The notes below the pieces were generated by a model. The model saw only the letters and a program-made list of their open reading frames with translations, had not been told where the DNA came from and made no database searches. Both the position numbers and the translations under genes were made by a program. A stretch of DNA of 64,000 bases from an uncultured Chloroflexota bacterium (GTDB lineage Bacteria; Chloroflexota; UBA11872; VXNJ01). The stretch covers positions 109,206 to 173,205 of the forward strand of contig CAJWLF010000002.1 of assembly GCA_913043205.1 (NCBI GenBank). The letters run 5' to 3'. How positions within the stretch are numbered: position 1 is the stretch's first letter; each line of letters opens with the position of its first letter. This document shows positions 1 to 64,000 of this stretch, piece by piece.

Positions 1-1
1 T

Positions 2-274
2 ATGGTGCCCATCAACAACGATGTGGTCGTTGTTGATGGCAGAACAAGAGTCAGCGAGCTAAATCAGCACCTAAATATAAACCTAGAGGTAGCTGACGCC
101 GATACCGTGGGAGGGGCAGTGTTTGTAACTTTGGGACATGTTCCCGCAGTAGGAGAAAGCTTAGAAATAGATAATATTCACATAGAGGTGTTGCGGATCG
201 AAAACACAAGGATCAGAAGACTGAAAATCAGCAGGAACCTATCGGAAACTGTAGAGCATAAATCCGGTGAATAA
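2..274 (+). CDS. CorC/HlyC-type transporter-associated domain protein (hemolysin/CNNM family), C-terminal fragment; 5' end lies outside the window
   Basis: The last ~80 aa match the CorC_HlyC domain pattern (VVVDGRT..ELN..L..NL....DTVGG.V...LGHVP..GE...ID...IEVL....RI..L). The ORF runs off the window start. Confidence 0.7.
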   Translation: MVPINNDVVVVDGRTRVSELNQHLNINLEVADADTVGGAVFVTLGHVPAVGESLEIDNIHIEVLRIENTRIRRLKISRNLSETVEHKSGE

Positions 275-409
275 CATTAGGCGCTACATACCCTCCATGG
301 AAAATCCATGGACGATACAAACTTACCTGTTTCATCCTGTTAGTGGGTGCGTGTTAAACATAATTGATAAGATGACGCTCACAGGAATGATCAGAGCAAT
401 TCGCACAAA

Positions 410-1180
410 ATGAATTTAAATAAATCCACCGCATACCGCACGAAATCCGTGGTCCTGAGACGGCGAGACTTGGGCGAAGCAGATCGGATCATCACTCTAT
501 TCACCAGAGAGCATGGAAAACGCTCGGCAGTTGCGCGAGGCGTCAGAAAACCCGGCAGTAGGCTTGCCGGACATGTCGAGTTGTTCACAGTCATTGACGC
601 CTACTTGATTGTAGGCTCAAACCTGGACGTTCTAACACAGGCTTCCTCTATCAACATTTTCCCTAAACTAGCCGAAGATCTAAGGCATTTTGCACAAGCC
701 TCATGGGCTTCTGAAATCATAGATAAATTAATTCCGGATTCACATCCCGATTCATTCTTGTTTGATCTGCTGGTCAAATTCCTGGAGCTTGCAACTAACT
801 CGGGAGACATAATACATTTACATCACTTCGAATTACTGGCTCTGCAAAAATCAGGATACCAACCACAGTTAGACGCATGTGCGGTGTGCGGAGAACATCT
901 TGATCCGTCCAGTATCAGATTTTCAGCGCATAACGGTGGCACTATGTGTCCAAGCTGCCCAAGTAATTTGCAGACCCATAAATTGTCGACAGCCAGCGTC
1001 AAAACTATGCGCTGGCTCCTGGCACATCCATTGGGACAAGCTTCCATTTTGAAAATTAACAACCAGCTCATAGGAGAATTGGCATACACTACTAGAGTTT
1101 GTCTGGAGAATGCGATCGAGGACCCGTTACGCTCCGGAGAGTTATTTAGTCCGTCTCCCGATTCCCTCGTGGCGCATTAA
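410..1180 (+). CDS. recO: DNA repair protein RecO
   Basis: N-terminal OB-fold pattern (VVLRRRDLGEADRIITLFTREHGK..AVARG) and C-terminal Cys4 zinc finger (CAVCGEH...CPSC). The ~256 aa length is typical. Confidence 0.85.
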   Translation: MNLNKSTAYRTKSVVLRRRDLGEADRIITLFTREHGKRSAVARGVRKPGSRLAGHVELFTVIDAYLIVGSNLDVLTQASSINIFPKLAEDLRHFAQASWASEIIDKLIPDSHPDSFLFDLLVKFLELATNSGDIIHLHHFELLALQKSGYQPQLDACAVCGEHLDPSSIRFSAHNGGTMCPSCPSNLQTHKLSTASVKTMRWLLAHPLGQASILKINNQLIGELAYTTRVCLENAIEDPLRSGELFSPSPDSLVAH

Positions 1181-1222
1181 TTGCGACATAATAGGGTGGC
1201 ACAAAATTCGCACAGAGGTTGA

Positions 1223-2557
1223 ATGTCCATAAATCTTGACTCCCTAGACAAGTTAGTATCGCTCGCTAAACGGCGAGGGTACGTGTTTCCTAGTTCAGAA
1301 ATTTACGGGGGCTTTGCAAGCACTTGGGATTACGGCCCACTAGGAGCAGAGTTAATTCGAAACATTAAAGAAGCCTGGTGGCGAGATATAGTGGTAGCTA
1401 GAGACGATGTTGTTGGCCTCAATGCATCGATATTAATGGCGCCTAAAGTATGGGAAGCATCAGGCCATGTAGAACATTTTTCTGATCCGCTCGTCGAGTG
1501 TAAAGAATGCAGAAGAAGATTCCGTGATGACGATTTTGCGGGCAACACATGCCCAAAATGCAATGGTGATTTGGGAGACATTCGTCAATTTAACACTATG
1601 TTCAAAACATTTGTTGGGCCCGTTGAGCAACAAGCAGCCACCGCATATTTGCGACCAGAAACGGCGCAGTCCATTTTCGTCAACTTCCGAAATGTGCAAC
1701 AGTCTGCACGGATGAAACTACCATTCGGAATAGCTCAAACCGGAAAAGCTTTTCGTAACGAAATCACTACTGGCAATTTCCTATTTAGAACTCGGGAATT
1801 TGAGCAGATGGAACTCGAATATTTCGTTCCTCCTCACGAAGATGAAGCCTCTTTTGAATTTTGGATCACACGTCGTAAGGCTTGGTATGAGAAATACGGC
1901 ATAGACGCTCAGAATCTGCGCGTCCGAAAACATGCAACAGAAGAACTTGCTCATTACTCTCTCGGCACTAGCGACATAGAATACCGATTTCCATTTGGAT
2001 GGAGTGAGATAGAAGGGATAGCAAGACGTGGCTCCTATGATCTACAACAACACATCGATGCTGGAGCAAAAGATTTGACTTATTTTGACAATGATTCAGG
2101 TCAGCACATAGTTCCATGGGTTGTCGAACCGTCCGCAGGTGTGGATCGTGCAGCCTTATCATTTCTATGCGAGGCTTACCGCGAAGAAAAAGTGCCGAAT
2201 TCCAAAGGTAAGGAAGAAATCCGCACAGTCCTACGTCTCGATCCTCGATTAGCTCCGATTAAAGTTGCATATTTCCCATTGGTAAAAAAGCCCCCATTAC
2301 AAGAACTAGCTCATAAGCTTCAAGATCAAGCCCGATTTACTTGGAATACATTTTATGACGAGACCGGGGCAATAGGGAGACGATATCGCCGGCAAGATGA
2401 AGCAGGCACTCCATTCTGTGTTACGGTCGATTACGAATCTCTGGACGACAATGCCGTGACAATAAGAGACAGGGACAATCTTAAACAAGAACGGATCCCA
2501 GTAACCGATGTTATTGCGTATCTAAACAGTCGATTACACTGGAGCAAGGGACAATAA
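1223..2557 (+). CDS. glyQS: glycine--tRNA ligase (dimeric class II form)
   Basis: Strong match to alpha2-type GlyRS (RRGYVFPSSEIYGGFASTWDYGPLG; class II motifs FRNEITTGNFLFRTREFEQMELEYF; C-terminal anticodon-binding domain). 444 aa. Confidence 0.9.
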   Translation: MSINLDSLDKLVSLAKRRGYVFPSSEIYGGFASTWDYGPLGAELIRNIKEAWWRDIVVARDDVVGLNASILMAPKVWEASGHVEHFSDPLVECKECRRRFRDDDFAGNTCPKCNGDLGDIRQFNTMFKTFVGPVEQQAATAYLRPETAQSIFVNFRNVQQSARMKLPFGIAQTGKAFRNEITTGNFLFRTREFEQMELEYFVPPHEDEASFEFWITRRKAWYEKYGIDAQNLRVRKHATEELAHYSLGTSDIEYRFPFGWSEIEGIARRGSYDLQQHIDAGAKDLTYFDNDSGQHIVPWVVEPSAGVDRAALSFLCEAYREEKVPNSKGKEEIRTVLRLDPRLAPIKVAYFPLVKKPPLQELAHKLQDQARFTWNTFYDETGAIGRRYRRQDEAGTPFCVTVDYESLDDNAVTIRDRDNLKQERIPVTDVIAYLNSRLHWSKGQ

Positions 2558-2681
2558 CCCCAAGCTTCTGCCACAGCTCAAACTAATCAATAACCGCTAG
2601 CAACTATTTGCGTTCATTTTCCCTAGAGGCTCACTTTATGAGATCCTATTATCCAAACGTCAAAGATTTCGCACTTCAATC

Positions 2682-3896
2682 TTGGGGGAATATATGGCCG
2701 AAGAAACTGGATTCTCTACTATGGGCCGTGTACTTGGTGATGGTAGCTCCGCACCAAATATAGGCATAGGAATGCTAGGGTACGCATTCATGGGAAAGGC
2801 ACATTCGAATGCCTACAAGACAATCCCATACATGATGTACCCTCCACCAGCACACCCCGTCCTAGAACGCATAGCTGGTCGTAATGAAGAGGGAGTGAGA
2901 GCAGCAGCTGACAGGTTTGGCTTTCGTAACTATGCCACTGATTGGCGAGACGTCGTTAATGACCCAAATGTTCAGATATTAGACAATGGGGGACCAAACA
3001 GTATTCACCTAGAGCCTACACTGGCTGCCATCGAGCTAGGCAAACATGTCGTATGCGAAAAGCCATTAGGCAGAAACCCGGCAGAATCAAGACGTATGTG
3101 GCAGGCGGCAGAAAATGCTGGTGTAAAACATATGACCGCGTTCAATTACCGATTTGTACCAGCGATAGTTTTGGCCCGAAAGTTAATCAATGATGGAGCA
3201 ATAGGAGAAATCCGTCATTTTCGCGGCCAATATTCCCAAGAATGGTTGGTCGATTCCAACACCCCTCGACTTTGGAGAATGGATAAGGAATCTGCTGGAA
3301 GCGGTGCCTTGGGAGATCTTGGTGCCCACACTATTGATCTAGCGAGATTTCTTGTGGGGGAGCCGGTAGCCGTAAATGGTCGTATGTCAACGTTTGTATC
3401 GGAACGGCCAAACCCAGATGATGCATCGAAAATGGAGCCTGTCACCGTAGACGACGCCTATGCAGCCTTAGTGGAATTCGACACCGGCATTATCGGAACA
3501 ATTGAGGCTACCCGGTACGCCAATGGGCGTAAAAATGGCAATGCTTTCGAAATAAATGGCTCTAAAGGATCACTGGCATTCAATATAGAAAACCTTAACG
3601 AATTGCAGGTTTATATACTCGATTCCGAACCTCGTGAAGCCAATGGTTTTCGTTCGGTGTCTGTGACAGAGCAATATCACCCTTACTGGGACAACTGGTG
3701 GCCGCAAGGGCATATCATTGGATGGGAACATACCTTTGTACACGAGCTGTATCATTTCCTAGATTGCGTAACAAACGACAAACCAGTAGGACCTTGGGGA
3801 GCAACGTTTGAGGACGGGTACAAAGCTGACGTGGTAGCCGCCGCAATAGCAGCCTCAGCGGAGAACAATGGGGCAAGAGTAGAAGTCAAATACTAA
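2682..3896 (+). CDS. Gfo/Idh/MocA family oxidoreductase
   Basis: N-terminal Rossmann fold (IGIGMLGYAFMGKAH), the characteristic EKP motif (VVCEKPLG) and a C-terminal GFO_IDH_MocA_C-like region. Confidence 0.85.
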   Translation: MGEYMAEETGFSTMGRVLGDGSSAPNIGIGMLGYAFMGKAHSNAYKTIPYMMYPPPAHPVLERIAGRNEEGVRAAADRFGFRNYATDWRDVVNDPNVQILDNGGPNSIHLEPTLAAIELGKHVVCEKPLGRNPAESRRMWQAAENAGVKHMTAFNYRFVPAIVLARKLINDGAIGEIRHFRGQYSQEWLVDSNTPRLWRMDKESAGSGALGDLGAHTIDLARFLVGEPVAVNGRMSTFVSERPNPDDASKMEPVTVDDAYAALVEFDTGIIGTIEATRYANGRKNGNAFEINGSKGSLAFNIENLNELQVYILDSEPREANGFRSVSVTEQYHPYWDNWWPQGHIIGWEHTFVHELYHFLDCVTNDKPVGPWGATFEDGYKADVVAAAIAASAENNGARVEVKY

Positions 3897-3938
3897 CATT
3901 TTCAGAATTCGAGTAAGTTTTTTAAGGAGTTTAATTAG

Positions 3939-4910
3939 ATGAAAATAGGCGTGTTTAGTGTGTTGATGAGCGATCAACCTCTCGAAAGTGTGTGTCGTTA
4001 TCTCGCCAGCCTTGGGGTCGACACAATCGAACTAGGCTGTGGCGGATATCCTGGAAATGCTCACTGCAATGCAGCCGAACTTCTTCAGAACCCGAGCAAG
4101 ATCGATGAATTGTCAGCGATGCTCCAAGAAAACAATTTGGAGCTGTCCGCCCTTAGCATGCACGGCAATCCTATACATCCAAACAAAGAAATCGCTCAGC
4201 AACATGCTAAAGACCAAGAAAATGCAATCCTGCTAGCCGAAAAACTTGGAGTGGATACAATAATCACTTTTTCAGGATGCCCTGGAGATCAGCCAGGTGC
4301 TAGGCACCCTAACTGGGTAACTTGTGCTTGGCCGCCAGATTACCCGGACATACTAGATTACCAGTGGAATCAGGTCCTCATTCCTTTCTGGAAAGATGCG
4401 GCAAGCTTCGCACGCGATCATGGCGTAAACAAGATCGCGCTCGAGATGCACCCTGGCTTTTGTGTCTACAACATAGACACATTATTACAGCTACGAGATG
4501 CTGTAGGGCCCGAGATAGGGGCCAACTTCGATCCCAGTCACCTATGGTGGCAAGGGATGGATATGCCAACCGCAATTAGAACTGTAGGAAAAGCCGGTGC
4601 GATGCACCATTTTCATGCTAAAGACACAAAAGTCGATCCCCAGAACACTAACCGCACTGGCGTGCTGGACACTAAACCATACACCGATGAAATAGGAAGA
4701 AGTTGGGTATTTAGATCTATCGGTTATGGACATGGACTTGATGACTGGAAAGAAATGGTCAGCGAATTGAGATTAATCGGATACGATGGAACGCTGAGTA
4801 TCGAACACGAAGACAGCCTGATGTCAGCAAATGAGGGGCTGGAAAAAGGCATCGAGTTGCTAAAGCAAGTAGTAATTAAAGAAGCTGCCGGTGAGGCATA
4901 TTGGGCATAA
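3939..4910 (+). CDS. sugar phosphate isomerase/epimerase (xylose isomerase-like TIM barrel)
   Basis: AP_endonuc_2/xylose isomerase-like TIM barrel signatures (LEMHPG..., IEHED...). Sits between Gfo/Idh/MocA genes. Confidence 0.8.
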   Translation: MKIGVFSVLMSDQPLESVCRYLASLGVDTIELGCGGYPGNAHCNAAELLQNPSKIDELSAMLQENNLELSALSMHGNPIHPNKEIAQQHAKDQENAILLAEKLGVDTIITFSGCPGDQPGARHPNWVTCAWPPDYPDILDYQWNQVLIPFWKDAASFARDHGVNKIALEMHPGFCVYNIDTLLQLRDAVGPEIGANFDPSHLWWQGMDMPTAIRTVGKAGAMHHFHAKDTKVDPQNTNRTGVLDTKPYTDEIGRSWVFRSIGYGHGLDDWKEMVSELRLIGYDGTLSIEHEDSLMSANEGLEKGIELLKQVVIKEAAGEAYWA

Positions 4911-4959
4911 CATCGGATTAATTTCCTTTTAACAGCATGAGATAAGAAAGGGCATACAC

Positions 4960-5814
4960 ATGGCTAATTTCCGACTATCTTGCCACCAGATCACATGGGG
5001 TAGAGAGTTAGACAAGGCACTTGAAGATATAAGTCACTATGGATACCGAGGCACAGAAACTTTTGCCACTGTGGTGGACGATTTTGCTGGCCGTGAAGAC
5101 GAGTTGAGACATAAATTCAAATCCCATAACCTGCAACTCACCGCCCTATATGGCGGGGGTGACATGCATATTGCTGGTAAAGAGCAAGAGATAATTGACT
5201 GGAATATCAAAATAGCGAAATTTATACAATCAATGGGGGCAGACAGACTGGTGCTCGGTCCTGGCAGACCAAGACCTGAGGGTGGGCCCACAAAGCAGCA
5301 TATAAAAACCATGGCCGCAGTTGCTACTGAAATCGCATCTGCAAGCTTAGATTACGGAGTAATTACTGGAATCCATCCTCATTGGAATACACCAGTTCAA
5401 GAGCGAGACGAAATTAGTAGTATTTTTGACGCAGTAGACACAGATCTCGTAAAAATGGTTTTGGATCCTGCTCATATAGCTAAAGCCAACGCCGACCCTG
5501 TAGAGGTATGTGAAACGTATGGCGACATCATCACTTATGTACACATCAAAGACTATTCGCCCGATTTAGACACTGAAGAAGCCAACACTCCCGACATACA
5601 AGGAAACGCTCCGTCCCTAGCATTTTTTAGCGAATTGGGTGAAGGTATCGTTGACACACCAGGGTTTGTGAATCAACTCAGAAAGAACAACTATGATGGT
5701 TGGTTGACTATTGAGCTTGATCGAACTCAAACTTCACCACGTCAAAGCTTAGAGAACAACACACGATACCTAACAGATGTGATGAAGTTTGATATAAGTG
5801 GTGACAACGCGTAG
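4960..5814 (+). CDS. sugar phosphate isomerase/epimerase (xylose isomerase-like TIM barrel)
   Basis: TIM-barrel sugar isomerase-like pattern (GYRGTETF, VLGPG, DPAH, TIELD). Second paralog in the cluster. Confidence 0.75.
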   Translation: MANFRLSCHQITWGRELDKALEDISHYGYRGTETFATVVDDFAGREDELRHKFKSHNLQLTALYGGGDMHIAGKEQEIIDWNIKIAKFIQSMGADRLVLGPGRPRPEGGPTKQHIKTMAAVATEIASASLDYGVITGIHPHWNTPVQERDEISSIFDAVDTDLVKMVLDPAHIAKANADPVEVCETYGDIITYVHIKDYSPDLDTEEANTPDIQGNAPSLAFFSELGEGIVDTPGFVNQLRKNNYDGWLTIELDRTQTSPRQSLENNTRYLTDVMKFDISGDNA

Positions 5815-5845
5815 ACCGACTATAACCAAGGAAAGGTTCTGATTC

Positions 5846-6850
5846 ATGATTAACGTTGGAATTGTGGGGTGCGGTCGAATAATAGAAGACGGTCATGCGC
5901 CCGCTTTTCTTGAGTTAAAAGATCGATTCAATGTTACGGCTTTGGCCGACCCAACTCCCGAACGGCGAAGTGTGATCGGTTCTATGCTAAACATACCAAT
6001 AGATCGTCAATTTGCTGACTGGAATGATCTCCTGAAATTAGACGACATTGAGCTGGTCGACATGGCATTACCACATTTTTTGCACCTGGAATCCGCAGTG
6101 GCCGCGGCAAGATCCGGAAAAAAGATATTGATGGAAAAGCCAATGGCAACGAGTATGGACGAGGCAGACCAAATAATGGCTGCCATTCGGGAAAATAATT
6201 CTATAGCCTGCATTGCTCACAACTATCTCTTTCGTCACCCCACAATCAAAGCATTAGAGTTGATCAAAGCAGGAGCAATTGGAGAGCCATTCTTTTACCG
6301 ACAGGGAGCTTTTATGCCTAGGCATTATGCCGGCACATCTACCTACGACTCTGGCTGGAGATCTAAATCAAAAATGGCAGGGGGCGGAGCCTTGATCGAC
6401 AATTCATACCATCATCTATACATGGCAGCGGCTCTAATCGGATCGCCAATATCTAGCATTTTCACGAATATGGGAACCTTCGTTCATAACATCGATGTGG
6501 AAGACACGGTAATAATGTCTTTAACGCACGCTAACGGGCGCATGTCCGCTATTGAGACAGGATGGAGTACTGGGGCAGCACACCCAGTAGACGAACTGCA
6601 TGGTACAGAGGGGTCTATTGTTTTCAATAGAGAGCCCCCATACCTTCAATTACATCACAACGATACGTGTATAGAGATAGAAATCACCCCAGGATTTACT
6701 TGGGGATTTAAAAACTTGTTTGAGGCTTACGCCGATACCATAGAGCAAGAACTACCTCCGCCGGTCAGTTTTGATGACGGTTACAGCAATCTAAAAGTAG
6801 TCATGTCAGCATACAAGTCAGGACATAACAGTATTGCAGTCAATATTTAA
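5846..6850 (+). CDS. Gfo/Idh/MocA family oxidoreductase
   Basis: GxGxxG-like Rossmann start (VGIVGCGRI), EKP motif (LMEKPMA) and a C-terminal alpha/beta domain. Confidence 0.85.
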   Translation: MINVGIVGCGRIIEDGHAPAFLELKDRFNVTALADPTPERRSVIGSMLNIPIDRQFADWNDLLKLDDIELVDMALPHFLHLESAVAAARSGKKILMEKPMATSMDEADQIMAAIRENNSIACIAHNYLFRHPTIKALELIKAGAIGEPFFYRQGAFMPRHYAGTSTYDSGWRSKSKMAGGGALIDNSYHHLYMAAALIGSPISSIFTNMGTFVHNIDVEDTVIMSLTHANGRMSAIETGWSTGAAHPVDELHGTEGSIVFNREPPYLQLHHNDTCIEIEITPGFTWGFKNLFEAYADTIEQELPPPVSFDDGYSNLKVVMSAYKSGHNSIAVNI

Positions 6851-6855
6851 TTTAT

Positions 6856-6877
6856 TGGGTAAACAAAACCCTACCCA
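6856..6877. terminator. candidate bidirectional stem-loop between convergent genes (TGGGTA-10 nt-TACCCA)
   Basis: A 6-bp perfect inverted repeat lies between the stop of the + strand oxidoreductase and the stop of uvrC (-), with A/T-rich flanks. It overlaps both stop codons and has no strong U-tract. Confidence 0.25.
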
Positions 6878-8811
6878 TCAATAATGCTTTTGATTTGATT
6901 GGCCAGTTCAAGGCTGATTCCCTTGACTGCAGCGATATCTTTAACATCCGCTTCTCGAATCTTGTGTACACTACCGAAGTGACGTATCAAAGAACGTTTT
7001 CTTTTGGGTCCAACACCAGGAATATCATCCAAAATAGAGCGACGCCCCGACTTAGTACGCAAGTGTGTGTGGAAACTGATGGCAAATCGGTGCGCCTCGT
7101 CTCGGATGCGCTGGAGAAGATGTAAGCCAGACGAATTGCTTGCAAATACGATCGGCTTCGAATCTTTAGGAACGAATAATTGTTCTTCTCTCTTGGCAAT
7201 CGCCGCTATCGGCAGAAACTCCAACCCTTGATCATTCATAGCGTCTACAGCAGAACTTAACTGTCCTTTACCTCCATCTATCAAAATCAAATCTGGCAAC
7301 ACGGCCCAGGATGAAATAGCACATTCGGGTTGACCCGAAAAATCTGGCAGTGGCACTATCGGATCAAACCCATCAAGTCGTACATTAGATACGCCGGCGT
7401 AGTCCGAATCAAATCCTTCAGGACCAATTCTTCTCGGTATTTGAGCACGCTTAAATCGTCGATTAATCATTTCCCTGATAGATGCATAATCATCATTTCC
7501 TGATGAATTCCGGATTTTAAACCGTCTGTATTTGTTCTTTATCGCAAGGCCGTCTTCAAACACCACCATCGCACCTACTGTAGAAGCACCTTGATTATGG
7601 GAAACGTCATAACACTCTATACGTCTAGGGAGCCTCTCTAAATGCAATCCTTCCCCTACTTGCCTAAGGGCTTCTCTCAGTCGTCTTGATGAACTAAGCA
7701 GGGCCGCTCTCTCCAGGCCGAGCGCTTTCTGAGCATTCTTATCGGCCATGGACACCAGCTTTTTCTGAACGCCGCGCTTGGGCACCTGCAACTCTACTTT
7801 TCCTCCTCGCAATGTACTTAACATAGAAATTACTACTTCCTTATCCGGCACCTCCGCGGGCAAAAGTATTTTCTTCGGCACATCCATTGCTCGCCCATAA
7901 TATTCGCGCACAAACTCGCCTGTTAATTCTTCCTTAGTCTCTTGCCCAGTAGCCGCAAGACGGTAGGCGTGACCTCCTATCATTTTCCCATCGCGTATGG
8001 TCAATACGTGACCGATAGTCTCTCTTCCTTCAACTGCCAACCCTAGTACATCCTGGTCACCACGACGCGGATCTACAATCTTTTGTTCCGTCATGATCTT
8101 GCGGACTGCGTTTATTCGATCACGATTAGTAGCTGCGGCTTCAAAGCGCAAATCACTGGCGTCCTGTTTCATTTGTTGCTCTAATTTAGACAATACCGCC
8201 TCATGACGGCCCTCAAGAAACGCAATGGTATCCTGAATAACATCCTGATAGTCAGCTGGCCCAACCACTCGAATGCAGGGGCCGTTGCAAAGATTAATAT
8301 CATACTTTAGGCAAGGTCTTTCCCATACACGATCCATATCTAGAGCACAGGTTCGAAAAGGGAAAAGCTTATTTAACAATTTGATGATGTGTCTTACGGA
8401 ACGAGCACTCGTGTATGGACCAAAATATCGAGACCCATCACGCGTAGCCACCCTAGTGGTCAAAACTCTAGGATAGGATTCCTGCACTGTCACCTTAATG
8501 TACAGGTACTGCTTGTCATCCCTAAAAACCACGTTGTACCGAGGCTTGTACCGCTTAATCAGATTGCTCTCAAGAACTAGGGCTTCGACCTCGGTATCTG
8601 TCACAACAACATCAAAATCAGCTACATTATGTACAAGTGCCCGCGTCTTAATTGAAAAACCACGTTGGCTGCCAAAATATGATTTAACGCGATTACGAAG
8701 AGATATGGCTTTCCCTATGTATAGAATCTTTCCCTTCACATCTTTAAGCTGGTACACGCCGGGATCCGTTGGCATCACAGCCAACTTGGCCCTAACTGCG
8801 TCTGGATCCAT
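6871..8811 (-). CDS. uvrC: excinuclease ABC subunit C
   Basis: N-terminal GIY-YIG domain (PGVYQLKDVKGKILYIGKA), UvrBC-interaction region, RNase H-like endonuclease domain and C-terminal (HhH)2. 646 aa. Confidence 0.95.
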   Translation of the reverse strand: MDPDAVRAKLAVMPTDPGVYQLKDVKGKILYIGKAISLRNRVKSYFGSQRGFSIKTRALVHNVADFDVVVTDTEVEALVLESNLIKRYKPRYNVVFRDDKQYLYIKVTVQESYPRVLTTRVATRDGSRYFGPYTSARSVRHIIKLLNKLFPFRTCALDMDRVWERPCLKYDINLCNGPCIRVVGPADYQDVIQDTIAFLEGRHEAVLSKLEQQMKQDASDLRFEAAATNRDRINAVRKIMTEQKIVDPRRGDQDVLGLAVEGRETIGHVLTIRDGKMIGGHAYRLAATGQETKEELTGEFVREYYGRAMDVPKKILLPAEVPDKEVVISMLSTLRGGKVELQVPKRGVQKKLVSMADKNAQKALGLERAALLSSSRRLREALRQVGEGLHLERLPRRIECYDVSHNQGASTVGAMVVFEDGLAIKNKYRRFKIRNSSGNDDYASIREMINRRFKRAQIPRRIGPEGFDSDYAGVSNVRLDGFDPIVPLPDFSGQPECAISSWAVLPDLILIDGGKGQLSSAVDAMNDQGLEFLPIAAIAKREEQLFVPKDSKPIVFASNSSGLHLLQRIRDEAHRFAISFHTHLRTKSGRRSILDDIPGVGPKRKRSLIRHFGSVHKIREADVKDIAAVKGISLELANQIKSIIDG

Positions 8812-8814
8812 TTT

Positions 8815-9759
8815 TTGTTCTCAATACCATACGGCATTCCCTCAACAAGACAATCGGTGATTATGTCAGGTTCAGATAAAAGATTAGCCCGTATGACTCA
8901 ATTATGGCCAACTATTGATTTCGAAGATTTTTTCAATCGCAAAGTAAAAACCCAGGGTTATTACAACCCTGGGTTCGACACGTGGCAGATGCTTCAGTGC
9001 ACTTCGGATGGGTGGAGGAAAGAAACTGAATCAGTTGCCAATAACAGGATGCTATTAAGTATTCACCATCCCTACGTCGTTCCTTGGAAAAGTCTAGGCC
9101 GTGACCAATCCAGTAATTTTCTAGACCCAAACCAAGCTGCAAGGTCGACTTCTCTTCAGTGGCTAACCGACTCAGTGTCACGAGCAAAAGAGCAAAATGC
9201 ACAATTTGTGCTAACTCATTTAACTCATGGGTCAGGTAAACCTACTCCCGAACAAGCAGAAAACTTGGCATCCAGGTCCGTAGAGTCCATAGCGCGAATA
9301 TCTGAATCGTTCAATATGCCGATACATATCGAGTATTTAGGCTACCACCCATCATTCCACTTGCCTGAAAAGTTTATATCAGCTCTGGAGGACTATCCTA
9401 ATCTAGGACTATGCTTGGATACAGGTCATCTGAACAGATGGGCTCAAATCCACAATATGGATCCCTATCAAGCAGCAAGTAAACTATCTCCCTTGATCGA
9501 ATCCGTCCATTTATGGAATACCAGCTCAAATCTGGAATATCGACATTACGGCCATGTTCCTGTTCACAATTCAATAGATGGAGTAAATGGTTACATAAGT
9601 GTTGAGCGGATATTGCAGACTATTGCCCCAGCAAAGCACCCTATCACCATTATTTTTGAACCTTCAATTCACAGCAAAGTTGAAGAGGCTTTTATTACTG
9701 AAGGAATGCTCTGGATTAAACATTTATGGACCAATTTACAAGACCATGCAAATGATTGA
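8815..9759 (+). CDS. xylose isomerase-like TIM barrel protein (sugar phosphate isomerase/epimerase family); true start probably the ATG at 8863
   Basis: GLCLDTGH motif and other AP_endonuc_2-like TIM barrel features. The ORF-track start at 8815 is a TTG only 4 bp from the divergent uvrC start, so an internal ATG (MSGSDK...) is more plausible. Confidence 0.65.
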   Translation: MFSIPYGIPSTRQSVIMSGSDKRLARMTQLWPTIDFEDFFNRKVKTQGYYNPGFDTWQMLQCTSDGWRKETESVANNRMLLSIHHPYVVPWKSLGRDQSSNFLDPNQAARSTSLQWLTDSVSRAKEQNAQFVLTHLTHGSGKPTPEQAENLASRSVESIARISESFNMPIHIEYLGYHPSFHLPEKFISALEDYPNLGLCLDTGHLNRWAQIHNMDPYQAASKLSPLIESVHLWNTSSNLEYRHYGHVPVHNSIDGVNGYISVERILQTIAPAKHPITIIFEPSIHSKVEEAFITEGMLWIKHLWTNLQDHAND

Positions 9760-9825
9760 TCTATGGTATTTTGGATACCTAACCCAAGCTAACATCATCC
9801 AAGACACACTAATCAGGCAGACAAA

Positions 9826-11577
9826 TTGCGTACATTGTTGAGACTGCTCCAATATCAATTCCCATACAAGACATACACATTCTGGGGCATCCTAAGCCTC
9901 ATTGCAGCCAGCGCCGCAACAGGAGCAGCCCCTGCAGCTATTTCACGGGCCATTGATGACGGGATAGCCACTAGAGATTTAGACCAATTACTAGTTTTCA
10001 CAGCATTTGCCGCAGGTTTGTTCATGATTCGAGGATTCATGGCGGCAATATACAATTTTACTTGGCAATACGCTTCCCAGATCGTAGCACGTGATCTTAG
10101 AGACGAATTTTTCGCCCATTTACAGCGCCTTCCCCACAAATTCCACGACGGAGCAGACTCGGGCGATCTGATTTCTCGCGGGATCTCAGACATCGAGGCT
10201 GGTCGTATGGCTGGAGGCATGAGCCTGTATCGCCTGGTAGAAATAGTGGCAACGTATTTGGTAGTTATTTCGATAATGATAGCTACTCACGTGCAATTGA
10301 CTTTACTGACATTAGCAACCTTGCCTCTCATGATGATCATCACAATATATTTCAGCTATCAGCTAAGACTACGATGGTCTAGAGTTCAAGCTCAGCGAGC
10401 CATACTAACAAGCACTCTCACAGAAGCATTAACTGGAATTCGCGTAGTTAAAGCCTTCAATCAGGAAGAAGGTGAAATAGACAAATTCGAGCAGAATGCC
10501 AATGATTTATCCGTCTACGTACTCGACACATTAAAACAATTTGCCCTCTTTTTACCTGTATTGTTGTTTTTTTCGTCTGTAGGCACAGTTGTATTAATCT
10601 GGGCCGGATTCTCCCTCGTGTTAGACGGAAGCCTAGATCTAGGCACCATTGTCCAATTCAATATTTACGTCGTTAATTTGCTCAGGCCGACACGGATGAT
10701 TGGGCCAGTCGTACAACGACTCCAAAATGGTCTTGTGGCAGCAGAAAGAGTATTTGAAATACTCGACATAGACCCAGAAATCACCTCTCCACTGAAATCG
10801 ATCAAAAAACCAATTCATGGCAACATCCGATTTGATAATGTGAAATTTAGCTATGGTGACTCAACACCCGTGCTGAGCAATATCAACTTTGAACTCAAAG
10901 CAGGCAAGACCCTAGGAATAATTGGACCAACCGGCGCCGGCAAATCCACATTAGTAGGGCTAATACCCAGACTATATGAGGTAACAAGCGGTACGGTATT
11001 GCTAGATGGTGTTGAACTTTCCAGTTATGACCTGGAACACCTCCGCAATAATATCGCAATGGTGCCGCAAGACCCATTCCTTTTCACCAACTCCATCGGC
11101 AAAAACATAGCATTCGCGCGACCGAAGTCAGATTTAAAGCAAATAATATCGGCAGCTGTTCAAGCCCAAGCCGACCGATTTATTTCAAAGCTGGATGGTG
11201 ATTACGATACAGTCGTTGGAGAGAGGGGAGTCGGCTTGTCGGGAGGGCAACGACAACGATCCACGATAGCTAGAGCACTGATCATGAACGCCCCGATTTT
11301 AATTATGGACGACTGTACAGCCAGTGTGGACACAGAAACCGAACAGTTGATTCGAGATGGCTTAAAGCGAGAGCTCAATGCTAAGACACTAGTTGTAGTA
11401 GGACAAAGAGTCTCCAGTGTCAGACATTCCGACGAGATTCTGGTGCTGGACAAAGGCCGAATTGTTGAAAGAGGATCGCATAGTGAATTAATCACTTTGG
11501 ACGGACTATACGCTGAAATACACAGACTTCAATCCCCAGAGCAAGAAGCTGCCGTAGATGGTGCTCATTTGACATGA
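9826..11577 (+). CDS. ABC transporter ATP-binding protein/permease (type I exporter half-transporter, MsbA/MdlB-like)
   Basis: Six-TM N-terminal domain followed by an NBD with Walker A (GPTGAGKST), ABC signature (LSGGQRQR) and Walker B (ILIMDD). Confidence 0.9.
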   Translation: MRTLLRLLQYQFPYKTYTFWGILSLIAASAATGAAPAAISRAIDDGIATRDLDQLLVFTAFAAGLFMIRGFMAAIYNFTWQYASQIVARDLRDEFFAHLQRLPHKFHDGADSGDLISRGISDIEAGRMAGGMSLYRLVEIVATYLVVISIMIATHVQLTLLTLATLPLMMIITIYFSYQLRLRWSRVQAQRAILTSTLTEALTGIRVVKAFNQEEGEIDKFEQNANDLSVYVLDTLKQFALFLPVLLFFSSVGTVVLIWAGFSLVLDGSLDLGTIVQFNIYVVNLLRPTRMIGPVVQRLQNGLVAAERVFEILDIDPEITSPLKSIKKPIHGNIRFDNVKFSYGDSTPVLSNINFELKAGKTLGIIGPTGAGKSTLVGLIPRLYEVTSGTVLLDGVELSSYDLEHLRNNIAMVPQDPFLFTNSIGKNIAFARPKSDLKQIISAAVQAQADRFISKLDGDYDTVVGERGVGLSGGQRQRSTIARALIMNAPILIMDDCTASVDTETEQLIRDGLKRELNAKTLVVVGQRVSSVRHSDEILVLDKGRIVERGSHSELITLDGLYAEIHRLQSPEQEAAVDGAHLT

Positions 11578-13400
11578 TTCACTATCACCATGACATTAAT
11601 CAAGCTAGGGCCCCTTTCAACTGGAATTTGTTTCGACGGCTGTTCAGTTATGCAACTCGAAACAAAAGAAAGCTCATACTGGCTGCACTCCTTGCCTTAC
11701 TCGGAACTGCTGCCAATGTAGTGCAACCTATACTCGTGCAACGGGCTATAGATGAAGGCATCGGGCAAAACCAAACCGATCTACTGGTGACGCTCAGCGG
11801 TGTATATCTAGCATTATCGCTACTCGAAAATGGGGCTTTAGGACTTCAAATTTGGTTGATGTCCCAAGTAGGCCAGGGAGTGTTTTACAACCTCCGCATG
11901 GACCTGTTTCGCAAAATGCAGAATCTATCTATGGATTATCACGATCGCACAATAAGCGGGTCTATTATTTCACGATTCACTAGTGACATCACATCTCTAA
12001 ATGACATCCTCACAGAGGGGTTAGTTAGCACCATTACGGACCTAGTGTTAGTTTTCGGCGCCTTTGCAGTCATGATGTCTTACAGCTGGCAACTCGCATT
12101 AGCCACGTTAGTTATTGTTCCAGTTATGGTTTTCGGAGCAGGATTTTTCAGAGTCCGTGCAGCACGATCTTATAGAAGAGTGCGAGCACTCATGTCTGAA
12201 ACAAATGCAAATCTAGCCGAATCCATACTCGGGATACGAGTAACTCAAACATTTTCACGTGAACACGAGAATTCCAGATTGTTTGGCAAAGTGACTGAAG
12301 AGACTTTACAAGCTCACAAGAAAGCCAGGATGATTGGTGTGTCAGTAATCCCTGGTATCGATTTACTCCTAGCAATTTCCGTAGCTATAGTGTTGACTTA
12401 TGGAGGTAATTTGGTCCTAGGGGACAACAATATTGAACTAGGTGTAATCACAGCATTTCTTATCTATTTGCAACGACTGTTCCACCCATTGCAAGAACTC
12501 GGCACCCGGTTTGACTTACTACAGGCAGCTATGGCATCTGGGGAACGGGTGACAAGAATTCTTGATACTCCTGTTACCGTTCTAGATAGAGCAGATGCAC
12601 AAGATATCCCCCATATAAAAGGTAAGATCAAATATTCCAATGTCCATTTCGAATATCTCCCTGATGAACCCGTAATCAATGGAATTGCATTCGACGTTAA
12701 TCCCGGTAACACTCTGGCACTTGTTGGTGCAACAGGAGCTGGAAAATCAACAATTATCAACCTGTTATTCCGTTTTTATGACATAAACAAAGGGTCCATT
12801 GAAATTGATGGTATAGACATTAGAAAGGTCACTCAACAGTCATTGCGTTCCAAGATGGCACTGGTCCTACAGGACCCATTCTTATTTAAAGGGACCATCC
12901 GAGAGAACATTGCATATGGCAACCCAGATGCGTCAAATTATGAAATTGAGGAGGCCGCCAAAGCCGTGCATCTACATGACACTATAATGAACATGGATTT
13001 TGGTTATGATACTTCTGTAGCAGAACGTGGTGGCAGATTGTCAATGGGGCAACGCCAGTTGGTTTCATTTGCACGGGCCTTGTTGACCAATCCTCAAATC
13101 CTAGTGTTGGACGAAGCCACGAGCAGTGTGGATACACAAACCGAAGCCCTTGTCCAACAAGCACTCGAAACTCTCTTGGAAAACCGCACGGCTATCGTAA
13201 TTGCACACCGTTTATCTACTGTACGCATGGCAGATGAAATATTGGTTCTGGATGCAGGAAAAATCATAGAACGCGGAACCCACAGTGATTTGGTGTCAGC
13301 AGGCGGACACTATCAACGTATGCACGAATTAGGATTTGATCTGTCTGACGAAGATATTGCAGAACGCCTTCAGTCAGGTAAAACAAGTCGTCTCTCTTAA
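11574..13400 (+). CDS. ABC transporter ATP-binding protein/permease (second half-transporter of a heterodimeric exporter)
   Basis: TMD plus NBD with Walker A (GATGAGKST), a degenerate signature (LSMGQRQL) and Walker B (ILVLDEATS). Overlaps the upstream partner by 4 nt (ATGA), as expected for a heterodimer pair. Confidence 0.9.
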   Translation: MIHYHHDINQARAPFNWNLFRRLFSYATRNKRKLILAALLALLGTAANVVQPILVQRAIDEGIGQNQTDLLVTLSGVYLALSLLENGALGLQIWLMSQVGQGVFYNLRMDLFRKMQNLSMDYHDRTISGSIISRFTSDITSLNDILTEGLVSTITDLVLVFGAFAVMMSYSWQLALATLVIVPVMVFGAGFFRVRAARSYRRVRALMSETNANLAESILGIRVTQTFSREHENSRLFGKVTEETLQAHKKARMIGVSVIPGIDLLLAISVAIVLTYGGNLVLGDNNIELGVITAFLIYLQRLFHPLQELGTRFDLLQAAMASGERVTRILDTPVTVLDRADAQDIPHIKGKIKYSNVHFEYLPDEPVINGIAFDVNPGNTLALVGATGAGKSTIINLLFRFYDINKGSIEIDGIDIRKVTQQSLRSKMALVLQDPFLFKGTIRENIAYGNPDASNYEIEEAAKAVHLHDTIMNMDFGYDTSVAERGGRLSMGQRQLVSFARALLTNPQILVLDEATSSVDTQTEALVQQALETLLENRTAIVIAHRLSTVRMADEILVLDAGKIIERGTHSDLVSAGGHYQRMHELGFDLSDEDIAERLQSGKTSRLS

Positions 13401-13746
13401 CCCCACAAAAACACGAATTCTAAGATTCATGGGGAACTTAACTGACAAAAAGATCTATTGTCATATAGTTCACAGTTTAAAAATAGGACGCCCCACCGTC
13501 GCCGGCCTGCGCTATATGCCTGTTCCCTGGGCAACCAGGTGGGTGCCCGCGGCCGACAAAGACGACTGCGAAAGCCGTCTGAGCCACCAGCTAAGCTCCC
13601 ATATTAGATCTGTTGGAACATAAGCCAAAAGCAGGTTGTCGAACGAGGTCGGACATCCTACAACCATTATGACGGATAACACAACTATCGGAAAGTGTGA
13701 TTAACAAGCCATCAACAATATTTGTGAGGTAAGCCCGATATAAAGA

Positions 13747-15588
13747 TTAATTTCCCGATTCTTTATCAACTATTCTTATGTGAAGCTCTGCTAATTGGCT
13801 TTCAGTGACAGCCGACGGAGCCGCTTGAGCTAGATCTTGCCCATCCTGAGTCTTAGGAAATGCAACCACTTCTCTAATGTTGTCAGTTCGGCAAAGAATC
13901 ATCAGTAGCCGGTCAATCCCCATAGCTATACCACCATGGGGAGGTACACCGAAATCAAAAGCTTGCAACATAGAACCAAAGTTATGTTCTATTTCATCCT
14001 CGGAATACCCAAGCAATTCAAATATCCTACGCTGCAATCCCTCATTAGTTATGCGAATGCTGCCACCGCCAACTTCACTTCCATTACATACCAGATCGTA
14101 TTGCCTCGATTTCGCACATAATGGGTCGACCTCTAATAGCGTTTCATCCCCTGGCCTAATCCCGCAAAATGGATTGTGAGAAAATGTTAATCGGTCCTGA
14201 CCTTCAACCTTGTCTAATAGCGGAAAATCCTTAATCCAACAAAACGCGATTTCATCTGGTGATCTCAATTCCAGTTGGTCGGCAACCTTCCTCCGTATTC
14301 CATCCAAGGCAGCATTAGTGACTCGAACTTCATCAGCGACTATCAAGGCTAGATCACCATCTTCTAATCGAAGTCTCTCTACTATCTTATTGAACACATC
14401 ATCATCAATAAATTTCTGCAATGAACTATTGTACTGACCTTCGTATCTGGCTACCGTTATGGCTCCCTTAGCCCCATTATTACGAGCTTCTTCTATAAAA
14501 ACATCGGTCTGCTTCCGAGAATAACCACTACATCCCGGTGCTACAACAGCCTTGATTATTCCATCCGATGCTGTTGTTTCATCGAATGCTCGAAAGCCTG
14601 TCGCAGAACAAATATCGGTCAAATCAATCAACTCAAGTCCAAAGCGAAGATCCGGTCGATCGGTACCATATCGATCCATTGCATCTTCGTAACTCAACTG
14701 AGGGATTCCGTCGTTTACAACGCTCATGTCGCTAAATTCGGCAACAATCTTGAGGTATAAATTTTCAATTAAACCCATTACGTCAGATTCTTCGACGAAG
14801 GACATCTCAATGTCAAGCTGGGTATGTTCAATAACTCGATCAGCCCGGGGATCTTCGTCTCGAAAAGCTCGTGCTATCTGAAAATATCGATCCAGCCCAG
14901 CAATCATTAAAAGCTGCTTCATCTGCTGGGGAGATTGTGGAAGAGCATAAAATTGCCCCGGCCTGAGACGACTGGGCACCAAAAAATCTCTTGCTCCCTC
15001 CGGAGTGCTTTTGACAAGTATCGGTGTTTCTACTTCGACAAATTCAGCAGTGTCTAGGAAGTCCCTCATAAACTTGACAACACGATGCCTGAGTATGATG
15101 TTGTCCCTCTGTTTATCACGACGTAAATCAAGATATCGGTATCTAAGCCGTAAAGACTCGTCCACATCCTGCTGTTCGTTAATGTAGAACGGCGGCGTTT
15201 TGGACTCCGATAAAATTTGCAGTTCCTGCACTAGCAACTCTATGTGTCCAGTTGCAATAGATTCATTGATAGTGCCAGAAGGACGCTCAACTATCAGTCC
15301 TGTAACAGCTATCACATATTCAACACGCAGGTCACCGGCCATCTCATGACTATAGGGATACAACTCTGGATTGAACACAATCTGAGTCAGACCGTACCTA
15401 TCTCTCAAGTCGATAAATATAAGTCCACCATGGTCTCGTCTCCTATGGACCCATCCATTCAATATTACCGTTGAGCCAATATCATCCTTGTTCAATACAT
15501 TGCAGTTATGAGTACGTTTCAGTGTAAATCTCCCGATTACAAGACATCTGAAAGGCATTATCCTATGCAGCCGAGCAGCACCCAGCAT
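13747..15588 (-). CDS. aspS: aspartate--tRNA ligase
   Basis: OB-fold start (LNGWVHRRRDHGGLIFIDLRDRYG), class II motifs (FRDEDPRADRVIEHTQLDIEMSF; GGGSIRI) and the GAD insertion domain. The true start is probably a few codons inside the ORF-track start (around 15540-15560). Confidence 0.9.
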   Translation of the reverse strand: MLGAARLHRIMPFRCLVIGRFTLKRTHNCNVLNKDDIGSTVILNGWVHRRRDHGGLIFIDLRDRYGLTQIVFNPELYPYSHEMAGDLRVEYVIAVTGLIVERPSGTINESIATGHIELLVQELQILSESKTPPFYINEQQDVDESLRLRYRYLDLRRDKQRDNIILRHRVVKFMRDFLDTAEFVEVETPILVKSTPEGARDFLVPSRLRPGQFYALPQSPQQMKQLLMIAGLDRYFQIARAFRDEDPRADRVIEHTQLDIEMSFVEESDVMGLIENLYLKIVAEFSDMSVVNDGIPQLSYEDAMDRYGTDRPDLRFGLELIDLTDICSATGFRAFDETTASDGIIKAVVAPGCSGYSRKQTDVFIEEARNNGAKGAITVARYEGQYNSSLQKFIDDDVFNKIVERLRLEDGDLALIVADEVRVTNAALDGIRRKVADQLELRSPDEIAFCWIKDFPLLDKVEGQDRLTFSHNPFCGIRPGDETLLEVDPLCAKSRQYDLVCNGSEVGGGSIRITNEGLQRRIFELLGYSEDEIEHNFGSMLQAFDFGVPPHGGIAMGIDRLLMILCRTDNIREVVAFPKTQDGQDLAQAAPSAVTESQLAELHIRIVDKESGN

Positions 15589-15599
15589 AGTGACAGCAA

Positions 15600-16220
15600 T
15601 CAGAAATCAGATGCTTTCTCCAAAAACTTTACACAATACGCACGATATTGACGAAAATTGGAACCATGCTCACGAGGCTCATGCCGTTCTAATTCCCTTA
15701 ACATCGAATCTTCACCAGATGCGATCAGCTTAGCTTTATATAGTGCATAGGCTGATTCCGGATGCGACTGCCGCAGATAATTAAATATAGATCCTGATGT
15801 CCTTTCAAAACGAGCAGTCGCTTCAGAATCCCGTGTAAAACTTTCAATTTCTCTAAGTGGACGCTTTCGGCCATGCCCCAATCGATGATCTACCTCATCA
15901 AGCATGTGTCCGTACTCACCAAGAATACTACGCAACTTACTAGCAAATTCGCTTAAACTTATTTCTCCCAAATCAGTGCTCGGACTAGACAGTGACTCTT
16001 CAACAGAGTCCCAATCTATATTAATTTGGGGATATAGCTCATGAAACTCATCTTTAAATTGAGCAGTTATTGTTGGATCCGCTCCCAAGTACGCCAGAAA
16101 TCGTGATGAACTCCGTAGTTCGTCTGAATCGCCATCAACAAGCCAGGCCACTCTGATTGTTCGCACCTTCCCACTGGGTAGGGTACGCTCTTCTCCACGC
16201 CACTCTACCTGAACACCCAT
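15600..16220 (-). CDS. hypothetical protein (206 aa, no recognisable family)
   Basis: Intact ORF packed between infC (17-bp gap) and aspS (11-bp gap) on the same strand. It is acidic/charged with no TM segments and I recognise no motifs. Confidence 0.55.
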   Translation of the reverse strand: MGVQVEWRGEERTLPSGKVRTIRVAWLVDGDSDELRSSSRFLAYLGADPTITAQFKDEFHELYPQINIDWDSVEESLSSPSTDLGEISLSEFASKLRSILGEYGHMLDEVDHRLGHGRKRPLREIESFTRDSEATARFERTSGSIFNYLRQSHPESAYALYKAKLIASGEDSMLRELERHEPREHGSNFRQYRAYCVKFLEKASDF

Positions 16221-16237
16221 ATGACTATCCTGTCACC

Positions 16238-16768
16238 CTATCTGCGTCGCGACCTGTTATTTTCATTCGCATTTTTCCCAGTATCACCTGCCCCAGCGGA
16301 TTTTGCTGATATTAGGGTGACCGCAAATTGGTTAGGACCTTCGGCAATAATAGGCCTCTCTACTACAGCTACACCAGAAAGAAGATCAACAACTTTGCTT
16401 AAGAGCTGAGCAGACAGTTCTGGGTAAATTCGCTGACGGCCACGCATACGTACTACTGCCTTCACCCTTAACCCTTGTTGTATAAACTTTTCCATCCTGT
16501 TCACCTTAGTGCGGATGTCATGCTCACTAGTGACCGGCGTAAAGCGCACTATCTTTAGTTCCCCTGAACGGGATGCCCGTTGATGCTTACGTCCCTGACG
16601 CTCTTTGCGACTTTGCTGGTATTTATACTTGCCGTAATCAAGCAGCTTCGCCACAGGTGGCTTCGCATTAGGAGATACTTCGACCAAGTCAAGATCTCTA
16701 TCTTGTGCCATGGCGAGAGCCTCTACCGTAGGTATCACACCTACTGATTCATTCTTGTCGTCGATCAA
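16238..16768 (-). CDS. infC: translation initiation factor IF-3; the reading frame stays open upstream to an in-frame ATT at 16853-16855, the probable AUU start
   Basis: Clear IF-3 N- and C-domains (VIPTVEALAMAQDRDLDLVEVSPNAKPPVAKLLDYGKYKY...). The ORF-track start is a TTG, and the upstream in-frame translation ...IHKNIGSSAIAKEADELRINERIRIREVHLIDD carries the conserved IF-3 N-terminal motif (INE.IR..EVRLID). Confidence 0.9.
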   Translation of the reverse strand: MIDDKNESVGVIPTVEALAMAQDRDLDLVEVSPNAKPPVAKLLDYGKYKYQQSRKERQGRKHQRASRSGELKIVRFTPVTSEHDIRTKVNRMEKFIQQGLRVKAVVRMRGRQRIYPELSAQLLSKVVDLLSGVAVVERPIIAEGPNQFAVTLISAKSAGAGDTGKNANENNRSRRR

Positions 16769-16966
16769 ATGAACTTCTCTTATACGTATCCGCTCATTGA
16801 TTCTTAGTTCGTCTGCTTCCTTCGCTATAGCACTACTTCCTATGTTTTTGTGAATACCAGGATTTCCCTGTATTTAGCATGCAAGAATCAAAAATAATAT
16901 CTTGCTCCACATTTATCCAGTGTTAAAGATAACAATAATTGTAAATCCCATCGACAGTATCTCACA

Positions 16967-17005
16967 CAAGATGTATATAATCACTGATGTAAAGCATACA
17001 TCTTG
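16967..17005. promoter_or_regulatory. perfect 10-bp inverted repeat (CAAGATGTAT-19 nt-ATACATCTTG) containing a TATAAT -10-like hexamer; candidate operator/promoter in the infC / 17089-gene intergenic region
   Basis: Read directly from the sequence. The arms are at 16967-16976 and 16996-17005, with TATAAT at 16974-16979. Confidence 0.35.
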
Positions 17006-17088
17006 GATACCACTTCAGCTCACCAAATAGGAAGCAGATAGTTCTCCAAGAGAACCAAAGCTAGTTCCCACCTATTGGAAGGCAATCA

Positions 17089-19491
17089 TTGCATATAGCC
17101 CAAGCAAGCATAGCCGATAGCACACCGCGGCTGGAAAGCCCCCGGATATGTTCCATCATTTCGCACCCACTCCAAGATTCCTTAGGGCATTTTCATTTGA
17201 TACTAGAAGGCGGCACCCCACGACTATGCCAGGAATTTATACGTGTCGCATCAACAGCATACTACGCTCCTGAAACAAGGGACCCAATAGCCGGGTTAAT
17301 GAGGGCAATGCGCATGGGGTCTAGTGCTGCAGCCAGCCTCGCAGCAAGAGCCGAAGAACACTTGGACATTGGTGCAACTGGTCTGGTTACCGATGAGGGA
17401 AACTTATATGTAGCTCAACAACATCCGGCTCAGGTTTATATTCATCGAAACGGACCATTACATGCTCTTCCAAGTCTCGACTCTTCTGGAGATAAGTCGT
17501 ATAACGATGGCTTACCATTCGATCAAGACATAGAACTTTCACGAGTATCTCTTGAGCACGGGGACGTCATTGCAACAACATCATCGATCGTTGCGCGCAC
17601 TATCCGCGAACGAGAAATCCGAGGGATATTAACCCGCTACAGTCCTGAAGCTAGTGCATCACAACTAGCTTCACTAGCAGCTCAGCGCGGAGCAGGCGAT
17701 TGTGACGTACTAGTGATACAGTGGCAAGAGAATATTCCTGATTCGACAGAAGCTAGTCAAGAAAAAGATCACACTAATGCCTTGAAACAACTACCAGAAT
17801 TCGACGATTTAGATCCAAAGGATGATCCGGAAGAAAGGTTGACAGATAGCAGGCGGAGCTCAAGAAAACGTAAATCATTCATGCTGGCTTTACGAGATCT
17901 TTTTGTCGGCATACTGATTATGATTCTACTTACACCATTAACCGCGTATTCTTCCATTGCAAAAACTGTTAGGCGAGAAAAGCCGAACATTGGTGAGAAA
18001 GACGATGATGTCAGACACGTAGAAAAATCCGATTATGAACAACGTCGGGAAGCCATATCCGGAGACCCGCTAGATCTGGATGAGTTAAACAGGCAAATAT
18101 TTGATTCATCAGATAGTGAGTCAGATCGTCTGACTCCACGTTCTTGGCCAGGGTTGCCACCTGCCAAACGCGGTCGACTTTCCGGACTTTGGCCATCACC
18201 CGGAATATCAGGAGAGCCTTTGAGTTCAAAAAGCAAAAATCGTACTATAGGACCTGGGTCAGCAATTCTTTTTGCATCACTTGTTATCCTCGGAGTAGTG
18301 CTAGCTGTCTTGTTTGTGCGCAATGAACAGACGATTACACTAAACAGAGATCAGTCCGGCGAGGATGTTTCGTCAACCGCCAAACCAGAAACATCACAAG
18401 GTGACAACACCGTGGCTGCAAGTCAGAGCAAAACAACAACCTCAAGTGAATATCTCTTACGTGCTCAAGATTTCTATAAATCAGCATTAAAGGAAAAGGA
18501 TGATGCACAAGCATTACAAGCCTTACAAGATGCTGCCGATGCTGCCAATCAAGCTGGTCGAGGGGCCCAATCTACAGCGATAAAAGAAGTTAACCAGTTG
18601 CTGGCAGACATTGACAAAGAGCGCGACCGACGGAACAAGGTAGTACGCCTAGCTACGAGTGCTACTATCGGCGACTTTCCTGGCTCCGGAGTAGGAGTGG
18701 TGTCTGGAAAAGCACAACTAGAAGTTTATAACGGCCGACAATATGTGATCGATGCCGTAGTCGGTCAGGTACTTGAATTCACAAATCCTAAGATCGGAAG
18801 CACAGTTATTCGTAAAGGTACAGAAATTGGCCAAGCGGCAGCCGGAGATCCGATCGCCATAGTGGCACGAGAACAAGGGCTACTCGCAATTGATAGTCAG
18901 AAAAATATATTCAGCATTATCGCAGAAAAACCCACAGAACAATTACGGATAGTCGGAACTGAGACCTGGGTTGGCCCTGCGGCTTATGACAATTTCCAAA
19001 ACAACCTTTATGTTCTAGACCCATTCGCGAATAAGATCCACAAATACACACCAAGCACCAATGGATACACAGTTGCCCCCAGTAATTATTTCGATGAAAA
19101 AGTAGATATCGCAATAGCCATAGATTTGGCGATTGACGGTGACGTATATATATTGCTCAATGACAGTGAAATAAAACGTTATCGTGCTGGCAAAGAGATC
19201 GGATTTCGTGTTAATGGTCTTGATCGACCATTCCAAAACATCAGCCAGATTTTCACAAACTCAGATCTCACTAGCTTGTATTTGGTCGATCAAGGCAATC
19301 AGCGCATAGTTGAAATCGACAAACGTTCGAATAGATTGGGTGATTTTGTTCGGCAATTCAAGTTCCGTGGCAGTGGAGAAGAATTCTTCGAAGACATCCG
19401 TGACATTTGGGTTAGCGAATCTGAAGGACGTTTACTAGTATTAGGTAAGAATTCACTAAGACAGTTTGTACTGCCTAAATTAAACGATTGA
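17089..19491 (+). CDS. membrane protein with an N-terminal divergent PP2C/PPM-like phosphatase domain, two TM helices flanking a low-complexity charged linker, and a C-terminal NHL/YVTN-like beta-propeller
   Basis: PPM-like motifs (GATGLVTDEGNLYVAQ...VYIHRNGPLHAL; HGDVIATTSSIV; GDCDVLVIQW) with metal-binding positions partly substituted (LEGGT where DGMGG is expected). TM segments at about aa 262-287 and 390-411. The C-terminus has repeated hydrophobic-D/N...I..Y/F blades (LYVLDPFANKIHKY; LYLVDQGNQRIVEID). Start is a TTG. Confidence 0.6.
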   Translation: MHIAQASIADSTPRLESPRICSIISHPLQDSLGHFHLILEGGTPRLCQEFIRVASTAYYAPETRDPIAGLMRAMRMGSSAAASLAARAEEHLDIGATGLVTDEGNLYVAQQHPAQVYIHRNGPLHALPSLDSSGDKSYNDGLPFDQDIELSRVSLEHGDVIATTSSIVARTIREREIRGILTRYSPEASASQLASLAAQRGAGDCDVLVIQWQENIPDSTEASQEKDHTNALKQLPEFDDLDPKDDPEERLTDSRRSSRKRKSFMLALRDLFVGILIMILLTPLTAYSSIAKTVRREKPNIGEKDDDVRHVEKSDYEQRREAISGDPLDLDELNRQIFDSSDSESDRLTPRSWPGLPPAKRGRLSGLWPSPGISGEPLSSKSKNRTIGPGSAILFASLVILGVVLAVLFVRNEQTITLNRDQSGEDVSSTAKPETSQGDNTVAASQSKTTTSSEYLLRAQDFYKSALKEKDDAQALQALQDAADAANQAGRGAQSTAIKEVNQLLADIDKERDRRNKVVRLATSATIGDFPGSGVGVVSGKAQLEVYNGRQYVIDAVVGQVLEFTNPKIGSTVIRKGTEIGQAAAGDPIAIVAREQGLLAIDSQKNIFSIIAEKPTEQLRIVGTETWVGPAAYDNFQNNLYVLDPFANKIHKYTPSTNGYTVAPSNYFDEKVDIAIAIDLAIDGDVYILLNDSEIKRYRAGKEIGFRVNGLDRPFQNISQIFTNSDLTSLYLVDQGNQRIVEIDKRSNRLGDFVRQFKFRGSGEEFFEDIRDIWVSESEGRLLVLGKNSLRQFVLPKLND

Positions 19492-19520
19492 TATTACTGC
19501 CCCCCATAATCAGCAACCGG

Positions 19521-19591
19521 AGCGGGTAGCGGGAATCGAACCCGCGTTTCGACCTTGGGAAGGTCACGTTCTGCCATTGAACCATACCCGC
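19521..19591 (-). tRNA. tRNA-Gly (anticodon CCC)
   Basis: Manual cloverleaf: acceptor GCGGGTA/TACCCGC, D-stem GTTC/GAAC, anticodon stem GACC/GGTC with loop TTCCCAA (anticodon CCC), T-arm GCGGG-TTCGATT-CCCGC, discriminator U. The CCA is not fully encoded. Confidence 0.85.
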
Positions 19592-19673
19592 CAGAAACTT
19601 TGTACGTAACTGATTTTACAATCGTTTTGGCGATCACGTTGATACGTACACATTTAATGCTCTAAACGGCCAG

Positions 19674-21131
19674 CTAATATTCGCCATGGCCAGCATTATG
19701 CGAACCATTTATAGCGGTAACAGGATCATTCGATGCATTCTGCCATTCGGCCATACATCTCCTCAATCCGGTAATTTCATTCAAGTAATTCTCATCGCTG
19801 GCTAGATCATGCATTTCAAGCGGATCGTTAATCAGATCGAAAAGCTGATATCGTGTACTGCCCTTAACTCGATACTCGATTAATTTGAATCTTTCGTCTC
19901 GAACCATTCGCTGATAAGGTCCGTCCGATTCCACAAGAAGATCCATCTGATATGCAGAAAATATCGTTTCTCGGTGATCGCTCACTTCCCCATTTAGTAC
20001 TGGCAACAAGCTAATCGAATCACTTTGTGCAGGTATGTCCACCTCAGCGTAGTCCAGTAACGTCGCGTACATATCATGTAAGTAACATAAGGCATCGTGT
20101 CTTTTCCCACTTGGAATCCCTGGACCTCGCAATATCATAGGTACACGCACACTGTGACTATATAAATTCTGCTTCCCTAGCAAGCCATGCTGACCTAGTG
20201 CCAACCCATGATCCGCAACATACACAACGATCGTGTTATCAACTAAGTTTAGGTCCTGTAATGCTTGCATCAATCTGCCTATTTCCGAGTCAAGCTTCGA
20301 AATCATCCCATAGTAGTCAGCAATGTGCTGACGGATATCATCGGCCGTGCGAGGATGAGGTGCTAATTCTTCATCCCGAACATGTAGTTCACCATTATCA
20401 AATGGATGCTGAGGCAGAAAGTTGTCCGGCAGAGGGATTTCGGTATGTGCATACATGGAAGCAAACTCCTCTGGAGGCGTTCTTGGATCATGAGGCTCAG
20501 TAAATGCAATGTACATGCAAAACGGATCGTCGACTGAATGAGAACGCAGCAATCCTATCGCGGTGTCAGTAAAAAGCGTTGATGACCAGCTTTTCCCTCT
20601 CGCAACCTGATCAGGCTCGTAATTTCCAGTTGGCTGGAATTCCCACACAGGCGTAGCCTCATGGCTAAACCCTAATCCTGAACTTTTGGTATTCGGCGTA
20701 GGCTTTGCTTGATCAAATCCCCCACCCAGAAAGATTGAGCCACCATTTGTAAAAGATCTGGCATATTCACTCGGCCTATTATGCCATTTACCAATCCCGT
20801 AAGTAGAATAGCCAGCATCAGCTAGCAATTCCGGAAACAACTTATACCTGCCATCAATTTTGTATCTTGTGTAGTCTCTCCAGTACGGTTCCCTGTCGTC
20901 ATCTGGCGAGGCAAAAACATTGAATAGACCTACCCCTGCCAACAGCATCGCTCGACTAGGTAGGCATACAGCTCGGGATGTAGATCCCATAATGTGCGCA
21001 TTCATCATGGACGTCCCTGCATTTGCTAATTCATCAAGATTCGGAGTCTGAACCACCTTGTCCCCAAACCCGTGAATGGCGTCATGCCGATGATCATCTG
21101 CAATTAAGAAAAGTATGTTAGGCCTGGCCAT
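19674..21131 (-). CDS. sulfatase (formylglycine-dependent arylsulfatase family)
   Basis: N-terminal sulfatase signature with C-x-P-S-R (NILFLIADDHRHD...CLPSRAMLLAG) and a downstream GKWH motif. Confidence 0.9.
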   Translation of the reverse strand: MARPNILFLIADDHRHDAIHGFGDKVVQTPNLDELANAGTSMMNAHIMGSTSRAVCLPSRAMLLAGVGLFNVFASPDDDREPYWRDYTRYKIDGRYKLFPELLADAGYSTYGIGKWHNRPSEYARSFTNGGSIFLGGGFDQAKPTPNTKSSGLGFSHEATPVWEFQPTGNYEPDQVARGKSWSSTLFTDTAIGLLRSHSVDDPFCMYIAFTEPHDPRTPPEEFASMYAHTEIPLPDNFLPQHPFDNGELHVRDEELAPHPRTADDIRQHIADYYGMISKLDSEIGRLMQALQDLNLVDNTIVVYVADHGLALGQHGLLGKQNLYSHSVRVPMILRGPGIPSGKRHDALCYLHDMYATLLDYAEVDIPAQSDSISLLPVLNGEVSDHRETIFSAYQMDLLVESDGPYQRMVRDERFKLIEYRVKGSTRYQLFDLINDPLEMHDLASDENYLNEITGLRRCMAEWQNASNDPVTAINGSHNAGHGEY

Positions 21132-21142
21132 TAATCATCCCT

Positions 21143-21460
21143 TTAGCTAGTTTGCCGTCCTCTGTGCTCCTCCAAGTGGTGTTCAGTATAGAACCCTTCT
21201 TGCGTTCCTCGAAATACGGAAACATACAATTCGTCATCTGGAGACTGAACTGACGATATGAGGTTTTCTTCCAGAGAACACAACAAATCAAGTGTTTGTT
21301 TTTCGTCCAGTTCCCGAAACAACACCACAGTCATATAGGTAGCACCGTTGGATAAATGCACATCTACATGGGAAAGAGATTCTTTCCCTACCCGAATTAG
21401 ATATCCCTCTGACGCCAGAGTTCTATATTGACGCAAAAAACTAAATTCATGGTTATGCAA
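21143..21460 (-). CDS. hypothetical protein (105 aa)
   Basis: Intact ORF between nadC and the sulfatase on the same strand, with 11-bp gaps either side. I recognise no family. Confidence 0.45.
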   Translation of the reverse strand: MHNHEFSFLRQYRTLASEGYLIRVGKESLSHVDVHLSNGATYMTVVLFRELDEKQTLDLLCSLEENLISSVQSPDDELYVSVFRGTQEGFYTEHHLEEHRGRQTS

Positions 21461-21471
21461 TCACATTTCTC

Positions 21472-22338
21472 CTAATCAAAATCGAGACCAATATCCAAAG
21501 CCATTACTGAATGGGTGATAGCCCCTATTGAAATAAAATCAACCCCAGTCTCAGCTATTTCCCTAACATTTTCCAGCGTTATGCCCCCGGACGCCTCTAG
21601 GCGGGCACGCCCGGCGGTCAACTCAACAGCCTTGCGCAAATCATTCACGCCCATGTTGTCCAGTAGGACAAGATCCACACCTAAAGCAATACACTCTTCC
21701 AATTGTTTCAGTGTGTCGCACTCCACTTGAATTGGTAATCCGTCGCTGCGTGTCTTCAGTATGTTGTTAACAGCGCTGTTCAATCCTCCAGCAGCGCGAA
21801 TGTGATTATCTTTCACTAAGACCGCATCAAATAATCCGAATCTATGATTAGTCCCCCCCCCAATTCTCACCGAATACTTGTCCAATTTGCGCAAGCCAGG
21901 CATCGTTTTTCTGGTATCCAATATAGTCACACCAGTATCCGCTACCTTCGCAATGTATCGTGCGGTTTCAGTAGCAATACCACTCATCCTCTGAACAAGG
22001 TTGAGCGCAACTCGCTCCCCGGTTAAGAGGGTATTTACGGAACCATGGAAAAAACCGATTTCATCACCGTGTGTAATCCGATCACCCTCATTAACAACAA
22101 TTTTGCATGACATGCTTTTGTCGAGAGTATGAAACACCATTGCTGCGATTACACCGCCAGCCAATACCCCTTCCTGTCTACTGACCAATCTAGCTCCAAC
22201 TTCGATGCACCCATTAATACATGCCTCGGTCGTTACATCACCAGAACCTACATCTTCCTCAAGTGCGTTATTGATGACTGATTGGATGTACGGTCCATCA
22301 AGTCCTGTACCAATTAATAAATCGAAATCATTATTCAT
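21472..22338 (-). CDS. nadC: nicotinate-nucleotide diphosphorylase (carboxylating) / quinolinate phosphoribosyltransferase
   Basis: QPRTase pattern (ILDTRKTMPGLRKLDKYSVRIGGGTNHRFGLFDAVLVKDNHI; LDNM). 288 aa. Confidence 0.9.
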   Translation of the reverse strand: MNNDFDLLIGTGLDGPYIQSVINNALEEDVGSGDVTTEACINGCIEVGARLVSRQEGVLAGGVIAAMVFHTLDKSMSCKIVVNEGDRITHGDEIGFFHGSVNTLLTGERVALNLVQRMSGIATETARYIAKVADTGVTILDTRKTMPGLRKLDKYSVRIGGGTNHRFGLFDAVLVKDNHIRAAGGLNSAVNNILKTRSDGLPIQVECDTLKQLEECIALGVDLVLLDNMGVNDLRKAVELTAGRARLEASGGITLENVREIAETGVDFISIGAITHSVMALDIGLDFD

Positions 22339-23896
22339 ATTTCATAGTGAGACTAAAGGGATAGTCAATTTTGTAGTTAAGAGGATAAGCCAAATTAGGA
22401 TCAAGGCCAGGATGATCTAACCTATAGTGGGCCCCTCTGCTCTCTTTCCGATCATAGGCCGCTCTAGCGGCAAACATTCCAATAATAATTAATCCTGCAT
22501 TCTCTATCGCACTCGACCCAAAATCTACATTACTAGGAGCGCCATATAACTTTTCTATGGCTCGCTTTAACCCATCCTTATGTCTAACTATCCCTACCTC
22601 TTCCCACATAAGCTGCTGCAACGAAGCTCTGTTCATATGATTTTCCTGACAAACCACTTCTATGGTTGCGACAGGAAATGAATTTATCTCATATGGTATG
22701 TTGCTCGTGGTAGCCTCTACGACTCTGTGTGCAAACACCATCCCTTCCAGCAATGAATTACTCGCCAGTCTGTTTGCCCCATGAACTCCTGTGTTAGCTG
22801 CCTCTCCGCAAACATATAAACCCGGTATCGTGCTACGACCATAATCGTCGGTAAGTACCCCTCCAATAGAATAATGTGCAGCAGGAGCAATAGGGATCAA
22901 ATCAGTATCCATATCGAACCCTGAGTTCTTAATATCAGTCCAAATTGATGGGAACTCAGTCGAAACAGTCCCTCCCTGTATGTCAGTAGCATCTAAACAC
23001 ACCGAACTGGCGCCTGTTTCTTCCAACTTGCGATGTATTAACCTTGCAACAACATCCCTAGGAGCTAACTCCCCATTGGGATCTTCATCTAGAAGGAATC
23101 GATGGCCTTGATTGTCAACAATTTTCGCACCTGCACCACGTAATGCTTCAGATATCAAACGGGCACGATCACCAGAAAGGTCAAGAGCTGTAGGGTGAAA
23201 TTGAAAAAATTCCAATCCACTCACAACAGCCCCTGCCCGTATGCTGGCCGCAACTCCATCTCCAGTAGCTATCTGAGGATTTGTAGTACGCGAATACAGA
23301 GCGCCTGAGCCTCCAGTAGCCAAAACAATGTGCTCAGCTCTGTATTCAATTATGTGGGGTAAATTATCTGCAATAGCGCTTACACCAACACACCTCCCAT
23401 TCTCTATCAATAAATCCACCATCTGAACGTTTTCTTCAATTCCAATATCGGTCTTCGTAACAGCAGTTCCCAAAGCCGATTGAATTTCTATGCCTGTAGC
23501 TGCCCCACCAGAATGCAACACACGAGCAACTGAATGAGCGGCTTCCAATCCTCTCTCATGCTTGCCATCAGTGCTATCGAAACGAACTCCATATTTCATG
23601 ATTGTTTCTACCGAATGGGGCCCCATTTCAACCAGCATCCTAGCGTATTCTGGATTGGCTAATCCTGCAGCAGCAGACAGAGTATCGCTCAAATGCATCT
23701 CAGGATTATCATCAGACCCCAAAGCGACTGCTATTCCACCCTGGGCAAACCAAGTGTTCGACTGATTCAAAGCCTTCTTGGTTAAAATTCTAACCGTTCC
23801 ATGATCAGCTGCCAGCAATGCCGTCTGTAATCCTGCAATACCGCTCCCAATGACCAAATAATCACATGTCTTACTAGTTCTGGTCGACAAAACCAT
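22331..23896 (-). CDS. nadB: L-aspartate oxidase
   Basis: FAD-binding start (DYLVIGSGIAGL), fumarate reductase/succinate dehydrogenase flavoprotein-like core (HYSIGGV, RLASNSLLEG) and the NadB C-terminal domain. 521 aa. Confidence 0.9.
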   Translation of the reverse strand: MVLSTRTSKTCDYLVIGSGIAGLQTALLAADHGTVRILTKKALNQSNTWFAQGGIAVALGSDDNPEMHLSDTLSAAAGLANPEYARMLVEMGPHSVETIMKYGVRFDSTDGKHERGLEAAHSVARVLHSGGAATGIEIQSALGTAVTKTDIGIEENVQMVDLLIENGRCVGVSAIADNLPHIIEYRAEHIVLATGGSGALYSRTTNPQIATGDGVAASIRAGAVVSGLEFFQFHPTALDLSGDRARLISEALRGAGAKIVDNQGHRFLLDEDPNGELAPRDVVARLIHRKLEETGASSVCLDATDIQGGTVSTEFPSIWTDIKNSGFDMDTDLIPIAPAAHYSIGGVLTDDYGRSTIPGLYVCGEAANTGVHGANRLASNSLLEGMVFAHRVVEATTSNIPYEINSFPVATIEVVCQENHMNRASLQQLMWEEVGIVRHKDGLKRAIEKLYGAPSNVDFGSSAIENAGLIIIGMFAARAAYDRKESRGAHYRLDHPGLDPNLAYPLNYKIDYPFSLTMKYE

Positions 23897-24048
23897 CTAC
23901 CATTCTGAATGAATTGTATATCTGTGCCTCCAAGTTAATCATTGAAAACATTACACCGAAACCAATCAATTCCATTGCACACATAATTCTATTGGTCATA
24001 ATCAGGAGAACATCATCCCTAGATATGTAGAACAGGCCTTCGTAATCA

Positions 24049-25302
24049 ATGGGCAATAACCAACGTTTACACCTGGTAAAAACACTGTCATCACAATGTA
24101 CAGTACTCATTGTAGCCCTATCTATGCTGACCATCCTATCCAATACAGCATGTAACCCGTCCAGTTCACTATCAATCCCTGATGAAACCAGATCTCCAAT
24201 CCTTGACACCTCGTCAGAAAGTTCAAAACTACAACCTTCTCAAGCCTTGGACACCTCAAACCCCACAAATCCAATTCTCACACCAACAACAAACTCTGGT
24301 TCAGCACCAAAGTCCTTAGCTCCATCTGCAAGACAAGACCCTTTACCCGACAAAACCTCAATAATTACAAGGACGGTACCAGAAATCGTGCAGTTGATCT
24401 CACCGGCAGTTACCCGTGTATCCAATTTCGTTACTGTCAACTCTATTGATGGCTCAGCGCTTACTGAACAAGGAGAGGGTACTGGATTCATCATCGATAA
24501 GTCGGGACTAGTAGTTACGAATCATCATGTGATTGCTGGAGCCGACAAAATCGAGGTAGCTCTGACTGACGGACGAACAACTAAAGCTACCTTAATAGGC
24601 TCTGACGAATTAACGGATCTAGCCGTACTCAAGCTCCCACTGAAAGATCTATCAATCGCACCTATGGGCGATTCCTCCGTATTGAAGGTTGGAGAGACTG
24701 CTATTGCTATTGGGCACGCTCTAGGATTAGCCGGCGGGCCTACGGTTACCGTAGGCGTTGTGAGCGCCCTAGGTCGCACGATTGATCTCCAGAGTGGCCT
24801 CTCATTAAATGACGTAATTCAGACAGACGCATCGATCAACCCAGGAAATAGTGGTGGCCCGCTCCTAAACGCCACAGGGCAAGTTATAGGCATTTCGACG
24901 GCCGGAAATGTGAATGCTGAAAATCTAGGATTTGCTATTGCAATAGATAGTGCCCGTTCAATAATCGACGAATTGATTGCAGAAGGGGAAATAAAACGCG
25001 GTTTCTTAGGCATATGGGGAGTGGGTGTGACTCCTGATGACGCCCGTCGAAACAATCTCCCTGTGGAAAGAGGGATCTATTTGATGCAAGTTTATGAAGG
25101 AACTGCAGCCCACAAGGCAGGTCTTGCAGAAGGCGATATCGTAGTTGCTATCGATTCGATCCAAATTGATAACATGGGCGATCTAGGTCGAGCTCTCGCT
25201 ATGTATAAACCGGGCTCATTGGTTACGATTAAGCTATATCGCTATCCAGAAACTAAAATCAGGGAAGTGAAAGCCACAATGGGAGAGAGACCTGCCAACT
25301 GA
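24049..25302 (+). CDS. trypsin-like serine protease with C-terminal PDZ domain (HtrA/DegP family), membrane-anchored with a Ser/Thr/Pro-rich linker
   Basis: Catalytic triad context (VTNHHVIAG; DLAVLKL; GNSGGPLLN), a PDZ region at the C-terminus, an N-terminal hydrophobic anchor and a low-complexity S/T/P linker (aa ~35-110). Confidence 0.85.
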   Translation: MGNNQRLHLVKTLSSQCTVLIVALSMLTILSNTACNPSSSLSIPDETRSPILDTSSESSKLQPSQALDTSNPTNPILTPTTNSGSAPKSLAPSARQDPLPDKTSIITRTVPEIVQLISPAVTRVSNFVTVNSIDGSALTEQGEGTGFIIDKSGLVVTNHHVIAGADKIEVALTDGRTTKATLIGSDELTDLAVLKLPLKDLSIAPMGDSSVLKVGETAIAIGHALGLAGGPTVTVGVVSALGRTIDLQSGLSLNDVIQTDASINPGNSGGPLLNATGQVIGISTAGNVNAENLGFAIAIDSARSIIDELIAEGEIKRGFLGIWGVGVTPDDARRNNLPVERGIYLMQVYEGTAAHKAGLAEGDIVVAIDSIQIDNMGDLGRALAMYKPGSLVTIKLYRYPETKIREVKATMGERPAN

Positions 25303-25323
25303 GCCAGCAAGAAATAGATCATA

Positions 25324-26655
25324 GTGACTGACATGTTTGACCATGCCAGTGAAAACGTACGCAACAAACAGAAGCCACTTGCTGCACGAATGCGTCCGAC
25401 CAAAATAAATCAAGTTATAGGACAGACTCATTTACTCGGATCCGGTGCCCCTTTAAGAATCTCTATCGAAAAAGGGAAGTTGTGGTCCGCGATATTATGG
25501 GGGGGACCTGGTACAGGTAAAACCACTCTGGCTACCGTAGCTGCATCTACAGCAAATTATCACGTGATCCGACTGAGCGCGATTACTTCTGGTGTAACAG
25601 ATTTACGAAAATCAATACAAGAAGCTCAAGATTTGATGAAAATCAATCACTGCCCAACACTACTTTTCATAGACGAAATTCATGCGTTCAATAAGAATCA
25701 GCAAGACGCTCTGCTTCCGTATGTGGAAGATGGAACTATAACTTTCTGGGGGGCAACGACTTATAACCCCTATTTTGAGATAAATACAGCCTTAATTAGC
25801 CGCGTAAGAGTCTTACGACTGGAACCATTATCAAATAGCGAATTAGCTGAAATTATACGTCGCGCAATAGTTAGTAAGGCTATGGGTTTAGGCAACAAAA
25901 GGTTAACCATTGATGAGACATCTATTTCTCTAATAGCAAGCCTGAGCAATGGAGATGCCAGAGTCGCTCTAAATTGGCTGGAAGCCATCGCCGATTTAGC
26001 TGAAACTGAAAACTTGGATATTGTGTCCAAAGAGCTAATTGAACGTGCTCTTGTGACTAGGTCCACACAATACGATCGCGCCTATGACAACCACTTCGAC
26101 ACAGCTTCTGCGTTCATAAAAAGCATTCGAGGATCAGACCCTGATGCTGCATTGTTTTGGATGGCAAAAATGCTGGAAGGGGGAGAAGAACCAGAATTTA
26201 TAAGCAGACGAATACTTATATCAGCTTCCGAAGACGTAGGCAACGCTGACCCTGCTGCAATATCTGTAGCCATAGCTGCATGTGAGGCTGTGGAAAGACT
26301 GGGCTTGCCAGAATGCACCTTTGCCTTAGCGCAAGCTTGTATTTATATTTCTTGCGCTCCAAAAAGTAATACGGCTGGCGAAGCCTTATCAGCAGCTCGT
26401 CAAGCGATTAAAGACGGTGCTGACGTTACTGTCCCTTTGCATTTGAGAAACAACACATTCAGCGCAGCCGAGAATTTTGATTTTGCCAAAGGGTATAAGA
26501 ACATTCACAATTCGCCTGAGGGCTTTGAGCAACAGCAATATCTCCCTCAAGCAAATCAGCAGCTTAGATTTTATGTGCCAAAGGCTATAGGCTGGGAGAT
26601 CAATTTAGGCAACCGCTTGCATAAACTGTGGGGAAAGCGTTATTCAGCAGATTAG
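25324..26655 (+). CDS. rarA: replication-associated recombination protein A (AAA+ ATPase RarA/MgsA)
   Basis: Walker A (GGPGTGKTTLA), Walker B (LLFIDEIHAFNKNQQD) and the MgsA C-terminal helical domains. Confidence 0.9.
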   Translation: MTDMFDHASENVRNKQKPLAARMRPTKINQVIGQTHLLGSGAPLRISIEKGKLWSAILWGGPGTGKTTLATVAASTANYHVIRLSAITSGVTDLRKSIQEAQDLMKINHCPTLLFIDEIHAFNKNQQDALLPYVEDGTITFWGATTYNPYFEINTALISRVRVLRLEPLSNSELAEIIRRAIVSKAMGLGNKRLTIDETSISLIASLSNGDARVALNWLEAIADLAETENLDIVSKELIERALVTRSTQYDRAYDNHFDTASAFIKSIRGSDPDAALFWMAKMLEGGEEPEFISRRILISASEDVGNADPAAISVAIAACEAVERLGLPECTFALAQACIYISCAPKSNTAGEALSAARQAIKDGADVTVPLHLRNNTFSAAENFDFAKGYKNIHNSPEGFEQQQYLPQANQQLRFYVPKAIGWEINLGNRLHKLWGKRYSAD

Positions 26656-27162
26656 CTACCCTGCAGTGTTCGACGACCCTTCATCTCTACCAACAAGACT
26701 GGGCAATACAGAACGCAGTGCCTTTTGCTGGACATCATTCACATAAATGACTTCGCTTCGCACTCCTTCCTTTCCAACGAACATAATTTTTCCATTTGCG
26801 AAACGGTAATCGCTGTATCGTTCCCAATGTTTTATACGGTTTCCCCCCAAGGCAAATCCTTCTTTAAAAAAGTGATAGCGCAAAGGCACAAACAATGAAC
26901 CAAGAACAACCACCATCACCAACATCTCTCGCACAGCGTCGGTATTCGTTCTAAACGCTTCCATTCCAGGAATGATTCCAGCGCTGTTGATAGCCAGAAC
27001 TGCTAGTATGTACCATCGCGACACCAGCATCTTTTGGCCAATAGTGAGTGCTGTGTAATGGACAGGAGTTCCTCGTATCTCATCATTAAACGGACTGTGA
27101 ATCCTCAGGACCATCAGACCTAAAATTACAATTACAGCGACTAGAACTAACATAGATACCAT
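26656..27162 (-). CDS. hypothetical membrane protein (2-3 TM helices plus a small cytoplasmic/PH-like domain)
   Basis: Hydrophobic segments (MVSMLVLVAVIVILGLMVL; WYILAVLAINSAGIIPG; MLVMVVVLGSLFV). Its stop abuts the rarA stop (convergent, 0-bp gap). Confidence 0.5.
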   Translation of the reverse strand: MVSMLVLVAVIVILGLMVLRIHSPFNDEIRGTPVHYTALTIGQKMLVSRWYILAVLAINSAGIIPGMEAFRTNTDAVREMLVMVVVLGSLFVPLRYHFFKEGFALGGNRIKHWERYSDYRFANGKIMFVGKEGVRSEVIYVNDVQQKALRSVLPSLVGRDEGSSNTAG

Positions 27163-27267
27163 GGAACAAATGCTCTTCTTTCTAGACCTTATGTAGCTCG
27201 TAAAACTCTATGCCGTGTGGCCAACAGACAAAGCTGGAGTAGAATTCATTACGGATTTAATACAACA

Positions 27268-27300
27268 TAATGCCGTTAATTAAATAAATTATAGGCATTA
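27268..27300. promoter_or_regulatory. 7-bp inverted repeat (TAATGCC-19 nt-GGCATTA) immediately upstream of the yebC RBS; candidate operator
   Basis: Read from the sequence. It ends 15 bp before the yebC ATG, and an AAGGAA SD follows at 27304-27309. Confidence 0.2.
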
Positions 27301-27314
27301 ACGAAAGGAAATCT

Positions 27315-28067
27315 ATGTCCGGCCATTCAAAATGGTCAACCATTAAGCGAAAAAAAGGCGCAAACGATGCAAAGCGGGGCCAAGTATTCTCACGTTTTGC
27401 CCGGGAGCTGCAGATAGCCGCGAAACTAGGTGGGGCCGACCCCGACACAAATTACCGGTTGAAGATGGTCATAGGGCGCGCTCGTGGCGTCAACATGCCC
27501 CAGGCAAACATAGATCGAGCCATAAAACGTGGCGCAGGAGGAGGGGATGGCGCAGAAATGCTAGAACTGACATACGAAGGATACGGACCAGGAGGGGTTG
27601 CCTTATTGATAGACGTTATTACGGACAACCGCAACCGCTCAGTTGCAGCAATTCGCAACACACTTGACAGCGGCGGAGGGCACATGGCCGATTCTGGTGG
27701 CGTAGCATGGATGTTCAACCCGAGGGGAGAGATTGTAATAAAGGGTGGAAATTTGGACGAGGAGGAAGTTTTCATGTCAGCTGCTGAGGCAGGGGCGGAA
27801 GATATAGATGTCGCCGAAGATAGGATTTATGTCTGGACGGGAGCGACTGCATTGGACAAGGTAAGGCAGGCACTAGCAAATGATGGGTATGAAATTGAGC
27901 AAGCTGAATTAGGAAGGACAGCAAAAACACCAATAGATCTAGAATTAAGAGACGCTATCCGTGTGATGAAATTGATAGAAACACTTGAAGATCTGGACGA
28001 TGTGAGGAAGGTCGACTCAAACCTAAATATTAGTGAAGATCTCGTTGAAAGTTTTGCCGTAACTTAA
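27315..28067 (+). CDS. yebC: YebC/PmpR family DNA-binding transcriptional regulator
   Basis: Highly conserved N-terminus (MSGHSKWSTIKRKKGANDAKRG..F.R..REL..AAK.GG.DP..N.RL). 250 aa. Confidence 0.9.
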   Translation: MSGHSKWSTIKRKKGANDAKRGQVFSRFARELQIAAKLGGADPDTNYRLKMVIGRARGVNMPQANIDRAIKRGAGGGDGAEMLELTYEGYGPGGVALLIDVITDNRNRSVAAIRNTLDSGGGHMADSGGVAWMFNPRGEIVIKGGNLDEEEVFMSAAEAGAEDIDVAEDRIYVWTGATALDKVRQALANDGYEIEQAELGRTAKTPIDLELRDAIRVMKLIETLEDLDDVRKVDSNLNISEDLVESFAVT

Positions 28068-28556
28068 ATGTTAACCCTAGGGATAGACCCTGGATCCTCA
28101 AATTTGGGGTTCGGTCTGATAAAAGGAGATAAGGATCCTGAATTGGTGCATTATGGATGCTTGACCACTCCAACTGGGAAGGAACAAGGTGAAAAGCTGC
28201 ATTATTTATTCGAAAACGTAAGCGATCTTCTCTCTAATAATGAAGTTACTGATGTCAGTGTGGAACAATTGGTATACGGACGCAACGTAAGTAGCGCGGC
28301 ATCAGTATGGAAAACTATGGGGGTGGTACAACTTGCCGCTACACAGCATGGGTTATCTATTGTCGAATATTCACCTCCCCAAATAAAACAAGCAGTAACC
28401 GGCAGTGGGCGAGCCAGCAAGAAAGACGTACAGCAAATGGTAAAAATCATTCTGGGAATGCAGGATGTTCCAAAGCCAGACCACGCAGCAGATGCCTTAG
28501 CCACCGCAATATGCCATCTGCAAAACTATCGACTTCAAAGGCTGCAACTAACTTGA
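28068..28556 (+). CDS. ruvC: crossover junction endodeoxyribonuclease RuvC
   Basis: RuvC fold with catalytic carboxylates (LGIDPGSSNLGFGLI...; EYSPPQIKQAVTGSGRASKKDVQQMV...HAADALA). Confidence 0.9.
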   Translation: MLTLGIDPGSSNLGFGLIKGDKDPELVHYGCLTTPTGKEQGEKLHYLFENVSDLLSNNEVTDVSVEQLVYGRNVSSAASVWKTMGVVQLAATQHGLSIVEYSPPQIKQAVTGSGRASKKDVQQMVKIILGMQDVPKPDHAADALATAICHLQNYRLQRLQLT

Positions 28557-29146
28557 TTTCCGAAATTCATGGAACAGTCTTGGGATCAGGTAGCGATTGG
28601 CTAAAAATAAAGCCCGATGGGATAGGAATCGTGGTGCAAACTTACGTGACGGATCATTGCCTGACAAAGTCTAAGATCCAAGACGAAGTTAGACTGTTCA
28701 CACACCTTCACACAACAGATGACGGGCCAAGTTTATTCGGTTTCATAGACAAGCAGGAACTAGTGATTTTTCAGAATCTAATCACCGTATCTGGAGTTGG
28801 TCCACGTCTAGCACTCCGCGTACTAAGTGAATTAGCCCCTGATACCACTGTACGGGCTATCAACTCTAGTGATGAGAAAACCTTACAATCTGTATCTGGT
28901 ATAGGTGCTCGTACAGCAGCCCGACTGATAGTCGAGCTGAAAGGAAAAATAGCCCCAACAGAATCAGAAGGCACTTCTGATTCTGTTGATGGATTTGAGG
29001 AAGCGCTCGAAGCACTAGTATCGTTAGGATATTCCAGAACTGAGGCGCTCGACGGCTTGGCAGCATCCGCCAAACCAGGCATGTCTGTCGAAAGTCAAAT
29101 CTCGGAAGCCTTGCGACAGTTTGCGGGTGCGGGTAGGAACTCATAA
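28553..29146 (+). CDS. ruvA: Holliday junction branch migration protein RuvA (TTG start overlapping the ruvC stop, TTGA)
   Basis: Conserved RuvA N-terminus begins at LISEIHGTVLG...; HhH motifs (ITVSGVGPRLALRVL; LQSVSGIGARTAARLIVEL). The ORF-track frame extends upstream to 28307, but that stretch overlaps ruvC and is not RuvA-like. Confidence 0.85.
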   Translation: MISEIHGTVLGSGSDWLKIKPDGIGIVVQTYVTDHCLTKSKIQDEVRLFTHLHTTDDGPSLFGFIDKQELVIFQNLITVSGVGPRLALRVLSELAPDTTVRAINSSDEKTLQSVSGIGARTAARLIVELKGKIAPTESEGTSDSVDGFEEALEALVSLGYSRTEALDGLAASAKPGMSVESQISEALRQFAGAGRNS

Positions 29147-30196
29147 GTGACAGAACAAATCGTTGTGCCAGACAACTCAGGTCAGGACTCACATAAAGAC
29201 GCTGAACTTAGACCGTCTACTCTTGATGACTCTGATTTCATAGGACAAACACAAGTAAAATCCGACCTTAGGATTCTGATACAGGCTGCCCTGCAAAGGG
29301 GAGAGTCTGTAGATCACATATTGGTCGCAGGTCCGCCCGGGCTCGGAAAAACAACTCTCGCGCACATAATTGCCAGGGAAATGGGAGCTAGTATCAGAGT
29401 GACCAGTGGACCTGCTCTGGAGCGCCAAAGAGATCTAGCGGCCCTATTAAATAGCCTTGACACAGGTAACGTTCTTTTCATTGATGAAATACACAGACTT
29501 GGTAAAGTAGCAGAAGAAATGCTTTATCCTGCGATGGAAGATGGTGACTTGGATTTGGTAACCGGTGGGGGCAAGAGTTCGGCCGGTAGGAGCTATCGTA
29601 TAGCACTGCCGACATTCACTCTAGTCGGAGCGACTACACGACTCGGCATGCTTTCATCCCCACTGCGTGACAGATTTGGCGAAATATATAGACTTGATTA
29701 TTACTCGGTTGATGAATGCACCGCCATAGTAGGGAGGTCCGCAAAAATACTTGGTGTCCCTATAGATTTAATTGGGTCCGAAGAAATTGCACTTCGAGCT
29801 CGGGGCACTGCTCGAGTATGCAACAGACTACTTCGACGGGTCAGAGATTACGCTGAAGTCGAATCCGACGGTCGTATAACCGGATCCGTGGCACAAGATG
29901 CTCTCAAATCCATGCAAGTAGACTCACTAGGATTAGATGACATGGATAGAAAAATCCTCAAAACGATAATAGAAAAATTCGCTGGAGGCCCCGTCGGACT
30001 GAACACTATCGGTGCGGCCCTATCTGAGGATGGGTTGACACTGGAAGATTACTACGAACCTTACTTGTTGCAGATCGGATTCATAGCGAGAACTCCACGA
30101 GGGCGAGTAGCAACTAAACTTTCCTACAAACACCTTGGATTAGAATCACTGTTGGATAATTCAGATAATTCCAACGACCAACCGAATCTATTCTAG
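29147..30196 (+). CDS. ruvB: Holliday junction branch migration DNA helicase RuvB
   Basis: AAA+ Walker A ([15 protein letters not shown]), Walker B ([10 protein letters not shown]) and a C-terminal winged helix. GTG start directly after the ruvA stop. Confidence 0.92.
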
Positions 30197-30199
30197 ATA

Positions 30200-30520
30200 A
30201 TGACATGTCTGAAAGAGATTGGCTGGCAAACTGTCGCAAACAAGAACGACGCCACTTTACATATGATTGTGAGCGGACGAGTGCAGGCTGTAGGATTTCG
30301 TCATTTTGTCCAAATGGAAGCTCGTGCGTCGGGGTTGACCGGAACGGTAAAAAACTTGTCTGATGGCAGCGTAGAAATATATACAACTGGGGCACCAAAA
30401 ACATTGTTGATGTTCATGGAGAAAGTTTCAGAAGGCCCACCAATTTCCAGGGTGAAATCTATCGAAGCACGCTGGTCTGCCAGTTATCGTCAATTCAATA
30501 ATTTTCAGGTGCTGGCCTAA
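30200..30520 (+). CDS. acyP: acylphosphatase (likely starts at an internal Met near 30260)
   Basis: Acylphosphatase signature (VSGRVQAVGFRHFV...GLTGTVKNLSDGSVEI). Confidence 0.8.
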   Translation: MTCLKEIGWQTVANKNDATLHMIVSGRVQAVGFRHFVQMEARASGLTGTVKNLSDGSVEIYTTGAPKTLLMFMEKVSEGPPISRVKSIEARWSASYRQFNNFQVLA

Positions 30521-31800
30521 TGGAACCACCAACAGATATCAATATGGAGAAAGAAAACCAGCAGAACCACGACTCCAACCTTTTGAACGCCCAAGCTCTT
30601 GCATGGATCTACACAGTCGTTGCTTTTCTACTGTTTATAGCAGCCATCATATTTTTGCCAGGGCAAATAGGCCAATTTATGAGCCGTGTCACTGCCCCAA
30701 AAAATCTTTACGCACAACCCATAGAAGGAACCGTTCTTTTGCGAGGACCAGAAGATATGGGCTGGCGACCATTGCAAGCACGAGATACTTACCCTCCAGG
30801 CTCAAGATTTGCAACGGATGGGAGATCTCGCGCATTTTTGCAACTTTTCGATGGAAGCACCATCCAGCTTTATAACAATACTGAGTTAAAAATACGAACC
30901 AGTGCACAAGGACGATTTAATGTTGACCTTCAAAGGTTAGATTTGGACTTGGAAGCTGGTCGTATATCTATAGGCATAGCCCCGGTAGGACCCAAAACAG
31001 ATCGATTGGTAACCATATATATGCCACCAGGCAAGGTAGACATTGAGGAGGGAAGTTACACGATTGAAACGTTGCCCGATCGCTCTGTGGAAGTGTTTGT
31101 TAGAAGAGGTAAAGCTACTCTTTTTTCAGGTTCTGATATAGCAGAAGTCGGAATGGGAGGAAGAGGGATGCTAATGTCCAATCATCCTCCAATTACAGAG
31201 CTCACTCCAAGAACTTCTCTAGTAAAAGATCCTGATTTGGACAATTCACCAAACGGCAACCTGTGGAAACCTTTTACCATTACCGAATCCGGACCATCAG
31301 GAGAAATAGAACAGCTATCATTTGTGGAAGGCAAAATAGTCAGCGGCGAACTACATCCTGATGATGGATACAAGTTCCGACGTTCTATCCCAGACAGCGA
31401 TTTACATCGTAATGGTGAAGCAGGCATAGCCCAAATTATCAATCGAGATATCCGTGATTTTACCGAGTTATCAATTCGATCACTGCTCAAAGTAGATCGA
31501 CAAGAGTTGTCAGGTGGAGGATCTTTAGGAAGTGAATATCCTCTGATGCTGCGGCTCTATTACGTTGACAGTACAGGGCAGGACCAGGTCTGGCATCATG
31601 GATTCTATTATCAGAATAAAGACAGTTTCTCCGTCCAGGGGGGAAGCTTTATCCCTAAGAATCAATGGACTGTGTACGACGAACCCAATCTATTGCAACG
31701 TTTAAATCCAACACCTGTTTTCCTACGCAGAGTCGAGGTTTTGGGGTCAGGTTGGTCCTTCGATTCATCAGTCAGAGCCCTATACCTCGAAGGAAGATAA
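30520..31800 (+). CDS. membrane-anchored FecR-domain protein (function unknown)
   Basis: Single N-terminal TM (IYTVVAFLLFIAAIIFL), then a FecR-like beta region (LLRGPEDMGWRPL...GSRFATDGRSRAFLQLFDGSTIQLYNNTELKI), then ~250 aa of unknown function. Confidence 0.55.
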   Translation: MEPPTDINMEKENQQNHDSNLLNAQALAWIYTVVAFLLFIAAIIFLPGQIGQFMSRVTAPKNLYAQPIEGTVLLRGPEDMGWRPLQARDTYPPGSRFATDGRSRAFLQLFDGSTIQLYNNTELKIRTSAQGRFNVDLQRLDLDLEAGRISIGIAPVGPKTDRLVTIYMPPGKVDIEEGSYTIETLPDRSVEVFVRRGKATLFSGSDIAEVGMGGRGMLMSNHPPITELTPRTSLVKDPDLDNSPNGNLWKPFTITESGPSGEIEQLSFVEGKIVSGELHPDDGYKFRRSIPDSDLHRNGEAGIAQIINRDIRDFTELSIRSLLKVDRQELSGGGSLGSEYPLMLRLYYVDSTGQDQVWHHGFYYQNKDSFSVQGGSFIPKNQWTVYDEPNLLQRLNPTPVFLRRVEVLGSGWSFDSSVRALYLEGR

Positions 31801-31811
31801 CACGAATTGTC

Positions 31812-32183
31812 ATGCAATTGAGTACTGGTATAGACGCAATTGAAATTAGCAGAATCAGTGGGGTCATACATAGACATGGCAGCCGATTTCTAAGAAAAAT
31901 ATATACCGAGCGAGAACTTAACTACTGCCAGGGCCATCAGAAAGAACTTGCTGCACGCTTTGCTGCCAAAGAGGCCATATCTAAAGTTTTGGGTACCGGA
32001 TTAAATGGTATCTATTGGCGTGAAATGGAAGTCATACCAGACACTCGTGGAAAACCACACGTCGAATTGCATGGCCATGCCAAAACCAGAGCTCTGGAAT
32101 TAGGCATCACTACAATCGCATTGAGCATTACCCATACTCGAGATTTAGCCGTTGCGTCCGCAGTTGCTATACAAACAAAGTGA
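31812..32183 (+). CDS. acpS: holo-[acyl-carrier-protein] synthase
   Basis: ATG at 31812 gives a 124-aa protein (MQLSTGIDAIEISRI...FAAKEA..K) typical of AcpS. The ORF-track extension from 31665 is not protein-like. Confidence 0.85.
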   Translation: MQLSTGIDAIEISRISGVIHRHGSRFLRKIYTERELNYCQGHQKELAARFAAKEAISKVLGTGLNGIYWREMEVIPDTRGKPHVELHGHAKTRALELGITTIALSITHTRDLAVASAVAIQTK

Positions 32184-33727
32184 CACACCCAAACCACATT
32201 TGCACTACAGATGAGATGCGAAAGCTCGAGCAATCGGCCATAAGTGGCGGCTCCTCTCAACAAAGACTGATGCAAAAAGCTGGGGAGGAAGTGTCCAGAG
32301 AAATTGTTGCATCCTATCACCCCATAATTGGAGCTCGTGTTTTAGTTCTTATCGGTTCCGGAAACAATGGCGGTGACGGTGCGGTGATAGCAAACCAGTT
32401 GTCACAAGCTGGAGCTCAGGTTTCCATTCTTATAGCAAAACCAAAAAGGAAAGTCAGTGACTTAATAGATGAATTACCTGCGAGCATCCAAATAATTACG
32501 CATTCACCTGGGACAGCTCGACACTTAGCTAAGGAAGCAGATGTAATTGTCGACTGCCTGCTAGGGATAGGGGGCACTATCCCAATAAGGGATCCAATCA
32601 GAGCCATTTTGAAGGAGATTTCTACAGCCAAAGCACTTCGAATATCTTGTGACGTCCCATCTGGTCTAGACGCAAATACCGGCAAAGTAGATCCAATAAC
32701 CTTCAAGGCAGACATAACTATATCAACTGGGCCGCTTAAATTAGGCTCATTGTTGTATCCCGGTCGCCAATACTGCGGAAAACTCATTCAGACTGATATT
32801 GGCATCCCGAAAAATCACTTGGATGAGCTACCCGGGAGACAGATAACATCTCGCTCCGTTGCAAAAATACTTCCTGAAAGAACTTTAGACGGACACAAGG
32901 GATCCTATGGCAGAACACTGGTGATCGCGGGAAGCCGGAATTTTCCTGGCGCGGCTGCACTTACCTGTTTAGGAGCATTACGAAGTGGCGCAGGTTATAC
33001 AAAGCTAGCATCGATAGAGTCCGTAGTCTGTACTGCCGCATCTCACAGCCCTGACATAATCTTTGAATTTCTGCCTGAATTCAATGGGACGATATCCGCC
33101 AATTCTGCGAAAGACATAATCCAGTTATCCGATCTTGCAGATAGCCTCATAGTAGGACCAGGATTAGGAAATACCGAAGACATAAATTTGATTGTCAAGA
33201 GATTGCTGCAAAGCTGTAACATGGGCTGCCCTATTGTCTTAGACGCAGATGGATTGTCGTCCATAGACAAATCCCTATTTGATTCCATCAATAGAAATCA
33301 ACCACTAATACTGACACCTCACCCTGGCGAAATGGCAAAGATCATGGGGGTGGATTTAAGGACAGTAAGTGATAACAGATTACACTTCGCCTGCTCACTT
33401 GCTAATACATCTGAAGGCGTGACAGTCCTGAAGGGTGCAGGAACGATCGTAGCTGATCCAAGCGGTCGTTACTCGATCGTGTCGGAACCATCTCCAGCCC
33501 TGGCAGTCGCCGGGTCTGGCGATGTATTGTCAGGAATTATAGGTGCTATGTTAGCACAACAAGTTAGCCCATTTGAAGCGGCAATCGCAGGGGTACACTT
33601 GCACGTTAAATGCGGCATAGAACTTGGTAAGAATCTAGGTTTGTCTGGAGTTATAGCTTCGGACATCCCTACCCAAATCCCGCACATTGTTAAATCAATT
33701 TCCATCAATCATTCGGCCACTTCCTGA
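32180..33727 (+). CDS. nnr: bifunctional NAD(P)H-hydrate epimerase / ADP-dependent (S)-NAD(P)H-hydrate dehydratase
   Basis: YjeF-N domain (VLVLIGSGNNGGDGAV) and YjeF-C carbohydrate-kinase-like domain (HKGSYGRTLVIAGSRNFPGAAAL; GSGDVLSG). GTG start overlaps the acpS stop (GTGA). Confidence 0.88.
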   Translation: MTHPNHICTTDEMRKLEQSAISGGSSQQRLMQKAGEEVSREIVASYHPIIGARVLVLIGSGNNGGDGAVIANQLSQAGAQVSILIAKPKRKVSDLIDELPASIQIITHSPGTARHLAKEADVIVDCLLGIGGTIPIRDPIRAILKEISTAKALRISCDVPSGLDANTGKVDPITFKADITISTGPLKLGSLLYPGRQYCGKLIQTDIGIPKNHLDELPGRQITSRSVAKILPERTLDGHKGSYGRTLVIAGSRNFPGAAALTCLGALRSGAGYTKLASIESVVCTAASHSPDIIFEFLPEFNGTISANSAKDIIQLSDLADSLIVGPGLGNTEDINLIVKRLLQSCNMGCPIVLDADGLSSIDKSLFDSINRNQPLILTPHPGEMAKIMGVDLRTVSDNRLHFACSLANTSEGVTVLKGAGTIVADPSGRYSIVSEPSPALAVAGSGDVLSGIIGAMLAQQVSPFEAAIAGVHLHVKCGIELGKNLGLSGVIASDIPTQIPHIVKSISINHSATS

Positions 33728-34185
33728 CGCCACATTTCATCCACCAATGTCTCAATCACATCGTAAGCGAACCCACGCCTTTGCAACGCATTGCCTAATT
33801 TTTGCCGAAATACCATGAATTCAGACGTTTTTATCCGTTTACGTCGCTTTTCAGCCAGTACTCGACCCACCTCCAGTTCTCCGGGATACTGAAGATTCAT
33901 TTGGCGTTCAATAACCTCATCATCAACCCCTCGCTTTTTTAATTGTTGACGAACCGCAAACTCACCGTATGGACGGTGTTCCACACATGACCGAATCCAC
34001 ATAGACGCATATGCATCGTCATCGATAAGACCTAGACCTTCTAAATCATATATCTGCTCTTCGATCACATCGGATGAAATATCGTCCCTCATTAGGCGAT
34101 TAATTACTTCATTTCTACTGCGCGGACGATGGTCCAGATATCTGAGGGCAATCTCTCTGGCACGTAACCGCATTCGATCGGTCAC
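33709..34185 (-). CDS. recX: recombination regulator RecX
   Basis: RecX three-helix repeat pattern (ALRYLDHRPRSRNEVINRL...; DDDAYASMWIRS...). ~158 aa. Its 3' end overlaps the nnr 3' end by 19 nt (convergent). Confidence 0.7.
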   Translation of the reverse strand: MTDRMRLRAREIALRYLDHRPRSRNEVINRLMRDDISSDVIEEQIYDLEGLGLIDDDAYASMWIRSCVEHRPYGEFAVRQQLKKRGVDDEVIERQMNLQYPGELEVGRVLAEKRRKRIKTSEFMVFRQKLGNALQRRGFAYDVIETLVDEMWRQEVAE

Positions 34186-34246
34186 AATAATAACAATTTC
34201 TGACTCATTCAGGCTTCTAGTGGGTAATTGAGGTTATAACACAACT

Positions 34247-34651
34247 TTAATGTTTGCTTAATTGCCACATTACAGCCGCCATTCCCGATAGGATCAAGAA
34301 CAAAGACCTCAACGCGAAGTCCACAACAATGATGACAAAAGGTATCCCTGCATACACATCCACAAAGCTACCCCAACCCATACTGGTAAACAATCCTAAC
34401 AATACAGATGCTAGTGCTACACCCTGAACTAGTTGCATGGAACCAACAATAAACAGACGGGAAGTATTCACTCGCATCTTGTGTTTAGCCACCCTAAAAC
34501 CAATAACCCATCCAGCACCGACACCAGCACCTATAGCTATAGGCGACGCCCAATCACCACGAGTGAACAGAAGAAATGCTAATGTGAATGCACTAGCCAC
34601 CCAAACCGAACCAAGCTTTGTAGAAAGGGAGAAGTCGTAACCAGTTTTCAT
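34247..34651 (-). CDS. hypothetical small membrane protein (4 predicted TM helices)
   Basis: Highly hydrophobic 134-aa ORF with a good start context. No family recognised. Confidence 0.45.
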   Translation of the reverse strand: MKTGYDFSLSTKLGSVWVASAFTLAFLLFTRGDWASPIAIGAGVGAGWVIGFRVAKHKMRVNTSRLFIVGSMQLVQGVALASVLLGLFTSMGWGSFVDVYAGIPFVIIVVDFALRSLFLILSGMAAVMWQLSKH

Positions 34652-34694
34652 TCGTTATCTGTTCCGTATCTAATACTAAGCAAGGGAAATACGA

Positions 34695-35333
34695 TCAATT
34701 ACGAAAATACGAGCTCCACTCTGCAATTTGTAACTCTTTTCCTGCAATCAATCTCTTAAGGTTAGGAAGATGCTGCCATACAATTAAGGTGCCTGCCAAT
34801 ACAACAAATATGGTGTCCTCAACCCTTGAGGGATATCCGGTTATGTAGAGAATTAGCCCAACTAGCACTCCAGTTACAGTACCGATTATGGAGCCCAGGG
34901 ACACGTAACGAAGAAAAATAACTAGCATTATTCCTACCGGAATACCTACAGCAATTACAATCGGATAAATAACAGCAGCTGCACCCATCCCAGTAGCAAC
35001 GCCACGGCCCCCTCTAAAATTAGTAAATATTGGCCGAGTATGGCCTATTACAGCTGCCATAGAAGCAGCCGCTTGAACAAATGGCTGGTCAGGCAACACA
35101 ATTCCAGTGATGGCGGCCACCAGCACACCTTTAAAGAAATCGCCTATCAATACAACTACAGCAGCGCCCACACCTATAGAACGTAGTGCATTAGTGGCGC
35201 CCATATTACCACTACCTCTTTGTAACAAGTTCACACCGAACAATCCATTACCCACCAAAATCCCTGTTGGTATGGACCCTGTTAGATACCCAAACACTAT
35301 CAAACCAATCCCACCGAAATCACCTAGAGTCAT
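34695..35333 (-). CDS. plsY: glycerol-3-phosphate acyltransferase (acyl-phosphate dependent) PlsY
   Basis: PlsY pattern (GSIPTGILVG...RGSGNMGATNALRSIG...). A ~212-aa polytopic membrane protein. Confidence 0.88.
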   Translation of the reverse strand: MTLGDFGGIGLIVFGYLTGSIPTGILVGNGLFGVNLLQRGSGNMGATNALRSIGVGAAVVVLIGDFFKGVLVAAITGIVLPDQPFVQAAASMAAVIGHTRPIFTNFRGGRGVATGMGAAAVIYPIVIAVGIPVGIMLVIFLRYVSLGSIIGTVTGVLVGLILYITGYPSRVEDTIFVVLAGTLIVWQHLPNLKRLIAGKELQIAEWSSYFRN

Positions 35334-36784
35334 GAATCCACTCCCATGATCTGTCCCTGGCCCCCACGCTGGGAACTCTTCCTAGGAACTATTTTAACTG
35401 GTGAACCATCAAAACCGTAACGCTCCCGGAGACTGTTTTCTATATATCGCAAATAAGACGCACGAACTTGCCTGGGATCAGAAAAAAACATATGAAAGGT
35501 TGGAGGACGGGTCGAAGTCTGAACTGCATATCGAAACTTAGAAACCCTACCCTTACGTGATGGGAGGGATTGGCTATTAACAAGTCTTGCCATAAACCTG
35601 TTCAACTGAGGAGTCGCTATTGATTTGCCCATATCTGTTCGAACAGTTAGGGCCGTAGACAATATACGATCCACATTCATTCCTGTCAGAGCTGAAATCT
35701 TTAGCAAAGGTGCGTGGGCACAAAATCTAAATCTCCATAACAGGCTTTCCTGAGCTTTTCTAACTGCATGATCGTCACCAATCACCATATCCCATTTGTT
35801 CGCAGTAATGATCAACCCACGATCGTTCTCAAGTGCAAAACCTGCAATATGAGCATCTTGGTCAGTCGCACCTTCGGAGGCATCCACTAAAAGAACGCAA
35901 ACATCCGCACGCCGAATAGCCCCTAAAGACCTCAAAACCGAATGTCGTTCAACTCCTTCTTTAACTCTCCCACGTCTTCGGAGGCCTGCTGTATCTACTA
36001 TCCGCATCTCCGTCCCATATTCTTTTTCACAGACTACCGTGTCTATAGCATCCCGTGTGGTTCCTGGAATCTCGCTCACCAACGCTCGTTCCTCCCCAAC
36101 TATAGAGTTGAACAATGAAGACTTCCCAGCGTTGGGACGCCCCACTATTGCTAAGGACGGCATGTCTAAACCAGTACCAACCGATGTATCCGACGTCGCA
36201 TATTTTGTAATAGCCCCCAGCAACTTCTCTATACCAAATCCCTGAGTAGCGGATGTAGGCACAGGGTCACCTAGCCCTAATCGATTAAATTCAGGGACAT
36301 CTGTATTCCGAATTTCGTTATCACATTTGTTGACTACGGTAATGACTGGTTTATTGCCACGCCTTAATAGATCGGCCACCGACATATCTTCAGTCGTAAT
36401 GCCGGTGGTCACATCGACAACAAATAGAACCAGATCTGAATCTGCCAAAGCTGCACGGGCCTGCACATCAGCAGCTTGAGCTAATTCGTCCAATTGCCCA
36501 GCAAACATCCCAGCTGTATCCGCCAAGATAAATTGATTGCCACCGTGTTCAACGGACGCAAAAGACCGATCACGGGTGGTACCAGGTTCATTTTCAACTA
36601 CAGATTGCCTCCTACCTAAAATCCGATTAAACAAACTAGACTTACCTACATTAGGCCTACCAATCAGTGCGGCCAATATTGGAGAGTTCGAACTAATCTG
36701 TTGTTTGCCGACATTGGATGTCATCATCGGCATGCCTTTGGCCTCCTGTCGTAACGAGCAATGGATCATCGGAGAACACCCCAC
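35330..36784 (-). CDS. der: ribosome biogenesis GTPase Der (EngA); true start probably the internal Met cluster near 36724-36733
   Basis: Two tandem GTPase domains (GRPNVGKSSLFN...DTAG; GRPNAGKSSLFN...DTAG) plus a C-terminal KH-like domain. The long ORF-track N-terminus overlaps the plsC 3' end. Confidence 0.9.
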   Translation of the reverse strand: MGCSPMIHCSLRQEAKGMPMMTSNVGKQQISSNSPILAALIGRPNVGKSSLFNRILGRRQSVVENEPGTTRDRSFASVEHGGNQFILADTAGMFAGQLDELAQAADVQARAALADSDLVLFVVDVTTGITTEDMSVADLLRRGNKPVITVVNKCDNEIRNTDVPEFNRLGLGDPVPTSATQGFGIEKLLGAITKYATSDTSVGTGLDMPSLAIVGRPNAGKSSLFNSIVGEERALVSEIPGTTRDAIDTVVCEKEYGTEMRIVDTAGLRRRGRVKEGVERHSVLRSLGAIRRADVCVLLVDASEGATDQDAHIAGFALENDRGLIITANKWDMVIGDDHAVRKAQESLLWRFRFCAHAPLLKISALTGMNVDRILSTALTVRTDMGKSIATPQLNRFMARLVNSQSLPSRKGRVSKFRYAVQTSTRPPTFHMFFSDPRQVRASYLRYIENSLRERYGFDGSPVKIVPRKSSQRGGQGQIMGVDS

Positions 36785-37436
36785 GATACGAAACCGGCAG
36801 CATAGAGGCGATACGCCTCATCATTTCGAGGCCAGCCCATTCCGAAGACTCACGCAAATCAAAATTGAATGGCGGATTCAATTCAAAAGGTGACCCAACA
36901 GTAAAACTGACACGCACGGCAGTGTTGTTGGAAAAATTGCCAAACGATATGTTTTCAGTCCCAGAAATTGCTATGGGGAGTATAGGAACACCGGCTCGCA
37001 CTGCCAGATATCCCGCTCCAGGTTGAGGGGGCTGAAGGGAAGCCGTTGGGCTCCGAGTACCTTCAGGATAAAGAAAAATTGGTCGTGATTTATCTAGAGC
37101 GCTTAAGGCTGCTCTGAGAGCTGGAATGTCACGACCATCTCTGTCCACAGGAATCGCATTAAGTAATCGCATCCCGAAACCAATCAAAGGAATCTGGAAC
37201 AAGGATCTCTTAGCCATAAAATGCATGGGTCTGGGTATTAAGGTGGCATGAAAATTAGGATCACTAATATGAACATGATTAGATACCGCAATAAATGGAC
37301 CAGAAGCCGGGACATTTTCCAGTCCATACACCTCAAGTTCGTCGATATACATACCCAAATAATGAAAAATCCCTCTGCATATCGCGTTGTAGGTCATGCG
37401 TCTTTGTGGCGACCAGCTGAAGGCTTCATATTTCAT
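36693..37436 (-). CDS. plsC: 1-acyl-sn-glycerol-3-phosphate acyltransferase (LPLAT family)
   Basis: HxxxxD acyltransferase motif (VSNHVHISD), FMAKRSLF and the PEGTRS motif. Confidence 0.85.
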   Translation of the reverse strand: MKYEAFSWSPQRRMTYNAICRGIFHYLGMYIDELEVYGLENVPASGPFIAVSNHVHISDPNFHATLIPRPMHFMAKRSLFQIPLIGFGMRLLNAIPVDRDGRDIPALRAALSALDKSRPIFLYPEGTRSPTASLQPPQPGAGYLAVRAGVPILPIAISGTENISFGNFSNNTAVRVSFTVGSPFELNPPFNFDLRESSEWAGLEMMRRIASMLPVSYRGVFSDDPLLVTTGGQRHADDDIQCRQTTD

Positions 37437-38122
37437 GTCAGCTGCTCCTCCCTACCCCTCAAATCCGAAAAGTAAGAGATTATCAATGTGGCAACTTGCA
37501 TGGCTGAAAGGTTTTCAGACTGAATTACAATAGCCCTCTCCGGAACTACCAATGGCGATACATCCCTGTCCGAATCGACTTCGTCTCGATTCTGTAATAG
37601 AGATAATATTATTGACTTACTTATGGTATCTCCAGAGTCTATTTTCTCCAGATACTTCCGTTCTGCTCGCACCGCTACCGGAGCATCTATATAGATCTTC
37701 AACTCGGCATCAGGACACACTATCGAGCCAACGTCCCTTCCTACCAATACGATAGGACCAGTCGACGCTATATCTCTCTGTATCGGTAACAGAGAGCTAC
37801 GCACTCTTGGCTGCTGCGCTACATGAGACACAATTTGTTCAATATCAGGGCTATAGAGTTCCTCGCTAACAACCTCCCCATTAATTTCCAGCATATGATG
37901 TTCATCTTCTAGAAGCATCTTCACATTCATATTTCTAGCTATGACCTCAGCCTGTGCATAATCATCTTTATCGGCACCAACTCTCAGAAGCAACATGGCT
38001 AACGCACGGTACAGCACACCGGTGTCCAAGAAAGCAAACCCAAGCTCTCCCGCCACCAGGCGACCTACAGTAGTCTTACCAGCCCCAACGGGACCATCTA
38101 TAGTTATCACCGGCTGAAACAC
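37433..38122 (-). CDS. cmk: (d)CMP kinase
   Basis: P-loop (ITIDGPVGAGKTTV) and cytidylate kinase core (LDTGVLYRALA). 4-nt overlap with plsC. Confidence 0.9.
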   Translation of the reverse strand: MFQPVITIDGPVGAGKTTVGRLVAGELGFAFLDTGVLYRALAMLLLRVGADKDDYAQAEVIARNMNVKMLLEDEHHMLEINGEVVSEELYSPDIEQIVSHVAQQPRVRSSLLPIQRDIASTGPIVLVGRDVGSIVCPDAELKIYIDAPVAVRAERKYLEKIDSGDTISKSIILSLLQNRDEVDSDRDVSPLVVPERAIVIQSENLSAMQVATLIISYFSDLRGREEQLT

Positions 38123-38277
38123 AAAAAACCAACCCTATCAGCATATGAGGAGGCACTCTGCCAAAAAGCATTTGCATCTAACTAACCTGCTGGCAGAGAT
38201 ATGAACTGGTAGAACCCATCAATCATTTGGAATTTACGACGTTACAGATAAACCCCAAATTGACATGTAATTTCTAC

Positions 38278-39435
38278 CTAACGAATATCGAGACAGGCAC
38301 CCCCTAGATTTTCTTCTATTAAATCGATACCCAATCCACCTCCGCTCGGAGCCACCATGGTGCCATCTATTCTAACTGGAGCCCCGACCGCGGTAGACAA
38401 AGATGTGTAACTATTGAAATCACTTGCACTGAACCTTGCATAATCCGGCGTGCTGTGAGCTAGGTGGGCCACGGCAGATGTTACTACATCACTCCCCCAA
38501 GAATCCTCAATAGTCACGGCGATACCAGAAGACACACAAACATCCCTCAGTTGCCGAGTCTTCGTAATTCCTCCTAATCTCCCTATTTTCAAGTTAACAA
38601 CATCCATAGCATTGTCAGATATAGCCCTCACAAGGCTCGGTACATCAACAATTGATTCGTCCAAAACAAACGGAAAATCCGTATTACGGCGTATAAATAG
38701 ACAATTTTCGTATGTTTCGCACGGTTGCTCGATATATATGTCTAAACCTCGCACAGCATTAATCACCCGTACAGCCTGATGAGGAAGCCAACCAGTATTA
38801 GCATCTGCAACAAGGACATCCCCATGGTGGAGTACATCAGCAACCGCATTTATACGCTCGATGTCAGTGTCGGGATCACCGCCAACTTTAATTTGAAATC
38901 TGCGGTAGCCCATTTTCCTATACCTTCGTACTTGCTCTGCCATAGAGTCTGGCGAACCTTGTGAAATAGCTCTATATAAATCCACTACGTCCCCATACCG
39001 GCCTCCAAGCAAGGCAACAATAGGCATCTGAGCCACTTTTCCCATAATGTCCCAGAATGCCATATCTAAGGCTGATTTCACATAAGGGTGCCCCTTCAGC
39101 AAATTATCCATATGACTGCCCAGCACGGAAATCAGAGTTGGGTCACATCCTATAAGCTCTGGGGCCAATCTCTCTATACCTACTCTGGCTCCTTCAGCAA
39201 AAGACGGCAAATAAGATGCACCTAACGGACATATTTCACCGATACCACAAAGTCCGTCGGTTGTTTCCACTCTAACTATCGTGCTGTCAAAATAATGCAC
39301 TTCATTGCCACCAGACCACCGATACGGTCCATCATCGATCGGCAAATCGACCTTATATACCTGAATCCTGTTAATTTCCATTGATATACACCCCCGTTTG
39401 GCCTCACTATGACAGCGCCAATAGGATAATTGCAT
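38278..39435 (-). CDS. mandelate racemase/muconate lactonizing enzyme family protein (enolase superfamily; probable start at the internal Met near 39381)
   Basis: MR/MLE N-domain (ALDMAFWDIMGK), barrel residues (FQIKVG; DANTGW; IEQP; LDES; NLKIGRLGG). Confidence 0.85.
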   Translation of the reverse strand: MQLSYWRCHSEAKRGCISMEINRIQVYKVDLPIDDGPYRWSGGNEVHYFDSTIVRVETTDGLCGIGEICPLGASYLPSFAEGARVGIERLAPELIGCDPTLISVLGSHMDNLLKGHPYVKSALDMAFWDIMGKVAQMPIVALLGGRYGDVVDLYRAISQGSPDSMAEQVRRYRKMGYRRFQIKVGGDPDTDIERINAVADVLHHGDVLVADANTGWLPHQAVRVINAVRGLDIYIEQPCETYENCLFIRRNTDFPFVLDESIVDVPSLVRAISDNAMDVVNLKIGRLGGITKTRQLRDVCVSSGIAVTIEDSWGSDVVTSAVAHLAHSTPDYARFSASDFNSYTSLSTAVGAPVRIDGTMVAPSGGGLGIDLIEENLGGACLDIR

Positions 39436-39555
39436 AGACCTTTATAGCCGAACAATATGCCACGCATTGACAATCTGAGATAATATTAGCCTTGGTTCAT
39501 CCATCATACATTTGTAAAGGAGTTCATAAGAAGACTGCTGGGAGGCAATCTTATT

Positions 39556-41529
39556 TTGAACTTAATTAATTATTTCAATCACCCGCCAAAGGAATCACGC
39601 CGAAAGCGGAGAAATAGGTCCGAAACATACGTCAGTGGAGCCACGCAAATGATACGGTCACTATTGATGGCTGTGGTTTTATTAATTCCAATGGTGGTAA
39701 GCCTATGGCCTGGATTGACGAAACCGGCAGATGCACTAGTAGCCATGTACGAACCAGATCAAGTCGTAAAATTTGTAGGGTCAGGGAGTGGGCACGGAGT
39801 GGGACTGTCTCAATGGGGAGCTCGAGGCAGAGCGCTTGAAGGGCAAAACGCCCAGCAAATAGTTGGCGCATATTATCAGGGATCCCAATTGATGCCTTAT
39901 GACACTGCTGGAACTCGCATTAGAGTGCTCATCGATGAAGCATACTTACCACCTGCTATAGATGGTTCATTTACGTCTTCCAACAAGCTACCAGGCAATG
40001 TGTACGGGTGGGGTGGGCCCTGGGCAATTGAAGGAGTTACTGGGGCCCTGCAGCCAGGAACGCGTCTCAATCTAGTATCTAACAAAGACCAGAAGTCTCA
40101 TCACGCCTATCTCTATGATCCCGCAGGACAATTGATGATTCAGTTCGGATTCCCAGGCGCACTTAAGCTAGTGTCTCTTAGCCCAGAAACCCGTATTCAG
40201 GTTTACTACAAATACACCCGTATAGTACCCGGTTCAGGAGGTACACAATTCTACGACATGTACCGTGGTGATATCTGGATCAGACAAAACGGCAAAGGGA
40301 CACTAGATACAGTTAACGAACTGGGAATCGACGATTACGTGAGGGGGGTAGTGCCTGCAGAAATGCCTCGCGACTGGCCTATGGAAGCTATAAAAGCTCA
40401 AAGTCTGGCGGCCAGAACCTATGCCCTAACAAGCCTTAACACTTCCAATCCTTGGTGGGATTTAGATGACACTACTTACTATCAACTCTATGAAGGATCT
40501 CATCGAGAACACCACATCACAAATAGCGCGGTGGAACAGACTTGGAATACCGTAATCGGATGGAATGGCCAACCCATACGCGCTTACTACTTCTCCAGTG
40601 GAGGGGGATTCACAGAAAGTGCTGGGGACGTATTCACTCAAGACCTGCCATATCTCAAAGGATTTAGGGATCATAACGCAGCAGGTCTCCCATTCGACCG
40701 AGATGCTCCAGCCGTTAAATGGGAAACCTCTGAGTTCCCTATGAAAGTAATCGAAGACATGCTCAATGAGAAAGATAATTCTCGAGTCGGAAGTCTAAGA
40801 CGAATAGATTTTAGTGATCGATCAGCAAGTGGACGTGTTAGAACCGTATTTATCGAAGGTTCCGAAACCAACCGCAAGCTCGACGCATCCTTTTTCCAGG
40901 CTATTTACAACAAGAGAACCCCCGCATCCCTCGGTGCAATGCTAAGCACAAAATTCGACGTGGAATTTGCATTCCCTCACACCCGCCCTGTCCCGCGGAT
41001 CAACATTCCAGGGCAGTCAATATATTTTGAAGAAACCGGACATAACGTCTTTTTTGGATTCAAGAAATATTTCGAACGAAACGGTGGCGTAGCTGCATTC
41101 GGGTTACCTCTAACAGAAGAATTTGATGAAAATGGAATGCGGGTGCAATACTTTCAGAAGGTACGACTCGAATACCATCCTGAGCTGGCCGGTACTCCAT
41201 ACGAGGTGCAATTAGGTCTAGTTGGAGATCAAATTGCAGCAGGCAGAAATTACGCAAAAGACACTCCTTTCATCAACAACTCTCAACATCGATATTTCGC
41301 AGAGACACAAAACTCTATTCATTTCGGATTCAAGAAATACTTCGAACGATTTGGTGGTATTGACAGGTGGGGATATCCAATATCACAAGAGGTTTTTGAA
41401 GGAGGGACTAATGTCCAATATTTTCAGCGAGGTCGTTTCGAATGGAGACCTGAACTGGGTGGAATGTTTGGCGTGTTCTCAGGCAACGTTGGTGAAGAAT
41501 ATTTACGATTGCGCGGATGGCTCAGCTAG
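39556..41529 (+). CDS. SpoIID/LytB domain protein with an N-terminal signal/anchor and two C-terminal ~60-aa tandem repeats
   Basis: SpoIID/LytB core (IDDYVRGVVPAEMPRDWPMEAIKAQSLAARTYAL; AYYFSSGGGFTE). N-terminal hydrophobic segment. Duplicated C-terminal module (...FGFKKYFER.GG...G.P...EF..G..VQYFQ...E..PEL.G). Confidence 0.85.
   Translation: MNLINYFNHPPKESRRKRRNRSETYVSGATQMIRSLLMAVVLLIPMVVSLWPGLTKPADALVAMYEPDQVVKFVGSGSGHGVGLSQWGARGRALEGQNAQQIVGAYYQGSQLMPYDTAGTRIRVLIDEAYLPPAIDGSFTSSNKLPGNVYGWGGPWAIEGVTGALQPGTRLNLVSNKDQKSHHAYLYDPAGQLMIQFGFPGALKLVSLSPETRIQVYYKYTRIVPGSGGTQFYDMYRGDIWIRQNGKGTLDTVNELGIDDYVRGVVPAEMPRDWPMEAIKAQSLAARTYALTSLNTSNPWWDLDDTTYYQLYEGSHREHHITNSAVEQTWNTVIGWNGQPIRAYYFSSGGGFTESAGDVFTQDLPYLKGFRDHNAAGLPFDRDAPAVKWETSEFPMKVIEDMLNEKDNSRVGSLRRIDFSDRSASGRVRTVFIEGSETNRKLDASFFQAIYNKRTPASLGAMLSTKFDVEFAFPHTRPVPRINIPGQSIYFEETGHNVFFGFKKYFERNGGVAAFGLPLTEEFDENGMRVQYFQKVRLEYHPELAGTPYEVQLGLVGDQIAAGRNYAKDTPFINNSQHRYFAETQNSIHFGFKKYFERFGGIDRWGYPISQEVFEGGTNVQYFQRGRFEWRPELGGMFGVFSGNVGEEYLRLRGWLS
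41017..41463 (+). repeat. intragenic tandem duplication (two ~177-nt units, period 270 nt) encoding the repeated C-terminal module of the SpoIID/LytB protein
   Basis: Units at ~41017-41193 and ~41287-41463. Nucleotide cores GGATTCAAGAAATATTTCGAACGA (41056-41079) and GGATTCAAGAAATACTTCGAACGA (41326-41349) match at 23 of 24 positions. Confidence 0.6.
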
Positions 41530-41570
41530 CTAATTAATCACTGTCAGATGTGGTACTGCTGAACCAAGAA

Positions 41571-42689
41571 TTATAAGTAGTCGGCCAAAATTGTACCTGT
41601 CAGATATTCTGATGGGATTTCTGCATCATGGCTACCAGAAGCCGGATAACGAAATTCCTTGCCCTCATAATTTCGCAATACTATCCATTCATCGTCGACC
41701 GATACCATTCTATTTGGACCTACGGTCATTTTACCTCCACCTCCTGGGGCATCGATCACATACATAGGAACCGCAAAGCCTGAAATATTACCCTGCAAAT
41801 AATTCATTATTTGCAGACCGGTACTAACATCAGTACGAAAATGATGAGTACCCTTAACCAGGTCAGCTTGGTACAGGTAGTAAGGCTTTACTCGCATTTT
41901 GAGCAATCCTAACATCAACTCTTTCATAATTTCTGGATCGTCATTCACTCCTTTCAACAAAACCGTCTGACATCCTACCGGGATACCAGCATCAATCAAT
42001 CGACCACATGCCACCGATGCTTCTTCCGTCAATTCTCGCGGATGGTTGAAGTGAGTATTCACAAAAAGCGGGTGGTATCGTTTAAGTACATCGGTTAGCC
42101 CTTCAGTTACTCGCTGAGGAAGCACGCATGGTAATTTCGTACCAATCCTCAACACCTCAATATGTGGTATGGATCGCAATTCGTTGAGAATGCGTTCAAG
42201 ATAATTATCCTCTAAGAGCAGTGGATCTCCTCCCGAAAGAAGAACGTCACGGATCTCGGTGTGCTCACGCAAATAACTGAATACATCCTGCATCTCGTTC
42301 CACGGTGGCACAGGATTTTTCCCGACCTTGCGTTTCCGAGTGCAAAACCTGCAATAAATAGCGCATGTATAAGTAACGGTAAACAAGACGCGATCTGGAT
42401 AACGATGTGTCAGATGCTTAACGGGAGAATCATCTCCATCCTCGCCTACAGCATCCTCCATGTAATACGTAGGATCATTCAATTCTTGCTCAGAAGGAAT
42501 GATCTGTTGCCATATTGGATCACCTTCTTCACGAATCAAGCTGGTGTAATAGGCATTTGAGAAAAACGGGTATAGTTTGCGTACGTTATCTATTTCGTCC
42601 TGTTTAAGACCATCTAAATCTGGAAGGTCAGAGCCGCGGCGAATATTAGAGCGCATTAGACTCTTCCACTCCGGTACTGTACTACTCAA
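41571..42689 (-). CDS. KamA-family radical SAM aminomutase (lysine 2,3-aminomutase-like)
   Basis: Characteristic CxxxCxxC cluster in KamA context (TVTYTCAIYCRFCTRKRKVG), a SAM-binding GGDPL motif (LSGGDPLLLED), and overall KamA/EpmB/EamA-like layout. 372 aa, with no C-terminal Cys-rich zinc motif. Confidence 0.85.
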   Translation of the reverse strand: MSSTVPEWKSLMRSNIRRGSDLPDLDGLKQDEIDNVRKLYPFFSNAYYTSLIREEGDPIWQQIIPSEQELNDPTYYMEDAVGEDGDDSPVKHLTHRYPDRVLFTVTYTCAIYCRFCTRKRKVGKNPVPPWNEMQDVFSYLREHTEIRDVLLSGGDPLLLEDNYLERILNELRSIPHIEVLRIGTKLPCVLPQRVTEGLTDVLKRYHPLFVNTHFNHPRELTEEASVACGRLIDAGIPVGCQTVLLKGVNDDPEIMKELMLGLLKMRVKPYYLYQADLVKGTHHFRTDVSTGLQIMNYLQGNISGFAVPMYVIDAPGGGGKMTVGPNRMVSVDDEWIVLRNYEGKEFRYPASGSHDAEIPSEYLTGTILADYL

Positions 42690-42773
42690 TACAGGAATCC
42701 TCTCGTTCCCTGAATCCGTGCATAAACTGGTGCTACCTTGGAGCCATACATCGATCTTATTTGAATAATGTTG

Positions 42774-44201
42774 TCAGTCATTGCCAACCATAACTGGAGA
42801 CATAACTGCAGTACTCATACCATGTAATATTTTGCTTGATGCAGGGCACGCAGTTGCTAACACACCAGCCAACTTTGCTTCTCCGTCTTCCACAAAATAG
42901 TACGGGGAATAACGGATGCGAGAATCAAAAACCTTAACCTCGTTTGAATCGAAGTCAAAATATTCGACCGCCAATCGTCTACTTTGTTCATACGGCTGCA
43001 GCACATAGGGAGTTGTACTGAAAGCTTGCAAAGCTTCCTGCAGCGACGAAGCCCATACATCTTGGTTCACATCATGACCAATAGTCACACCACGAGCACC
43101 CCAGGACAATTCTGAAAAACCCGATGGCTTTATAACCATTCGACGCTGCTTCTGAGTGATATTGGATAGATCAGACCACCTTCTTATTGATTTACCCGCT
43201 GTGATTAGCGGAGGAGATATCGCAGCAAACGGAGGCAGCTCAGTTGGATCCAACACCCAAGTACGCGGAATTATGTTTGATAGCACCGAGTGGGATTGAT
43301 CACCAATCTCGTGCACCCAATAATCAGTCAATTCAGGGTGATGAAATAATGCCAAAAGCAATTTCTCTTCCAATTGTGCCTTAGGGGGAGGAGATACGTG
43401 GACACGCCGGTGTCGCATCGCATGAAAAACAAAATCCACATTAGGAATATTCTTTAAGTCATGCAATTCAAAGAATCTATATAGGACATCAATTCTTTGA
43501 ACTTCCCCATTTGTATTCGTGACCAGGTCCCCTAGCTGGTAATCCAAGTCTCGAGGATGAACCAGCCTAGCGCTTACCCCAATTTTCTCCAGCCTGCTCG
43601 ACACAAGCTGCATTTCAGACCTGTATGATTCTGATTCATCAGACACCACGATGGCCACACTAGGAACATCTAATCTACAATCATCAATTAAAGCCCTTCC
43701 AAAAGCCTCTACAACTCCATCGGCAGCACCCAACAGACTGTAGCCCATGGATTTATATCCAGAAGACAGGGCATCTAAAAGCCCTATTCCTCCTGGCACA
43801 GAGTCAAGTTCAGTCGCCACTAAGTTATCCGACTCTGTAAGCATTAAATCAGGTCGAATTACAAATGGTAAGTTGGATTTCGTCCTGTTCAGCCTCCCTA
43901 ATTCCCTAACAGAATCACTCTTTCCACGATCCAGTAATTCAGATATCCAGCCCGGCTGGTGCCCGCGAACACTATCCAAATACAGTCGGTTAGACGCCTT
44001 ATAGAAACGCAAGAGGTGATTTCCCAGAGATCGAAATTTATCAGCGACATCACAAGATATCTCAATTGGCTGAGGAGATACCCGAAACGGGACCTTGGAC
44101 ACTCCTACCCCCATACCAACCTCACCAAAAAGACCGCTTTCTGGCAGTCCTGCGATCATTGCCTCCATACGCTGGGACAACTTAGATACTTCAGATTTCA
44201 A
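42774..44201 (-). CDS. hypothetical protein, possibly ATP-grasp-like (475 aa), co-directional with and immediately upstream of the KamA-family gene
   Basis: No clear family. Weak ATP-grasp-like elements (RMVIKPSGFSELSWGARGVTIG resembles the K-P...G..G phosphate-binding strand; central VAIVVSDESESY...ARLVHPRDL resembles pre-ATP-grasp/GspS-like regions). 85-bp gap to kamA. Confidence 0.45.
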   Translation of the reverse strand: MKSEVSKLSQRMEAMIAGLPESGLFGEVGMGVGVSKVPFRVSPQPIEISCDVADKFRSLGNHLLRFYKASNRLYLDSVRGHQPGWISELLDRGKSDSVRELGRLNRTKSNLPFVIRPDLMLTESDNLVATELDSVPGGIGLLDALSSGYKSMGYSLLGAADGVVEAFGRALIDDCRLDVPSVAIVVSDESESYRSEMQLVSSRLEKIGVSARLVHPRDLDYQLGDLVTNTNGEVQRIDVLYRFFELHDLKNIPNVDFVFHAMRHRRVHVSPPPKAQLEEKLLLALFHHPELTDYWVHEIGDQSHSVLSNIIPRTWVLDPTELPPFAAISPPLITAGKSIRRWSDLSNITQKQRRMVIKPSGFSELSWGARGVTIGHDVNQDVWASSLQEALQAFSTTPYVLQPYEQSRRLAVEYFDFDSNEVKVFDSRIRYSPYYFVEDGEAKLAGVLATACPASSKILHGMSTAVMSPVMVGND

Positions 44202-44706
44202 GCACTTAACTCAATCAAATTACACATTTACTTTGTCAGGAAAACCGTTTTCCCCAACAACAATACTAGCAGGTCAATCAACTTGACTATCTGAAGACCC
44301 TCAATTGTAACGCTTATACGTTAGATGATTTAGTTCGATACATGTTCTTTTTACACGGATAAAAACTTCTACAGAATCTGCCTGGATGCAGTAGGGCTCT
44401 TTATATTGACTGACGCATTAGCTCACCGATACCATAGTCATCCTAATAGTCGCCAGTATCGTCTGGGCATTCTTTGCAGTAAACAACAAACAAAACTTGT
44501 ATACATCAAAAATTGGGTGCTACAAACGACTGTGCTTCTATCAGATGCACAATGTCCAAATGCCAGATTGAGAATTTGTAAGACACAATGCACCAACTCC
44601 AAAGTTACAGCTCGCAATCACCATCAACACTGCTGATACAAAACAAAGGTGATCTCCACTGAAATCTGCGAGCAAATTTACGGTTTGCCTATTAGCTACA
44701 GCAGCA

Positions 44707-46698
44707 TTGTGTGTACTTTCAGCGTGTGAAGTTTTCGTATCCACGGTGGCCCCAACGCCCACTCTAGTAAGCCAGGCTAACACTGGAACTAGAGTGATGA
44801 CCGACGTAAAGAAGGGGCTAGTCGAAGAAGCAATCAGATCCACAGGGCGGCTAGAGGCCGATAAACGGGAAGATCTGTTCTTTCGTGCACCCGGAAGAAT
44901 AAAAGATATTGCAGTTCGACAGGGAGATTTGGTGAAAACAGGCCAGATACTCGCAGAGTTAGAATTGGGTGGATTGGAATCTCAAGTTGCTGACGCTAAG
45001 AAGGCGTTCGAGACTACGGATCTGCGGGTAAAGTCTGCCGAGTCAGCTCTAAGTGCAGCTCGCTCTGCTGCCACACAGGCATGGTTACTCGCTGAAAACG
45101 ATGCGATATTCCGTAACCAGTCATTGAAAGACTTGCAGAATGGAGGAAACCCTGCAGATGTGGGCTTGGCTGAAGCAGCGGTAGCAAAGGCTTCAATAGC
45201 CTTAATCGACGCACAACGAAAATATGATTCATTGATAGCCGCCGGAGCGTTGTCTGATAAAGCAGCATCGAGTACAGCAGCTCAAATGGAAGCAAATAGA
45301 GTAAAAGCCGCACAAGAAACCGAAGGGATTCGAGCCCGTAAAAAACCCAGCCTAGAGAGTGCCAAAGTCGAAGCCAGCAAAAGATTAACCGAATTGGAAT
45401 CGGCAAGAGACGAAGCCTTGACGGCATTTTACGAGTCAGAGAAGTCGCTTGAAGACACCCTAAACCAACCGACAGCATCCGCTAAAAGAGATGCTGAAGT
45501 AATATTCGAGAAGGCTAAACTTACCCATCAAGAAGTGATAGGTGGGAGTGGTTCAACAGAGAAGAAACAGAAAGCTGAATTAGATTTCCAAGAGGCCACC
45601 CGAACTTACAACGATTCTCTTTTGCCAGCAAGTGCTGCTGAGATAGCAAAAGCAAAGACAGCCGTGACTACTGCCAGATCGGCATCTACCAAAGCCGCTA
45701 ATAATCTAGCGGAGGCCTTGGGCAACGGGTCACGCCAACAAGCGATAGATCGACTAGCGATACAGGTGCAAGGCGAATACGACGATGAACTGGCTATTGC
45801 GGAAGCAGCTGAGCTAACGGCCACTCTAGCGGCCGAATCCGCATTGCTAGATACAAAAGATGTTTCTGCAGGTCTCGGCACGGCTGAGTTACAGAAAGTC
45901 CGTTACGGATTAAATGAAGCCCGTGCAACTCTTTCAAAAACAAAAGAGCAATTGCGTAAGTTGAATAGCCCGACTGAAGACGAGCTTCAGGTCGCGAAAA
46001 ACCTAGCATTAGCCGCCGAAACCAAACGTAAAGATACTAAGCAAAAAGTTGAACAGTATGAGTCAAAAACATCTTCCAAAGACATGGACCTGATAATTCT
46101 TCGTAATAGTCGCGATCAAGCTCGAATAAAATTGGAGCGATTTCAAGAACAAGAATTTGAGAATCAGATTATTGCTCCGTTTGATGGGGAGATCACATTC
46201 GTCCAGGGCAAGGCTGGAGACCAGGTGGCTGCATACAAAGAAATTATCGGATTGGCAGACCAGGGCAAATTGGTCGTCGAAGCCCTGATTGCAGAGGTAG
46301 ATCAACCGTCACTGTCTGTAGGACAGGCTGTGGAAGTAGTGCTCGATGCATTCCCAGGGCAAACATTTGAAGGCAAGGTAGCATCACTGCCTCGAAACAT
46401 AGTTAGTAGTACCGGTCAATCGGTAAAAGTTCCAGAAACTAAATTTAACGTCGATTTGGGCACCGCCCCTGCCGAGCTTGGAATGCTCGCCAGGCTCAAA
46501 ATAACCATAGAAGTCAAAGACAACGTTCTTTTAGTTCCCATCAGCGCTGTCCGAACAGTGAACCGCAGGGAATTTGTCGAAACAGTAATAGATGGACAAA
46601 GAAGAAGCTTACCGGTCACCACCGGTATTAGAAGTGATTTAGATGTGGAGATAGTGAATGGCCTTGAGGAAGGAATGTCAATCTTCGCTGCCCCTTAG
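44707..46698 (+). CDS. efflux transporter periplasmic adaptor (HlyD/MFP family) lipoprotein with an unusually long (~400 aa) coiled coil; translation probably initiates upstream at the CTG at 44659
   Basis: C-terminal MFP beta-barrel/MP domains (IIAPFDGEITFVQGKAGDQVAA...; LLVPISAV). Huge A/E/K-rich coiled-coil region. The upstream in-frame sequence LKSASKFTVCLLATAALCVLSAC is a textbook lipoprotein signal with an LSAC lipobox, preceded by an AGGTGA SD 6 nt before the CTG. Confidence 0.8.
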   Translation: MCVLSACEVFVSTVAPTPTLVSQANTGTRVMTDVKKGLVEEAIRSTGRLEADKREDLFFRAPGRIKDIAVRQGDLVKTGQILAELELGGLESQVADAKKAFETTDLRVKSAESALSAARSAATQAWLLAENDAIFRNQSLKDLQNGGNPADVGLAEAAVAKASIALIDAQRKYDSLIAAGALSDKAASSTAAQMEANRVKAAQETEGIRARKKPSLESAKVEASKRLTELESARDEALTAFYESEKSLEDTLNQPTASAKRDAEVIFEKAKLTHQEVIGGSGSTEKKQKAELDFQEATRTYNDSLLPASAAEIAKAKTAVTTARSASTKAANNLAEALGNGSRQQAIDRLAIQVQGEYDDELAIAEAAELTATLAAESALLDTKDVSAGLGTAELQKVRYGLNEARATLSKTKEQLRKLNSPTEDELQVAKNLALAAETKRKDTKQKVEQYESKTSSKDMDLIILRNSRDQARIKLERFQEQEFENQIIAPFDGEITFVQGKAGDQVAAYKEIIGLADQGKLVVEALIAEVDQPSLSVGQAVEVVLDAFPGQTFEGKVASLPRNIVSSTGQSVKVPETKFNVDLGTAPAELGMLARLKITIEVKDNVLLVPISAVRTVNRREFVETVIDGQRRSLPVTTGIRSDLDVEIVNGLEEGMSIFAAP

Positions 46699-46731
46699 AA
46701 TTGGCAGCTTCATTATGTTTGGGATGTACTA

Positions 46732-49605
46732 TTGATTTACTCGCTAGTGGCTTTCGCGGCCAAAAGATTGTGGAACAATGGGCTCCTGATCCTTAGTACG
46801 GCTTTCGGACTCCTGATCGCGGCAACTCTAGTAACAGCAATCCCTATGTTCGCAGAGGGGATAAGTGAATTATTACTAAAGAAGGAACTTGAGAAGCCGA
46901 ATCTGCGTATATCAGGATTGCCTGCAAGCGCCGTGCAGCTACGCCATTTTAGTCGTCATAAAACTAATGAACCACCAACGTCAGTTTCGACCTACTTAGA
47001 AGCAGATGCCTTTTACTCCACCCAAATGAGCGCAATTGTAGGACTTGAAGAAGAAATCCAAGTGAGTTACCTGCAGACAGACGTCGTTCCCCTTATGAGA
47101 TTTTCAGATGACACCGAGTCTCTGCTCAAAGCGCGAGGCCTAAACTACGGCTTCTTCGTTACCATCGATGACCAAAACAACCATGTCAAATTGCTAGAAG
47201 GGCGACTCCCTGAAAGCACCTGGGGCACGGTTGTCGAAGAAGGCTCAGGGCAACAATTACCCCTAATCGAAGCCATGATGATAAATGATTCTCTGGACAT
47301 TCTAGGTTACTTGGTTGGTGATCGAGTGAAAACCGTATACAAGAACATCAACACCGGGCAGGAGTTCCCAATAGCCGTCGATCTAGTGGGTCGTTTTGTA
47401 CCTAAAGATCTATCGTCAGAATACTGGTTTTACAACGTAGAAAGCTCCTTCGATAGAGGAGGCATGTTTGTAAATCGGGACCTCTATTTAGACAGGCTAC
47501 TGGGAGAATATCCTGGGCTTTTTTATGAAGCAACTTGGTACTCAGATTTCAACCCAGATAGCATAAACGCCGGAAATTATCGCAGAGTTACCGGTGGTCT
47601 ATATGGCCTTCGGTCGAGCACAAATACTATCTTGCCAAATACAAAGCTAGAGTATTCCCCAGAACAAATATTCGCTGAATTCGAAAACAAGTTGTTCTTC
47701 CTGCAATTATTGCTGCTAGTACTAAGTGCTCCGGTAGTAGCAATAGTTCTCTATTACATCAGTTTGTCTGCAGGCATGGTTGTCGACAGGCAACGAGCTG
47801 AAATAGCAATATTAAAAAGTCGCGGCGTCGGGACTTTACAAATAACAAGCGTATACCTCTTAGAGGGGATTATCATCGGAGCATTCGCCTTGGCCATCGG
47901 CCCTTTACTTGCATTAGGAATGGCTCAAATCGTCGGTAAAACGTATACGTTTTTAGTGTTCACAAATAGAGAATCTCTTCCGATCGACCTATCTCCGCGC
48001 CATTATACGTACGCCGGCGGTGCTATTTTATTATCTATAGCTGCTACTTTGGTCCCCGCAATTAGTGCTGCCAGGCAGTCCATAGTGGAATACAAGGCCG
48101 GTGTGTCACGAACTACAGGAAAACCACTATTCCAACGGTTTTTCTTAGACGTAGCTCTGTTTGCATTAAGCATCTACGGCTTTATCAGTTTGCGAAATCG
48201 GGATTCATTACTTAGCGTAGGGCCTGAGGGAGAATTCTTTTCGGACCCATTATTGCTAGTAATGCCTGTGATATTCATTTTCGCTGTGGCAGTACTGTTT
48301 TTGAGATTCTTCCCATGGCTTGTGGCACTATTCGCATGGGCAGGGTCCAGATGGTGGGGGGTTGGAATTCATCTGGGACTTCGCCAAATAGGGAGAAGTC
48401 CTGGGCAATTCTCAAGGTTGGTCCTACTGCTAATTCTGACTTTGGCGTTAGGAACTTTTAGTGCATCAATGGCATCAACTATTGATCGGAATGTTACCGA
48501 CCGAGCATTGTTTGGTGTAGGAGCCCTGGCATTTATCGAAGAATCAGGAGAGTGGGACGAAGAGAATGAAGAATGGTTAATCCAACCTGTAGACGTCCAT
48601 GAAAAAGCTTCTAATGAAGACGGAGACCCACTCATTAACAATTACGCAAGATTTTGGCATAAAGGAGGGGATGGAGATGCGAAATTTGAAGTCCCTGGGC
48701 GAGGTGCCCTGGAAGATATATTTGTATATGGAATTGATCCTATTCCATTCGCAAAAACAACGTTCTGGCGACCTGATTTTTCAATTTACAATTTGAATTC
48801 ACTTGCAAATGTACTAGCTGGTGATGAACGGGCGCTTCTCGCCGATAAGTCCTATTTTGGAGACCAACTCCGCTACAATCTGGGAGACCCGATAGTAGTT
48901 CGCTTCGGACAAACTGATGTTGAATTTTTTCTATCCGGATGGATCGACAGCTTCCCAACCCATTACCCAGAGGATGGTCCATTCGTTGTCGGCAATCTTG
49001 ACTATATACACCGAAATATAGGTGAAAGCCCGTGGGATGTATTGGTACAACCAGCAAACGACGCTAGCGCTACTGAATTAGCTAACGCACTCAAACAATT
49101 AGATCTCCACATCTTGGACAGCAAAGACGCTCGAGTAATAATTCAAGACGCCCGTGATGATGCCACACAAATCGGAACCTTCGGAGTTTTAACAGCTGGG
49201 TTTGTTATATCAACCATTTTGACATTACTAGGATTTCTACTTTATTCCTTCTTCTCGTTTCGTCGCAGGTTGCAACAATTCGGGATACTGCGTGCAATGG
49301 GTCTATCCGTAAAACAGATGATCGGTCTATTCATGTTTGAAAACGGATTTTTGATTGGATTAGGAACCATAATTGGAACAATTCTCGGCATAATCACTGG
49401 CAAAATGTTTATACCGTTCCTGCAGTTAAGTGCTGATCAACAAGCTTCAACACCAACATTTGTGATCGAAACCGCATGGGGAGATATTGCCAAGATATAT
49501 ATGTTGTTCATTCTAGTTCTTGCAATCGCCGTTCCCATATCCATTTGGATGCTACGCAATATTCGGATACATGAAGCCATGAAATTTGGGGAGGAAACTG
49601 GATGA
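46732..49605 (+). CDS. ABC transporter permease with two fused FtsX-like domains (MacB/DevC-like, 957 aa)
   Basis: Two repeats of TM1, a large extracytoplasmic domain, then a 3-TM FtsX bundle (first half ~aa 300-480, second ~aa 800-957), with a conserved FtsX C-terminal pattern in each. Confidence 0.85.
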   Translation: MIYSLVAFAAKRLWNNGLLILSTAFGLLIAATLVTAIPMFAEGISELLLKKELEKPNLRISGLPASAVQLRHFSRHKTNEPPTSVSTYLEADAFYSTQMSAIVGLEEEIQVSYLQTDVVPLMRFSDDTESLLKARGLNYGFFVTIDDQNNHVKLLEGRLPESTWGTVVEEGSGQQLPLIEAMMINDSLDILGYLVGDRVKTVYKNINTGQEFPIAVDLVGRFVPKDLSSEYWFYNVESSFDRGGMFVNRDLYLDRLLGEYPGLFYEATWYSDFNPDSINAGNYRRVTGGLYGLRSSTNTILPNTKLEYSPEQIFAEFENKLFFLQLLLLVLSAPVVAIVLYYISLSAGMVVDRQRAEIAILKSRGVGTLQITSVYLLEGIIIGAFALAIGPLLALGMAQIVGKTYTFLVFTNRESLPIDLSPRHYTYAGGAILLSIAATLVPAISAARQSIVEYKAGVSRTTGKPLFQRFFLDVALFALSIYGFISLRNRDSLLSVGPEGEFFSDPLLLVMPVIFIFAVAVLFLRFFPWLVALFAWAGSRWWGVGIHLGLRQIGRSPGQFSRLVLLLILTLALGTFSASMASTIDRNVTDRALFGVGALAFIEESGEWDEENEEWLIQPVDVHEKASNEDGDPLINNYARFWHKGGDGDAKFEVPGRGALEDIFVYGIDPIPFAKTTFWRPDFSIYNLNSLANVLAGDERALLADKSYFGDQLRYNLGDPIVVRFGQTDVEFFLSGWIDSFPTHYPEDGPFVVGNLDYIHRNIGESPWDVLVQPANDASATELANALKQLDLHILDSKDARVIIQDARDDATQIGTFGVLTAGFVISTILTLLGFLLYSFFSFRRRLQQFGILRAMGLSVKQMIGLFMFENGFLIGLGTIIGTILGIITGKMFIPFLQLSADQQASTPTFVIETAWGDIAKIYMLFILVLAIAVPISIWMLRNIRIHEAMKFGEETG

Positions 49606-50504
49606 GCAATCATAGTAGTATTGCAATCGGTGAACCCTACATTACGTGCGACAATCTGGTCCGCATATTCAAAGTAGCTGACTTAGAAGTGGTTGCTCTT
49701 CAAGGGCTAGATTTGATCGTCAACAAAGGGGAGTTGATGGCCATCATCGGCAATAGTGGTTCTGGCAAATCCACACTATTAAACGTGCTAGGCGGATTGG
49801 ATAGGCCAAGTGCGGGACGATGTTTAGTCGGAGGGTTAGATATAGTAAAGGCCAGCTCAGCCGAATTGGTTCGCTATAAAAGAGACATGGTCGGATTTGT
49901 TTGGCAACAAAGCTCCAGAAATATGATCCCTTACTTGTCAGCCAATGAAAATGTTCAGGCTCCTATGGTATTTGCTGGTATGTCAGCAAAAAGACGTAAG
50001 GCTAGATCTGAGGAACTGCTGGAGGCGGTAGGATTAAAAGATAGAATGCATCACCGACTAGGAGAATTGTCTGGAGGGCAACAGCAACGAGTCGCAATAG
50101 CGATATCACTTGCAAACAACCCTGATCTATTACTGGCAGACGAGCCTACAGGCGAAGTTGACAATGAGACGGCTGGACATATTTACGAAATATTACATGA
50201 CCTTAACCGCAATCAGGGATTAACTGTTGTCATCGTATCTCATGACAGAAATATAGCCAGACAAGTGGATAGGGTTGTGGCAATTCGTGACGGACGAACA
50301 AGTACCGAAACAGTGCGACGAGTTACTGATGACGGATTACCTCAATCCCACGATGAGTTCGTGATAATAGACGCTAATGGCAGACTTCAAATCCCCTCTG
50401 AATATCTTCAAGAATTGGGCATTAGAGATAGGGCAATCGTAGACGTAGAAGACGGAAACGTCATCATCCGCAAGGCCAGTGAAGACACCAGCAATGGACT
50501 CTGA
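49602..50504 (+). CDS. ABC transporter ATP-binding protein (MacB/LolD-type NBD with a C-terminal extension)
   Basis: Walker A (GNSGSGKSTLLN), signature (LSGGQQQRVAIA), Walker B (LLLADEPTG) and an H-loop (VSHD). 4-nt overlap (ATGA) with the permease gene. Confidence 0.9.
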   Translation: MSNHSSIAIGEPYITCDNLVRIFKVADLEVVALQGLDLIVNKGELMAIIGNSGSGKSTLLNVLGGLDRPSAGRCLVGGLDIVKASSAELVRYKRDMVGFVWQQSSRNMIPYLSANENVQAPMVFAGMSAKRRKARSEELLEAVGLKDRMHHRLGELSGGQQQRVAIAISLANNPDLLLADEPTGEVDNETAGHIYEILHDLNRNQGLTVVIVSHDRNIARQVDRVVAIRDGRTSTETVRRVTDDGLPQSHDEFVIIDANGRLQIPSEYLQELGIRDRAIVDVEDGNVIIRKASEDTSNGL

Positions 50505-51297
50505 CACCCCTACCATTCACACTAAAAATGAACTTGTAGAAATCGAGTCAGCATGTCGCTACTACCACGAAGGTGAAGATAACGAAGTGCGGGCAGTGGA
50601 CAAAGTTGACTTAACCATTGCCAATGCTCAATTTGTGGCATTAAGGGGTCGGTCAGGATCAGGGAAAACCACTCTACTCAACCTAATAGGCGGACTAGAT
50701 CAGGTTACCGCTGGTCGCGTGCAGTTTCGCCATACAGACTTGGCTAACATGAATGATGAAGCCCTCACAAAATTACGTCGTCACGAAATGGGATTCGTAT
50801 TTCAAACTTTCTCTCTTCTACCAGTTTTGTCTGCAGTTGAGAACGTAGAACTAACAATGAGAATAGCTGGATTGCCGAGTGGTGACCGTCGAAAAAGAGC
50901 AGAGGAACTTCTTGATTTGGTGGGACTCACCAGCAGAATGCATCACAGACCATTCGAACTCAGCGGTGGCGAACAACAGCGAGTTTCAATAGCAAGGGCA
51001 CTAGCAAATAAGCCTTCATTACTAATTGCAGATGAACCCACCGGCGCACTAGACAGTGTTACTGGACTAGAAATCATGATGCTTTTCCGGCGTATAGTGG
51101 ATGAACAGAATATTGCAATCGTAATGGCAACTCATGATCCAGCACTCAGTCAGTTCACTGATGATACGTGGCTTATGGATGATGGTAGTTTAAGCCATGC
51201 TGAGGGGCCACTGGACATAGATCTTCCAGACTTGGTCCAGCACGTAGAGTTCGACCCAGTTCCAACATCCGACGATGTGTCCGATGGAGATGTGTAA
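50494..51297 (+). CDS. ABC transporter ATP-binding protein (second NBD of the same efflux operon)
   Basis: Walker A ([12 protein letters not shown]), signature ([12 protein letters not shown]), Walker B (LLIADEPTG) and an H-loop (ATHD). The ATG at 50494 overlaps the upstream NBD stop, although the ORF track starts at a GTG at 50479. Confidence 0.88.
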
Positions 51298-51444
51298 ATA
51301 AACCGTGCATGTATCGATTGCCTCGACAGTTTGACACTACATTTTCGGTCAGTACTTTGCTAAAGCGATAGATAGTAGTGAAAATTATGAACACGGCCAA
51401 TATAGACAGAATTTACGGTATATCTGTAATCAATCGAGGACAAG

Positions 51445-52011
51445 ATGACTCTTCCAAATAAGAATCCCCGAGGAACACGTATTTTTGGTGATGAAGCCAA
51501 GAAGACAACTCGACGCATAAAACTACTAGGAGAGATTGATGAATTGGTGTCATCATTATCTATAGTCAGGTCACACGGTAATCCCCGATTAGATTGCACG
51601 ATTCGCCGCATACAGGCGCTTTTATTGGCTATGGGAGCCCATATTGCAGACCCTAAGGGGCGACACTCTACGAAATTAAAAGAGAGTGATTTTACCGAGT
51701 TAAAACGCTTCAGCAACACTCTTGAACAATCATTACCACCATTGAAACACTTCATTCATCCTGGCAAACCCGCCACTGCAGCTTCACTGCATCTATGTCG
51801 TTCGATCGCTCGCCGAGTTGAAAGATCAACAATTGACTTAGACACGGAAGAGCCCGTCAGCCCCGTCATATTACATGTAGCTAATGAGCTATCTGACTGT
51901 TTCTTTCACCTGGCTCGAAGCGAAGCTTGGCAGTCAGGCTCTGAGGATGAGATTTGGAAATATGCCGGACCATTGAAGAACGGTGAACTCGACGACCTTT
52001 ATTCAGGATAA
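51445..52011 (+). CDS. cob(I)yrinic acid a,c-diamide / cob(I)alamin adenosyltransferase, PduO-type
   Basis: Cob_adeno_trans pattern (RIFGDEAKKTTRRIKLLGEIDELVSSLSIV...). ~188 aa. Confidence 0.7.
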   Translation: MTLPNKNPRGTRIFGDEAKKTTRRIKLLGEIDELVSSLSIVRSHGNPRLDCTIRRIQALLLAMGAHIADPKGRHSTKLKESDFTELKRFSNTLEQSLPPLKHFIHPGKPATAASLHLCRSIARRVERSTIDLDTEEPVSPVILHVANELSDCFFHLARSEAWQSGSEDEIWKYAGPLKNGELDDLYSG

Positions 52012-52071
52012 CAAGGTCTTATTAGTGATAAGTAGTCCCTGTGACGTATTCCCTATTTTCTCTCCCATTTA

Positions 52072-52956
52072 TCAATCCCAGTCGATTACCATTCCATCTT
52101 TTCCCCACCAGACCGGACCGCCATATGCGCTTTTGACATCAGCTACGCCTTCGGTCATAGCATCCGGAGGATCCAACCTATCAGATTGATGATTGATGAC
52201 TAGGCGTTTAGCCTTTGCTTTATCTGCCATGCGACCAGCGTCGGTTGTTCCTGTTTCGGAGATGCGACTAGGATACCGAGCTATATCTCGTGCCCGATGG
52301 ACAGATTCTATAACTGTAAGATCCGCATTTCGAGAAAGTTCAACTACGGAATCGCAAGGCGCACTATCACCTGTAAATGATACGATCCCTTCATCTGTTT
52401 CAAATCTAAATCCAAAGCAATTCAGCCATGGTTGTGCGTGGCGTACTTCCATAGCACTACAGGACCACCCAGGACCGGAAGCCACCACACCCTCTCCATA
52501 CTCCTTAACCGACACAACAGGTTCAGGTCTATCCCCCTCACCTCCCCGAGAATGGTATGCGTGAATACTCATTGGATGGTTAACTCTAGCTCGAACATCG
52601 TACCAAAACACCCCCCGCTCCGGACTCCATAATCGCTCATGTAAGTCGCGCACAGGAGAAGGGCCATAAACATTCAAGACGTTTTCTTCGCCAACAGATT
52701 GATCAAACCTAGTCATAAGAAAGCAAGGGTAATCCGCTATATGATCTGAGTGTAGGTGGGTAAAAAAAAGATTGTCCACATCAGTACTAGCAATACCAGC
52801 ATGAAACAATTTGTATGTAGAAGCCGGTCCACAATCAATCATAAATCTCTGGCCTACTATGTCTAAAACAAAGCATGTGCCCCATCTATCCTTAGTAGGG
52901 GTAGGGGTACCCGCACCAATTAAGTGTAATCTAGGCATTTTTTTTATCCTTCGCAA
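52072..52956 (-). CDS. MBL-fold metallo-hydrolase
   Basis: HxHxDH motif (FTHLHSDHIADY) and further His/Asp ligands downstream. 294 aa. Confidence 0.8.
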   Translation of the reverse strand: MRRIKKMPRLHLIGAGTPTPTKDRWGTCFVLDIVGQRFMIDCGPASTYKLFHAGIASTDVDNLFFTHLHSDHIADYPCFLMTRFDQSVGEENVLNVYGPSPVRDLHERLWSPERGVFWYDVRARVNHPMSIHAYHSRGGEGDRPEPVVSVKEYGEGVVASGPGWSCSAMEVRHAQPWLNCFGFRFETDEGIVSFTGDSAPCDSVVELSRNADLTVIESVHRARDIARYPSRISETGTTDAGRMADKAKAKRLVINHQSDRLDPPDAMTEGVADVKSAYGGPVWWGKDGMVIDWD

Positions 52957-53016
52957 AATAAGAACCCATCATTTGATCTTCGACACGACATAGTCAAACA
53001 GTCCAAATCGGTTCAA

Positions 53017-54072
53017 TTAATCCCAAACTCTTTCCCATTCCCCCGACTCCACTGATTTGTACATAGCTAAAGCAGTTCTCAACTCTCCAAGAGAATATTC
53101 TGCAGACGCAGACAATTCACTACCATCTAAAATTGCTGAAGCAAAATCTGCTATTTCTAACCCAAAAGAAGCTTGGTATCCATTTCCTTGATCCATAACA
53201 ACATTACCTTCCGGATTATATTCATCATAAATCTTGATTTTCTGGCCCTGGGATCTCACAATCTTTGACTGGAATCCGCCCTCTACGACAATCTCCCCAC
53301 GTGTACCAGTAACACGCCACCACTCAGCTGGAGCCAAGACGGAGTCCACATTAAGAGCGTCAAAAGAACCAATTCTGCCACTTTGAAACTTTACTAAGGC
53401 ATGCACCAAAGATTCGCCTTGCATAGATCGCAGTGGATGATCAACAGCGGCGATAACGTCTGTGATTTCACCCATCCAAATTCTAAGCGGCCTTAACCAA
53501 TGCGATCCGCCATCTATCGTAATTCCTCCCCCAGTTCTATCTCGATCCAATCTCCAAGGGGTCCGTGGCTTCAGATCTCCAGGCTCATATTGAACCCAAA
53601 AGGACGCCTTAGCAGTGATTACTTCGCCAATGACACCCGTACGAATAAGCCGGTCAACCTCCATTATCTCAGGCCAAAACTGCGCATTTTCGGCAACTGC
53701 AAACACCAGGCCAGATTCTTTCGCACAGTTCAAAATACGATCACAAGCCTGTAGAGTCGGAGCCATTGGCTTTTCCAGCAATAAATGCTTACCTGCTTGC
53801 AGAGCAAGCAAAGACAATTCTTCATGCAAATCGTGAGGCACCATTATGTCAACAGCATCGAAATCACCGCGTTTAAGAGCCTCATCCAAAGTCGCATAGT
53901 AGGTACCATTGGTCCTCTGCACAAATCTCGCAGCCGCCTTTGGATCGGGGTCAATCAGTGCAGTAACTCGCACCCGAGGAGCATACTGTTCAATACCAGC
54001 TAAATGAGCTTTCGCTATAGATCCACAACCAACAAAAGCCAATTTCAGCACATCATTCAAGTTAGTCTTCAC
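53017..54072 (-). CDS. Gfo/Idh/MocA family oxidoreductase
   Basis: Rossmann start (LAFVGCGSIAKAH), EKP motif (LLLEKPMA) and a C-terminal domain. Confidence 0.85.
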   Translation of the reverse strand: MKTNLNDVLKLAFVGCGSIAKAHLAGIEQYAPRVRVTALIDPDPKAAARFVQRTNGTYYATLDEALKRGDFDAVDIMVPHDLHEELSLLALQAGKHLLLEKPMAPTLQACDRILNCAKESGLVFAVAENAQFWPEIMEVDRLIRTGVIGEVITAKASFWVQYEPGDLKPRTPWRLDRDRTGGGITIDGGSHWLRPLRIWMGEITDVIAAVDHPLRSMQGESLVHALVKFQSGRIGSFDALNVDSVLAPAEWWRVTGTRGEIVVEGGFQSKIVRSQGQKIKIYDEYNPEGNVVMDQGNGYQASFGLEIADFASAILDGSELSASAEYSLGELRTALAMYKSVESGEWERVWD

Positions 54073-54337
54073 CTTCGTTGCGAGACGATTTATCCGCTAT
54101 CCACCCAGCTGCGTCCCAGGGAGCTCCCCATATCCAGTACCACACACGCCTCACTAAAAGGTTGCCTCCAACAGCCCATATCACACCCAAAAACACACTC
54201 AGTACCAGAAGTGGCCAAAGCCACAAAGCCGGTATCACAATTCCAGTGGAGCTGACAGCAAAATTCAGCAACACACCAAGACCAAAGATTAGCAAAGCGA
54301 CAATCGGAAGCCTAGCTCTAGACCACCAACTATTCAT
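54062..54337 (-). CDS. hypothetical small membrane protein (2 TM helices)
   Basis: 91-aa hydrophobic ORF tightly packed between uvrB and the oxidoreductase on the same strand. No family recognised. Confidence 0.4.
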   Translation of the reverse strand: MNSWWSRARLPIVALLIFGLGVLLNFAVSSTGIVIPALWLWPLLVLSVFLGVIWAVGGNLLVRRVWYWIWGAPWDAAGWIADKSSRNEGED

Positions 54338-54356
54338 ATCGTCATCGTCATGTAAT

Positions 54357-56384
54357 TTATCCCGCTCTCTCTGAAGCTAAAGCTTGCCTCAGTTCAGATA
54401 TTTCATCACGATACATCGCAGCTTTTTCAAATTCCAGCGCATCTGAGGCGAGCCTCATCCTACGTTCTAATTCACGGATACGCTTGGAATATTCCAGAGG
54501 CGACATCTCCACCAAATCTCGTACAGCCACGCTTTCCTGTTCACCCCTCTCACCTAATCCTGAATCCCGATCGATCACCCCATCACTATCTACTAACATT
54601 TCCCTAATATCATGCAATTTTTTGGTTATAGATGCAGCTGTAATTCCATTGTCACGATTGTATTTCAATTGAATATCACGACGTCTGTATGTCTCATCTT
54701 TGGCTCTCTGCATACTTCCAGTTACATTGTCGGCATACATAACCACGTGACCTCGAACATTTCTAGCAGCACGACCAATTGTCTGAATCAATGCAACTTC
54801 AGATCTGAGATAGCCCTCCTTGTCAGCATCAAGAATAGCTACCAAGGAGACTTCTGGAAGATCCAACCCTTCCCTAAGTAAATTTATTCCTACCACCACA
54901 TCGTAAACACCTCTACGTAAATCGCTCAGAATTTCCACCCTCTGTAGAGTGTCTATTTCAGAATGAAGATAATGAACTTTTATTCCCATTTCAGACAAGT
55001 AGTCACTGAGATCTTCCGCCATACGTTTTGTTAAGGTAGTAACAATTACCCGATCGCCATCTCTCACCCGTGTACGAATCAGAAAAAGCAAGTCATCGAT
55101 TTGTCCCTCCGTCGGCTTGATTTCAATAGAAGGATCAACTAACCCTGTAGGTCTAACGATCTGCTCAACCACACGCTTACTATTCTTGTACTCAAATTCT
55201 CCCGGCGTGGCAGAAGAAAACATCACATGATTAGCCCGCTCCATAAATTCATCAAAAGACAATGGCCTATTATCATAGGCTGACGGTAGACGGAACCCAT
55301 AATTAACAAGAGACTTCTTGCGAGACTGATCCCCAGCTAGCATACCCTTTACCTGAGGCAGTGCCATGTGGGATTCGTCGACAATTATTAGTCCATCCGC
55401 AGGCAGATAATCTAAAAGCACCCATGGAGGTTCCCCTGGATCTCTTCCACTAAGATGTCGGCTGTAATTCTCTATACCAGTACAATGGCCAACTTCCCGA
55501 AGCATTTCCAAATCAAATTTTGTACGCTGACTTAATCGTGCAGCCTCCACAATCAAACCTTTAGACTCCATCTCCGCTAATTCTTGACTCAATTCATTCT
55601 CTATACCCAGTATTGCCTTATCCAGTCGCTCAGCTGGAGTAACCCAATGTCGTGCAGGATAGATGTCGATTGATTCCAAGTTGTTTAAAATTTCTCCGGT
55701 AAGGGGGTCTATTTGCACGATACGCTCTAAATCATCTCCAAAAAACTCGAGGCGGAAAGCATAATCTTCATAAGATGGAAAAATCTCTAACACGTCTCCG
55801 CGTAGTCTAAATTTTCCCCGTGATGGGCTAATGTCATTGCGTTCATATTGAATGGCAGTGAGATGGCGAAGCAATCGGTATAGATTATATTCTTGACCTG
55901 CGTTTAAACTTACACTCATTTCCCCGTAATCAGCAGGTGACCCAATCCCATAAATGCAAGAGACGCTGGCCACCACTATGACATCGCGTCTTGAAAAAAG
56001 AGAACGCGTGGTAGAAAGACGAAGCTTCTCAATTTCCTCATTAACATCGCTATCTTTTTCTATATAAGTATCGCTGCTAGGAACATACGCTTCGGGCTGA
56101 TAGTAGTCATAGTAGGACACAAAATATTCGACAGCATTGTTAGGAAAATATTCCCGAAATTCCGAACATAACTGTGCAGCTAAAGTCTTGTTTGGAGCCA
56201 AAATCAATGTAGGCTTCTGCACCTTATTTATTACATTAGCCATTGTGAAAGTTTTGCCTGAACCAGTGACTCCTAACAAGGTCTGAAATCTGTGACCTTG
56301 CATTAATCCTTCAGTCAGTGCTTGAATGGCAGCAGGTTGATCACCAGAAGGCTCGTAATCAGATACTAGTTCAAACAATGCCAT
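54357..56384 (-). CDS. uvrB: excinuclease ABC subunit B
   Basis: Helicase superfamily 2 motifs (GVTGSGKT; DESH), a beta-hairpin region and a C-terminal UVR domain ([11 protein letters not shown]). 675 aa. Confidence 0.95.
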
Positions 56385-56432
56385 CCCATATTCCCAATTT
56401 GATGCCCCAATGCGGACACAAGCAAGCCCTGC

Positions 56433-58163
56433 TTAATGCTCATTCGGACCCGATATTGCTATCGGTATATGTATCAATGTGCACACTTTTGAATTGAGAG
56501 CGTCGATAGTAGCATCGCGCAATGCACCAGCTGTTTCAACTCTAATACCCCTAGCGCCAAATCCTTCTGCTATAGCCACATAATCGACAGGGCCAATTCG
56601 ACTCGAAGGCAAACCATCATGACCATAAGCGGCCCTTTGCTCGGTCACAACTATCCCCCACGCGCTATCATCCGCAACTATTACAACAAAAGGTAAGTCC
56701 TGTCGTACTGCACTTTCTATGTCGGAAAGCGCAAAATGGATAGCCCCATCACCAGTCAACAGTAAGGTGGGTTTGTCCGGGTAGGCTATCTTGGCCGCCA
56801 TAGCTCCCGGAATGCCCCAACCAACCACTCCACTAGCCCCACAAGTAAGCAACCCTTGGCTGTAATATCTAATCAACAATTGGTGAACCCACTGCCCTAT
56901 ATTCCCACCATCAATCAGAAAATTTATGTCTCGCTGAATTATTGGGGCTATAGCTTCTGCCACGTGCTTGCCTGTCATACCATCACTTTGATCGTTGTTT
57001 GGGCGCCTCCATTGGTCACGAAATGCCGTGTCAGCTCTGCGTGCTTCTATCAACCAATCATCTGTACGAGAAACCAGTTTGTCCGTAGGGTGATCCAACA
57101 TCGCCTGAACGACCAATTTAGGATCGCCCAGCAGTCCTATATCAGTTAACATTCCTTGCCTTAGCTCGTCAGAATCAGGGTCTATTCTTATCATTTTCGC
57201 ATTCGTGGATAGGGTCGGAGGGCGCCCATACCCCATTCGATAATCAATACGTCCGCCAATTAGAATAACCAAGTCTGATTGGGCCAACACATCAGGTTGG
57301 CCAGTAGCTGCACCTATAACCCCAACACTAAAGTCATTGTCAGGAATAATCGCCCTGTCCCAAATCAGGCTTGTTATGGGAGCTCGTATCAGATCTGCTA
57401 AGGCCACAATTTGCTCTCCGGATCCCGAGGAGTGAAGAACCCCACCACCAACTATGATAAGTGGTTTGCGAGATGAATTTACCACGTCAATAGCAGCGGT
57501 GATCGATCGTTCATCAGGTAATCCTCCTCGAAACACATGTCCATCAAGTGATGGCAGCTTCGGGATCTCGTCCTCGTCTAATAATGCCGCTGTTAAGTCA
57601 GCGGGTATCGATAATTGAACAGGGCCAGGACGCGGACTCGTAGCTATTCGAATCGCTTCGTGCACATAGAACCCTATGTCTTCAGCTCTGGTTACTCGAC
57701 GACTGTATTTACATAGCGACGAGGCGATGTTGGTGTGATCAAATTCTTGAAATTTTCCAAAATCAGTCTCCATAGAGGTGGATTCACCAGTAATCAAAAG
57801 TAACGGAGACCCATCAAAATACGAGTTCATCAATCCTGCCATAGCGTTTATATGAGCTATACCACTGCTACTGGCCACCACCCCAATTCTTCCAGTCAAT
57901 CGGGAGTAAGCTTCCGCAAGATATGACGCACTATCTTCCGCACGGGTATCCACTACTCGCATTTGATTACGACTGCATGCTTCTAAAACAGGATTCAATC
58001 CATTACCGCAGACAGCCGCCATGAATTGAACCCCACATTCGCGTAGGCTTCGAACAAGCAAGGCGCCACCAGTAATCATGTGTAAACAGCCATTTGTGTA
58101 AGTCCTTAGATAAAAGATCAGTCCACTACCGTAAATCTTTGCCGGAATGAAGTGATAAAACAA
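56433..58163 (-). CDS. thiamine pyrophosphate-dependent enzyme (acetolactate synthase-like family); probable start at the internal Met near 58079
   Basis: TPP N-terminal Pyr domain, central domain and C-terminal PP domain with a GDG...N TPP-binding motif (LLTGDGAIHFALSD...VVIVADDSAWG). Confidence 0.8.
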   Translation of the reverse strand: MFYHFIPAKIYGSGLIFYLRTYTNGCLHMITGGALLVRSLRECGVQFMAAVCGNGLNPVLEACSRNQMRVVDTRAEDSASYLAEAYSRLTGRIGVVASSSGIAHINAMAGLMNSYFDGSPLLLITGESTSMETDFGKFQEFDHTNIASSLCKYSRRVTRAEDIGFYVHEAIRIATSPRPGPVQLSIPADLTAALLDEDEIPKLPSLDGHVFRGGLPDERSITAAIDVVNSSRKPLIIVGGGVLHSSGSGEQIVALADLIRAPITSLIWDRAIIPDNDFSVGVIGAATGQPDVLAQSDLVILIGGRIDYRMGYGRPPTLSTNAKMIRIDPDSDELRQGMLTDIGLLGDPKLVVQAMLDHPTDKLVSRTDDWLIEARRADTAFRDQWRRPNNDQSDGMTGKHVAEAIAPIIQRDINFLIDGGNIGQWVHQLLIRYYSQGLLTCGASGVVGWGIPGAMAAKIAYPDKPTLLLTGDGAIHFALSDIESAVRQDLPFVVIVADDSAWGIVVTEQRAAYGHDGLPSSRIGPVDYVAIAEGFGARGIRVETAGALRDATIDALNSKVCTLIHIPIAISGPNEH

Positions 58164-58366
58164 AAAATCAGCACCACATCACTACGTTCACGCTAGCATA
58201 TGACAACTCGCATCTCATTCGATCTGAACTTCTAGACTCTATACTGGCATATCGTGAAGACAAGTCATAATCGATTGACTATCCGGGACAACATTACCGT
58301 AGTAGCCTAAACTCTAGTGCTCTCTCATAAAGATCCACGACACATGGCTACATTTGAGGCAGTTAG

Positions 58367-58453
58367 GCCGAGGTGGCGGAATCGGCAGACGCGCTAGCTT
58401 GAGGGGCTAGTGACCTTCGGGTTGTGCGGGTTCAAATCCCGCCCTCGGCACCA
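58367..58453 (+). tRNA. tRNA-Leu (anticodon GAG), type II with long variable arm, CCA encoded
   Basis: Manual fold: acceptor GCCGAGG/CCTCGGC, anticodon stem CTAGC/GCTAG with loop TTGAGGG (anticodon GAG), variable stem-loop GACC-TTCG-GGTT, T-arm GCGGG-TTCAAAT-CCCGC, discriminator A plus CCA. Confidence 0.85.
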
Positions 58454-58512
58454 TATCTATTCGTTCCTCGACGCCCTGACCAGACCGCATCTCAAAGATA
58501 TTAATTCAAGCC

Positions 58513-59007
58513 TTATTCCAAAGTCGTCCCTAATATCGCTTTTTGCTGTTCTTGCCGATACTCAAGCATTTGGGCACCCATTGATTCATCACTAAGCGCA
58601 ATAATCTCTACTGCCAGCAATGCCGCATTAACTGCCCCTGCCTTCCCTATTGCTAGTGTGGCAACAGGAATTCCCCGTGGCATTTGGACTGTTGACAATA
58701 ACGAGTCCAGACCATCGAGAGCCCACCCTGTCATCGGTACACCCAACACTGGTAATATCGTGTGGGCTGCTACAACCCCAGCCAGGTGCGCAGCTCCCCC
58801 TGCCGCTGCCACTATGACCTTACCCTCACGATCCTCTACGCTTGAAACCCATTCCACAGTTTGTGTGGGGGTTCTGTGAGCAGAAAGAACACGAGCTTCA
58901 TAAGAAACATTAAACTGCTCTAACATGTCGGTGCATGACTTCATGGTAGACCAATCAGATGCGCTACCCATCACAACACCTACTGCAATATTAGATTGGG
59001 AATCCAA
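58513..59007 (-). CDS. purE: 5-(carboxyamino)imidazole ribonucleotide mutase
   Basis: PurE pattern (VGVVMGSASDW...; VIVAAAGGAAHLAGVVAA.T..PV.GVP). Confidence 0.9.
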   Translation of the reverse strand: MDSQSNIAVGVVMGSASDWSTMKSCTDMLEQFNVSYEARVLSAHRTPTQTVEWVSSVEDREGKVIVAAAGGAAHLAGVVAAHTILPVLGVPMTGWALDGLDSLLSTVQMPRGIPVATLAIGKAGAVNAALLAVEIIALSDESMGAQMLEYRQEQQKAILGTTLE

Positions 59008-59010
59008 TTC

Positions 59011-60453
59011 CTAGCCTCCTTGTGGCAGCGAGAAACCTCGCTCACCATCATATGTATAAAGATTTTCGGTTTTAACAAAATCGAATCCAGAATCACCCAT
59101 CCTATTCAGAAGACCTACAATGTCCTCATGATTAATTGGTTTATGCCCCCCAAATCGACACCTCCAATGCCTAGTCGTATATGTCTCCGGCAGACCATCG
59201 GGCCATACTTTTACACCGCGATTATCAATAATTTCAAGTTTTAATTGAGATCCTTGCAGCGGTTGTAGTAATCCAGCAAGATCATCAGGGCCGCCACCTG
59301 TCCAATCAATAAACACATCCACTCCCACCAATGCTTTGTTTACAAATTCATCCCGTAAAATCACAGTAGATCGCTTATGACTTGGTCGTTCAGCATATTG
59401 GGCTGAATCGAAATGAGTCGGCATCATGCCCAATCGATCTATTACAGCCTCCGAAAATTCCTTGGTACCGACCTTTTTTGTACTATGTTTTTCCGTATAG
59501 ACATCGTAGGTGTGAATCCCATCCTCAATCGTCCTCAACCAAGCGTTGTGAATAGAAGACGCAATATCCACTTGTTTAACGTACACCATCATCATTACTG
59601 CCCCGTGTAATAACCCAGATGGATTGGCAAGATTTTGTCCTGCACGTCGAGGGGCCGATCCATGTATAGCCTCAAACATCGCATATCCATCACCTATGTT
59701 GGCTGACCCAGCAAGACCAACTGACCCAGCAATTTGAGCCGCCACATCAGACAAAATATCGCCATACAGATTTGGCAAAACCACCACATCAAACAACTCT
59801 GGAGTGTCGGCTAATTTGGCTGCACCTATGTCTACAATCCAATGCTCATTCTCTATATCGGGATAATCAGCCGCAACCTCGTCAAACACACGGTGAAAAA
59901 GACCATCTGTTAGCTTCATTATGTTGTCTTTAGTGAAACAGGTAACTTTATCCCTGCCGTGAGTGACGGCAAATTCAAACGCATGACGACATATTCGTTC
60001 GCTACCAGAACGAGTAATCAACTTGAGAGTTTGTGCAACTCCATCCGCATGCATATGTTCAATGCCAGCGTAGGTATCCTCCTCATTCTCTCGCACAATA
60101 ACAACATCCATACTTGGATGCTTGGTGGAAATAAATGGATCATACGCAACGCAAGGCCGAACATTTGCATATAAACCCAACACCTTGCGTGTGGTGACAT
60201 TTAGACTTTTGAATCCACCACCCTGAGGAGTCGTGATCGGAGCTTTCAAAAATACCCGCGTGCGCCGCAACGAATCCCACGCCTCATCTTCGATACCAGA
60301 ACTAACCCCACGCAGATACACTGACTCGCCTATTTCAATTTTTTCAGGTGCTAAATCGGCCCCAGCAGCCTCGAGTATATTTAGTGTAGCTTCCATGATT
60401 TCTGGACCAATACCGTCACCGTACGCCACCGTAATAGGGACCTTTTCAGACAT
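59011..60453 (-). CDS. icd: isocitrate/isopropylmalate dehydrogenase family enzyme, probably NAD(P)-dependent isocitrate dehydrogenase (480 aa)
   Basis: Family N-terminus (PITVAYGDGIGPEIM), substrate-binding region (NVRPCVAY) and a Gly-rich NAD(P) region (GSAPRRAGQNLANPS). Confidence 0.75.
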   Translation of the reverse strand: MSEKVPITVAYGDGIGPEIMEATLNILEAAGADLAPEKIEIGESVYLRGVSSGIEDEAWDSLRRTRVFLKAPITTPQGGGFKSLNVTTRKVLGLYANVRPCVAYDPFISTKHPSMDVVIVRENEEDTYAGIEHMHADGVAQTLKLITRSGSERICRHAFEFAVTHGRDKVTCFTKDNIMKLTDGLFHRVFDEVAADYPDIENEHWIVDIGAAKLADTPELFDVVVLPNLYGDILSDVAAQIAGSVGLAGSANIGDGYAMFEAIHGSAPRRAGQNLANPSGLLHGAVMMMVYVKQVDIASSIHNAWLRTIEDGIHTYDVYTEKHSTKKVGTKEFSEAVIDRLGMMPTHFDSAQYAERPSHKRSTVILRDEFVNKALVGVDVFIDWTGGGPDDLAGLLQPLQGSQLKLEIIDNRGVKVWPDGLPETYTTRHWRCRFGGHKPINHEDIVGLLNRMGDSGFDFVKTENLYTYDGERGFSLPQGG

Positions 60454-60555
60454 TATGTACCTTTCTGATCAAAATGAACCGCCATTACAGTCGGTCTCTC
60501 TCTGATTTGGATCTATGATTAATTATCTTAAGTTCTACAATTAAAAAACCAAACA

Positions 60556-61353
60556 TCACTTATAGCCAGATTGCTGCCGAGCACGCTTCCAGTGATCTGT
60601 TCGTGTATTAATGTTTCCTAACTGAAACATTATGAGAACTATAGTAGCAACAACACCAAGTACCAGCGCTATCCATTGGGCCTGGGTAAATAGCCCATAG
60701 AGTTCATCGCGACGCAAAAAGGTTACCGCAAATCTAAACCAGGAATATAAGAAAATATAGACAAAAAATACTCGCCCAGAGCCACCCCACCTATGTATCA
60801 AATTAATCAAAACCGCAAGAAATATTAGGTCTGCCACTGCCTCATAAGCGGCAGCTGGATGGGCTGGATAGGTAATACCGTTTGAATCGCGCTCCGCAAG
60901 CGTCGATGAATCCGTATATAAGAATGCCCAAGGCAAATCGGAAGCAACACGGGTATGTTCACCATTAATTATGTTAGCCAATCTTCCAATAGCCTGACCC
61001 AAAATCAGCCCCAACCCGCCAACATCCATTAGTGGTCTTATTGGCAATCCATTTGCGATGCATCCTAAAACACCCCCGGAAACACCTCCTATAATCCCTC
61101 CCCAAATCGCACCACCTCCTTTCCACATTTGCGGAATCAACATCATATCTTTGGAATAGATTTCATCCCACTTATCGATTACATGCAGTATCCGTGTCCC
61201 CAAAATACCACCTAAAATCGCCCAGAACGCTATGGCGTCCACATCATCCGGGCTTATGCCAACAGCATACGCATAGCGTCTACATAGCCACCAACCCATA
61301 CCAATACCCAATACAACTATTGGCCCATAGGTTCTAAGTTGAATATCCCCCAC
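60556..61353 (-). CDS. lgt: prolipoprotein diacylglyceryl transferase
   Basis: Lgt pattern (YGPIVVLGIGMGWWL..., GGILGTRILHV, the conserved His/Tyr-rich signature). 265-aa polytopic membrane protein. Confidence 0.88.
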   Translation of the reverse strand: MGDIQLRTYGPIVVLGIGMGWWLCRRYAYAVGISPDDVDAIAFWAILGGILGTRILHVIDKWDEIYSKDMMLIPQMWKGGGAIWGGIIGGVSGGVLGCIANGLPIRPLMDVGGLGLILGQAIGRLANIINGEHTRVASDLPWAFLYTDSSTLAERDSNGITYPAHPAAAYEAVADLIFLAVLINLIHRWGGSGRVFFVYIFLYSWFRFAVTFLRRDELYGLFTQAQWIALVLGVVATIVLIMFQLGNINTRTDHWKRARQQSGYK

Positions 61354-61495
61354 AGGTATGTATGGGCCGAAAGGAATCTCTATCGCAGGAAAAATTGTTC
61401 AAACTCCAAACTTGCAACATGTCGAATAACCCGATGCCATAAATTTAATTTATTTGAACATCTTGGACCACATGTCTGTAATAGGCCAATATTTC

Positions 61496-62647
61496 CTACT
61501 CGGATTTCGCATCACATAAATTGGTAATCTGTCCAGTCTCAGCATTAATTAGGTCTTTGCCTTCATAGTAGCCAGTAAGCTCTACAAACCCTCTGCCAAC
61601 TTTATTCCCTGCTATTAATGCCTCAACGGCACCTTCCCAATATACCTGGCCTGTACTGGCACGGGTATCAAGCTCTTGATTTTTCATTACAGGAATTAGC
61701 GTTAAATTGATGTTGGTGTTTTTTACTGTGAGATCCCATCCAGACGGATAAGTAGCTCCAGTGGTAGGACTAGTCCAGCTATCAAGGGCCTTTATAGCGA
61801 ATTCTTCACTGGTCAGATGCCGTACTGCTCCAAATTCGCTGACCAAAGTGCCATATTTCATCACGATTTCACGATCTTCGTTGAATACAAAAGAAGCAGT
61901 AAAATCACGACCATCATCCAATTGCAAACTAAACCAATCCCAGCCACCCGTACCTACAGAAACAAAGTCTCCCCATTGGTGATCCATCCAGGCTTGACCA
62001 GTGACGTATTTAGGCCCTTCGTCAGTAGTTAAAACTCCTGCTAGTTGCAACCTCGTATACGAATAGTAATAACTCCATCCATATGGTGAGAAATCTAACA
62101 ATCCGTCATTGTCATGCAGGGTCACAGGCTTCTGAGGCACGGCCAACAAGTCCAAAGAATAGCCAGGCATATTAGCGTTAATCTTGAAGCCAGAGTCAAT
62201 AAGAGCCAATTTCCATCCTCCAACGCACAAATTTAATCCCGGATTAGCGTTGGCACCATCCGTCACAGAATTACGTTCGGCATAAACAAATTTGTTGGAA
62301 CCTATATCCGATATAGCAAAATGAGCCGCATAGGCAGTTGGAGCTAGTTCACGATTTGCCTGAAATATGACGAATTCAAACCCCATAGGATTTTCTTGGG
62401 CACCATCAAGATGCCCTGTGAAATACCACCATTCAGATAGGTTGTTGTGAGGTAATTCGTCTGCTGGGAGTTGTATATCTTGATACACATCAGCAGGAGC
62501 TGAACCGGAAAATTCAGGCAATGATTTATATTCCATGCCACACCCAGCCAACAAAATAATGAAAATAATCCCTGTAACGCACGCCATACGCTTGATCATT
62601 ACTCGCGATACTTCCGACGTACTATTGTTGGAGCCCACCAGTTCCAA
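61496..62647 (-). CDS. AttH/CrtC-like (lipocalin-like hydratase-fold) lipoprotein; probable start at the internal ATG at 62597-62599
   Basis: Lipoprotein signal (MIKRMACVTGIIFIILLAGCGM) and an AttH/CrtC-like motif (EWWYFTGHL...GFEFVIFQ; AAHFAISD). Confidence 0.6.
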   Translation of the reverse strand: MELVGSNNSTSEVSRVMIKRMACVTGIIFIILLAGCGMEYKSLPEFSGSAPADVYQDIQLPADELPHNNLSEWWYFTGHLDGAQENPMGFEFVIFQANRELAPTAYAAHFAISDIGSNKFVYAERNSVTDGANANPGLNLCVGGWKLALIDSGFKINANMPGYSLDLLAVPQKPVTLHDNDGLLDFSPYGWSYYYSYTRLQLAGVLTTDEGPKYVTGQAWMDHQWGDFVSVGTGGWDWFSLQLDDGRDFTASFVFNEDREIVMKYGTLVSEFGAVRHLTSEEFAIKALDSWTSPTTGATYPSGWDLTVKNTNINLTLIPVMKNQELDTRASTGQVYWEGAVEALIAGNKVGRGFVELTGYYEGKDLINAETGQITNLCDAKSE

Positions 62648-63999
62648 TCACCTAACAATTTCATAGTCGATGGAACAAGTAGAGATCGAACAATCGATGC
62701 ATCCACAAACACAGCGATAGCAGCACCTAACCCAACCGCCTTAATCAATACTATATCCGCAGACACAAAAGCCAAAGATACGACTATAACGACCGTAGCG
62801 GCACTCGTTATTACTCTGCCGCTACGTTCTAACCCTATCGCTATAGCGGACGCATTGTCGTGCCCAGCATCATAAGCCTCTTTTATACGGGCTAACAAAA
62901 ACACTTCATAATCCATGCTCAACCCAAATAGTAGTGCGAACATAATGATTGGCAGAGTGGCTTCGATATATCCCAGCGGTTCAAAACCCAATATTCCAGA
63001 CATCCACCCATCCTGAAAAACGAGTACTAAAGCACCAAAACTAGCTCCCAAACTGAGGACGTTCATTAACACAGCTTTGACAGGCAAAAACACCGATCGG
63101 AACAATAATAATAAAACGATATAGGTCAACAAAAAGATGATCCCTATGGCCCGAGGGAATTCTGAATAGAGCCTATCCACGAAGTCTGTCAATCCAGCAG
63201 CCCCTCCACCAACAAGCATGTCAAGATTGTTGGTATCTCTATAATCACGGATTGCATAAACTAAGCCGCGAGCATCGTCACTGGTTGGTGCACCTTTAGG
63301 TTCTATGATGATTAATGCTGATTTACCTAAGGTTGTCATGTGGGCTATAGCACGAGCATAGGGATCGGTAATTACTGATGGATTACGATAGAGCAACTCA
63401 TACTCTTCTATAGTGATACGATCATCAATAGAAACCGGACTCACTACTCGACTTACCCTGTCATCTGACTTCAAGACACTCGTGAATTCGTGCATCACAT
63501 TCAAAGATGTTTTTGCTAAAGACGAGTCTGGAAAACGCCATACAGCAAAAATCGGAGTGACATGGCCCGGACCAAACTCTTCTTGTAAAAGGTCATAAGC
63601 TTCTCTAGACGGCGTCGACTTGTTCAATACAGATGCATCTGGAGCACTGACGCGAGCCCGTAATACAGGGGTTACCATGACAAGTAAAAATAATGACACG
63701 ATAAAAAACACCGGGATCGGCCTAGCCATTACTGCGCGGGCCACTCGAGCCCAACCCCCAGTCGTGTCAGAACGACGTCTCCACACCCGATAACGATCTA
63801 TGTTTGAACCAATTATGGCCAACAGTGCCGGCACTAATGTAATAGCGGCCATGACCGCTATAGCGACCACAACCGCACCTCCAGCTCCTATCGACCTAAG
63901 CATCATAAATTCGAACAGTATCAATGAAGATAGTCCGACCATAACTGCTAACCCTGAGAACACAACAGCTTTACCAGCAGTCTCTACAGTCGTCACCAC
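62599..63999 (-). CDS. MMPL-family RND-type membrane transporter, partial (N-terminal part lies beyond the window end)
   Basis: MMPL/SSD transmembrane pattern (GASFGALVLVFQDGW...; LSMDYEVFLLARIKEA; second TM bundle VVFSGLAVMVGLSSLILF...). Its stop codon overlaps the start of the downstream lipoprotein gene (TAATG). Confidence 0.8.
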   Translation of the reverse strand: MVTTVETAGKAVVFSGLAVMVGLSSLILFEFMMLRSIGAGGAVVVAIAVMAAITLVPALLAIIGSNIDRYRVWRRRSDTTGGWARVARAVMARPIPVFFIVSLFLLVMVTPVLRARVSAPDASVLNKSTPSREAYDLLQEEFGPGHVTPIFAVWRFPDSSLAKTSLNVMHEFTSVLKSDDRVSRVVSPVSIDDRITIEEYELLYRNPSVITDPYARAIAHMTTLGKSALIIIEPKGAPTSDDARGLVYAIRDYRDTNNLDMLVGGGAAGLTDFVDRLYSEFPRAIGIIFLLTYIVLLLLFRSVFLPVKAVLMNVLSLGASFGALVLVFQDGWMSGILGFEPLGYIEATLPIIMFALLFGLSMDYEVFLLARIKEAYDAGHDNASAIAIGLERSGRVITSAATVVIVVSLAFVSADIVLIKAVGLGAAIAVFVDASIVRSLLVPSTMKLLGDWNWWAPTIVRRKYRE

Positions 64000-64000
64000 C

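What the first reader, a model, noticed from the sequence alone, without database searches (positions are those of the whole stretch)
17089..19491. 800-aa membrane protein fusing a degenerate PP2C-like domain, a double-TM low-complexity segment and a C-terminal beta-propeller
The N-terminal ~220 aa follow the PPM/PP2C motif order (…NLYVAQ…VYIHRNG.LHAL…HGDVIATTS…GDCDVLVIQW), but the canonical DGMGG and GDSR metal-binding positions read LEGGT and DEGN, which suggests a pseudo-phosphatase or altered metal site. Two TM helices bracket a highly charged K/R/D/E-rich linker. The C-terminal ~280 aa carry repeated NHL/YVTN-like blades (YVLDPFANKIHKY, LYLVDQGNQRIVEID). I know of no characterised protein with this PPM–TM–propeller topology. 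It could be a trans-envelope sensor whose extracytoplasmic propeller binds a ligand and modulates a cytoplasmic PPM-like domain. It stands alone with its own promoter region, which contains the 10-bp palindrome.
Basis: partly seen in the sequence, partly recalled or inferred. Interest (0 to 1): 0.6.

Follow-up and report, generated by a model that had tools for sequence, protein, structure and literature searches.

The report
Membrane-anchored dead PP2C phosphatase with propeller
This gene encodes a real, strongly conserved membrane protein that joins a catalytically dead PP2C-type phosphatase domain inside the cell to a six-bladed propeller probably outside it, and it belongs to a large, unstudied family found across Chloroflexota and candidate-phyla-radiation bacteria.

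Summary
The 800-aa ORF at 17089-19491 (+) is real and is not a fusion artefact. More than 30 independent Chloroflexota genomes carry full-length, syntenic orthologs, and dN/dS against an 86%-identical ortholog is 0.16.

About 70% of family members have one clean TM helix, and positive-inside statistics give N-in/C-out. The window's first hydrophobic segment is short and Pro-containing, with K/R on both flanks, so it probably does not span the membrane.

The family is large (8138 representatives), nearly invisible to Pfam, and uncharacterised.

Best reading: a receptor-like transmembrane pseudophosphatase, an architectural analogue of PknD and PstP. Its function is inferred, not shown.

Two first-reader details are wrong: the GDSR equivalent is HPAQ, not DEGN, and the "palindrome" is a non-conserved inverted repeat.

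The parts
17089..19491 (+). Complete ORF, 800 aa, TTG start, stop included
   Evidence: Full-length orthologs at 33-86% identity occur in more than 30 Chloroflexota genomes. dN/dS is 0.155 against L062.
17077..17082 (+). Shine-Dalgarno-like GGAAGG, 6 nt upstream of the TTG start
   Evidence: Read from the sequence. It is conserved in the ortholog loci L062 and L063.
16976..16981 (+). TATAAT hexamer inside an upstream block that is 100% conserved between orthologs; candidate -10 element (inferred)
   Evidence: alignment and sequence. The consensus promoter scan called nothing on the + strand here, so this is only a candidate.
17089..17724 (+). Residues 1-212: PPM/PP2C-fold pseudophosphatase domain with the flap subdomain largely deleted
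17206..17208 (+). Codon of Glu40, which aligns with the DGMGG Asp (tPphA D34). It is the only metal-ligand position kept acidic across the family.
   Evidence: Glu in 111 of 124 family N-domains. Invariant in alignment A1.
17425..17427 (+). Codon of Pro113, at the position of the GDSR Asp (tPphA D119)
   Evidence: Pro in 63 of 124 family members.
17584..17586 (+). Codon of Ser166, at the position of the SDG Asp (tPphA D193)
   Evidence: The family has P/S/T here, and it is acidic in only 2 of 124.
17725..17898 (+). Residues 213-270: disordered acidic/basic linker ending in RRSSRKRKS
   Evidence: pLDDT below 50. dN/dS 0.6 for residues 216-262.
17899..17961 (+). Residues 271-291: first hydrophobic segment (LFVGILIMILLTPLTAYSSIA), probably membrane-associated or re-entrant rather than spanning (inferred)
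   Evidence: It is 16-21 uncharged residues long in the clade, has a conserved Pro, has K/R on both flanks (6 and 5), and is absent from 105 of 149 family members.
17962..18246 (+). Residues 292-386: charged linker (18 K/R, 18 D/E) with a clade-conserved motif (EYE(Q/R)RREAI...DL..LN(R/K)QI...SWP)
   Evidence: dN/dS 0.215.
18247..18318 (+). Residues 387-410: the family-conserved transmembrane helix, predicted N-in/C-out
   Evidence: Profile matches in single-TM relatives start just before it. dN/dS 0.10.
18319..18438 (+). Residues 411-450: Ser/Thr/Gln-rich low-complexity linker
   Evidence: translation. pLDDT below 50. dN/dS 0.39.
18439..18639 (+). Residues 451-517: three-helix stalk preceding the propeller
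   Evidence: AF2 helices 452-468, 472-492 and 495-516 with pLDDT about 83. dN/dS 0.087.
18640..19488 (+). Residues 518-800: six-bladed NHL-type beta-propeller. Blade motifs: RQYVIDAVVGQVLEF, LLAIDSQKNIF, LYVLDPFANKI, DGDVYILLNDSEI, LYLVDQGNQRIV, IWVSESEGRLL.
16967..17005 (.). 10-nt inverted repeat (CAAGATGTAT ...
   Evidence: Fold z-score -2.3. The right arm has 3 uncompensated differences in L062 and L063.

Best explanation
The gene encodes a receptor-like membrane protein of a large uncharacterised family.

Shown:
(i) It is one genuine gene under purifying selection along its whole structured length.
(ii) Residues 1-212 adopt the PPM/PP2C phosphatase fold and are homologous to active bacterial PP2Cs, but the binuclear metal centre is gone. 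D18 is replaced by R19, D119 by P113, D193 by S166 and D231 by G203, and only D34 persists, as E40. The same holds for the whole family, so the domain is a conserved non-catalytic pseudophosphatase.
(iii) Residues ~518-800 form a six-bladed NHL-type beta-propeller preceded by a three-helix stalk.
(iv) One TM helix (387-410) is conserved throughout the family.

Inferred:
- The PPM-like domain and the charged juxtamembrane linker are cytoplasmic.
- The first hydrophobic segment only dips into or lies on the membrane.
- The Ser/Thr-rich linker, stalk and propeller are extracytoplasmic.

Most likely mechanism (inference by analogy with PknD, PstP and with PP2C pseudoenzymes such as TAB1 and the RssB C-domain): the propeller binds an envelope or external ligand or partner. 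The dead PPM domain then acts as a binding or scaffolding module for a cytoplasmic partner, possibly a phosphoprotein or a Hanks kinase, perhaps through the conserved alpha1/alpha2 'switch' face or dimerisation. It would couple outside to inside without dephosphorylating anything.
For: Real gene: full-length orthologs with the same domain order; conserved synteny aspS, hyp206 and infC on the minus strand, divergent from the gene, with nadC downstream, in all full-length Chloroflexota loci; dN/dS 0.155 overall, 0.10 for the N-domain and 0.06 for the propeller.

Loss of catalysis: the reference tPphA sequence was verified as 100% identical to 2j82_A. None of 124 N-domains has more than 3 of 5 acidic ligands, and only columns 40, 52 and 159 are at least 60% acidic.

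Propeller.

Topology: 105 of 149 members have one clean TM. For the conserved TM, the N-flank has K/R 3.7-3.9 and D/E about 1.0, and the C-flank has K/R 2.4-2.8 and D/E about 2.3. The first hydrophobic segment has K/R about 3 on both flanks. All three Cys are in the N-domain.

Family size and spread: 8138 representatives at E<=1e-3 and 1358 at E<=1e-30. Both domains are present in Anaerolineae, Ktedonobacterales, Dehalococcoidia, Saccharibacteria and Magasanikbacteria.

Comparator knowledge: M. tuberculosis receptor kinases carry extracellular beta-propeller sensors (PMC1847690). The PP2C alpha1/alpha2 switch helices mediate regulation and dimerisation, including in RssB and SiaA (PMC8080068).
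Against: - No experiment or genomic linkage ties the protein to any kinase, phosphoprotein or ligand. No kinase or FHA gene lies among the window ORFs scanned, and neighbours differ between lineages.
- Topology is inferred from crude hydropathy and charge statistics, not from a dedicated predictor or an experiment. AF2 draws the first hydrophobic segment as a continuous 33-residue helix (262-294), and its 21 uncharged residues could span a bilayer. That would place the propeller in the cytoplasm.
- The near-invariant Glu40 at a metal-ligand position is not explained by a purely scaffolding role.
- The full-length model is poor overall (pTM 0.36), and the first propeller blade has pLDDT about 30.
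Confidence: 0.6

Rival explanations
1. Both globular domains are cytoplasmic. The two hydrophobic segments form a genuine helical hairpin that merely anchors a cytoplasmic PPM-like/propeller scaffold to the membrane, with the charged 95-aa loop outside.
Against: - Most relatives have a single TM between the same two domains, which forces them onto opposite sides.
- The conserved TM has an N-in/C-out charge bias in both single-TM and multi-segment members. The first segment has K/R on both flanks, and the loop carries 18 K/R.
- In the closest orthologs the first segment is only 16-17 uncharged residues with two Pro.
- A Ser/Thr-rich linker follows TM2, and the C-terminal 390 residues have no Cys.
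Confidence: 0.15
2. The N-domain is still an enzyme. It would be a phosphatase or other hydrolase using a non-canonical site built around the conserved Glu40, by analogy with PPM-fold enzymes that have altered chemistry such as SidD and Lem3.
Against: - Four of the five acidic ligands are replaced by R, P, S and G, and family-wide by V/N, P and P/S/T.
- No member has more than 3 of 5, and only two other columns (52 and 159) are predominantly acidic.
- The flap subdomain that helps bind substrate and the third metal is largely deleted.
- From established knowledge, SidD and Lem3 retain the metal-binding aspartates.
Confidence: 0.1
3. It is not a signal transducer but a structural envelope protein. 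The propeller would bind the cell wall or S-layer, and the dead PPM domain would tether a cytoplasmic machine such as cell division or elongation, a housekeeping role in monoderm-like Chloroflexota and CPR cells.
For: The family is broad and conserved across two phyla-level groups. It sits among housekeeping genes: infC and aspS here, tsaD immediately downstream in 9 of 28 divergent loci, mreB and DUF4012 near the CPR member, and yggS-proC-yggT near P0010. No dedicated signalling partner is conserved.
Against: No neighbour is universal, and one sub-clade has a PAS histidine kinase and a LuxR regulator downstream. Nothing identifies a wall-binding motif. This rival differs from the best explanation only in the downstream role and cannot be separated from it computationally here.
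Confidence: 0.15
4. The ORF is an assembly or annotation artefact that fuses two separate genes.
For: None beyond the unusual architecture. Several tblastn best segments cover only residues 376-800.
Against: - There is a continuous ORF with no stop.
- The same full-length architecture occurs in more than 30 independent assemblies, including closed long-read chromosomes.
- 148 of 159 top representatives carry both domains.
- All structured regions have dN/dS below 0.3.
Confidence: 0.01

Closest known systems
PstP (Rv0018c), the membrane-anchored PP2C phosphatase of Mycobacterium tuberculosis (PDB 1TXO/2CM1)
   Different: PstP keeps all metal-binding aspartates and is an active phosphatase (PMC1847690 uses it as such). 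Its extracellular part is not a beta-propeller (my own knowledge). The window protein lacks 4 of 5 ligands and has an NHL-type propeller.
PknD (Rv0931c), a receptor Ser/Thr kinase with an extracellular NHL beta-propeller sensor (PDB 1RWI/1RWL)
   Same: Same overall logic: a cytoplasmic Ser/Thr-signalling-type domain, a TM helix, and an extracytoplasmic six-bladed NHL propeller. The C-terminal profile hits the PknD sensor (E=9.5e-4). PMC1847690 describes the extracellular beta-propeller sensor of M. tuberculosis receptor kinases.
   Different: The cytoplasmic domain here is a dead PP2C fold, not a Hanks kinase. The propeller similarity is weak and is at repeat-family level only.
PP2C-fold pseudophosphatases: eukaryotic TAB1 (PDB 2J4O) and the C-terminal domain of the adaptor RssB (PDB 3ES2/3EQ2)
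   Different: They are soluble cytoplasmic proteins with no TM or propeller. There is no close sequence relationship. Their partners (TAK1/p38; RpoS and anti-adaptors) have no known counterpart here.
SpoIIE and RsbU-type regulated bacterial PP2Cs
   Different: Those are active, metal-dependent enzymes with the PP2C domain at the C-terminus after 10 TM helices (SpoIIE) or after a soluble regulatory domain (PMC8080068). Here the domain order is reversed and catalysis is lost.

Membership tests
PPM/PP2C superfamily (fold and homology level) | Alpha-beta-beta-alpha sandwich of two antiparallel sheets flanked by helix pairs | tested here: met
PPM/PP2C superfamily (fold and homology level) | Statistically significant sequence homology to known PP2Cs | tested here: met
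   The family profile A3 hits tPphA at E=4.8e-15, PstP at 2e-11 and Stp1 at 6e-11. It also hits an Stp1/IreP protein at E=1e-8.
PPM/PP2C superfamily (fold and homology level) | The window protein itself passes a curated PP2C model (PF00481, PF13672 or PF07228) | tested here: not met
   No PP2C family was returned at E<=10 for the window protein. Only 2 of 24 diverse relatives reach SpoIIE.
Active PPM phosphatases (PstP/Stp1/tPphA type) | Conserved metal-binding aspartates (tPphA D18, D34, D193, D231, plus D119 for the third metal) | tested here: not met
   The equivalents are R19, E40, S166, G203 (with D204 adjacent) and P113. Family-wide the maximum is 3 of 5 acidic.
Active PPM phosphatases (PstP/Stp1/tPphA type) | Metal-dependent phosphoserine/threonine hydrolysis | not testable with these tools
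   This needs an enzyme assay on the purified domain.
NHL-repeat six-bladed beta-propellers (PknD-sensor type) | Six four-stranded blades carrying the recurring hydrophobic-D-x-x-N-x-(I/V) motif | tested here: met
NHL-repeat six-bladed beta-propellers (PknD-sensor type) | Passes a curated NHL or related propeller Pfam model | tested here: not met
   Only sub-threshold DUF5128 (15.7 bits against a cut-off of 22.9) for the window protein, and a weak SdiA-regulated match (E=0.0028) in one relative.
Bacterial receptor-type Ser/Thr signalling proteins (PknD, PknB, PstP architecture) | Cytoplasmic N-terminal domain, one membrane crossing, extracytoplasmic C-terminal sensor | tested here: inconclusive
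   Family statistics favour N-in/C-out with one true crossing. However, the window protein has a second hydrophobic segment, and no dedicated predictor or experiment was available.
Bacterial receptor-type Ser/Thr signalling proteins (PknD, PknB, PstP architecture) | Catalytically competent kinase or phosphatase output domain | tested here: not met
   There is no kinase domain, and the PPM domain lacks its metal ligands.
PP2C-fold pseudophosphatases (TAB1, RssB C-domain) | PPM fold retained, catalytic metal site lost, domain maintained by selection | tested here: met
   dN/dS of the domain is 0.10.
PP2C-fold pseudophosphatases (TAB1, RssB C-domain) | Acts by binding a defined partner protein | not testable with these tools
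   No conserved partner emerges from gene context.

The most novel reading that the evidence does not exclude
This is the founding example of a phylum-spanning class of bacterial transmembrane receptor pseudophosphatases. In this reading, an extracytoplasmic NHL propeller senses an envelope or environmental ligand. The signal is passed across a single TM helix to a catalytically dead PPM domain, which signals by conformational or dimerisation switching of its alpha1/alpha2 element, or by sequestering a phosphoprotein. It would be a core, probably single-copy, component shared by Chloroflexota and Patescibacteria and absent from model organisms.
Probability: 0.3. Interest if true: 0.7.

Novelty: new variant of a known kind. 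Interest (0 to 1): 0.5.

Why it matters
Bacterial Ser/Thr signalling is understood mainly from active Hanks kinases and PP2C phosphatases in Actinobacteria and Firmicutes. Bacterial pseudo-enzymes in this system are barely explored.

This family has thousands of members and is conserved under strong purifying selection. It is essentially invisible to Pfam and NCBIfam. Its members combine a dead PP2C domain with a receptor-like architecture, and they occur in two of the least experimentally accessible bacterial groups, Chloroflexota and CPR/Patescibacteria.

If the proposed mechanism holds, it would add a non-catalytic receptor type to bacterial signalling and give a shared molecular character linking Chloroflexota and CPR envelopes. 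Even if it does not hold, the domain assignment lets thousands of 'hypothetical proteins' be annotated.

Tried and rejected
- Single-sequence Pfam, NCBIfam and PDB scans of the 800-aa protein gave nothing useful: only sub-threshold DUF5128, New_glue and a chloride-channel hit at E=0.39.
- Fold search against afdb50 was not available. No UniProt-annotated structural neighbours could be listed, and one fold search slot was left unused.
- The second homologous-protein run, with the N-domain profile, returned only one protein, a real Stp1/IreP PP2C. It did not give the taxonomy I wanted.
- Two cluster-member look-ups yielded very few names: Chloroflexota, Dehalococcoidia and Magasanikbacteria, almost all 'hypothetical protein'.
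- Gene-context mining for a conserved partner found no universal neighbour: tsaD downstream in 9 of 28 divergent loci, PAS-HK plus LuxR in 8, infC divergent in the window clade. tsaD is not in the window.
- I scanned 20 other window ORFs for kinase or FHA partners and found none.
- The upstream 'palindrome' was rejected as a feature. It is not a perfect palindrome, is marginal in folding (z=-2.3), is not conserved in orthologs, and has no Rfam match.
- Three literature searches found no paper on the family.
- I rejected filing it as a PstP ortholog, because the catalytic residues are not met and the extracellular domain is different.
- I rejected the fusion-artefact idea on the evidence.
Full report
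OBSERVATION.
All quoted peptides are in the translation. The start is credible. Orthologs begin at the same position (MEVAQASL...), and GGAAGG lies 6 nt upstream at 17077-17082. One 86%-identical ortholog was called 37 codons too long by its source. infC is divergent 320 bp upstream. A tRNA-Gly(CCC) on the minus strand (19519-19591) lies 28 nt past the stop, followed by a convergent sulfatase gene. The gene is therefore geometrically monocistronic.

REAL GENE, NOT A FUSION.
A word-indexed search found 11 relatives, nine of them full-length at 45-86% identity. The alignment is collinear over all regions. A scan of species-representative genomes returned 58 loci. More than 30 Chloroflexota MAGs, including closed long-read chromosomes, have a single full-length match. 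In all of these the neighbourhood is conserved: aspS, a 206-aa unknown and infC on the minus strand, divergent from the gene, with nadC downstream.

Against the 86%-identical ortholog (L062), dN/dS by region is as follows:

| Region | dN/dS |
|---|---|
| Whole protein | 0.155 |
| N-domain | 0.10 |
| First hydrophobic segment | 0.30 |
| Charged linker | 0.215 |
| Conserved TM | 0.10 |
| Helical stalk | 0.087 |
| Propeller | 0.06 |
| Two low-complexity linkers | 0.39-0.60 |

Every structured part is under purifying selection.

THE N-TERMINAL DOMAIN.
Single-sequence scans see no PP2C family at any threshold. That negative result reflects limited sensitivity:
- An exhaustive profile search showed the family is large: 8138 representatives at E<=1e-3 and 1358 at E<=1e-30. 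148 of the 159 best carry both the N- and C-domains.
- A profile of 24 mutually distant N-domains (A3) hits genuine bacterial PP2Cs in the PDB: tPphA 4.8e-15, PstP 2e-11, Stp1 6e-11, PppA 1e-8, MspP 2e-8.

The domain is therefore a true PPM homolog.

CATALYTIC SITE.
I verified that my recalled tPphA sequence is identical to 2j82_A and added it to a 124-member N-domain alignment. The metal-ligand roles of the tPphA residues are from my own knowledge.

| tPphA residue | Window residue | Family-wide |
|---|---|---|
| D18 | R19 | V/N/R |
| D34 (DGMGG) | E40 | Glu in 111/124 |
| G35 | G41 | kept only in the window's clade |
| D119 (GDSR) | P113 | Pro in 63/124 |
| D193 (SDG) | S166 | P/S/T |
| D231 | G203, with D204 adjacent | not conserved |

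No member has more than three acidic residues at the five positions. Only columns 40, 52 and 159 are at least 60% acidic. The flap subdomain is largely deleted. The binuclear centre cannot form, yet the domain is strongly constrained, so it is a maintained pseudophosphatase. The 'DEGN' = GDSR assignment is about 10 residues off, and the true equivalent is H112-P113-A114-Q115. What the invariant Glu40 does is unexplained.

THE C-TERMINAL HALF.

TOPOLOGY.
Family evidence addresses this:
- With a strict definition (uncharged hydrophobic stretch of at least 15 residues), 105 of 149 two-domain members have a single TM between the domains. It is the one aligned with window residues 387-410.
- That TM has K/R 3.7-3.9 and D/E about 1.0 on its N-flank, against 2.4-2.8 and about 2.3 on its C-flank. 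This holds both in single-TM members and in members with extra segments.
- The extra first segment has K/R about 3 on both flanks. In the window's clade it is only 16-21 uncharged residues with conserved proline(s). In the window protein it is flanked by 6 and 5 K/R.
- A Ser/Thr-rich linker follows TM2, and all three cysteines lie in the N-domain.

I therefore infer that the PPM-like domain and charged linker are inside, that there is one true crossing, and that the stalk and propeller are outside. This is inference. AF2 draws 262-294 as a single long helix, and no dedicated predictor was available.

CONTEXT AND FUNCTION.
No partner emerges. The window around the gene is housekeeping: uvrC, two ABC exporters, aspS, infC, sulfatase, nadCB, HtrA and MgsA nearby, and further off Der, UvrB, Icd and a SpoIID-domain protein. 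No kinase or FHA protein is present among the ORFs scanned. In divergent lineages the neighbours change:
- tsaD follows on the same strand with gaps of -4 to 81 nt in 9 of 28 loci.
- Another sub-clade has a PAS histidine kinase plus a LuxR regulator downstream.
- The CPR member sits near a TsaD-family gene, DUF4012 and mreB.

The mechanism therefore rests on anatomy and analogy. M. tuberculosis receptor kinases use extracellular sensor domains including the PknD beta-propeller (PMC1847690). PP2C domains are regulated and dimerise through their alpha1/alpha2 switch helices, including in RssB and SiaA (PMC8080068). From my own knowledge, TAB1 and the RssB C-domain show that dead PP2C folds serve as binding modules. 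The most likely reading is a receptor-like pseudophosphatase in which the propeller binds something in the envelope and the dead PPM domain binds or organises a cytoplasmic partner.

DISTRIBUTION AND NOVELTY.
Both domains occur together in the window's own Chloroflexota clade, Dehalococcoidia, Anaerolineae, Ktedonobacterales, Ca. Aquidulcis, Saccharibacteria, other Patescibacteria and Magasanikbacteria. Two short contigs binned as Gammaproteobacteria and Acidobacteriota also carry it and may be mis-binned. NCBI calls members 'hypothetical protein'. UniRef auto-labels one 'PPM-type phosphatase domain-containing protein'. Three full-text searches found no study of the family. It is a new variant of a known kind: a bacterial receptor-type Ser/Thr-signalling architecture with a pseudo-enzyme as its cytoplasmic module.

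SIDE ISSUES.
The 'palindrome' is a 10-nt inverted repeat with a 19-nt spacer. It folds only marginally better than shuffles (z=-2.3). It has three uncompensated changes in the orthologs and no Rfam match. What is conserved upstream is a 100%-identical block containing TATAAT at 16976-16981, which is a candidate -10 element, although the consensus scan called no + strand promoter there.

VERDICT.
Interest is moderate (0.5). This is a large, conserved, unannotated family with an unusual non-catalytic design, but it is built from familiar parts and has no functional evidence yet.

Noticed in passing
window 19519-19591 (-): tRNA-Gly (anticodon CCC) lies only 28 nt downstream of the target's stop codon, on the opposite strand.
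   Followed up: yes
window 15600-16220 (-): A 206-aa ORF between aspS and infC has no Pfam hit. It is conserved at 39-49% identity in the same position in every full-length Chloroflexota locus, so it is an unknown conserved partner of the aspS-infC block.
   Followed up: partly
window 19674-21131 (-): The sulfatase gene (PF00884) between the target and nadC has no counterpart in any of the syntenic loci. It looks like a lineage-specific insertion into an otherwise conserved block.
   Followed up: partly
window 21143-21460 (-): A 105-aa ORF just upstream of nadC has no Pfam hit. It is conserved at 36-43% identity in the same position in several related loci (L003-L006, L008, L015, L016, L033).
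   Followed up: partly
L037, L038, L039, L043, L044, L051, L058, L060, L061 (immediately downstream of the family gene): tsaD (t6A synthesis, PF00814) follows the family gene on the same strand with gaps of -4 to 81 nt in 9 of 28 divergent loci. The CPR locus L059 has a TsaD-family fragment divergently upstream. holB is nearby in both L059 and L060. The meaning is unknown, and tsaD is absent from this window.
   Followed up: partly
L040, L041, L046, L048, L049, L050, L053 (downstream of the family gene): In one Anaerolineales sub-clade the family gene is followed by a PAS histidine kinase, and in four of these loci (L040, L041, L046, L050) then by a LuxR-type response regulator. A Metallophos phosphoesterase homolog lies upstream in five of these loci (L040, L041, L046, L048, L053) and in L034. 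This could hint at a signalling link but is restricted to that sub-clade.
   Followed up: partly
L057 (6.6-kb contig, 'Gammaproteobacteria' MAG) and L047 (3.1-kb contig, 'Acidobacteriota' MAG): Full two-domain family members sit on short contigs binned to non-Chloroflexota, non-CPR MAGs. This is either mis-binning or a wider distribution than I could establish.
   Followed up: no
window 42774-44201 (-) and 26656-27162 (-): ORFs of 475 aa and 168 aa with no Pfam family at E<=1e-5 and E<=1e-3 respectively.
   Followed up: no
window 39556-41529 (+): A 657-aa protein whose only Pfam hit is a SpoIID domain (residues 248-334). It is unusually long for a SpoIID-type lytic transglycosylase.
   Followed up: no
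L062 2863-5376 (protein P0001): The 86%-identical ortholog was called 37 codons too long by its source (837 aa). The conserved start and SD match the window's TTG at 17089.
   Followed up: yes

Follow-up and report, generated by a model that had tools for sequence, protein, structure and literature searches.

On the minus strand of a marine Chloroflexota window, i.e. the whole 64-kb stretch of DNA that was analysed, a 475-aa ORF (42774..44201) is followed by a 372-aa gene of the KamA family (41571..42689). With a rough probability of 0.6, the two genes form a two-enzyme module for a beta-lysine amide conjugate, in which the KamA homolog would make beta-lysine and an ATP-grasp enzyme would then ligate it. 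The product is probably a beta-lysine conjugate without prior description. A pathway of aminomutase plus ligase that joins a beta-amino acid had been proposed in a sequence-only reading of the locus, and the fold of the ligase, the class of the KamA homolog, and the conserved linkage of the two genes all support it.

Both ORFs of that reading were found on the minus strand, and the pair is laid out as follows.

42774..44201, minus strand: 475-aa stand-alone ligase of an unnamed family, with a predicted circularly permuted ATP-grasp fold.
42690..42773, minus strand: 84-bp spacer between ligase and KamA; an RBS-like GAGAGGA stands 8 nt ahead of the TTG start codon of KamA, and there is no terminator-like hairpin.
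41571..42689, minus strand: 372-aa KamA-family radical-SAM/PLP enzyme, predicted lysine 2,3-aminomutase (Pfam, NCBIfam, match to 2A5H).
44202..44706, no strand assigned: divergent intergenic region, common to the HlyD-like/FtsX/ABC export operon, with lower GC; presumed promoter region of the pair.

TTG is the listed start codon of both ORFs. In identical contigs from TARA Oceans, genes had been called independently, again with products of 475 aa and 372 aa; the start of the ligase is uncertain because one Tara call begins at Met12 (44168), giving a product of 464 aa. The spacer measures 84 bp, and not the 85 bp noted earlier. No terminator was predicted in the scan of 42690..42773, which is consistent with co-transcription, and the two genes are probably transcribed together from the AT-rich divergent region. 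The GC content of this region is 38-42% (0.385-0.42), compared to ~45-50% in the flanking genes. Its lower GC agrees with the earlier description, and the length of 505 bp given there holds if the HlyD-like gene starts at 44707, while other gene calls result in ~545-595 bp. The promoter of the pair was not located, because a simple scan of the divergent region gave no minus-strand sigma-70-like match. A riboswitch or leader was rejected, as 41300-45000 has no Rfam match and the upstream DNA is unconserved among Chloroflexota relatives. The neighbours of the pair are SpoIID-like, MR_MLE, and HlyD/FtsX/ABC genes. The absence of the usual KamA partners could be extended to the rest of the 64-kb window, which contains no EpmA-like aaRS paralog, no GNAT, and no kamDE/kdd/kce genes. 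Specifically, no GNAT of the AblB type is present among the window ORFs of at least 150 aa, and the sole class-II D/K/N synthetase proved to be a complete AspRS that includes a GAD domain.

The 475-aa protein had been suspected to be an ATP-grasp-like ligase that fits no family. Both parts were borne out, the first one by an AF2 structural model. A Foldseek search with this model had eukaryotic glutathione and homoglutathione synthetases as top matches (E values of 5e-18 to 1e-15, TM 0.66), and the model shows the protein to have the three-dimensional fold of the circularly permuted ATP-grasp ligases (GspS / eukaryotic GS / CP_ATPgrasp superfamily). Pfam gives nothing above threshold, the best match being PF14403 with 12.4 bits versus a cutoff of 32. 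Sub-threshold matches to PF14403, PF04174, and PF03738 were obtained for 9, 4, and 3 of 46 homologs, respectively, and PF03917 was matched by none of the 46. A profile search of the PDB retrieved nothing, and identification of the family by sequence search (Pfam, NCBIfam, PDB sequences) was abandoned with sub-threshold or spurious matches only. Two segments contain candidate catalytic residues.

43077..43142, minus strand: RMVIKPSGFSELSWGARGVTIG, residues 354-375, a strand ending in the invariant K358-P-S-G, then a glycine-containing loop.
43803..43811, minus strand: E-L-D, residues 131-133 within ATELDSVPGG, candidate Mg2+-ligand acidic residues.

The first segment is one of two strings quoted in the sequence-only reading; the other one, TYTCAIYCRFCTRKRK, was found in the KamA homolog. 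K358, S360, G361, W367, G368, G371, and G375 are invariant in the 46 homologs, and the model has a strand at 355-359, then a loop. Judged from its sequence, the segment would be the phosphate-binding flexible-loop motif of ATP-grasp enzymes: K358-P-S-G...G resembles K364-PQREGGG of human GS, and the K358-P-S-G segment presumably also resembles VKPSREGSSVG of DdlB. In the second segment, E131, D133, P136, G137, and G138 are invariant in the same homologs, and the model puts them where strand 127-133 ends. Acidic and aromatic residues that are likewise invariant are E189, E196, E245, D248, E278, E279, W295, W315, D318, D377, W383, and D416. E131-x-D133 resembles E144-I-N146-TISASFGG of human GS, the sequence of which was verified; we take E144 and N146 of human GS to be Mg ligands. 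The mapping of catalytic residues rests on motif resemblance, because the hhalign alignment of the family profile to human GS, which places residues 354-375 on K364-PQREGGGNN, is not significant (probability 0.1) and unusable for this purpose. From the fold and the invariant motif residues we infer that the protein is an ATP-dependent carboxylate-amine ligase.

The ligase family is sizeable, with ~400 clusters when grouped at 50% identity and >7,400 when grouped at 90%; it comes from at least 10 phyla and has neither a Pfam or NCBIfam model nor a name from any source. It occurs in Nitrospira and Nitrospina nitrite oxidisers, in marine and sponge-associated Chloroflexota, in Poribacteria, Latescibacterota, and Eremiobacterota, and in habitats that include soil, freshwater, sponges, the sea, and digesters. 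Domain fusions were sought in vain: the longest members carry no extra Pfam domain, and the additional residues at their N-termini appear to stem from wrongly called starts.

The KamA homolog has Pfam matches above gathering to LAM_C (3.9e-17, 63 bits) and Radical_SAM (4.8e-11, 43.6 bits), and it passes the KamA subfamily model TIGR00238 (285.1 bits versus a cutoff of 199.2). The ranking of the NCBIfam models is AblA (436 bits), Glu-2,3-AM (387), Arg-2,3-AM (333), and EpmB (231). The AblA/LAM model TIGR03820 is thus the best-scoring one, yet its equivalog cutoff of 525.4 is not reached with 436.1 bits, and the same is true for the EpmB equivalog TIGR03821 (230.8 bits, cutoff 369.3). The match to the L-lysine 2,3-aminomutase structure 2A5H has an E value of 3.7e-102, and a residue-by-residue alignment to it located the following sites.

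42342..42365, minus strand: C109-x3-C113-x2-C116, the [4Fe-4S]/SAM cluster motif, then R118.
41730..41864, minus strand: D276 (CsLAM D293) to D313 (D330) and K320 (K337).

The three cysteines correspond to C125/C129/C132 of 2A5H, and CxxxCxxC is kept in all 37 ligase-linked KamA genes. R118 aligns to CsLAM R134, presumably the ligand of the substrate alpha-carboxylate. We further assume that D293 and D330 of CsLAM bind the epsilon-ammonium group of lysine and that K337 is the PLP Schiff-base lysine. The equivalents of R118, D276, D313, and K320 are kept in all 35 full-length ligase-linked KamAs. The Zn site of CsLAM is missing, with a D at the position of C268 and no C-terminal CxCxxC, as is the C-terminal oligomerisation domain, the homolog ending at 372 aa versus 416. 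By these residues and scores, a lysine 2,3-aminomutase that makes beta-lysine is the most likely identity of the homolog.

The linkage of the two genes was estimated from 80 genome and 80 metagenome loci, retrieved with the 475-aa protein as the sole query. A same-strand KamA gene lies within ~2 kb of the ligase in 40 of the 80 genome loci and in 41 of the 80 metagenome loci, and the pairing is far beyond chance. Its conservation in relatives, a point on which the sequence-only reading depended, extends to about half of the 160 loci and at least five bacterial phyla. The KamA gene is located directly downstream of the ligase in nearly all Nitrospirota, in Nitrospinales, in some Chloroflexota and Bacillota, and in one Armatimonadota. 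In about the other half of the loci no KamA lies within 8 kb of the ligase; this includes all of 21 Poribacteria, 5 Latescibacterota, and 6 Eremiobacterota/Vulcanimicrobiota/Dormiibacterota. A common partner in the KamA-less loci was sought and rejected, as the neighbours are only lineage-specific, i.e. a PhyH dioxygenase and SerA in Poribacteria, a LarE-like PP-loop protein and Def in Latescibacterota, and a class-V aminotransferase in soil lineages. Across the surveyed loci, the pair has no constant companion that encodes a transporter, a regulator, or a second biosynthetic enzyme.

These KamA-less loci, and the lack of a common partner in them, would be compatible with a linkage that has no function, so that the ligase substrates would be unrelated to beta-lysine and KamA would feed something else, e.g. 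an osmolyte. Members of the same KamA clade without this ligase adjoin Ddl-like ligases and a GNAT, which points in the same direction. A Ddl-like ATP-grasp accompanies KamA in Limnochordia-like Bacillota, Acidobacteria, and archaea; neither the window nor any of the 80 metagenome loci contains one. We regard a non-functional linkage as quite unlikely, because the adjacency recurs in five phyla and three gene orders, with both genes invariably on one strand and either overlapping or only a short gap apart. In addition, genome-wide co-occurrence was looked at in two Chloroflexota MAGs, and non-adjacent ligase and KamA genes can share one genome and are then still only 11-20 kb apart in multi-megabase chromosomes. 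In the full texts found, a pairing of an aminomutase with an ATP-grasp ligase is not described; the amidoligase survey of Iyer et al. 2009 was outside this scope.

In the proposed module, the radical-SAM/PLP enzyme would convert L-lysine to beta-lysine (3,6-diaminohexanoate), as suggested by its sequence. The 475-aa ligase would then activate a carboxylate with ATP, as an acyl-phosphate, and couple it to an amine, a chemistry suggested by the fold and the invariant motif residues. The conserved operon linkage points to beta-lysine as a substrate of the ligase, which may be either the amine attacking the activated carboxylate or the compound whose own carboxylate is activated. A soluble small-molecule conjugate seems to us more likely than a modified protein, because small molecules are the substrates of all the closest structural relatives for which a substrate is known (GS, hGS, GspS, trypanothione synthetase, and Cp1B) and no gene for a protein substrate is linked.

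AblA/AblB, the lysine 2,3-aminomutase and beta-lysine N-epsilon-acetyltransferase of the N-epsilon-acetyl-beta-lysine osmolyte pathway of methanogens, is likewise a two-gene unit: a LAM-type KamA is the source of beta-lysine, on which the partner then forms an amide. In contrast, the partner here is an ATP-dependent ATP-grasp ligase and not an acetyl-CoA-dependent GNAT, the pair is not confined to saline habitats, and the KamA homolog stays below the AblA equivalog cutoff. With EpmB/EpmA (YjeK/PoxA) the pair shares a KamA paralog that would feed beta-lysine to an ATP-dependent ligase forming a beta-lysyl amide. However, EpmA is a class-II LysRS paralog that works via an acyl-adenylate, whereas an acyl-phosphate is expected for an ATP-grasp partner, the KamA homolog is not of the EpmB type, and no efp gene is linked.

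The EpmB/EpmA precedent, to our knowledge the only housekeeping use of a KamA paralog outside of osmolyte synthesis and fermentation, nevertheless raises the question of protein beta-lysylation. The ATP-grasp enzyme would then be a non-homologous replacement of EpmA, and the lysine to which it attaches beta-lysine would belong to EF-P or to some other protein of translation or of the ribosome, in phyla without a known EF-P modification. The occurrence of the ligase family in many phyla and habitats would suit a housekeeping role, some ATP-grasps (RimK, TTLL) modify proteins, and the KamA gene adjoins a Peptidase_M24 gene in one Poribacteria MAG. This is distinctly unlikely, as a tblastn search for efp with E. 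coli EF-P was negative for the window and for ~90 loci, and the LAM/AblA type of the KamA homolog as well as the small-molecule relatives of the ligase also argue against it.

The preferred reading, a small-molecule conjugate, places the 475-aa protein beside three groups of ligases. Eukaryotic-type glutathione and homoglutathione synthetases have a similar length and domain order, and homoglutathione synthetase also joins a beta-amino acid (beta-alanine onto gamma-Glu-Cys), but identity is only 12-15%, there is no GSH_synth_ATP Pfam match, and the linked genes include none for a gamma-Glu-Cys ligase. Glutathionylspermidine synthetase and E. coli YgiC/YjfC are 11-12% identical to the protein, which has GSP_synth and CP_ATPgrasp matches below threshold, no amidase domain, and KamA as its genomic partner. 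Cp1B (PDB 9cjn; PMC12568646), which serves as ATP-grasp ligase in the biosynthesis of E-64 by fungi, belongs to fungal secondary metabolism, shares 12% identity, and has no aminomutase partner.

A gene for a CPxC glutaredoxin/GST_N_3 protein lies between ligase and KamA in 38 of the 80 metagenome loci and in 16 genome loci (Nitrospirota, Nitrospinales), and in Nitrospirota it usually separates the two. The idea that it encodes a carrier protein (compare LysW or a ubiquitin-like tail) was dropped because its C-termini are variable. In the Nitrospirota and Nitrospinales units, it probably gives thiol-redox support. It is a tentative thought, and an unlikely one, that the pair and the glutaredoxin-like protein of these two groups make a previously unknown housekeeping molecule. 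Its most striking form might be a glutathione-like low-molecular-weight thiol capped with beta-lysine, and an equally novel alternative would be EpmA-independent beta-lysylation of EF-P by an ATP-grasp enzyme. A ligase that adds beta-lysine to a cysteine-containing acid, yielding a new thiol used by the linked glutaredoxin-like protein, would fit the top Foldseek matches and the presence of the CPxC gene in many ligase-KamA loci; we consider it very unlikely.

Glutamate, arginine, or ornithine as the substrate of the aminomutase, so that the ligated beta-amino acid would not be beta-lysine, could account for the missed AblA cutoff (436 versus 525), the 387 and 333 bits of the glutamate and arginine models, and the missing Zn-site cysteines, but is highly improbable, since both epsilon-ammonium aspartates are kept in every linked KamA, where glutamate 2,3-aminomutase is said, in work of Ruzicka and Frey from 2007, to have Lys and Asn (at CsLAM D293/D330), and since AblA is the best-scoring model for all members of the KamA clade tested.

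The fates of beta-lysine known to us are acetylation to an osmolyte, attachment to EF-P, fermentation, and incorporation into NRPS antibiotics; we know of no ATP-grasp route. Thanks to the conserved operon, a “hypothetical protein” becomes an enzyme that can be tested directly and for which a first substrate is likely, and the pair points to an undescribed metabolite or modification in ecologically important, mostly uncultured lineages. If the thiol reading were true, its users would be nitrite oxidisers, Chloroflexota, and several phyla that have been little studied. In the GspS/eukaryotic-GS fold class, where the PDB still lists E. coli YgiC only as a putative acid-amine ligase, the ligase family would form a prokaryotic branch to which a role can be assigned.

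The 475-aa protein and the KamA homolog are encoded by two genes in head-to-tail orientation:

42774..44201, minus strand: ORF of the 475-aa protein, a candidate ATP-grasp ligase, first gene of the pair
41571..42689, minus strand: ORF of the 372-aa KamA homolog, second gene of the pair

The genes are separated by 84 bp, with an RBS-like GAGAGGA ahead of the second start, and no terminator-like hairpin was found in the spacer. The same genome region is represented by TARA Oceans contigs as long as 212 kb, on which the gene calls (475 aa and 372 aa) are identical; one Tara call starts the 475-aa gene at Met12. Upstream of the ligase gene, an intergenic stretch of ~505 bp (GC 38-42% versus ~45-50% in the flanks) is shared with a divergent HlyD-like/FtsX/ABC export operon. 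The remaining window genes are ordinary chromosomal housekeeping genes (RecO, aminoacyl-tRNA synthetases, UvrB/C, IF3, NadB/C, RuvAB, Der, PlsY/PlsC, Cmk, IDH, PurE, Lgt), and the annotated rest of the window contains no EpmA-like paralog, GNAT or lysine-fermentation genes. The sequence-only reading, i.e. a two-gene operon that lacks the usual KamA partners and shares an AT-rich divergent region with an efflux operon, was thus correct.

No curated family accommodates the 475-aa protein: its top Pfam match was CP_ATPgrasp_2 with 12 bits, neither NCBIfam nor a profile search of PDB sequences gave a match, and the protein fails sequence membership of every curated ATP-grasp family. Sub-threshold matches to CP_ATPgrasp_2, CP_ATPgrasp_1 and GSP_synth were the only recurring functional matches among 46 homologs. 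The homologs from a database search, clustered at 90%, number more than 7,400, and all named ones are “hypothetical protein”. With a limit of E<=1e-30, an exhaustive profile search yielded 398 clusters (50% identity), rising to 1,950 at E<=1e-3; no domain fusions were found. An AlphaFold2 model based on the 46-sequence alignment was confident (pLDDT 90.4, pTM 0.91). In a Foldseek search against the PDB, eukaryotic glutathione and homoglutathione synthetases ranked highest (E 5e-18 to 1e-15, TM 0.66), followed by the E-64 ligase Cp1B, Mfla_0391, YjfC/YgiC, glutathionylspermidine synthetase and trypanothione synthetase. This ranking indicates that the predicted fold is a circularly permuted ATP-grasp of the GspS/eukaryotic glutathione synthetase (GS) class, as the earlier ATP-grasp-like guess had implied, at 11-15% identity to such structures. 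Invariant in the family are E131-x-D133 within ATELDSVPGG and K358-P-S-G followed by a glycine-containing loop, which resemble E144-I-N146-TISASFGG and K364-PQREGGG of human GS (sequence verified against 2HGS). Because hhalign paired the K-P loop and the next YVLQ/YILME strand without statistical significance, the catalytic residues can be mapped onto GS only as putative equivalents.

The 372-aa protein contains the Pfam domains LAM_C and Radical_SAM and exceeds the cutoff of the KamA-subfamily model (285 bits versus 199). The lysine 2,3-aminomutase model AblA ranked first with 436 bits, followed by glutamate 2,3-aminomutase (387), arginine 2,3-aminomutase (333) and EpmB (231), each score being below its equivalog cutoff. 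The match to the crystal-structure sequence of Clostridium subterminale lysine 2,3-aminomutase (CsLAM, 2A5H) had an E-value of 3.7e-102, and a residue-by-residue alignment showed that C125/C129/C132, R134, D293, D330 and K337 are all retained. In CsLAM, R134 binds the alpha-carboxylate, D293 and D330 the epsilon-ammonium group, and K337 PLP. Asp takes the place of the Zn ligand C268, and the protein lacks the C-terminal CxCxxC segment. All 35 full-length KamA genes adjoining homologs of the 475-aa protein show the same retained lysine and cofactor residues and the same altered Zn site. The leading LAM model and the retained residues let us read the protein as a predicted short-form lysine 2,3-aminomutase, which would make beta-lysine. 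Affiliation with EpmB, a possibility that had been left to be checked, was rejected from the model ranking. In glutamate aminomutase, Lys and Asn replace the two epsilon-ammonium aspartates; this identity was rejected since the D293/D330 equivalents are kept.

Conservation of the pairing was analyzed with the 475-aa family as the only bait, which recovered 80 loci in GTDB species genomes and another 80 in metagenomes. A KamA homolog lies just downstream on the same strand at 40 and 41 of them, respectively. The genome loci with adjacency are 31 of 33 in Nitrospirota (both exceptions end right after the bait gene), 5 of 9 in Chloroflexota, 1 of 3 in Bacillota, and 1 of 1 each in Nitrospinales and Armatimonadota; the values are 0 of 21 for Poribacteria, 0 of 5 for Latescibacterota, and 0 of 6 for Eremiobacterota/Vulcanimicrobiota/Dormiibacterota. 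The order is ligase-KamA in Chloroflexota, Bacillota and Armatimonadota, ligase-glutaredoxin-like-KamA in Nitrospirota and Nitrospinales (38 of 80 metagenome loci), and Ddl paralog-KamA-ligase with overlapping stops in Limnochordia-like Bacillota. Recurrence in five phyla with rearranged gene order indicates selection for the linkage. Two Chloroflexota MAGs that lack adjacency have both genes on a chromosome of ~3 Mb, at distances of 11 and 20 kb, and in a Poribacteria MAG a KamA from the clade of the window's protein is encoded at another site; no alternative common partner was found at the KamA-less ligase loci. That the two proteins act without functional coupling is, taken together, unlikely.

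KamA proteins 55-60% identical to that of the window also occur without this ligase type. Their neighbours in Acidobacteria are a small GNAT gene and two genes for Ddl-paralog ATP-grasp proteins; in ANME/Methanomicrobia-type archaea, an AdoMet_dc-like gene and a Ddl paralog accompany a 516-aa KamA. These Ddl paralogs share 46-53% identity with that of the Bacillota three-gene cluster. Enzymes of differing folds that form amide bonds are thus recurrently coupled with this aminomutase clade; this fits a beta-lysine made in order to be ligated.

Three observations underlie the proposed module: the LAM-type enzyme looks intact, motif residues are strongly conserved in its ATP-grasp-fold partner, and the operon linkage extends across phyla. 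The KamA homolog would isomerise lysine to beta-lysine, the ligase would form an acyl-phosphate on one carboxylate, and this would be coupled to an amine, beta-lysine being one of the two partners. We assign a confidence of 0.6 to this module as a whole, with a soluble conjugate favoured because small molecules are the substrates of all structural relatives whose substrates are known, and no gene for a candidate protein substrate is linked to the pair. The same relatives, together with the absence of efp from ~90 loci, make an EpmA-like beta-lysylation of a protein by a non-homologous ligase quite unlikely. A glutathione-like thiol capped with beta-lysine, an alternative suggested by the GS-like fold and by a CPxC glutaredoxin/GST_N_3 gene in the cluster, appears improbable. 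The glutaredoxin-like gene, which both the window and the non-Nitrospirota versions lack, may have other explanations: a dCTP deaminase gene follows the cluster in Nitrospiraceae, so a link to nucleotide metabolism or Fe-S upkeep is possible. An aminomutase substrate other than lysine is very improbable.

An aminomutase with an amide-forming partner is also found in AblA/AblB and EpmB/EpmA; in contrast to the GNAT AblB and the aaRS paralog EpmA, the partner here is an ATP-grasp protein with putative acyl-phosphate chemistry. No paper describing an aminomutase linked to a ligase of this type was found in the part of the full-text literature covered by our survey. We rate the enzyme family and the pairing as new, and the synthesis and subsequent ligation of a beta-amino acid as a familiar theme. 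The product is likely an undescribed metabolite or modification. For this widespread “hypothetical” family, which occurs in Nitrospira, Nitrospina, Chloroflexota and several candidate phyla, beta-lysine is a testable first substrate.

Several neighbouring genes were also recorded. At six KamA-less loci (L026, L038, L044 of Latescibacterota, L123, L142, L152), a LarE-like PP-loop ATPase gene (~280-370 aa) lies directly downstream of the ligase gene on the same strand, followed in Latescibacterota, L142 and L152 by a peptide deformylase-sized gene. In Nitrospiraceae, a divergent gene directly upstream of the ligase gene (L028, L046, L054, L060, L069, L077, L080, L081, L083, at ~6.1-7.7 kb; also 27 of 80 metagenome loci, e.g. 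L104 5203-6705) encodes a ~500-aa protein with a CxxCxxCC zinc/iron-chelating domain fused to LPG_synthase_C, the aminoacyl-tRNA-dependent lysyl-transferase domain of MprF. Its position may reflect lineage synteny, yet it is another lysine-related transferase at this site. In the Limnochordia-like loci, the three-gene cluster has a hemerythrin/DUF438 gene and a gene for a CoA-disulfide-reductase-like Pyr_redox_2 plus rhodanese protein nearby (L005 771-2405, L175 1715-3355), which may represent redox context or coincidence. The Acidobacteria cluster (L089 3427-7086, also L090) comprises two Ddl-paralog genes, a 154-aa GNAT and a 361-aa KamA, a length shared by many soil KamA matches; the genes overlap or nearly abut, and the cluster appears to encode a distinct beta-lysine peptide or acyl pathway that is uncharacterised. 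The archaeal cluster (L091 4043-7551, also L092; Halobacteriota/ANME-type MAG) includes a small ORF and adjoins an IS91-type transposase, and its KamA narrowly passes the AblA cutoff (528.5 versus 525.4).

Within the window, no Pfam match at E<=1e-5 was obtained for ORFs of 800, 206 and 168 aa at 17089-19491 (+), 15600-16220 (-) and 26656-27162 (-), amid well-annotated housekeeping genes. Convergent with the KamA gene is a gene for a 657-aa SpoIID-domain protein (39556-41529, +), which has two copies of a ~55-aa module without a matching Pfam family in its C-terminal part (…FGFKKYFER.GG…G.P…E……VQYFQ…R.E..PE). GC upstream of the ligase gene (44202-44706) is 39%, versus 50-69% in the Chloroflexota relatives L007, L009, L010, L012 and L093, which have the FtsX/HlyD-ligase synteny in common with the window, so the window lineage is markedly lower in GC content.

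Follow-up and report, generated by a model that had tools for sequence, protein, structure and literature searches.

Sequence analysis indicates that the gene for a membrane-fusion (adaptor) protein of an uncultured marine Chloroflexota (UBA11872; VXNJ01) in all likelihood starts at a CUG codon, at position 44659 of the window. Ribosome initiation at this CUG, with fMet as residue 1, would follow from the sequence features described below. The first-pass annotation had proposed a candidate natural CUG start; its proposal gains support from the retention of both the CTG and its Shine-Dalgarno (SD) sequence in 14 of 14 orthologous sequences and from the fit of the predicted N-terminus to the lipoprotein rule.

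Sequences and methods

The window is the whole 64,000-nt stretch analysed (GCA_913043205.1, contig CAJWLF010000002.1, positions 109,206-173,205). Homologous loci were found by alignment-based search of genome contigs, a single-protein query having given no match. Clade A comprised 14 distinct orthologous sequences in two subclades, with approximately 48% amino-acid identity between the subclades; the codon-column control was computed on 13 of its sequences, and the lipoprotein-rule test and RNA folding were also done on 13 loci. Lipoprotein signals were assessed with PROSITE PS51257 and the G+LPP pattern, domains with Pfam, and relationships with a neighbor-joining (NJ) tree (200 bootstraps). 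Comparison of gene calls was restricted to the protein collection searched, including Tara calls. The features, in order of position, were as follows.

44588-44662, + strand: possible uORF of 24 codons, +1 frame, ending in a TGA that overlaps the CTG (C-TGA); no coding signature, role doubtful
44647-44652, + strand: SD sequence AGGTGA, 6 nt to the CTG; core AGGTG at -12 to -8 from the C of CTG
44650-44652, + strand: in-frame TGA stop, two codons 5' of the CTG; 5' limit for any in-frame start
44659-44661, + strand: proposed CUG initiation codon, as fMet; CTG in 14 of 14 distinct clade A sequences
44659-44724, + strand: predicted SPase II signal peptide, 22 codons, M(CUG)-KSASKFTVCLLATAALCVLSA; K2 and K6 n-region and hydrophobic core; fits PS51257 and G+LPP only with the CTG start
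44659-46698, + strand: HlyD/YknX-type membrane-fusion (adaptor) gene, 679 codons plus stop; Pfam HlyD_D23, HlyD_3, Biotin_lipoyl_2
44707-44709, + strand: TTG, first canonical start of the ORF, rejected; without SD; MCVLSAC, Cys at position 7, fails the rule
44716-44727, + strand: lipobox L-S-A-C; Cys23 at 44725-44727, predicted lipidated residue 1 of the mature protein
44746-44748, + strand: GTG start of the 650-aa calls (P0038, P0041), rejected; within the invariant VAPTPTL, 3' of the lipobox
44797-44799, + strand: ATG start of the 633-aa Tara call (P0037), rejected; 24 codons past the lipobox Cys
46732-49605, + strand: FtsX-type ABC permease, 957 aa, canonical TTG start; Pfam FtsX
49602-51297, + strand: pair of genes for ABC ATPases, at 49602-50504 and 50479-51297, which complete the exporter operon; both match Pfam ABC_tran (E = 7e-31 and 7e-33)
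60556-61398, - strand: lgt (prolipoprotein diacylglyceryl transferase), Pfam PF01790 (E = 1.1e-47); among the window's ORFs scanned

Adaptor gene and exporter operon

The adaptor matched PF16576 (1.3e-13), PF13437 (9.6e-12) and PF13533 (8.2e-8), and PF25989 (YknX_C) was matched on its homologues. The order adaptor-permease-ATPase was kept in all loci, and the start codon of the permease varied among orthologues (TTG, ATG or GTG). By its HlyD and lipoyl-like domains and its operon, the predicted product is the membrane-fusion protein of a MacAB/YknXYZ-like ABC exporter.

Start region and lipoprotein signal

Downstream of the in-frame TGA the codons read TCT CCA CTG (44659) AAA TCT GCG AGC AAA TTT ACG GTT TGC CTA TTA GCT ACA GCA GCA TTG (44707) TGT GTA CTT TCA GCG TGT (44725) GAA. 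Re-reading of the sequence thus gave S-P-L-K-S-A-S-K-F-T-V-C-L-L-A-T-A-A-L-C-V-L-S-A-C, exactly the frame reported in the first-pass annotation, and its observations that no ATG, GTG or TTG occurs from the stop to 44707 and that AGGTGA at 44647-44652 lies 6 nt 5' of the CTG were confirmed. TCT, CCA and CTG are the sole codons between the TGA and the conserved K-rich n-region in the window. The TTG at 44707, described earlier as the annotated start, is indeed the first canonical codon of the ORF, but the gene calls in the protein collection that are identical to the window's protein use GTG 44746 or ATG 44797. ACG 44680, the only other near-cognate codon in this stretch, was rejected, being not conserved and without an SD.

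The PS51257 rule describes a lipobox [LIVMFWSTAG](2)-[LIVMFYSTAGCQ]-[AGS]-C following six uncharged residues, with the Cys at 15-35 and a K or R among residues 1-7. In the window, six uncharged residues precede the lipobox V-L-S-A-C (44713-44727), and only from the CTG start do Cys23 and K2/K6 fall at the required positions. The earlier claim that the lipoprotein signal is reachable from the CTG alone therefore holds: the CTG-initiated peptide passed PS51257, and the TTG-initiated MCVLSAC failed it. As had also been argued, a TTG start removes the n-region, leaving Cys7 and no K/R. Among the clade A loci, 12/13 CTG-initiated N-termini fitted the rule, compared with 0/11 N-termini from the next canonical codon.

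Both the Cys and the E-[VFY]-[FIL]-V-x-x-V-A-P-T-P-T-L next to it are invariant in all aligned homologues. One peptide between C23 and M47 of the CTG-initiated adaptor is EVFVSTVAPTPTLVSQANTGTR. The presence of lgt in the window predicts a lipoprotein pathway for the organism, and the window also has an ATG-initiated lipoprotein; the adaptor would be lipidated at Cys23. The signal peptide is cleaved off no matter which codon serves as the start, so the mature N-terminus is uninformative on start choice.

Conservation of the CTG and Shine-Dalgarno sequence

CTG-AA(A/G/T) was present at the equivalent position in 14/14 distinct clade A sequences, with a K/R n-region immediately following. A GGAG-type SD lay 7-8 nt before the CTG, and the spacer (-7 to -1) and all sequence further 5' were variable. 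The SD site read AGGAG, AGGGG, TGGAG or GGGAG in 12 of the 13 other clade A loci (consensus aGg.g); in L022 the GGAG core was shifted one nt upstream (-12 to -9), and in the other 13 of the 14 loci the site was at -12 to -8. Roughly one in two canonical starts in the window has a comparable SD. Non-coding sequence around SD-N7-CTG-AAR was unalignable among the clade A orthologues, and the recurrence of this arrangement in 14 orthologous sequences is more than chance.

To the codon-column control, 27 invariant-Leu columns and 157 invariant 4- or 6-fold-degenerate columns of the same genes contributed; none of either set (0/27 and 0/157, 13 sequences) kept one codon. In the window's adaptor gene CTG is a minor Leu codon (8/69). 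The CTG is kept beyond what amino-acid constraint explains.

Substitutions 3' of the CTG were of coding type among the clade A orthologues, including Arg CGA/AGA, Leu CTG/CTA and Ser TCT/TCC/TCA. In L006 a TAG stop stands immediately 5' of the CTG, and in L021 and L022 no ATG, GTG or TTG was found from the CTG to the lipobox Cys. In the window and these three loci, canonical starts cannot encode the conserved N-terminal segment. An indel placing an ATG or GTG in frame, the refutation envisaged earlier, was seen in none of the 14 clade A sequences, with the CTG and the SD spacing of 7-8 nt retained throughout clade A. A homologue search with the clade A profile found no clade A member with a canonicalised CTG and added only L034 (CTG) and L040.

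Leader and window-wide scans

Against Rfam, the 457-nt leader plus start region (44150-44800) gave no match to a known RNA family at E ≤ 1. A search of the leader for promoters and terminators yielded two weak sigma-70-like matches, a number not above that in shuffled sequences. Local RNA folding near the start showed no conserved hairpin, and 11 of the 13 loci were no more stable than shuffles, which would fit an open initiation region. Of 48 long ORFs scanned across the window, nearly all had a canonical start near the upstream stop. Two other SD plus CTG candidates, at 15603 (- strand) and 39535 (+ strand), did not hold on inspection. With canonical starts elsewhere and these candidates failing, the CTG start is gene-specific within the window.

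Alternative explanations

Several alternatives to SD-directed initiation at the CUG were considered. The CUG might be used mainly by termination-reinitiation from a short uORF whose UGA overlaps it (C-UGA). CTG-AAR makes a +1-frame TGA in all 14 loci, this frame stays open over 38-296 nt of upstream sequence in each of them, and 11/14 have a canonical start in it; in the window, ATG 44588 would give a uORF of 24 codons, and the same -71 ATG is found in L001, L024 and L025. However, the TGA is automatic from a second codon starting with A, and some ATG-initiated relatives have none (ATG-CGT, L013 and L018). No canonical start exists in the uORF frame of L003, L023 and L034, L011 has only a 2-codon ORF, and uORF start positions vary among close relatives. 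The uORFs of the window and L001 differ 6/8/8 times on codon positions 1/2/3 (hand count), which is no coding signature, and the window's uORF ATG is without a clear SD. We consider reinitiation as the main route improbable.

Initiation at the first canonical codon within the hydrophobic core (for the window, TTG 44707; for orthologues, GTG or ATG at other positions), with the K-rich stretch as untranslated leader, is very unlikely. TTG 44707 is the first ATG, GTG or TTG of the ORF, some canonical codon lies 3' of the CTG and 5' of the Cys in 11/13 clade A loci, and in several relatives such codons are the starts chosen by gene callers. Against this, all 11 core-start alternatives fail the lipoprotein rule, as does MCVLSAC with its Cys7 and no n-region; the positions of these codons are not equivalent between loci (6, 8, 12 and 9 codons ahead of the Cys); L021 and L022 lack such codons; and no SD precedes any of them. 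Such a start would also leave the invariant CTG-AAR, the fixed SD and the upstream coding-type substitutions unexplained. Most clade A loci carry an internal GTG, ATG or TTG in the hydrophobic core from which a short product is possible, a point that counts against use of the CUG.

The database calls place the start further downstream, giving a protein with no signal peptide and a non-coding lipobox region. P0038 and P0041 (650 aa, from GTG 44746) and P0037 (633 aa, from ATG 44797) match the window's protein exactly from those codons, both of which are downstream of the lipobox Cys. These starts are scarcely credible. The segment C-E-x-x-V-x-x-V-A-P-T-P-T-L, upstream of or spanning them, is amino-acid-invariant across homologues of only 44-50% identity, and in clade B and the outgroup it sits 3' of a normal ATG-initiated signal peptide; GTG 44746 itself codes the invariant V of VAPTPTL. 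Furthermore, a membrane-fusion adaptor without anchor or export signal could not get to its site of action. Orthologue calls were 633, 650, 665, 686, 719, 722, 744, 751, 787 or 805 aa long, and none in the protein collection had the 679 or 730 aa that a canonical codon at the site would have given. All family calls in this collection, for the window lineage and its CTG relatives, truncate the N-terminus or add spurious residues. A missed CUG start costs the signal peptide and lipobox, and any downstream prediction would then mislocalise the protein.

Faulty sequencing or assembly, or pseudogene decay, has only the rarity of CTG starts in its favour and is ruled out: five contigs, independently assembled from different Tara samples, are identical over -120 to +120 around the CTG; the ORF is intact over its 679 codons, its domains are conserved and its operon is syntenic in all relatives; and the CTG is shared among 14 divergent sequences.

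Origin of the CUG

Whether orthologues carry an ATG at the equivalent site, a check suggested in the first-pass annotation, had a divided answer: none did in clade A, where all have CTG, and canonical codons were found in distant relatives. The clade-B-like L040 has ATG-AAG-AAT-CGG-CTG (M-K-N-R-L) at the site, compared with CTG-AAA-AAT-CGA-CTC in L021, and L015 has TTG-AAG. L013 reads ATG-CGT-TTG-AAA; it and L016-L018 carry an ATG two codons upstream of the site. In the NJ tree the CTG sequences formed one clade, with moderate support for monophyly (136/200 bootstraps), and the outgroup was an ATG-initiated lipoprotein. In the favoured reading, the CUG had a single origin, at the base of a marine Chloroflexota clade, and has been held since by purifying selection. 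It probably arose by loss of the upstream ATG, with initiation shifting to the Leu of an M-R-L-K N-terminus in the ancestor, or by a change from TTG to CTG.

Proposed initiation and possible selection

In the proposed mechanism, the 30S subunit would bind the AGGTG SD, putting the CUG in the P site 7 nt downstream, and fMet-tRNAfMet would pair with codon positions 2 and 3, the C-U mismatch at position 1 being tolerated. The precursor would begin fMet-Lys-Ser-Ala-Ser-Lys, and its 22-residue signal peptide (K2/K6 n-region, hydrophobic core and L-S-A-C) would direct export of the adaptor. Lgt would add diacylglycerol to Cys23, signal peptidase II would then cut before it, and the mature adaptor would be lipid-anchored on the outward-facing side of the membrane, beside the FtsX-type permease and ATPases.

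Adaptors of MacAB-type pumps are required in excess over the permease, and a weak start on the adaptor is for this reason counter-intuitive. CUG initiation in E. coli reaches approximately 1-2% of the AUG level (PMC11497404; bioRxiv 10.1101/063800), which counts against CUG use. The one-step C-to-U change to UUG was never fixed in clade A despite turnover of every synonymous site. The single origin, the retention over approximately 50% protein divergence and the lack of reversion to UUG, AUG or GUG suggest that in a structural pump component a weak start can be selected for. That the CUG is under active selection as a weak or conditional initiator, and not just tolerated, is nevertheless put forward tentatively, as the less probable case. 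If so, it could act as a throttle or switch on translation of the adaptor, for example through IF3 or initiator-tRNA status or the C-UGA uORF; alternatively, first-position discrimination could be relaxed lineage-wide, making CUG an efficient start.

Comparison with known systems

CUG accounts for approximately 0.024% of annotated bacterial starts, with an efficiency in E. coli of approximately 1% that of AUG (PMC11497404). Natural CUG starts are very rare, with few backed beyond annotation, and the adaptor start would be a new, deeply conserved member of this class. A single leadered CTG-initiated gene with a confirmed N-terminal peptide is described for Deinococcus deserti in PMC4007540, citing Baudet 2010. 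The two cases share a leadered mRNA, a non-canonical NUG start and the character of a gene-specific exception to canonical usage. Unlike the case as described there, the evidence for the adaptor is comparative, not proteomic, its codon is kept across a deep clade (approximately 48% protein identity) with no reversion to UUG or AUG, and its initiating residue would leave with the signal peptide.

The AUU starts of E. coli infC and pcnB are conserved weak initiators for expression control. The adaptor resembles them in having a near-cognate start conserved among orthologues, implying selection for weak or regulated initiation, and AUU and CUG have been grouped as 1-2% near-cognates (bioRxiv 10.1101/063800). 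It differs in that its mismatch is at the first position and theirs at the third, in that no IF3-type autoregulatory logic is evident, and in being a predicted exported lipoprotein and not a translation or RNA-processing factor.

AcrA and MexA are lipoprotein membrane-fusion adaptors, whereas MacA and YknX are TM-anchored. Like AcrA, the adaptor is of the HlyD family, has barrel-sandwich and lipoyl-like domains, is encoded next to a transporter and has a predicted lipobox-Cys anchor. Unlike AcrA and MexA, it is found in a Chloroflexota host, contains a coiled-coil region of great length (679-732 aa), and is partnered by an FtsX-type ABC permease and two ATPases, MacB/YknYZ-like rather than RND.

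In Caulobacter dnaA, a putative upstream CUG start with an SD gave a toeprint, yet no use in vivo (PMC8443254), a precedent that counts against the adaptor's CUG. There, as here, an in-frame CUG follows an SD-like sequence 5' of a canonical start; in the adaptor, in contrast, no canonical alternative can encode the conserved signal peptide, and conservation extends to the CUG. Together, a fixed SD, a near-cognate codon that does not vary and coding-type conservation beginning there form a comparative signature that could be developed into a general screen of MAGs for non-canonical starts that annotation has missed.

Start region of the adaptor gene

Translation of the adaptor gene, which encodes an HlyD/YknX-type membrane-fusion protein, very probably begins at the CTG at 44659, as judged from the reading frame and its conservation among homologous loci. 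The gene and those downstream are as follows.

44659-46698, + strand: adaptor gene, HlyD/YknX-type membrane-fusion protein (domain matches)
46732-49605, + strand: FtsX-type permease gene, downstream of the adaptor
49602-51297, + strand: two ABC ATPase genes, downstream of the permease

In the window, the adaptor frame is closed by a TGA at 44650-44652. Downstream of this stop come TCT CCA CTG(44659) AAA TCT GCG AGC AAA TTT ACG GTT TGC CTA TTA GCT ACA GCA GCA TTG(44707) TGT GTA CTT TCA GCG TGT(44725) GAA, and ATG, GTG and TTG are all absent from this frame between the TGA and 44707. A Shine-Dalgarno (SD) sequence, AGGTGA (44647-44652), lies upstream, with 6 nt between its end and the CTG. The first-pass annotation had described the stop, codon run, SD and lack of a canonical start in the same way, and all match the window sequence. 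The TTG at 44707, which it took for the annotated start, is just the earliest canonical codon in the ORF; matching gene calls begin at 44746 or 44797.

Conservation of the CTG

Clade A, the window's own group, comprised 14 distinct sequences (the window, L001 and L024; L003, L006, L026, L021 and L034; L022; L023; and L009, L011, L014 and L025, where L numbers denote homologous loci). When anchored without gaps, all 14 had CTG-AA(A/G/T) at the same position, preceded by a GGAG-type SD, which lay at -12 to -8 in 13 and was shifted upstream by one nucleotide in L022. The sequence observation is confirmed, and its interpretation as a CUG start is supported, much more strongly than by one sequence alone.

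The 7-nt spacer and all sequence further 5′ were so variable as to be unalignable, with stops close to the CTG (TAG immediately 5′ in L006, TGA two codons 5′ in the window). On the 3′ side, substitutions followed a coding pattern (Arg CGA/AGA, Leu CTG/CTA, Ser TCT/TCC/TCA), and an n-region of K-x-R or K-x-x-x-K was retained. L021 and L022 had no canonical start in the whole interval from the CTG to the lipobox Cys. In a control codon alignment of 13 clade-A genes, a single codon was retained in 0 of 27 invariant-Leu columns and in 0 of 157 invariant columns of four- or sixfold-degenerate amino acids. As CTG is moreover a minor Leu codon (8 of 69 in the window's adaptor gene), this triplet is under exceptional constraint at the nucleotide level, as a start codon predicts. 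In a check for artefacts, 5 contigs, each assembled independently from a different Tara sample, were identical across the window start region (-120 to +120 around the CTG); 4 of them matched the window over their entire 3.9 kb and the fifth differed at one base.

Over the divergence in which the adaptor CTG is invariant, the canonical start of the permease gene (46699-46735, + strand, and orthologues) varies: the window group uses TTG, the L003 group ATG and the L009 group GTG. The window permease TTG at 46732 has no clear SD.

Equivalent site in relatives

A comparison of orthologue starts, proposed earlier as a check, showed canonical codons at the equivalent site in relatives outside the CTG clade. 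In L040, ATG-AAG-AAT-CGG-CTG (M-K-N-R-L) aligned residue for residue with CTG-AAA-AAT-CGA-CTC of L021, and L015 had TTG-AAG. L013 had ATG-CGT-TTG-AAA, and L016-L018 had an ATG two codons upstream of the site. Signal peptides of clade B, the sister group, were ordinary and ATG- or TTG-initiated, e.g. MRIKPKVLILIPIALATVALSGC, and the lipoprotein of outgroup L031, MNLRAALCVALTVLLAAC, starts with ATG. All CTG sequences grouped into a single clade in a neighbour-joining tree (136/200 bootstraps), with the ATG/TTG clade as its sister. Protein identity between the two CTG subclades is only about 48%; therefore, the CTG has long been retained. It plausibly arose by loss of the ATG from an M-R-L-K ancestor or by a TTG-to-CTG transition.

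Predicted lipoprotein signal

With the CTG as Met1, the window precursor reads MKSASKFTVCLLATAALCVLSA before Cys23 (44725-44727), with K2 and K6, and satisfies PROSITE PS51257 and the G+LPP pattern. PS51257 was satisfied by 12 of 13 clade-A N-termini started at the CTG versus 0 of 11 begun at the next canonical codon, in agreement with the earlier claim that the signal is reachable only from the CTG. In all homologues, the lipobox Cys is followed by E-[FVY]-[FIL]-V-x-x-V-A-P-T-P-T-L. The window also encodes Lgt and an ATG-initiated lipoprotein; therefore, a lipoprotein pathway probably exists in the organism.

60556-61398, - strand: lgt, encoding Lgt (PF01790, E 1.1e-47)
61496-62599, - strand: putative ATG-initiated lipoprotein, MIKRMACVTGIIFIILLAGC; adjoins lgt; has CrtC and lipocalin-like domains

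Beyond the latter gene lies an MMPL-family transporter gene (62599-63999, - strand).

Gene calls

The family is small and comes from marine metagenomes (several Tara Oceans) and MAGs labelled Chloroflexota bacterium. In the protein collection used, the NCBI, ENA, Logan and JGI calls identical to the window protein start at GTG 44746 (650 aa), and the Tara call starts at ATG 44797 (633 aa). Both positions lie after the lipobox Cys, so these calls lack the signal peptide and lipid anchor. Called N-termini in the window's group disagree, lying within the hydrophobic core, past the lipobox or far upstream, which is the pattern to expect if gene callers fail to recognise the start codon. None of the roughly 38 cluster members had the 679 or 730 aa expected had the site turned canonical. 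In the upstream regions of L011 (1141-1273), L021 and L022, the adaptor frame is open far 5′, and some calls reach an unrelated upstream ATG or GTG; the 744-, 751-, 787- and 805-aa calls of some orthologues carry non-homologous N-terminal extensions. For this lipoprotein family, all of the gene calls found in the collection put the N-terminus in the wrong place.

Proposed initiation at the CUG

The SD would place the CUG in the P site, where fMet-tRNAfMet would decode it despite a mismatch at the first position. The precursor would then be exported by Sec, modified by Lgt at Cys23 and cleaved by SPase II. This is the standard pathway fitted to the observed anatomy, and we infer the initiation event and lipidation from that anatomy and its conservation.

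As a minor alternative, termination-reinitiation from an overlapping uORF may contribute to CUG use, although the evidence does not require it.

44588-44662, + strand (+1 frame): uORF of 24 codons, MHQLQSYSSQSPSTLLIQNKGDLH, from ATG 44588 to TGA 44662, ending at a C-TGA that overlaps the CTG

Because the second codon begins with A, each of the 14 clade-A loci has the +1-frame TGA overlapping the CTG. A canonical start was present in the uORF frame in 11 of the 14 but absent from L003, L023 and L034; moreover, uORF start positions vary between close relatives, and the uORF has no coding signature.

As to direct initiation at the CUG, an adaptor is expected in excess over its permease, so a weak start codon is puzzling. 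The one-step change from CUG to UUG was fixed in 0 of 14 sequences. This hints either that selection keeps the CUG for initiation that is weak or regulated, or that CUG is not weak in this lineage.

Among annotated bacterial starts, about 0.024% are CUG, and in E. coli CUG is 1-2% as efficient as AUG (PMC11497404; bioRxiv 10.1101/063800). Of the ancestral starts that have been reconstructed, a fraction of about 3 × 10^-5 to 4 × 10^-4 switched to CUG in evolution (PMC5622118). In Deinococcus deserti, an N-terminal peptide confirms one CTG start (PMC4007540). Caution comes from Caulobacter dnaA, in which an upstream CUG, SD-preceded like the adaptor CTG, toeprints yet is unused in vivo (PMC8443254). 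Bacterial genes that start at CUG form a known class, though a very rare one, and the adaptor gene is very probably a new, unusually well-conserved member.

Nearly all of the 48 long ORFs scanned in the window had a canonical start near the upstream stop, and about half had a recognisable SD; on this basis, the CUG start is gene-specific, not genome-wide. Two other SD-plus-CTG candidates in the window failed on inspection.

Leader and neighbouring genes

At about 450 nt, the leader (44202-44646, + strand) is unusually long; leaders of orthologues have a similar length. No sequence conservation except the SD was found between subclades; an Rfam search of the leader gave no match, and a promoter scan was uninformative. 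The two ABC ATPase genes (49602-51297, + strand) are consecutive with a 26-nt overlap; MacB-type systems typically have a single ATPase. Upstream and divergent of the operon (41571-44201, - strand), a gene for a 475-aa protein with no Pfam match (42774-44201) lies beside a radical-SAM/lysine-2,3-aminomutase-like gene (41571-42689), and this pair is present in all clade-A loci extending far enough.

Follow-up and report, generated by a model that had tools for sequence, protein, structure and literature searches.

The four-gene operon described here encodes a variant of the MacB/YbbP ("type VII") ABC machines that is widespread and uncharacterised, and in which a single-chain permease is accompanied by two distinct ATPases and an adaptor with an exceptionally long hairpin. 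It lies in a 64,000-nt stretch (the window) of contig CAJWLF010000002.1 (assembly GCA_913043205.1, forward-strand positions 109,206-173,205) from an uncultured Chloroflexota bacterium (GTDB lineage Bacteria; Chloroflexota; UBA11872; VXNJ01). All coordinates below are positions within the window, and all features are on the + strand. The genes run in the same direction and are overlapping or tightly spaced. They encode a HlyD/MacA-type lipoprotein adaptor (listed ORF 44707-46698; 663 aa), a permease (46732..49605; 957 aa) and two LolD/MacB-type ABC ATPases, NBD1 (49602..50504; 300 aa) and NBD2 (50494..51297, or from 50479; 267 or 272 aa). All four were found exactly where an earlier reading, made from the sequence only, had placed them. 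The adaptor and permease genes are separated by 33 nt, the permease stop and NBD1 start share the ATGA overlap reported in that reading, and its 11-nt overlap between NBD1 and NBD2 holds if translation of NBD2 starts at ATG 50494 (26 nt if it starts at GTG 50479). To judge from these junctions, the ATPase genes are translationally coupled.

The permease is a YbbP-like type VII protein with 10 TM helices. Pfam FtsX is found twice, and the AlphaFold model (pLDDT 85.4, pTM 0.79) has a 4+2+4 layout in which two linker TM helices separate the two FtsX modules. Both halves have the topology TM1-ECD-TM2-4. Extracytoplasmic domain 1 (46894..47661; residues about 55-310) is predicted to be a mixed alpha/beta domain between TM1 and TM2, and extracytoplasmic domain 2 (48520..49161; residues about 597-810) lies between TM7 and TM8 of the model. 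Pfam and AlphaFold thus agree with the earlier description of a 957-aa permease with two FtsX modules and two extracytoplasmic domains. The four-TM FtsX module with an extracytoplasmic domain between its first two helices, which marks type VII (MacB/FtsX) ABC systems, is present twice, and the two modules, two linker helices and two extracytoplasmic domains together are those of the YbbP-type fused permeases, a known architecture (Greene 2018, PMC5985334). The best Foldseek matches are full-length matches to YbbP (9ge6_A/9ge7_A; E about 1e-20, 13-14% identity), followed by BceB (E = 1e-12), LolC/E and MacB. Local matches to the isolated periplasmic domains of MacB, LolC and LolE were also found, each to one or other extracytoplasmic domain, unspecified. 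With the LolC/LolE model TIGR02212, the permease scores 41 bits against a cut-off of 362. The label "atypical" that the operon had been given does not fit the fused permease in itself.

The halves of the permease are homologous at the profile level (hhalign 95%, E = 4e-8), with no match by BLASTP of one half against the other, and the similarity of extracytoplasmic domain 2 to domain 1 is weak (hhalign E = 3e-5 over 65 columns). Their coupling-helix motifs differ (R-x-x-E-I-A-I-L-K-S-R-G versus R-x-x-x-F-G-I-L-R-A-M-G), and each is conserved. Nearly all of 88 permease homologues are 930-990 aa long, the exceptions being a few fragments and longer, distant relatives. Because the fused length is kept across these homologues, a merging of two adjacent genes by a frameshift is ruled out.

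Both ATPases have the conserved domain ABC_tran (Pfam; NBD1 E-value: 7e-31, NBD2 E-value: 7e-33) and are of the LolD/MacB/FtsE type that is characteristic of type VII systems. Their best NCBIfam and PDB matches are LolD (the best NCBIfam match of NBD1), MacB, Spr0694, MJ0796 and FtsE. Scores are below the cut-offs of the LolD model TIGR02211 (223 and 208 bits for NBD1 and NBD2; cut-off 308), the DevA model TIGR02982 (170 and 195 bits; cut-off 296) and the MacB equivalog model (213 bits; cut-off 966). NBD1 has a 2-residue insertion after the Q-loop, and NBD2 has a short acidic tail that is not conserved. Walker A, the Q-loop, LSGG(Q/E), Walker B and the H-switch are consensus in both proteins and in both of their orthologue clades, so neither ATP site is degenerate.

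The two ATPases share 41% identity. A tree built from 129 NBDs at 84 loci separates them into two perfectly monophyletic clades, N1 (67 members, with NBD1) and N2 (62 members, with NBD2); mean identity is 64% inside N1, 54% inside N2 and 40% across the two. These clades and the low identity rule out near-identical recent duplicates, and the two proteins are old paralogues. The permease is adjoined by both in 61 of the 84 loci, from two phyla (Chloroflexota, and a second phylum represented by Paenibacillaceae), and about a dozen related permeases are without adjacent NBD genes. The gene order is adaptor-permease-NBD1-NBD2 in Chloroflexota and NBD2-adaptor-permease-NBD1 in Paenibacillaceae. Clean orthologue clades and co-occurrence by the permease despite this change in gene order strongly support a dedicated NBD1/NBD2 heterodimer. 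The sequence-only reading had proposed two distinct NBD genes (300 and 272 aa) forming an asymmetric heterodimeric ATPase. The two genes are confirmed (NBD2 being 267 aa with the ATG start), the split-NBD arrangement extends across Chloroflexota and Paenibacillaceae, and the asymmetry stands as a structural one; a catalytic asymmetry does not stand, both motif sets being intact. No conserved pair of distinct NBDs in a type VII system was described in the literature searched.

One structural difference lies at the C-terminus of NBD1. The extension of about 70 aa noted earlier is real (about 68 aa) and conserved in orthologues, and residues 250-292 (50349..50477; HDEFVIIDANGRLQIPSEYLQELGIRDRAIVDVEDGNVIIRKA) form a putative AbrB/MazE/SpoVT-like (swapped-hairpin-like) domain that is found in every N1 orthologue and is absent from N2. 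Of 23 orthologous NBD1 tails, 17 match Pfam MazE_antitoxin (best E-value: 7.5e-6) and MraZ, all below the gathering thresholds. The tail encoded here scores 16.8 bits with MazE_antitoxin (cut-off 24.7) and 18 bits with MraZ (cut-off 23), and matches of the tail profile to AbrB structures are weak (E about 0.02). Such a domain on one ATPase may be regulatory; in the literature searched, no AbrB/MazE-like domain limited to the NBD1 C-terminus was described.

The adaptor gene likely starts at CTG 44659 (44659..46698) rather than at the listed TTG 44707: the in-frame sequence upstream of the TTG completes a signal peptide, and AGGTGA is found 6 nt before the CTG. The predicted lipidation site is the Cys encoded at 44725..44727 (residue 7 of the listed ORF, the numbering used here), in the lipobox L-S-A-C. 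Every full-length adaptor homologue aligned has a Cys at this position, within L-[SA]-[GA]-C or a closely similar motif, as do the distant orthologues checked, including those of Paenibacillus. The protein has the conserved domains Biotin_lipoyl_2 (residues 59-86) and HlyD_3/HlyD_D23 (from about residue 415/488) and scores 102 bits with TIGR01730 (RND_mfp; cut-off 94.9). With split lipoyl, hairpin, beta-barrel and membrane-proximal domains, it can be classified as a MacA/HlyD-type adaptor; its scores with the MacA equivalog model (77 bits; cut-off 342) and the DevB model TIGR02971 (37 bits; cut-off 129) are lower than the cut-offs.

The alpha-helical hairpin of the adaptor spans residues 90-481 (44974..46149; about 392 aa, in eleven helical segments by AlphaFold), with arms of about 190 and 200 residues. 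In length this matches the coiled coil of ~400 residues proposed earlier; a heptad periodicity test gave no significant signal. The arms meet at the tip G-G-S-G (residues 280-283; 45544..45555), in which G280 and G282 do not vary across the aligned adaptor homologues. Conservation within the hairpin is highest beside the tip, at 0.71-0.77 for the adjacent helices H5/H6 versus 0.53-0.61 for the mid-arms. The base is likewise better conserved than the mid-arms, which are Ala-rich, and Pro and Gly content stays very low. Across orthologues the hairpin insert ranges from about 52 aa (Paenibacillus) through about 165-210 aa (Anaerolineae), 379 aa (Thermoflexus) and 391 aa (here) to 603 aa, in discrete, clade-specific classes with no drift. 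In orthologues with inserts of 389-603 aa the tip motif is at 0.487-0.503 of the insert, so that the arms differ by no more than a few residues while size varies 1.5-fold. Relative to the adaptor of locus L008, the ascending arm carries 59 aa of insertions and the descending arm 60 aa. In one sub-clade each arm has a matched tandem duplication, of 25 aa in one and 28 aa in the other, and the two lie at similar distances from the base. Both arms are seen to lengthen in lock-step in these alignments, and equal arms together with matched duplications imply selection on the pairing register along the whole length of the hairpin. Adaptor hairpins are known to grow by insertion of heptads in both helices (PMC4446572); a hairpin with such a length range and lock-step arms was not described in the literature searched. 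If straight, the hairpin would reach roughly 28 nm at most. Such an extended rod is a prediction: the global geometry of the adaptor model is unreliable (pTM 0.32, low pLDDT in the globular domains), and the helix breaks, at roughly matching positions of both arms, would allow the hairpin to double back as that of CusB does (PMC4446572). The earlier suggestion that it could span a thick wall is consistent with these data.

In size and order, the genes on either side of the operon agree with those at the syntenic locus L001. Within the window nothing that links the operon to a substrate, a regulator or a biosynthetic cluster was found, its neighbours being unrelated housekeeping genes. There is no kinase or regulator (BceRS-type two-component system) among the called neighbours of L001, and no SGNH/GDSL hydrolase (TesA-like) gene either there or in the operon. 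In Paenibacillaceae and some Chloroflexota the operon also encodes a solute-binding-protein-like lipoprotein, which hints at a role other than simple drug efflux.

The closest characterised system is YbbAP(-TesA) of E. coli (PDB 9ge6/9ge7), whose permease is likewise a single chain built in this way (paired FtsX modules, two TM linkers, two extracytoplasmic domains) and whose LolD/MacB-type NBD is also encoded by a separate gene; YbbA is among the PDB sequence matches. However, YbbP is reported to be driven by a pair of identical ATPases, YbbA, and YbbAP is a lipid-extracting hydrolase complex rather than an efflux pump (PMC12646458), whereas the permease described here has two conserved, distinct NBDs and its partner is a membrane-fusion-type lipoprotein adaptor instead of the periplasmic hydrolase TesA. 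Permease identity to YbbP is about 13-14%, and no NCBIfam model reached its cut-off in this comparison. With MacAB-TolC, Spr0693-0694-0695 of S. pneumoniae and YknXYZ of B. subtilis, the operon shares a type VII transporter with a lipoyl/beta-barrel/hairpin adaptor. MacB, however, is an NBD-permease fusion that forms a homodimer, and Spr0694/0695 form a 2:2 complex, whereas here the NBD genes are separate and one fused, pseudo-dimeric permease would work with two different NBDs. In a Gram-positive MacA-like adaptor, six subunits make a tube that is 56 Å high and reaches into the wall (PMC5768738); compared with this helical barrel of Spr0693, the arms here (about 190-200 residues) would be roughly five times longer if extended. 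LolCDE is also an asymmetric type VII system, and LolC/E/F and LolD are the best PDB and NCBIfam matches of the FtsX modules and NBDs, but its asymmetry is the reverse (two permease chains and a LolD homodimer, versus one chain and two NBDs), and all Lol model scores are far below the cut-offs. BceAB also combines a fused 10-TM permease from this superfamily with separate NBD genes. BceB, in contrast, has a single extracytoplasmic domain (TM7-8), and BceAB works with a homodimer of BceA and a histidine kinase partner, without an adaptor. Comparison with the cyanobacterial glycolipid exporter DevBCA-HgdD shows a likeness in gene set (adaptor, FtsX permease and ATPase), with partial matches to the DevA and DevB models that are well below the cut-offs. 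DevC, however, is a single-FtsX protein with one ATPase, in a diderm envelope, and requires the TolC-like HgdD.

The proposed model is as follows. The operon rather probably encodes one type VII envelope machine that extrudes a substrate by way of the adaptor; most likely, it uses ATP to drive the substrate through an adaptor tube and across the Chloroflexota envelope, which is multilayered and is without an outer membrane or outer-membrane markers (PMC13319060). The YbbP-like permease would combine the two FtsX halves in a single 10-TM chain, with one extracytoplasmic domain per half. NBD1 would bind the coupling helix of one half and NBD2 that of the other, and the two would jointly form an ATP sandwich dimer, both sites of which are predicted to be canonical. 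The lipid-anchored adaptor, presumably a hexamer, would sit above the extracytoplasmic domains. By analogy with MacB, the ATP cycle would shift the stalk helices together with the extracytoplasmic domains (mechanotransmission) with no passage of substrate through the membrane; the substrate would be picked up at the outer face of the membrane and pushed into the adaptor assembly, whose hairpin would carry it outward through the envelope. The conserved tip probably touches a distal envelope component. We know of no outer exit-duct protein in Chloroflexota, and a TolC-like partner, as used by MacAB, is not expected there. Against extrusion may be set that the closest solved relative, YbbAP, is no efflux pump, that no substrate, regulator or biosynthetic cluster is tied to the operon within the window, that some related permeases are without adjacent NBD genes, that related operons encode the additional solute-binding-like lipoprotein and that the heptad test gave no significant signal.

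A machine with the same parts might instead act as a mechanotransmitter in the style of FtsEX-EnvC or YbbAP-TesA, its hairpin being a lever, tether or spacer that places or activates a distal enzyme or layer (as in wall remodelling or the anchoring of a sheath or S-layer) with no transport through a tube. This would suit a permease whose closest solved relative is YbbP and not MacB, a tip conserved like an interaction site and the additional solute-binding-like lipoprotein of related operons, and it follows a recurring theme in type VII systems, in which the partner protein sets the function (PMC12646458). It is rather unlikely, as the adaptor has the full lipoyl/beta-barrel/membrane-proximal efflux set and passes TIGR01730, and the window clade has no conserved hydrolase or other partner gene beside the operon. 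In known systems this set of domains accompanies hexameric tubes.

It is quite unlikely that the operon encodes an ordinary MacAB/YknXYZ-like resistance pump in which the hairpin folds back into a compact bundle, its length being a neutral, low-complexity expansion and the assembly no taller than with other Gram-positive adaptors. The eleven helices with roughly paired breaks, the CusB precedent (PMC4446572), the weakly conserved, Ala-rich mid-arms and the heptad test would all accord with such a bundle, but equal arms, duplications matched in both arms, discrete clade-specific lengths and the scarcity of Pro and Gly argue against it. There is very little likelihood that NBD1 and NBD2 belong to different complexes, with one of them (for example NBD1, with its AbrB-like domain) a regulator or part of another transporter and the permease driven by two copies of the other, in the way that YbbA drives YbbP. 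As a rule AbrB/MazE-type domains bind DNA as dimers, and a single copy per complex would be odd; related permeases without adjacent NBD genes also point in this direction. However, both NBDs are linked to the permease in two phyla and across a rearrangement of gene order, their genes overlap, both have intact catalytic motifs and the permease halves have distinct, conserved coupling helices.

Beyond the extrusion model itself, we tentatively suggest that the hairpin is an extended rod or tube (28 nm here, up to about 45 nm in relatives) whose length is set by the thickness of the envelope, with its tip docking on an outer layer of the supposedly monoderm Chloroflexota, and that the NBD heterodimer, with a putative AbrB-like domain on one subunit, represents a new asymmetric type VII class. 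If so, hairpin length (52-603 aa) would be a ruler of envelope architecture that can be read from sequence across uncultured lineages, and the NBD pair with its AbrB-like domain would define the class. Type VII systems (MacAB, LolCDE, FtsEX, BceAB and YbbAP) are under active structural study, and to our knowledge all described members have a homodimeric ATPase. Two specialised NBDs on a fused permease offer a natural test system for whether the ATP sites or the extracytoplasmic domains differ in their jobs. The adaptor series, with its balanced arms, is an unusually clean case of the evolution of hairpin length and bears on the outer layers of Chloroflexota and on how molecules pass through an envelope that has neither an outer membrane nor a TolC. 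The family is found in at least 456 species-representative genomes, cultivable Paenibacillus species among them.

The operon at 44707-51297 encodes a widespread, uncharacterised variant of the known type VII ABC machines, the superfamily that includes MacAB, LolCDE, FtsEX, BceAB and YbbAP. Sequence comparisons point to three new features: a dedicated heterodimer of ATPases, an AbrB-like domain on one of them (NBD1) and an extreme but balanced expansion of the adaptor hairpin. What the sequence-only reading observed is confirmed, and its interpretation is largely supported. The ATPase pair, the NBD1 extension and the long hairpin stand; the permease architecture is real but already known, and a heptad coiled coil in the adaptor is not borne out.

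Four ORFs in the same orientation occupy this region of the + strand, where G+C content is even at ~45%. They encode an adaptor (listed as 663 aa, from TTG 44707), a permease (957 aa, starting 33 nt past the adaptor stop codon) and the ATPases NBD1 (300 aa) and NBD2. The NBD1 start codon overlaps the permease stop codon as ATGA, a junction noted earlier and seen in the sequence. NBD2 starts at either ATG 50494 or GTG 50479; the former gives the 11-nt overlap with NBD1 originally described, the latter one of 26 nt. Promoter and terminator scans around the operon gave nothing above chance, and an Rfam scan found no riboswitch there. Across the whole window, Rfam matches that reach the gathering threshold are confined to two tRNA genes (19521-19591, - strand, and 58367-58450, + strand).

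In a domain search the adaptor shows Biotin_lipoyl_2 (residues 59-86), followed by HlyD_3/HlyD_D23 starting near residue 415/488, and its score of 102 bits against the NCBIfam adaptor model TIGR01730 exceeds the cut-off of 94.9. Because all adaptor homologues have a lipobox cysteine, this protein can be classified as a lipoprotein. The listed start lies just six residues ahead of this cysteine. The sequence upstream and in frame (K-S-A-S-K-F-T-V-C-L-L-A-T-A-A-L-C-V-L-S-A-C) supplies the rest of a typical lipoprotein signal peptide, which begins at CTG 44659, 6 nt downstream of AGGTGA. No in-frame ATG, GTG or TTG is found upstream of the adaptor ORF (44647-44727), and the non-canonical CTG 44659 is likely to be the start codon. 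The gene call for a 94%-identical homologue (P0089) is likewise truncated at the N-terminus.

The domain search marks two FtsX stretches in the permease. Its 88 relatives from a search of 5.8 billion proteins are nearly all 930-990 aa long, the exceptions being a few fragments and some distant homologues of greater length, and cover 99-100% of the query at identities down to about 25%. When one genome per species was scanned, at least 456 genomes had a relative. In 84 examined loci one ORF of about 930-1000 aa encodes the permease; the 2 or 3 exceptions are evidently broken or over-extended assemblies. The single-chain, double-FtsX protein is therefore real: its length holds across 88 homologues and some 80 genomic loci, which rules out a frameshift that merged two genes. 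Its halves have no BLASTP similarity to each other yet are homologous at the profile level (hhalign probability 95%, E = 3.9e-8, 183 columns, 17% identity), and so are the product of an ancient internal duplication. An AlphaFold model based on 54 homologues is confident (pLDDT 85.4, pTM 0.79), with ten transmembrane helices in a 4+2+4 layout. It also bears out the large extracytoplasmic domain predicted for each FtsX module (mixed alpha/beta, at about residues 55-310 and 597-810). In a Foldseek search of the PDB, E. coli YbbP is ranked first over the whole chain (9ge6_A, E = 8.8e-21; 9ge7_A, E = 1.6e-19), followed by BceB, LolC/E, MacB, HrtB and YtrF, as well as isolated periplasmic domains of MacB, LolC and LolE. 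By its predicted fold, the protein belongs to the fused type VII permeases of the YbbP type. This architecture is not novel: Greene et al. 2018 (PMC5985334) listed fused permeases with two periplasmic domains and observed that the NBDs of fused permeases are always encoded separately, and a YbbAP-TesA structure appeared in 2025 (PMC12646458).

Both ATPases have an ABC_tran domain. The closest models are LolD, MacB, DevA and FtsE, with all equivalog cut-offs missed. NBD1 and NBD2 are 41% identical. ORFs were called in all 84 fetched loci and classified with phmmer. Gene order is adaptor-permease-NBD1-NBD2 in Chloroflexota, NBD2-adaptor-permease-NBD1 in Paenibacillus, Cohnella, Fontibacillus and other Bacillota, and adaptor-permease-NBD2-NBD1 at one Hungateiclostridiaceae locus. 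A neighbour-joining tree of 129 NBDs (237 core columns) has two perfectly monophyletic groups, 67 NBD1-type and 62 NBD2-type, with mean identities of 64% and 54% within the groups and 40% between them. Pairs from the same locus are 34-50% identical. The identity of 41% and the two old clades rule out recent tandem duplication, the near-identical pair against which the claim of two distinct genes had been set. Both types adjoin the permease in 61 of the 84 loci; most of the others are either cut off by a contig end or fall in a permease-only sub-group. The heterodimer first proposed for the window is thus backed by both the tree and the gene neighbourhoods. Walker A, the Q-loop glutamine, LSGG(E/Q), the Walker B D-E and the H-switch are retained in both clades, and therefore the pair has no dead site; a degenerate ATP site as the source of asymmetry is ruled out. 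The coupling-helix motifs of the permease also differ between the halves, each being conserved separately (E357, K362, S363, R364 and G365 in the first; G851, R854, A855 and G857 in the second). Because the NBD pair is co-inherited and these motifs are distinct, a permease:NBD1:NBD2 complex of 1:1:1 would be the most economical reading. No description of heterodimeric NBDs in a type VII system was found in the open-access literature.

NBD1 differs from NBD2 in a specific two-residue insertion after the Q-loop (W-Q-Q-x-x-R-N-L-I-P-Y-L). The C-terminal extension ascribed to NBD1 is conserved: every orthologue has 87-230 residues past the H-switch, versus 22-45 in most NBD2 orthologues (a few tails are longer). 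The core of this tail (window NBD1 residues 250-292) reads h-E-E-f-V-v-l-D-x-a-G-R-L-Q-v-P-x-E-y-L-e-x-l-G-I-x-x-R-a-x-v-e...i-l-I-r-P. When scanned singly, 17 of 23 orthologous tails match the Pfam families MazE_antitoxin (SpoVT-AbrB family; best E-value: 7.5e-6) and MraZ, and the tail profile matches the AbrB N-domain structures 1z0r, 2k1n and 1yfb (E about 0.02). Because the MazE_antitoxin and MraZ scores all lie under the Pfam gathering thresholds, the assignment as an AbrB/MazE-like domain is probable rather than proven. PDB profile matches to SRP54 (E = 0.004) rest on a local D-x-A-G-R-L string; this 23-residue similarity (D-T-A-G-R-L motif) is most likely a coincidence, as Pfam SRP54 is found in one of the 23 tails against 17 for MazE/MraZ. 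Searching the tail against 1.84 billion representative proteins gave 105 matches, mostly short fragments that say little on architecture. Known AbrB/MazE-type domains form interleaved dimers. The single copy per transporter might pair with a second transporter, with a separate protein or with the conserved T-E-T-V-R-R strand that precedes it. No AbrB-like domain on an ABC ATPase was found described in the open-access literature. In the long-hairpin clade (loci L008-L014 and L021), NBD1 has a further 60-100-residue Pro/Arg/Ala-rich tail beyond this domain (e.g. L011:8829-9989), and Anaerolineae NBD1s terminate in short basic Arg/Lys-rich tails.

The adaptor was originally described as having a long coiled coil. 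The length stands; a crude test of 3.5-residue hydrophobic periodicity is not significant (z = 0.9), and so the region is called a helical hairpin rather than a proven heptad coiled coil. Evidence from sequence for two antiparallel arms is stronger than that from the predicted model. In one sub-clade the ascending arm carries a tandem duplication of 25 aa and the descending arm a matching one of 28 aa, the two lying at comparable distances from the base. Relative to the 820-aa orthologue of L008, insertions add up to 59 aa on the near side of the tip and 60 aa on the far side. According to a small tip-region HMM, the tip lies 0.487-0.503 of the way along the insert; orthologues whose inserts are 389, 521, 528 and 603 aa long have arms of 190/200, 258/262, 266/262 and 300/302 residues, respectively. 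The inserts are rich in Ala, Leu, Glu and Lys/Arg with 1-3% Pro, and no other Pfam domain was found inside them. Conservation is higher in the base and tip helices (0.71-0.77) than in the mid-arms (0.53-0.61), suggesting a role for the tip in interactions.

Measured between the lipoyl halves of orthologous adaptors, the insert is 50-55 aa in Bacillota, 69-98 aa in a few Chloroflexia and unclassified loci, 163-209 aa in Anaerolineae, 240-250 aa in L002 and L044, 379-391 aa in the window clade and in a MAG classified as Thermoflexus hugenholtzii, 519-528 aa in L008-L012, L014 and L021, and 603 aa in L013. The range is remarkable for what is otherwise one orthologous system. A helix rises about 0.15 nm per residue; arms of 190-300 residues would reach about 28-45 nm as an upper bound, compared with a helical barrel 5.6 nm high in Spr0693 (PMC5768738). 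Heptad insertion in both helices is an established way for adaptor hairpins to change length (PMC4446572). Because the literature describes Chloroflexota as monoderm bacteria whose multilayered envelopes lack outer-membrane markers (PMC13319060), a long adaptor is plausible as a putative conduit or spacer. In the model that we hold, architecture and mechanism together, with moderate confidence, ATP-driven mechanotransmission would expel a membrane-face substrate into an adaptor assembly that crosses the envelope. The main rival makes the complex a mechanotransmitter without a conduit, or a tether. The system would be of greater interest if hairpin length proves to follow envelope architecture.

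The operon is flanked by genes for SpoIID, a radical-SAM aminomutase-like protein, cobalamin adenosyltransferase, UvrB and similar proteins, both in the window and in the syntenic L001 (a 2.1-Mb Chloroflexota contig, permease 62% identical); none of these neighbours offers a substrate clue. Gene order at 39556-44201 and 51445-56384 is the same as in L001 (SpoIID-like, radical-SAM aminomutase-like, unknown protein, operon, cobalamin adenosyltransferase and, further on, UvrB), so the operon is a stable chromosomal feature and not part of a mobile element. The window clade has no conserved substrate-revealing neighbour, bar a 475-aa protein (42774-44201, - strand) whose gene is divergently transcribed, with an intergenic region of roughly 450-500 bp between it and the operon. 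This protein is kept beside the operon in 11 related loci (L001, L005-L011, L013, L014 and L021); it has no Pfam match and a faint similarity to circularly permuted ATP-grasp (E = 0.08). Paenibacillaceae and some Chloroflexota have a fifth, conserved operon gene encoding a solute-binding lipoprotein of the SBP_bac_1 family (L044:2485-3855, L048:9789-11288, L063:3114-4445, L069:9769-11202 and about 20 further loci). It lies after NBD1 or before NBD2 in Paenibacillaceae and just ahead of the adaptor in these Chloroflexota, overlapping the adaptor start by 4 nt in L044. No importer-type permease genes lie beside it, and tblastn found no such fifth gene in the 64-kb window.

About a dozen related permeases have no adjoining adaptor or NBD genes (L022, L025-L027, L029, L035, L058, L065, L067, L077, L078 and L083). 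At L031:5980-11707 two permeases lacking adaptor and NBD genes lie in tandem, and L002 has an adaptor and a permease with no NBDs nearby. These look like a paralogous sub-group with ATPases encoded elsewhere.
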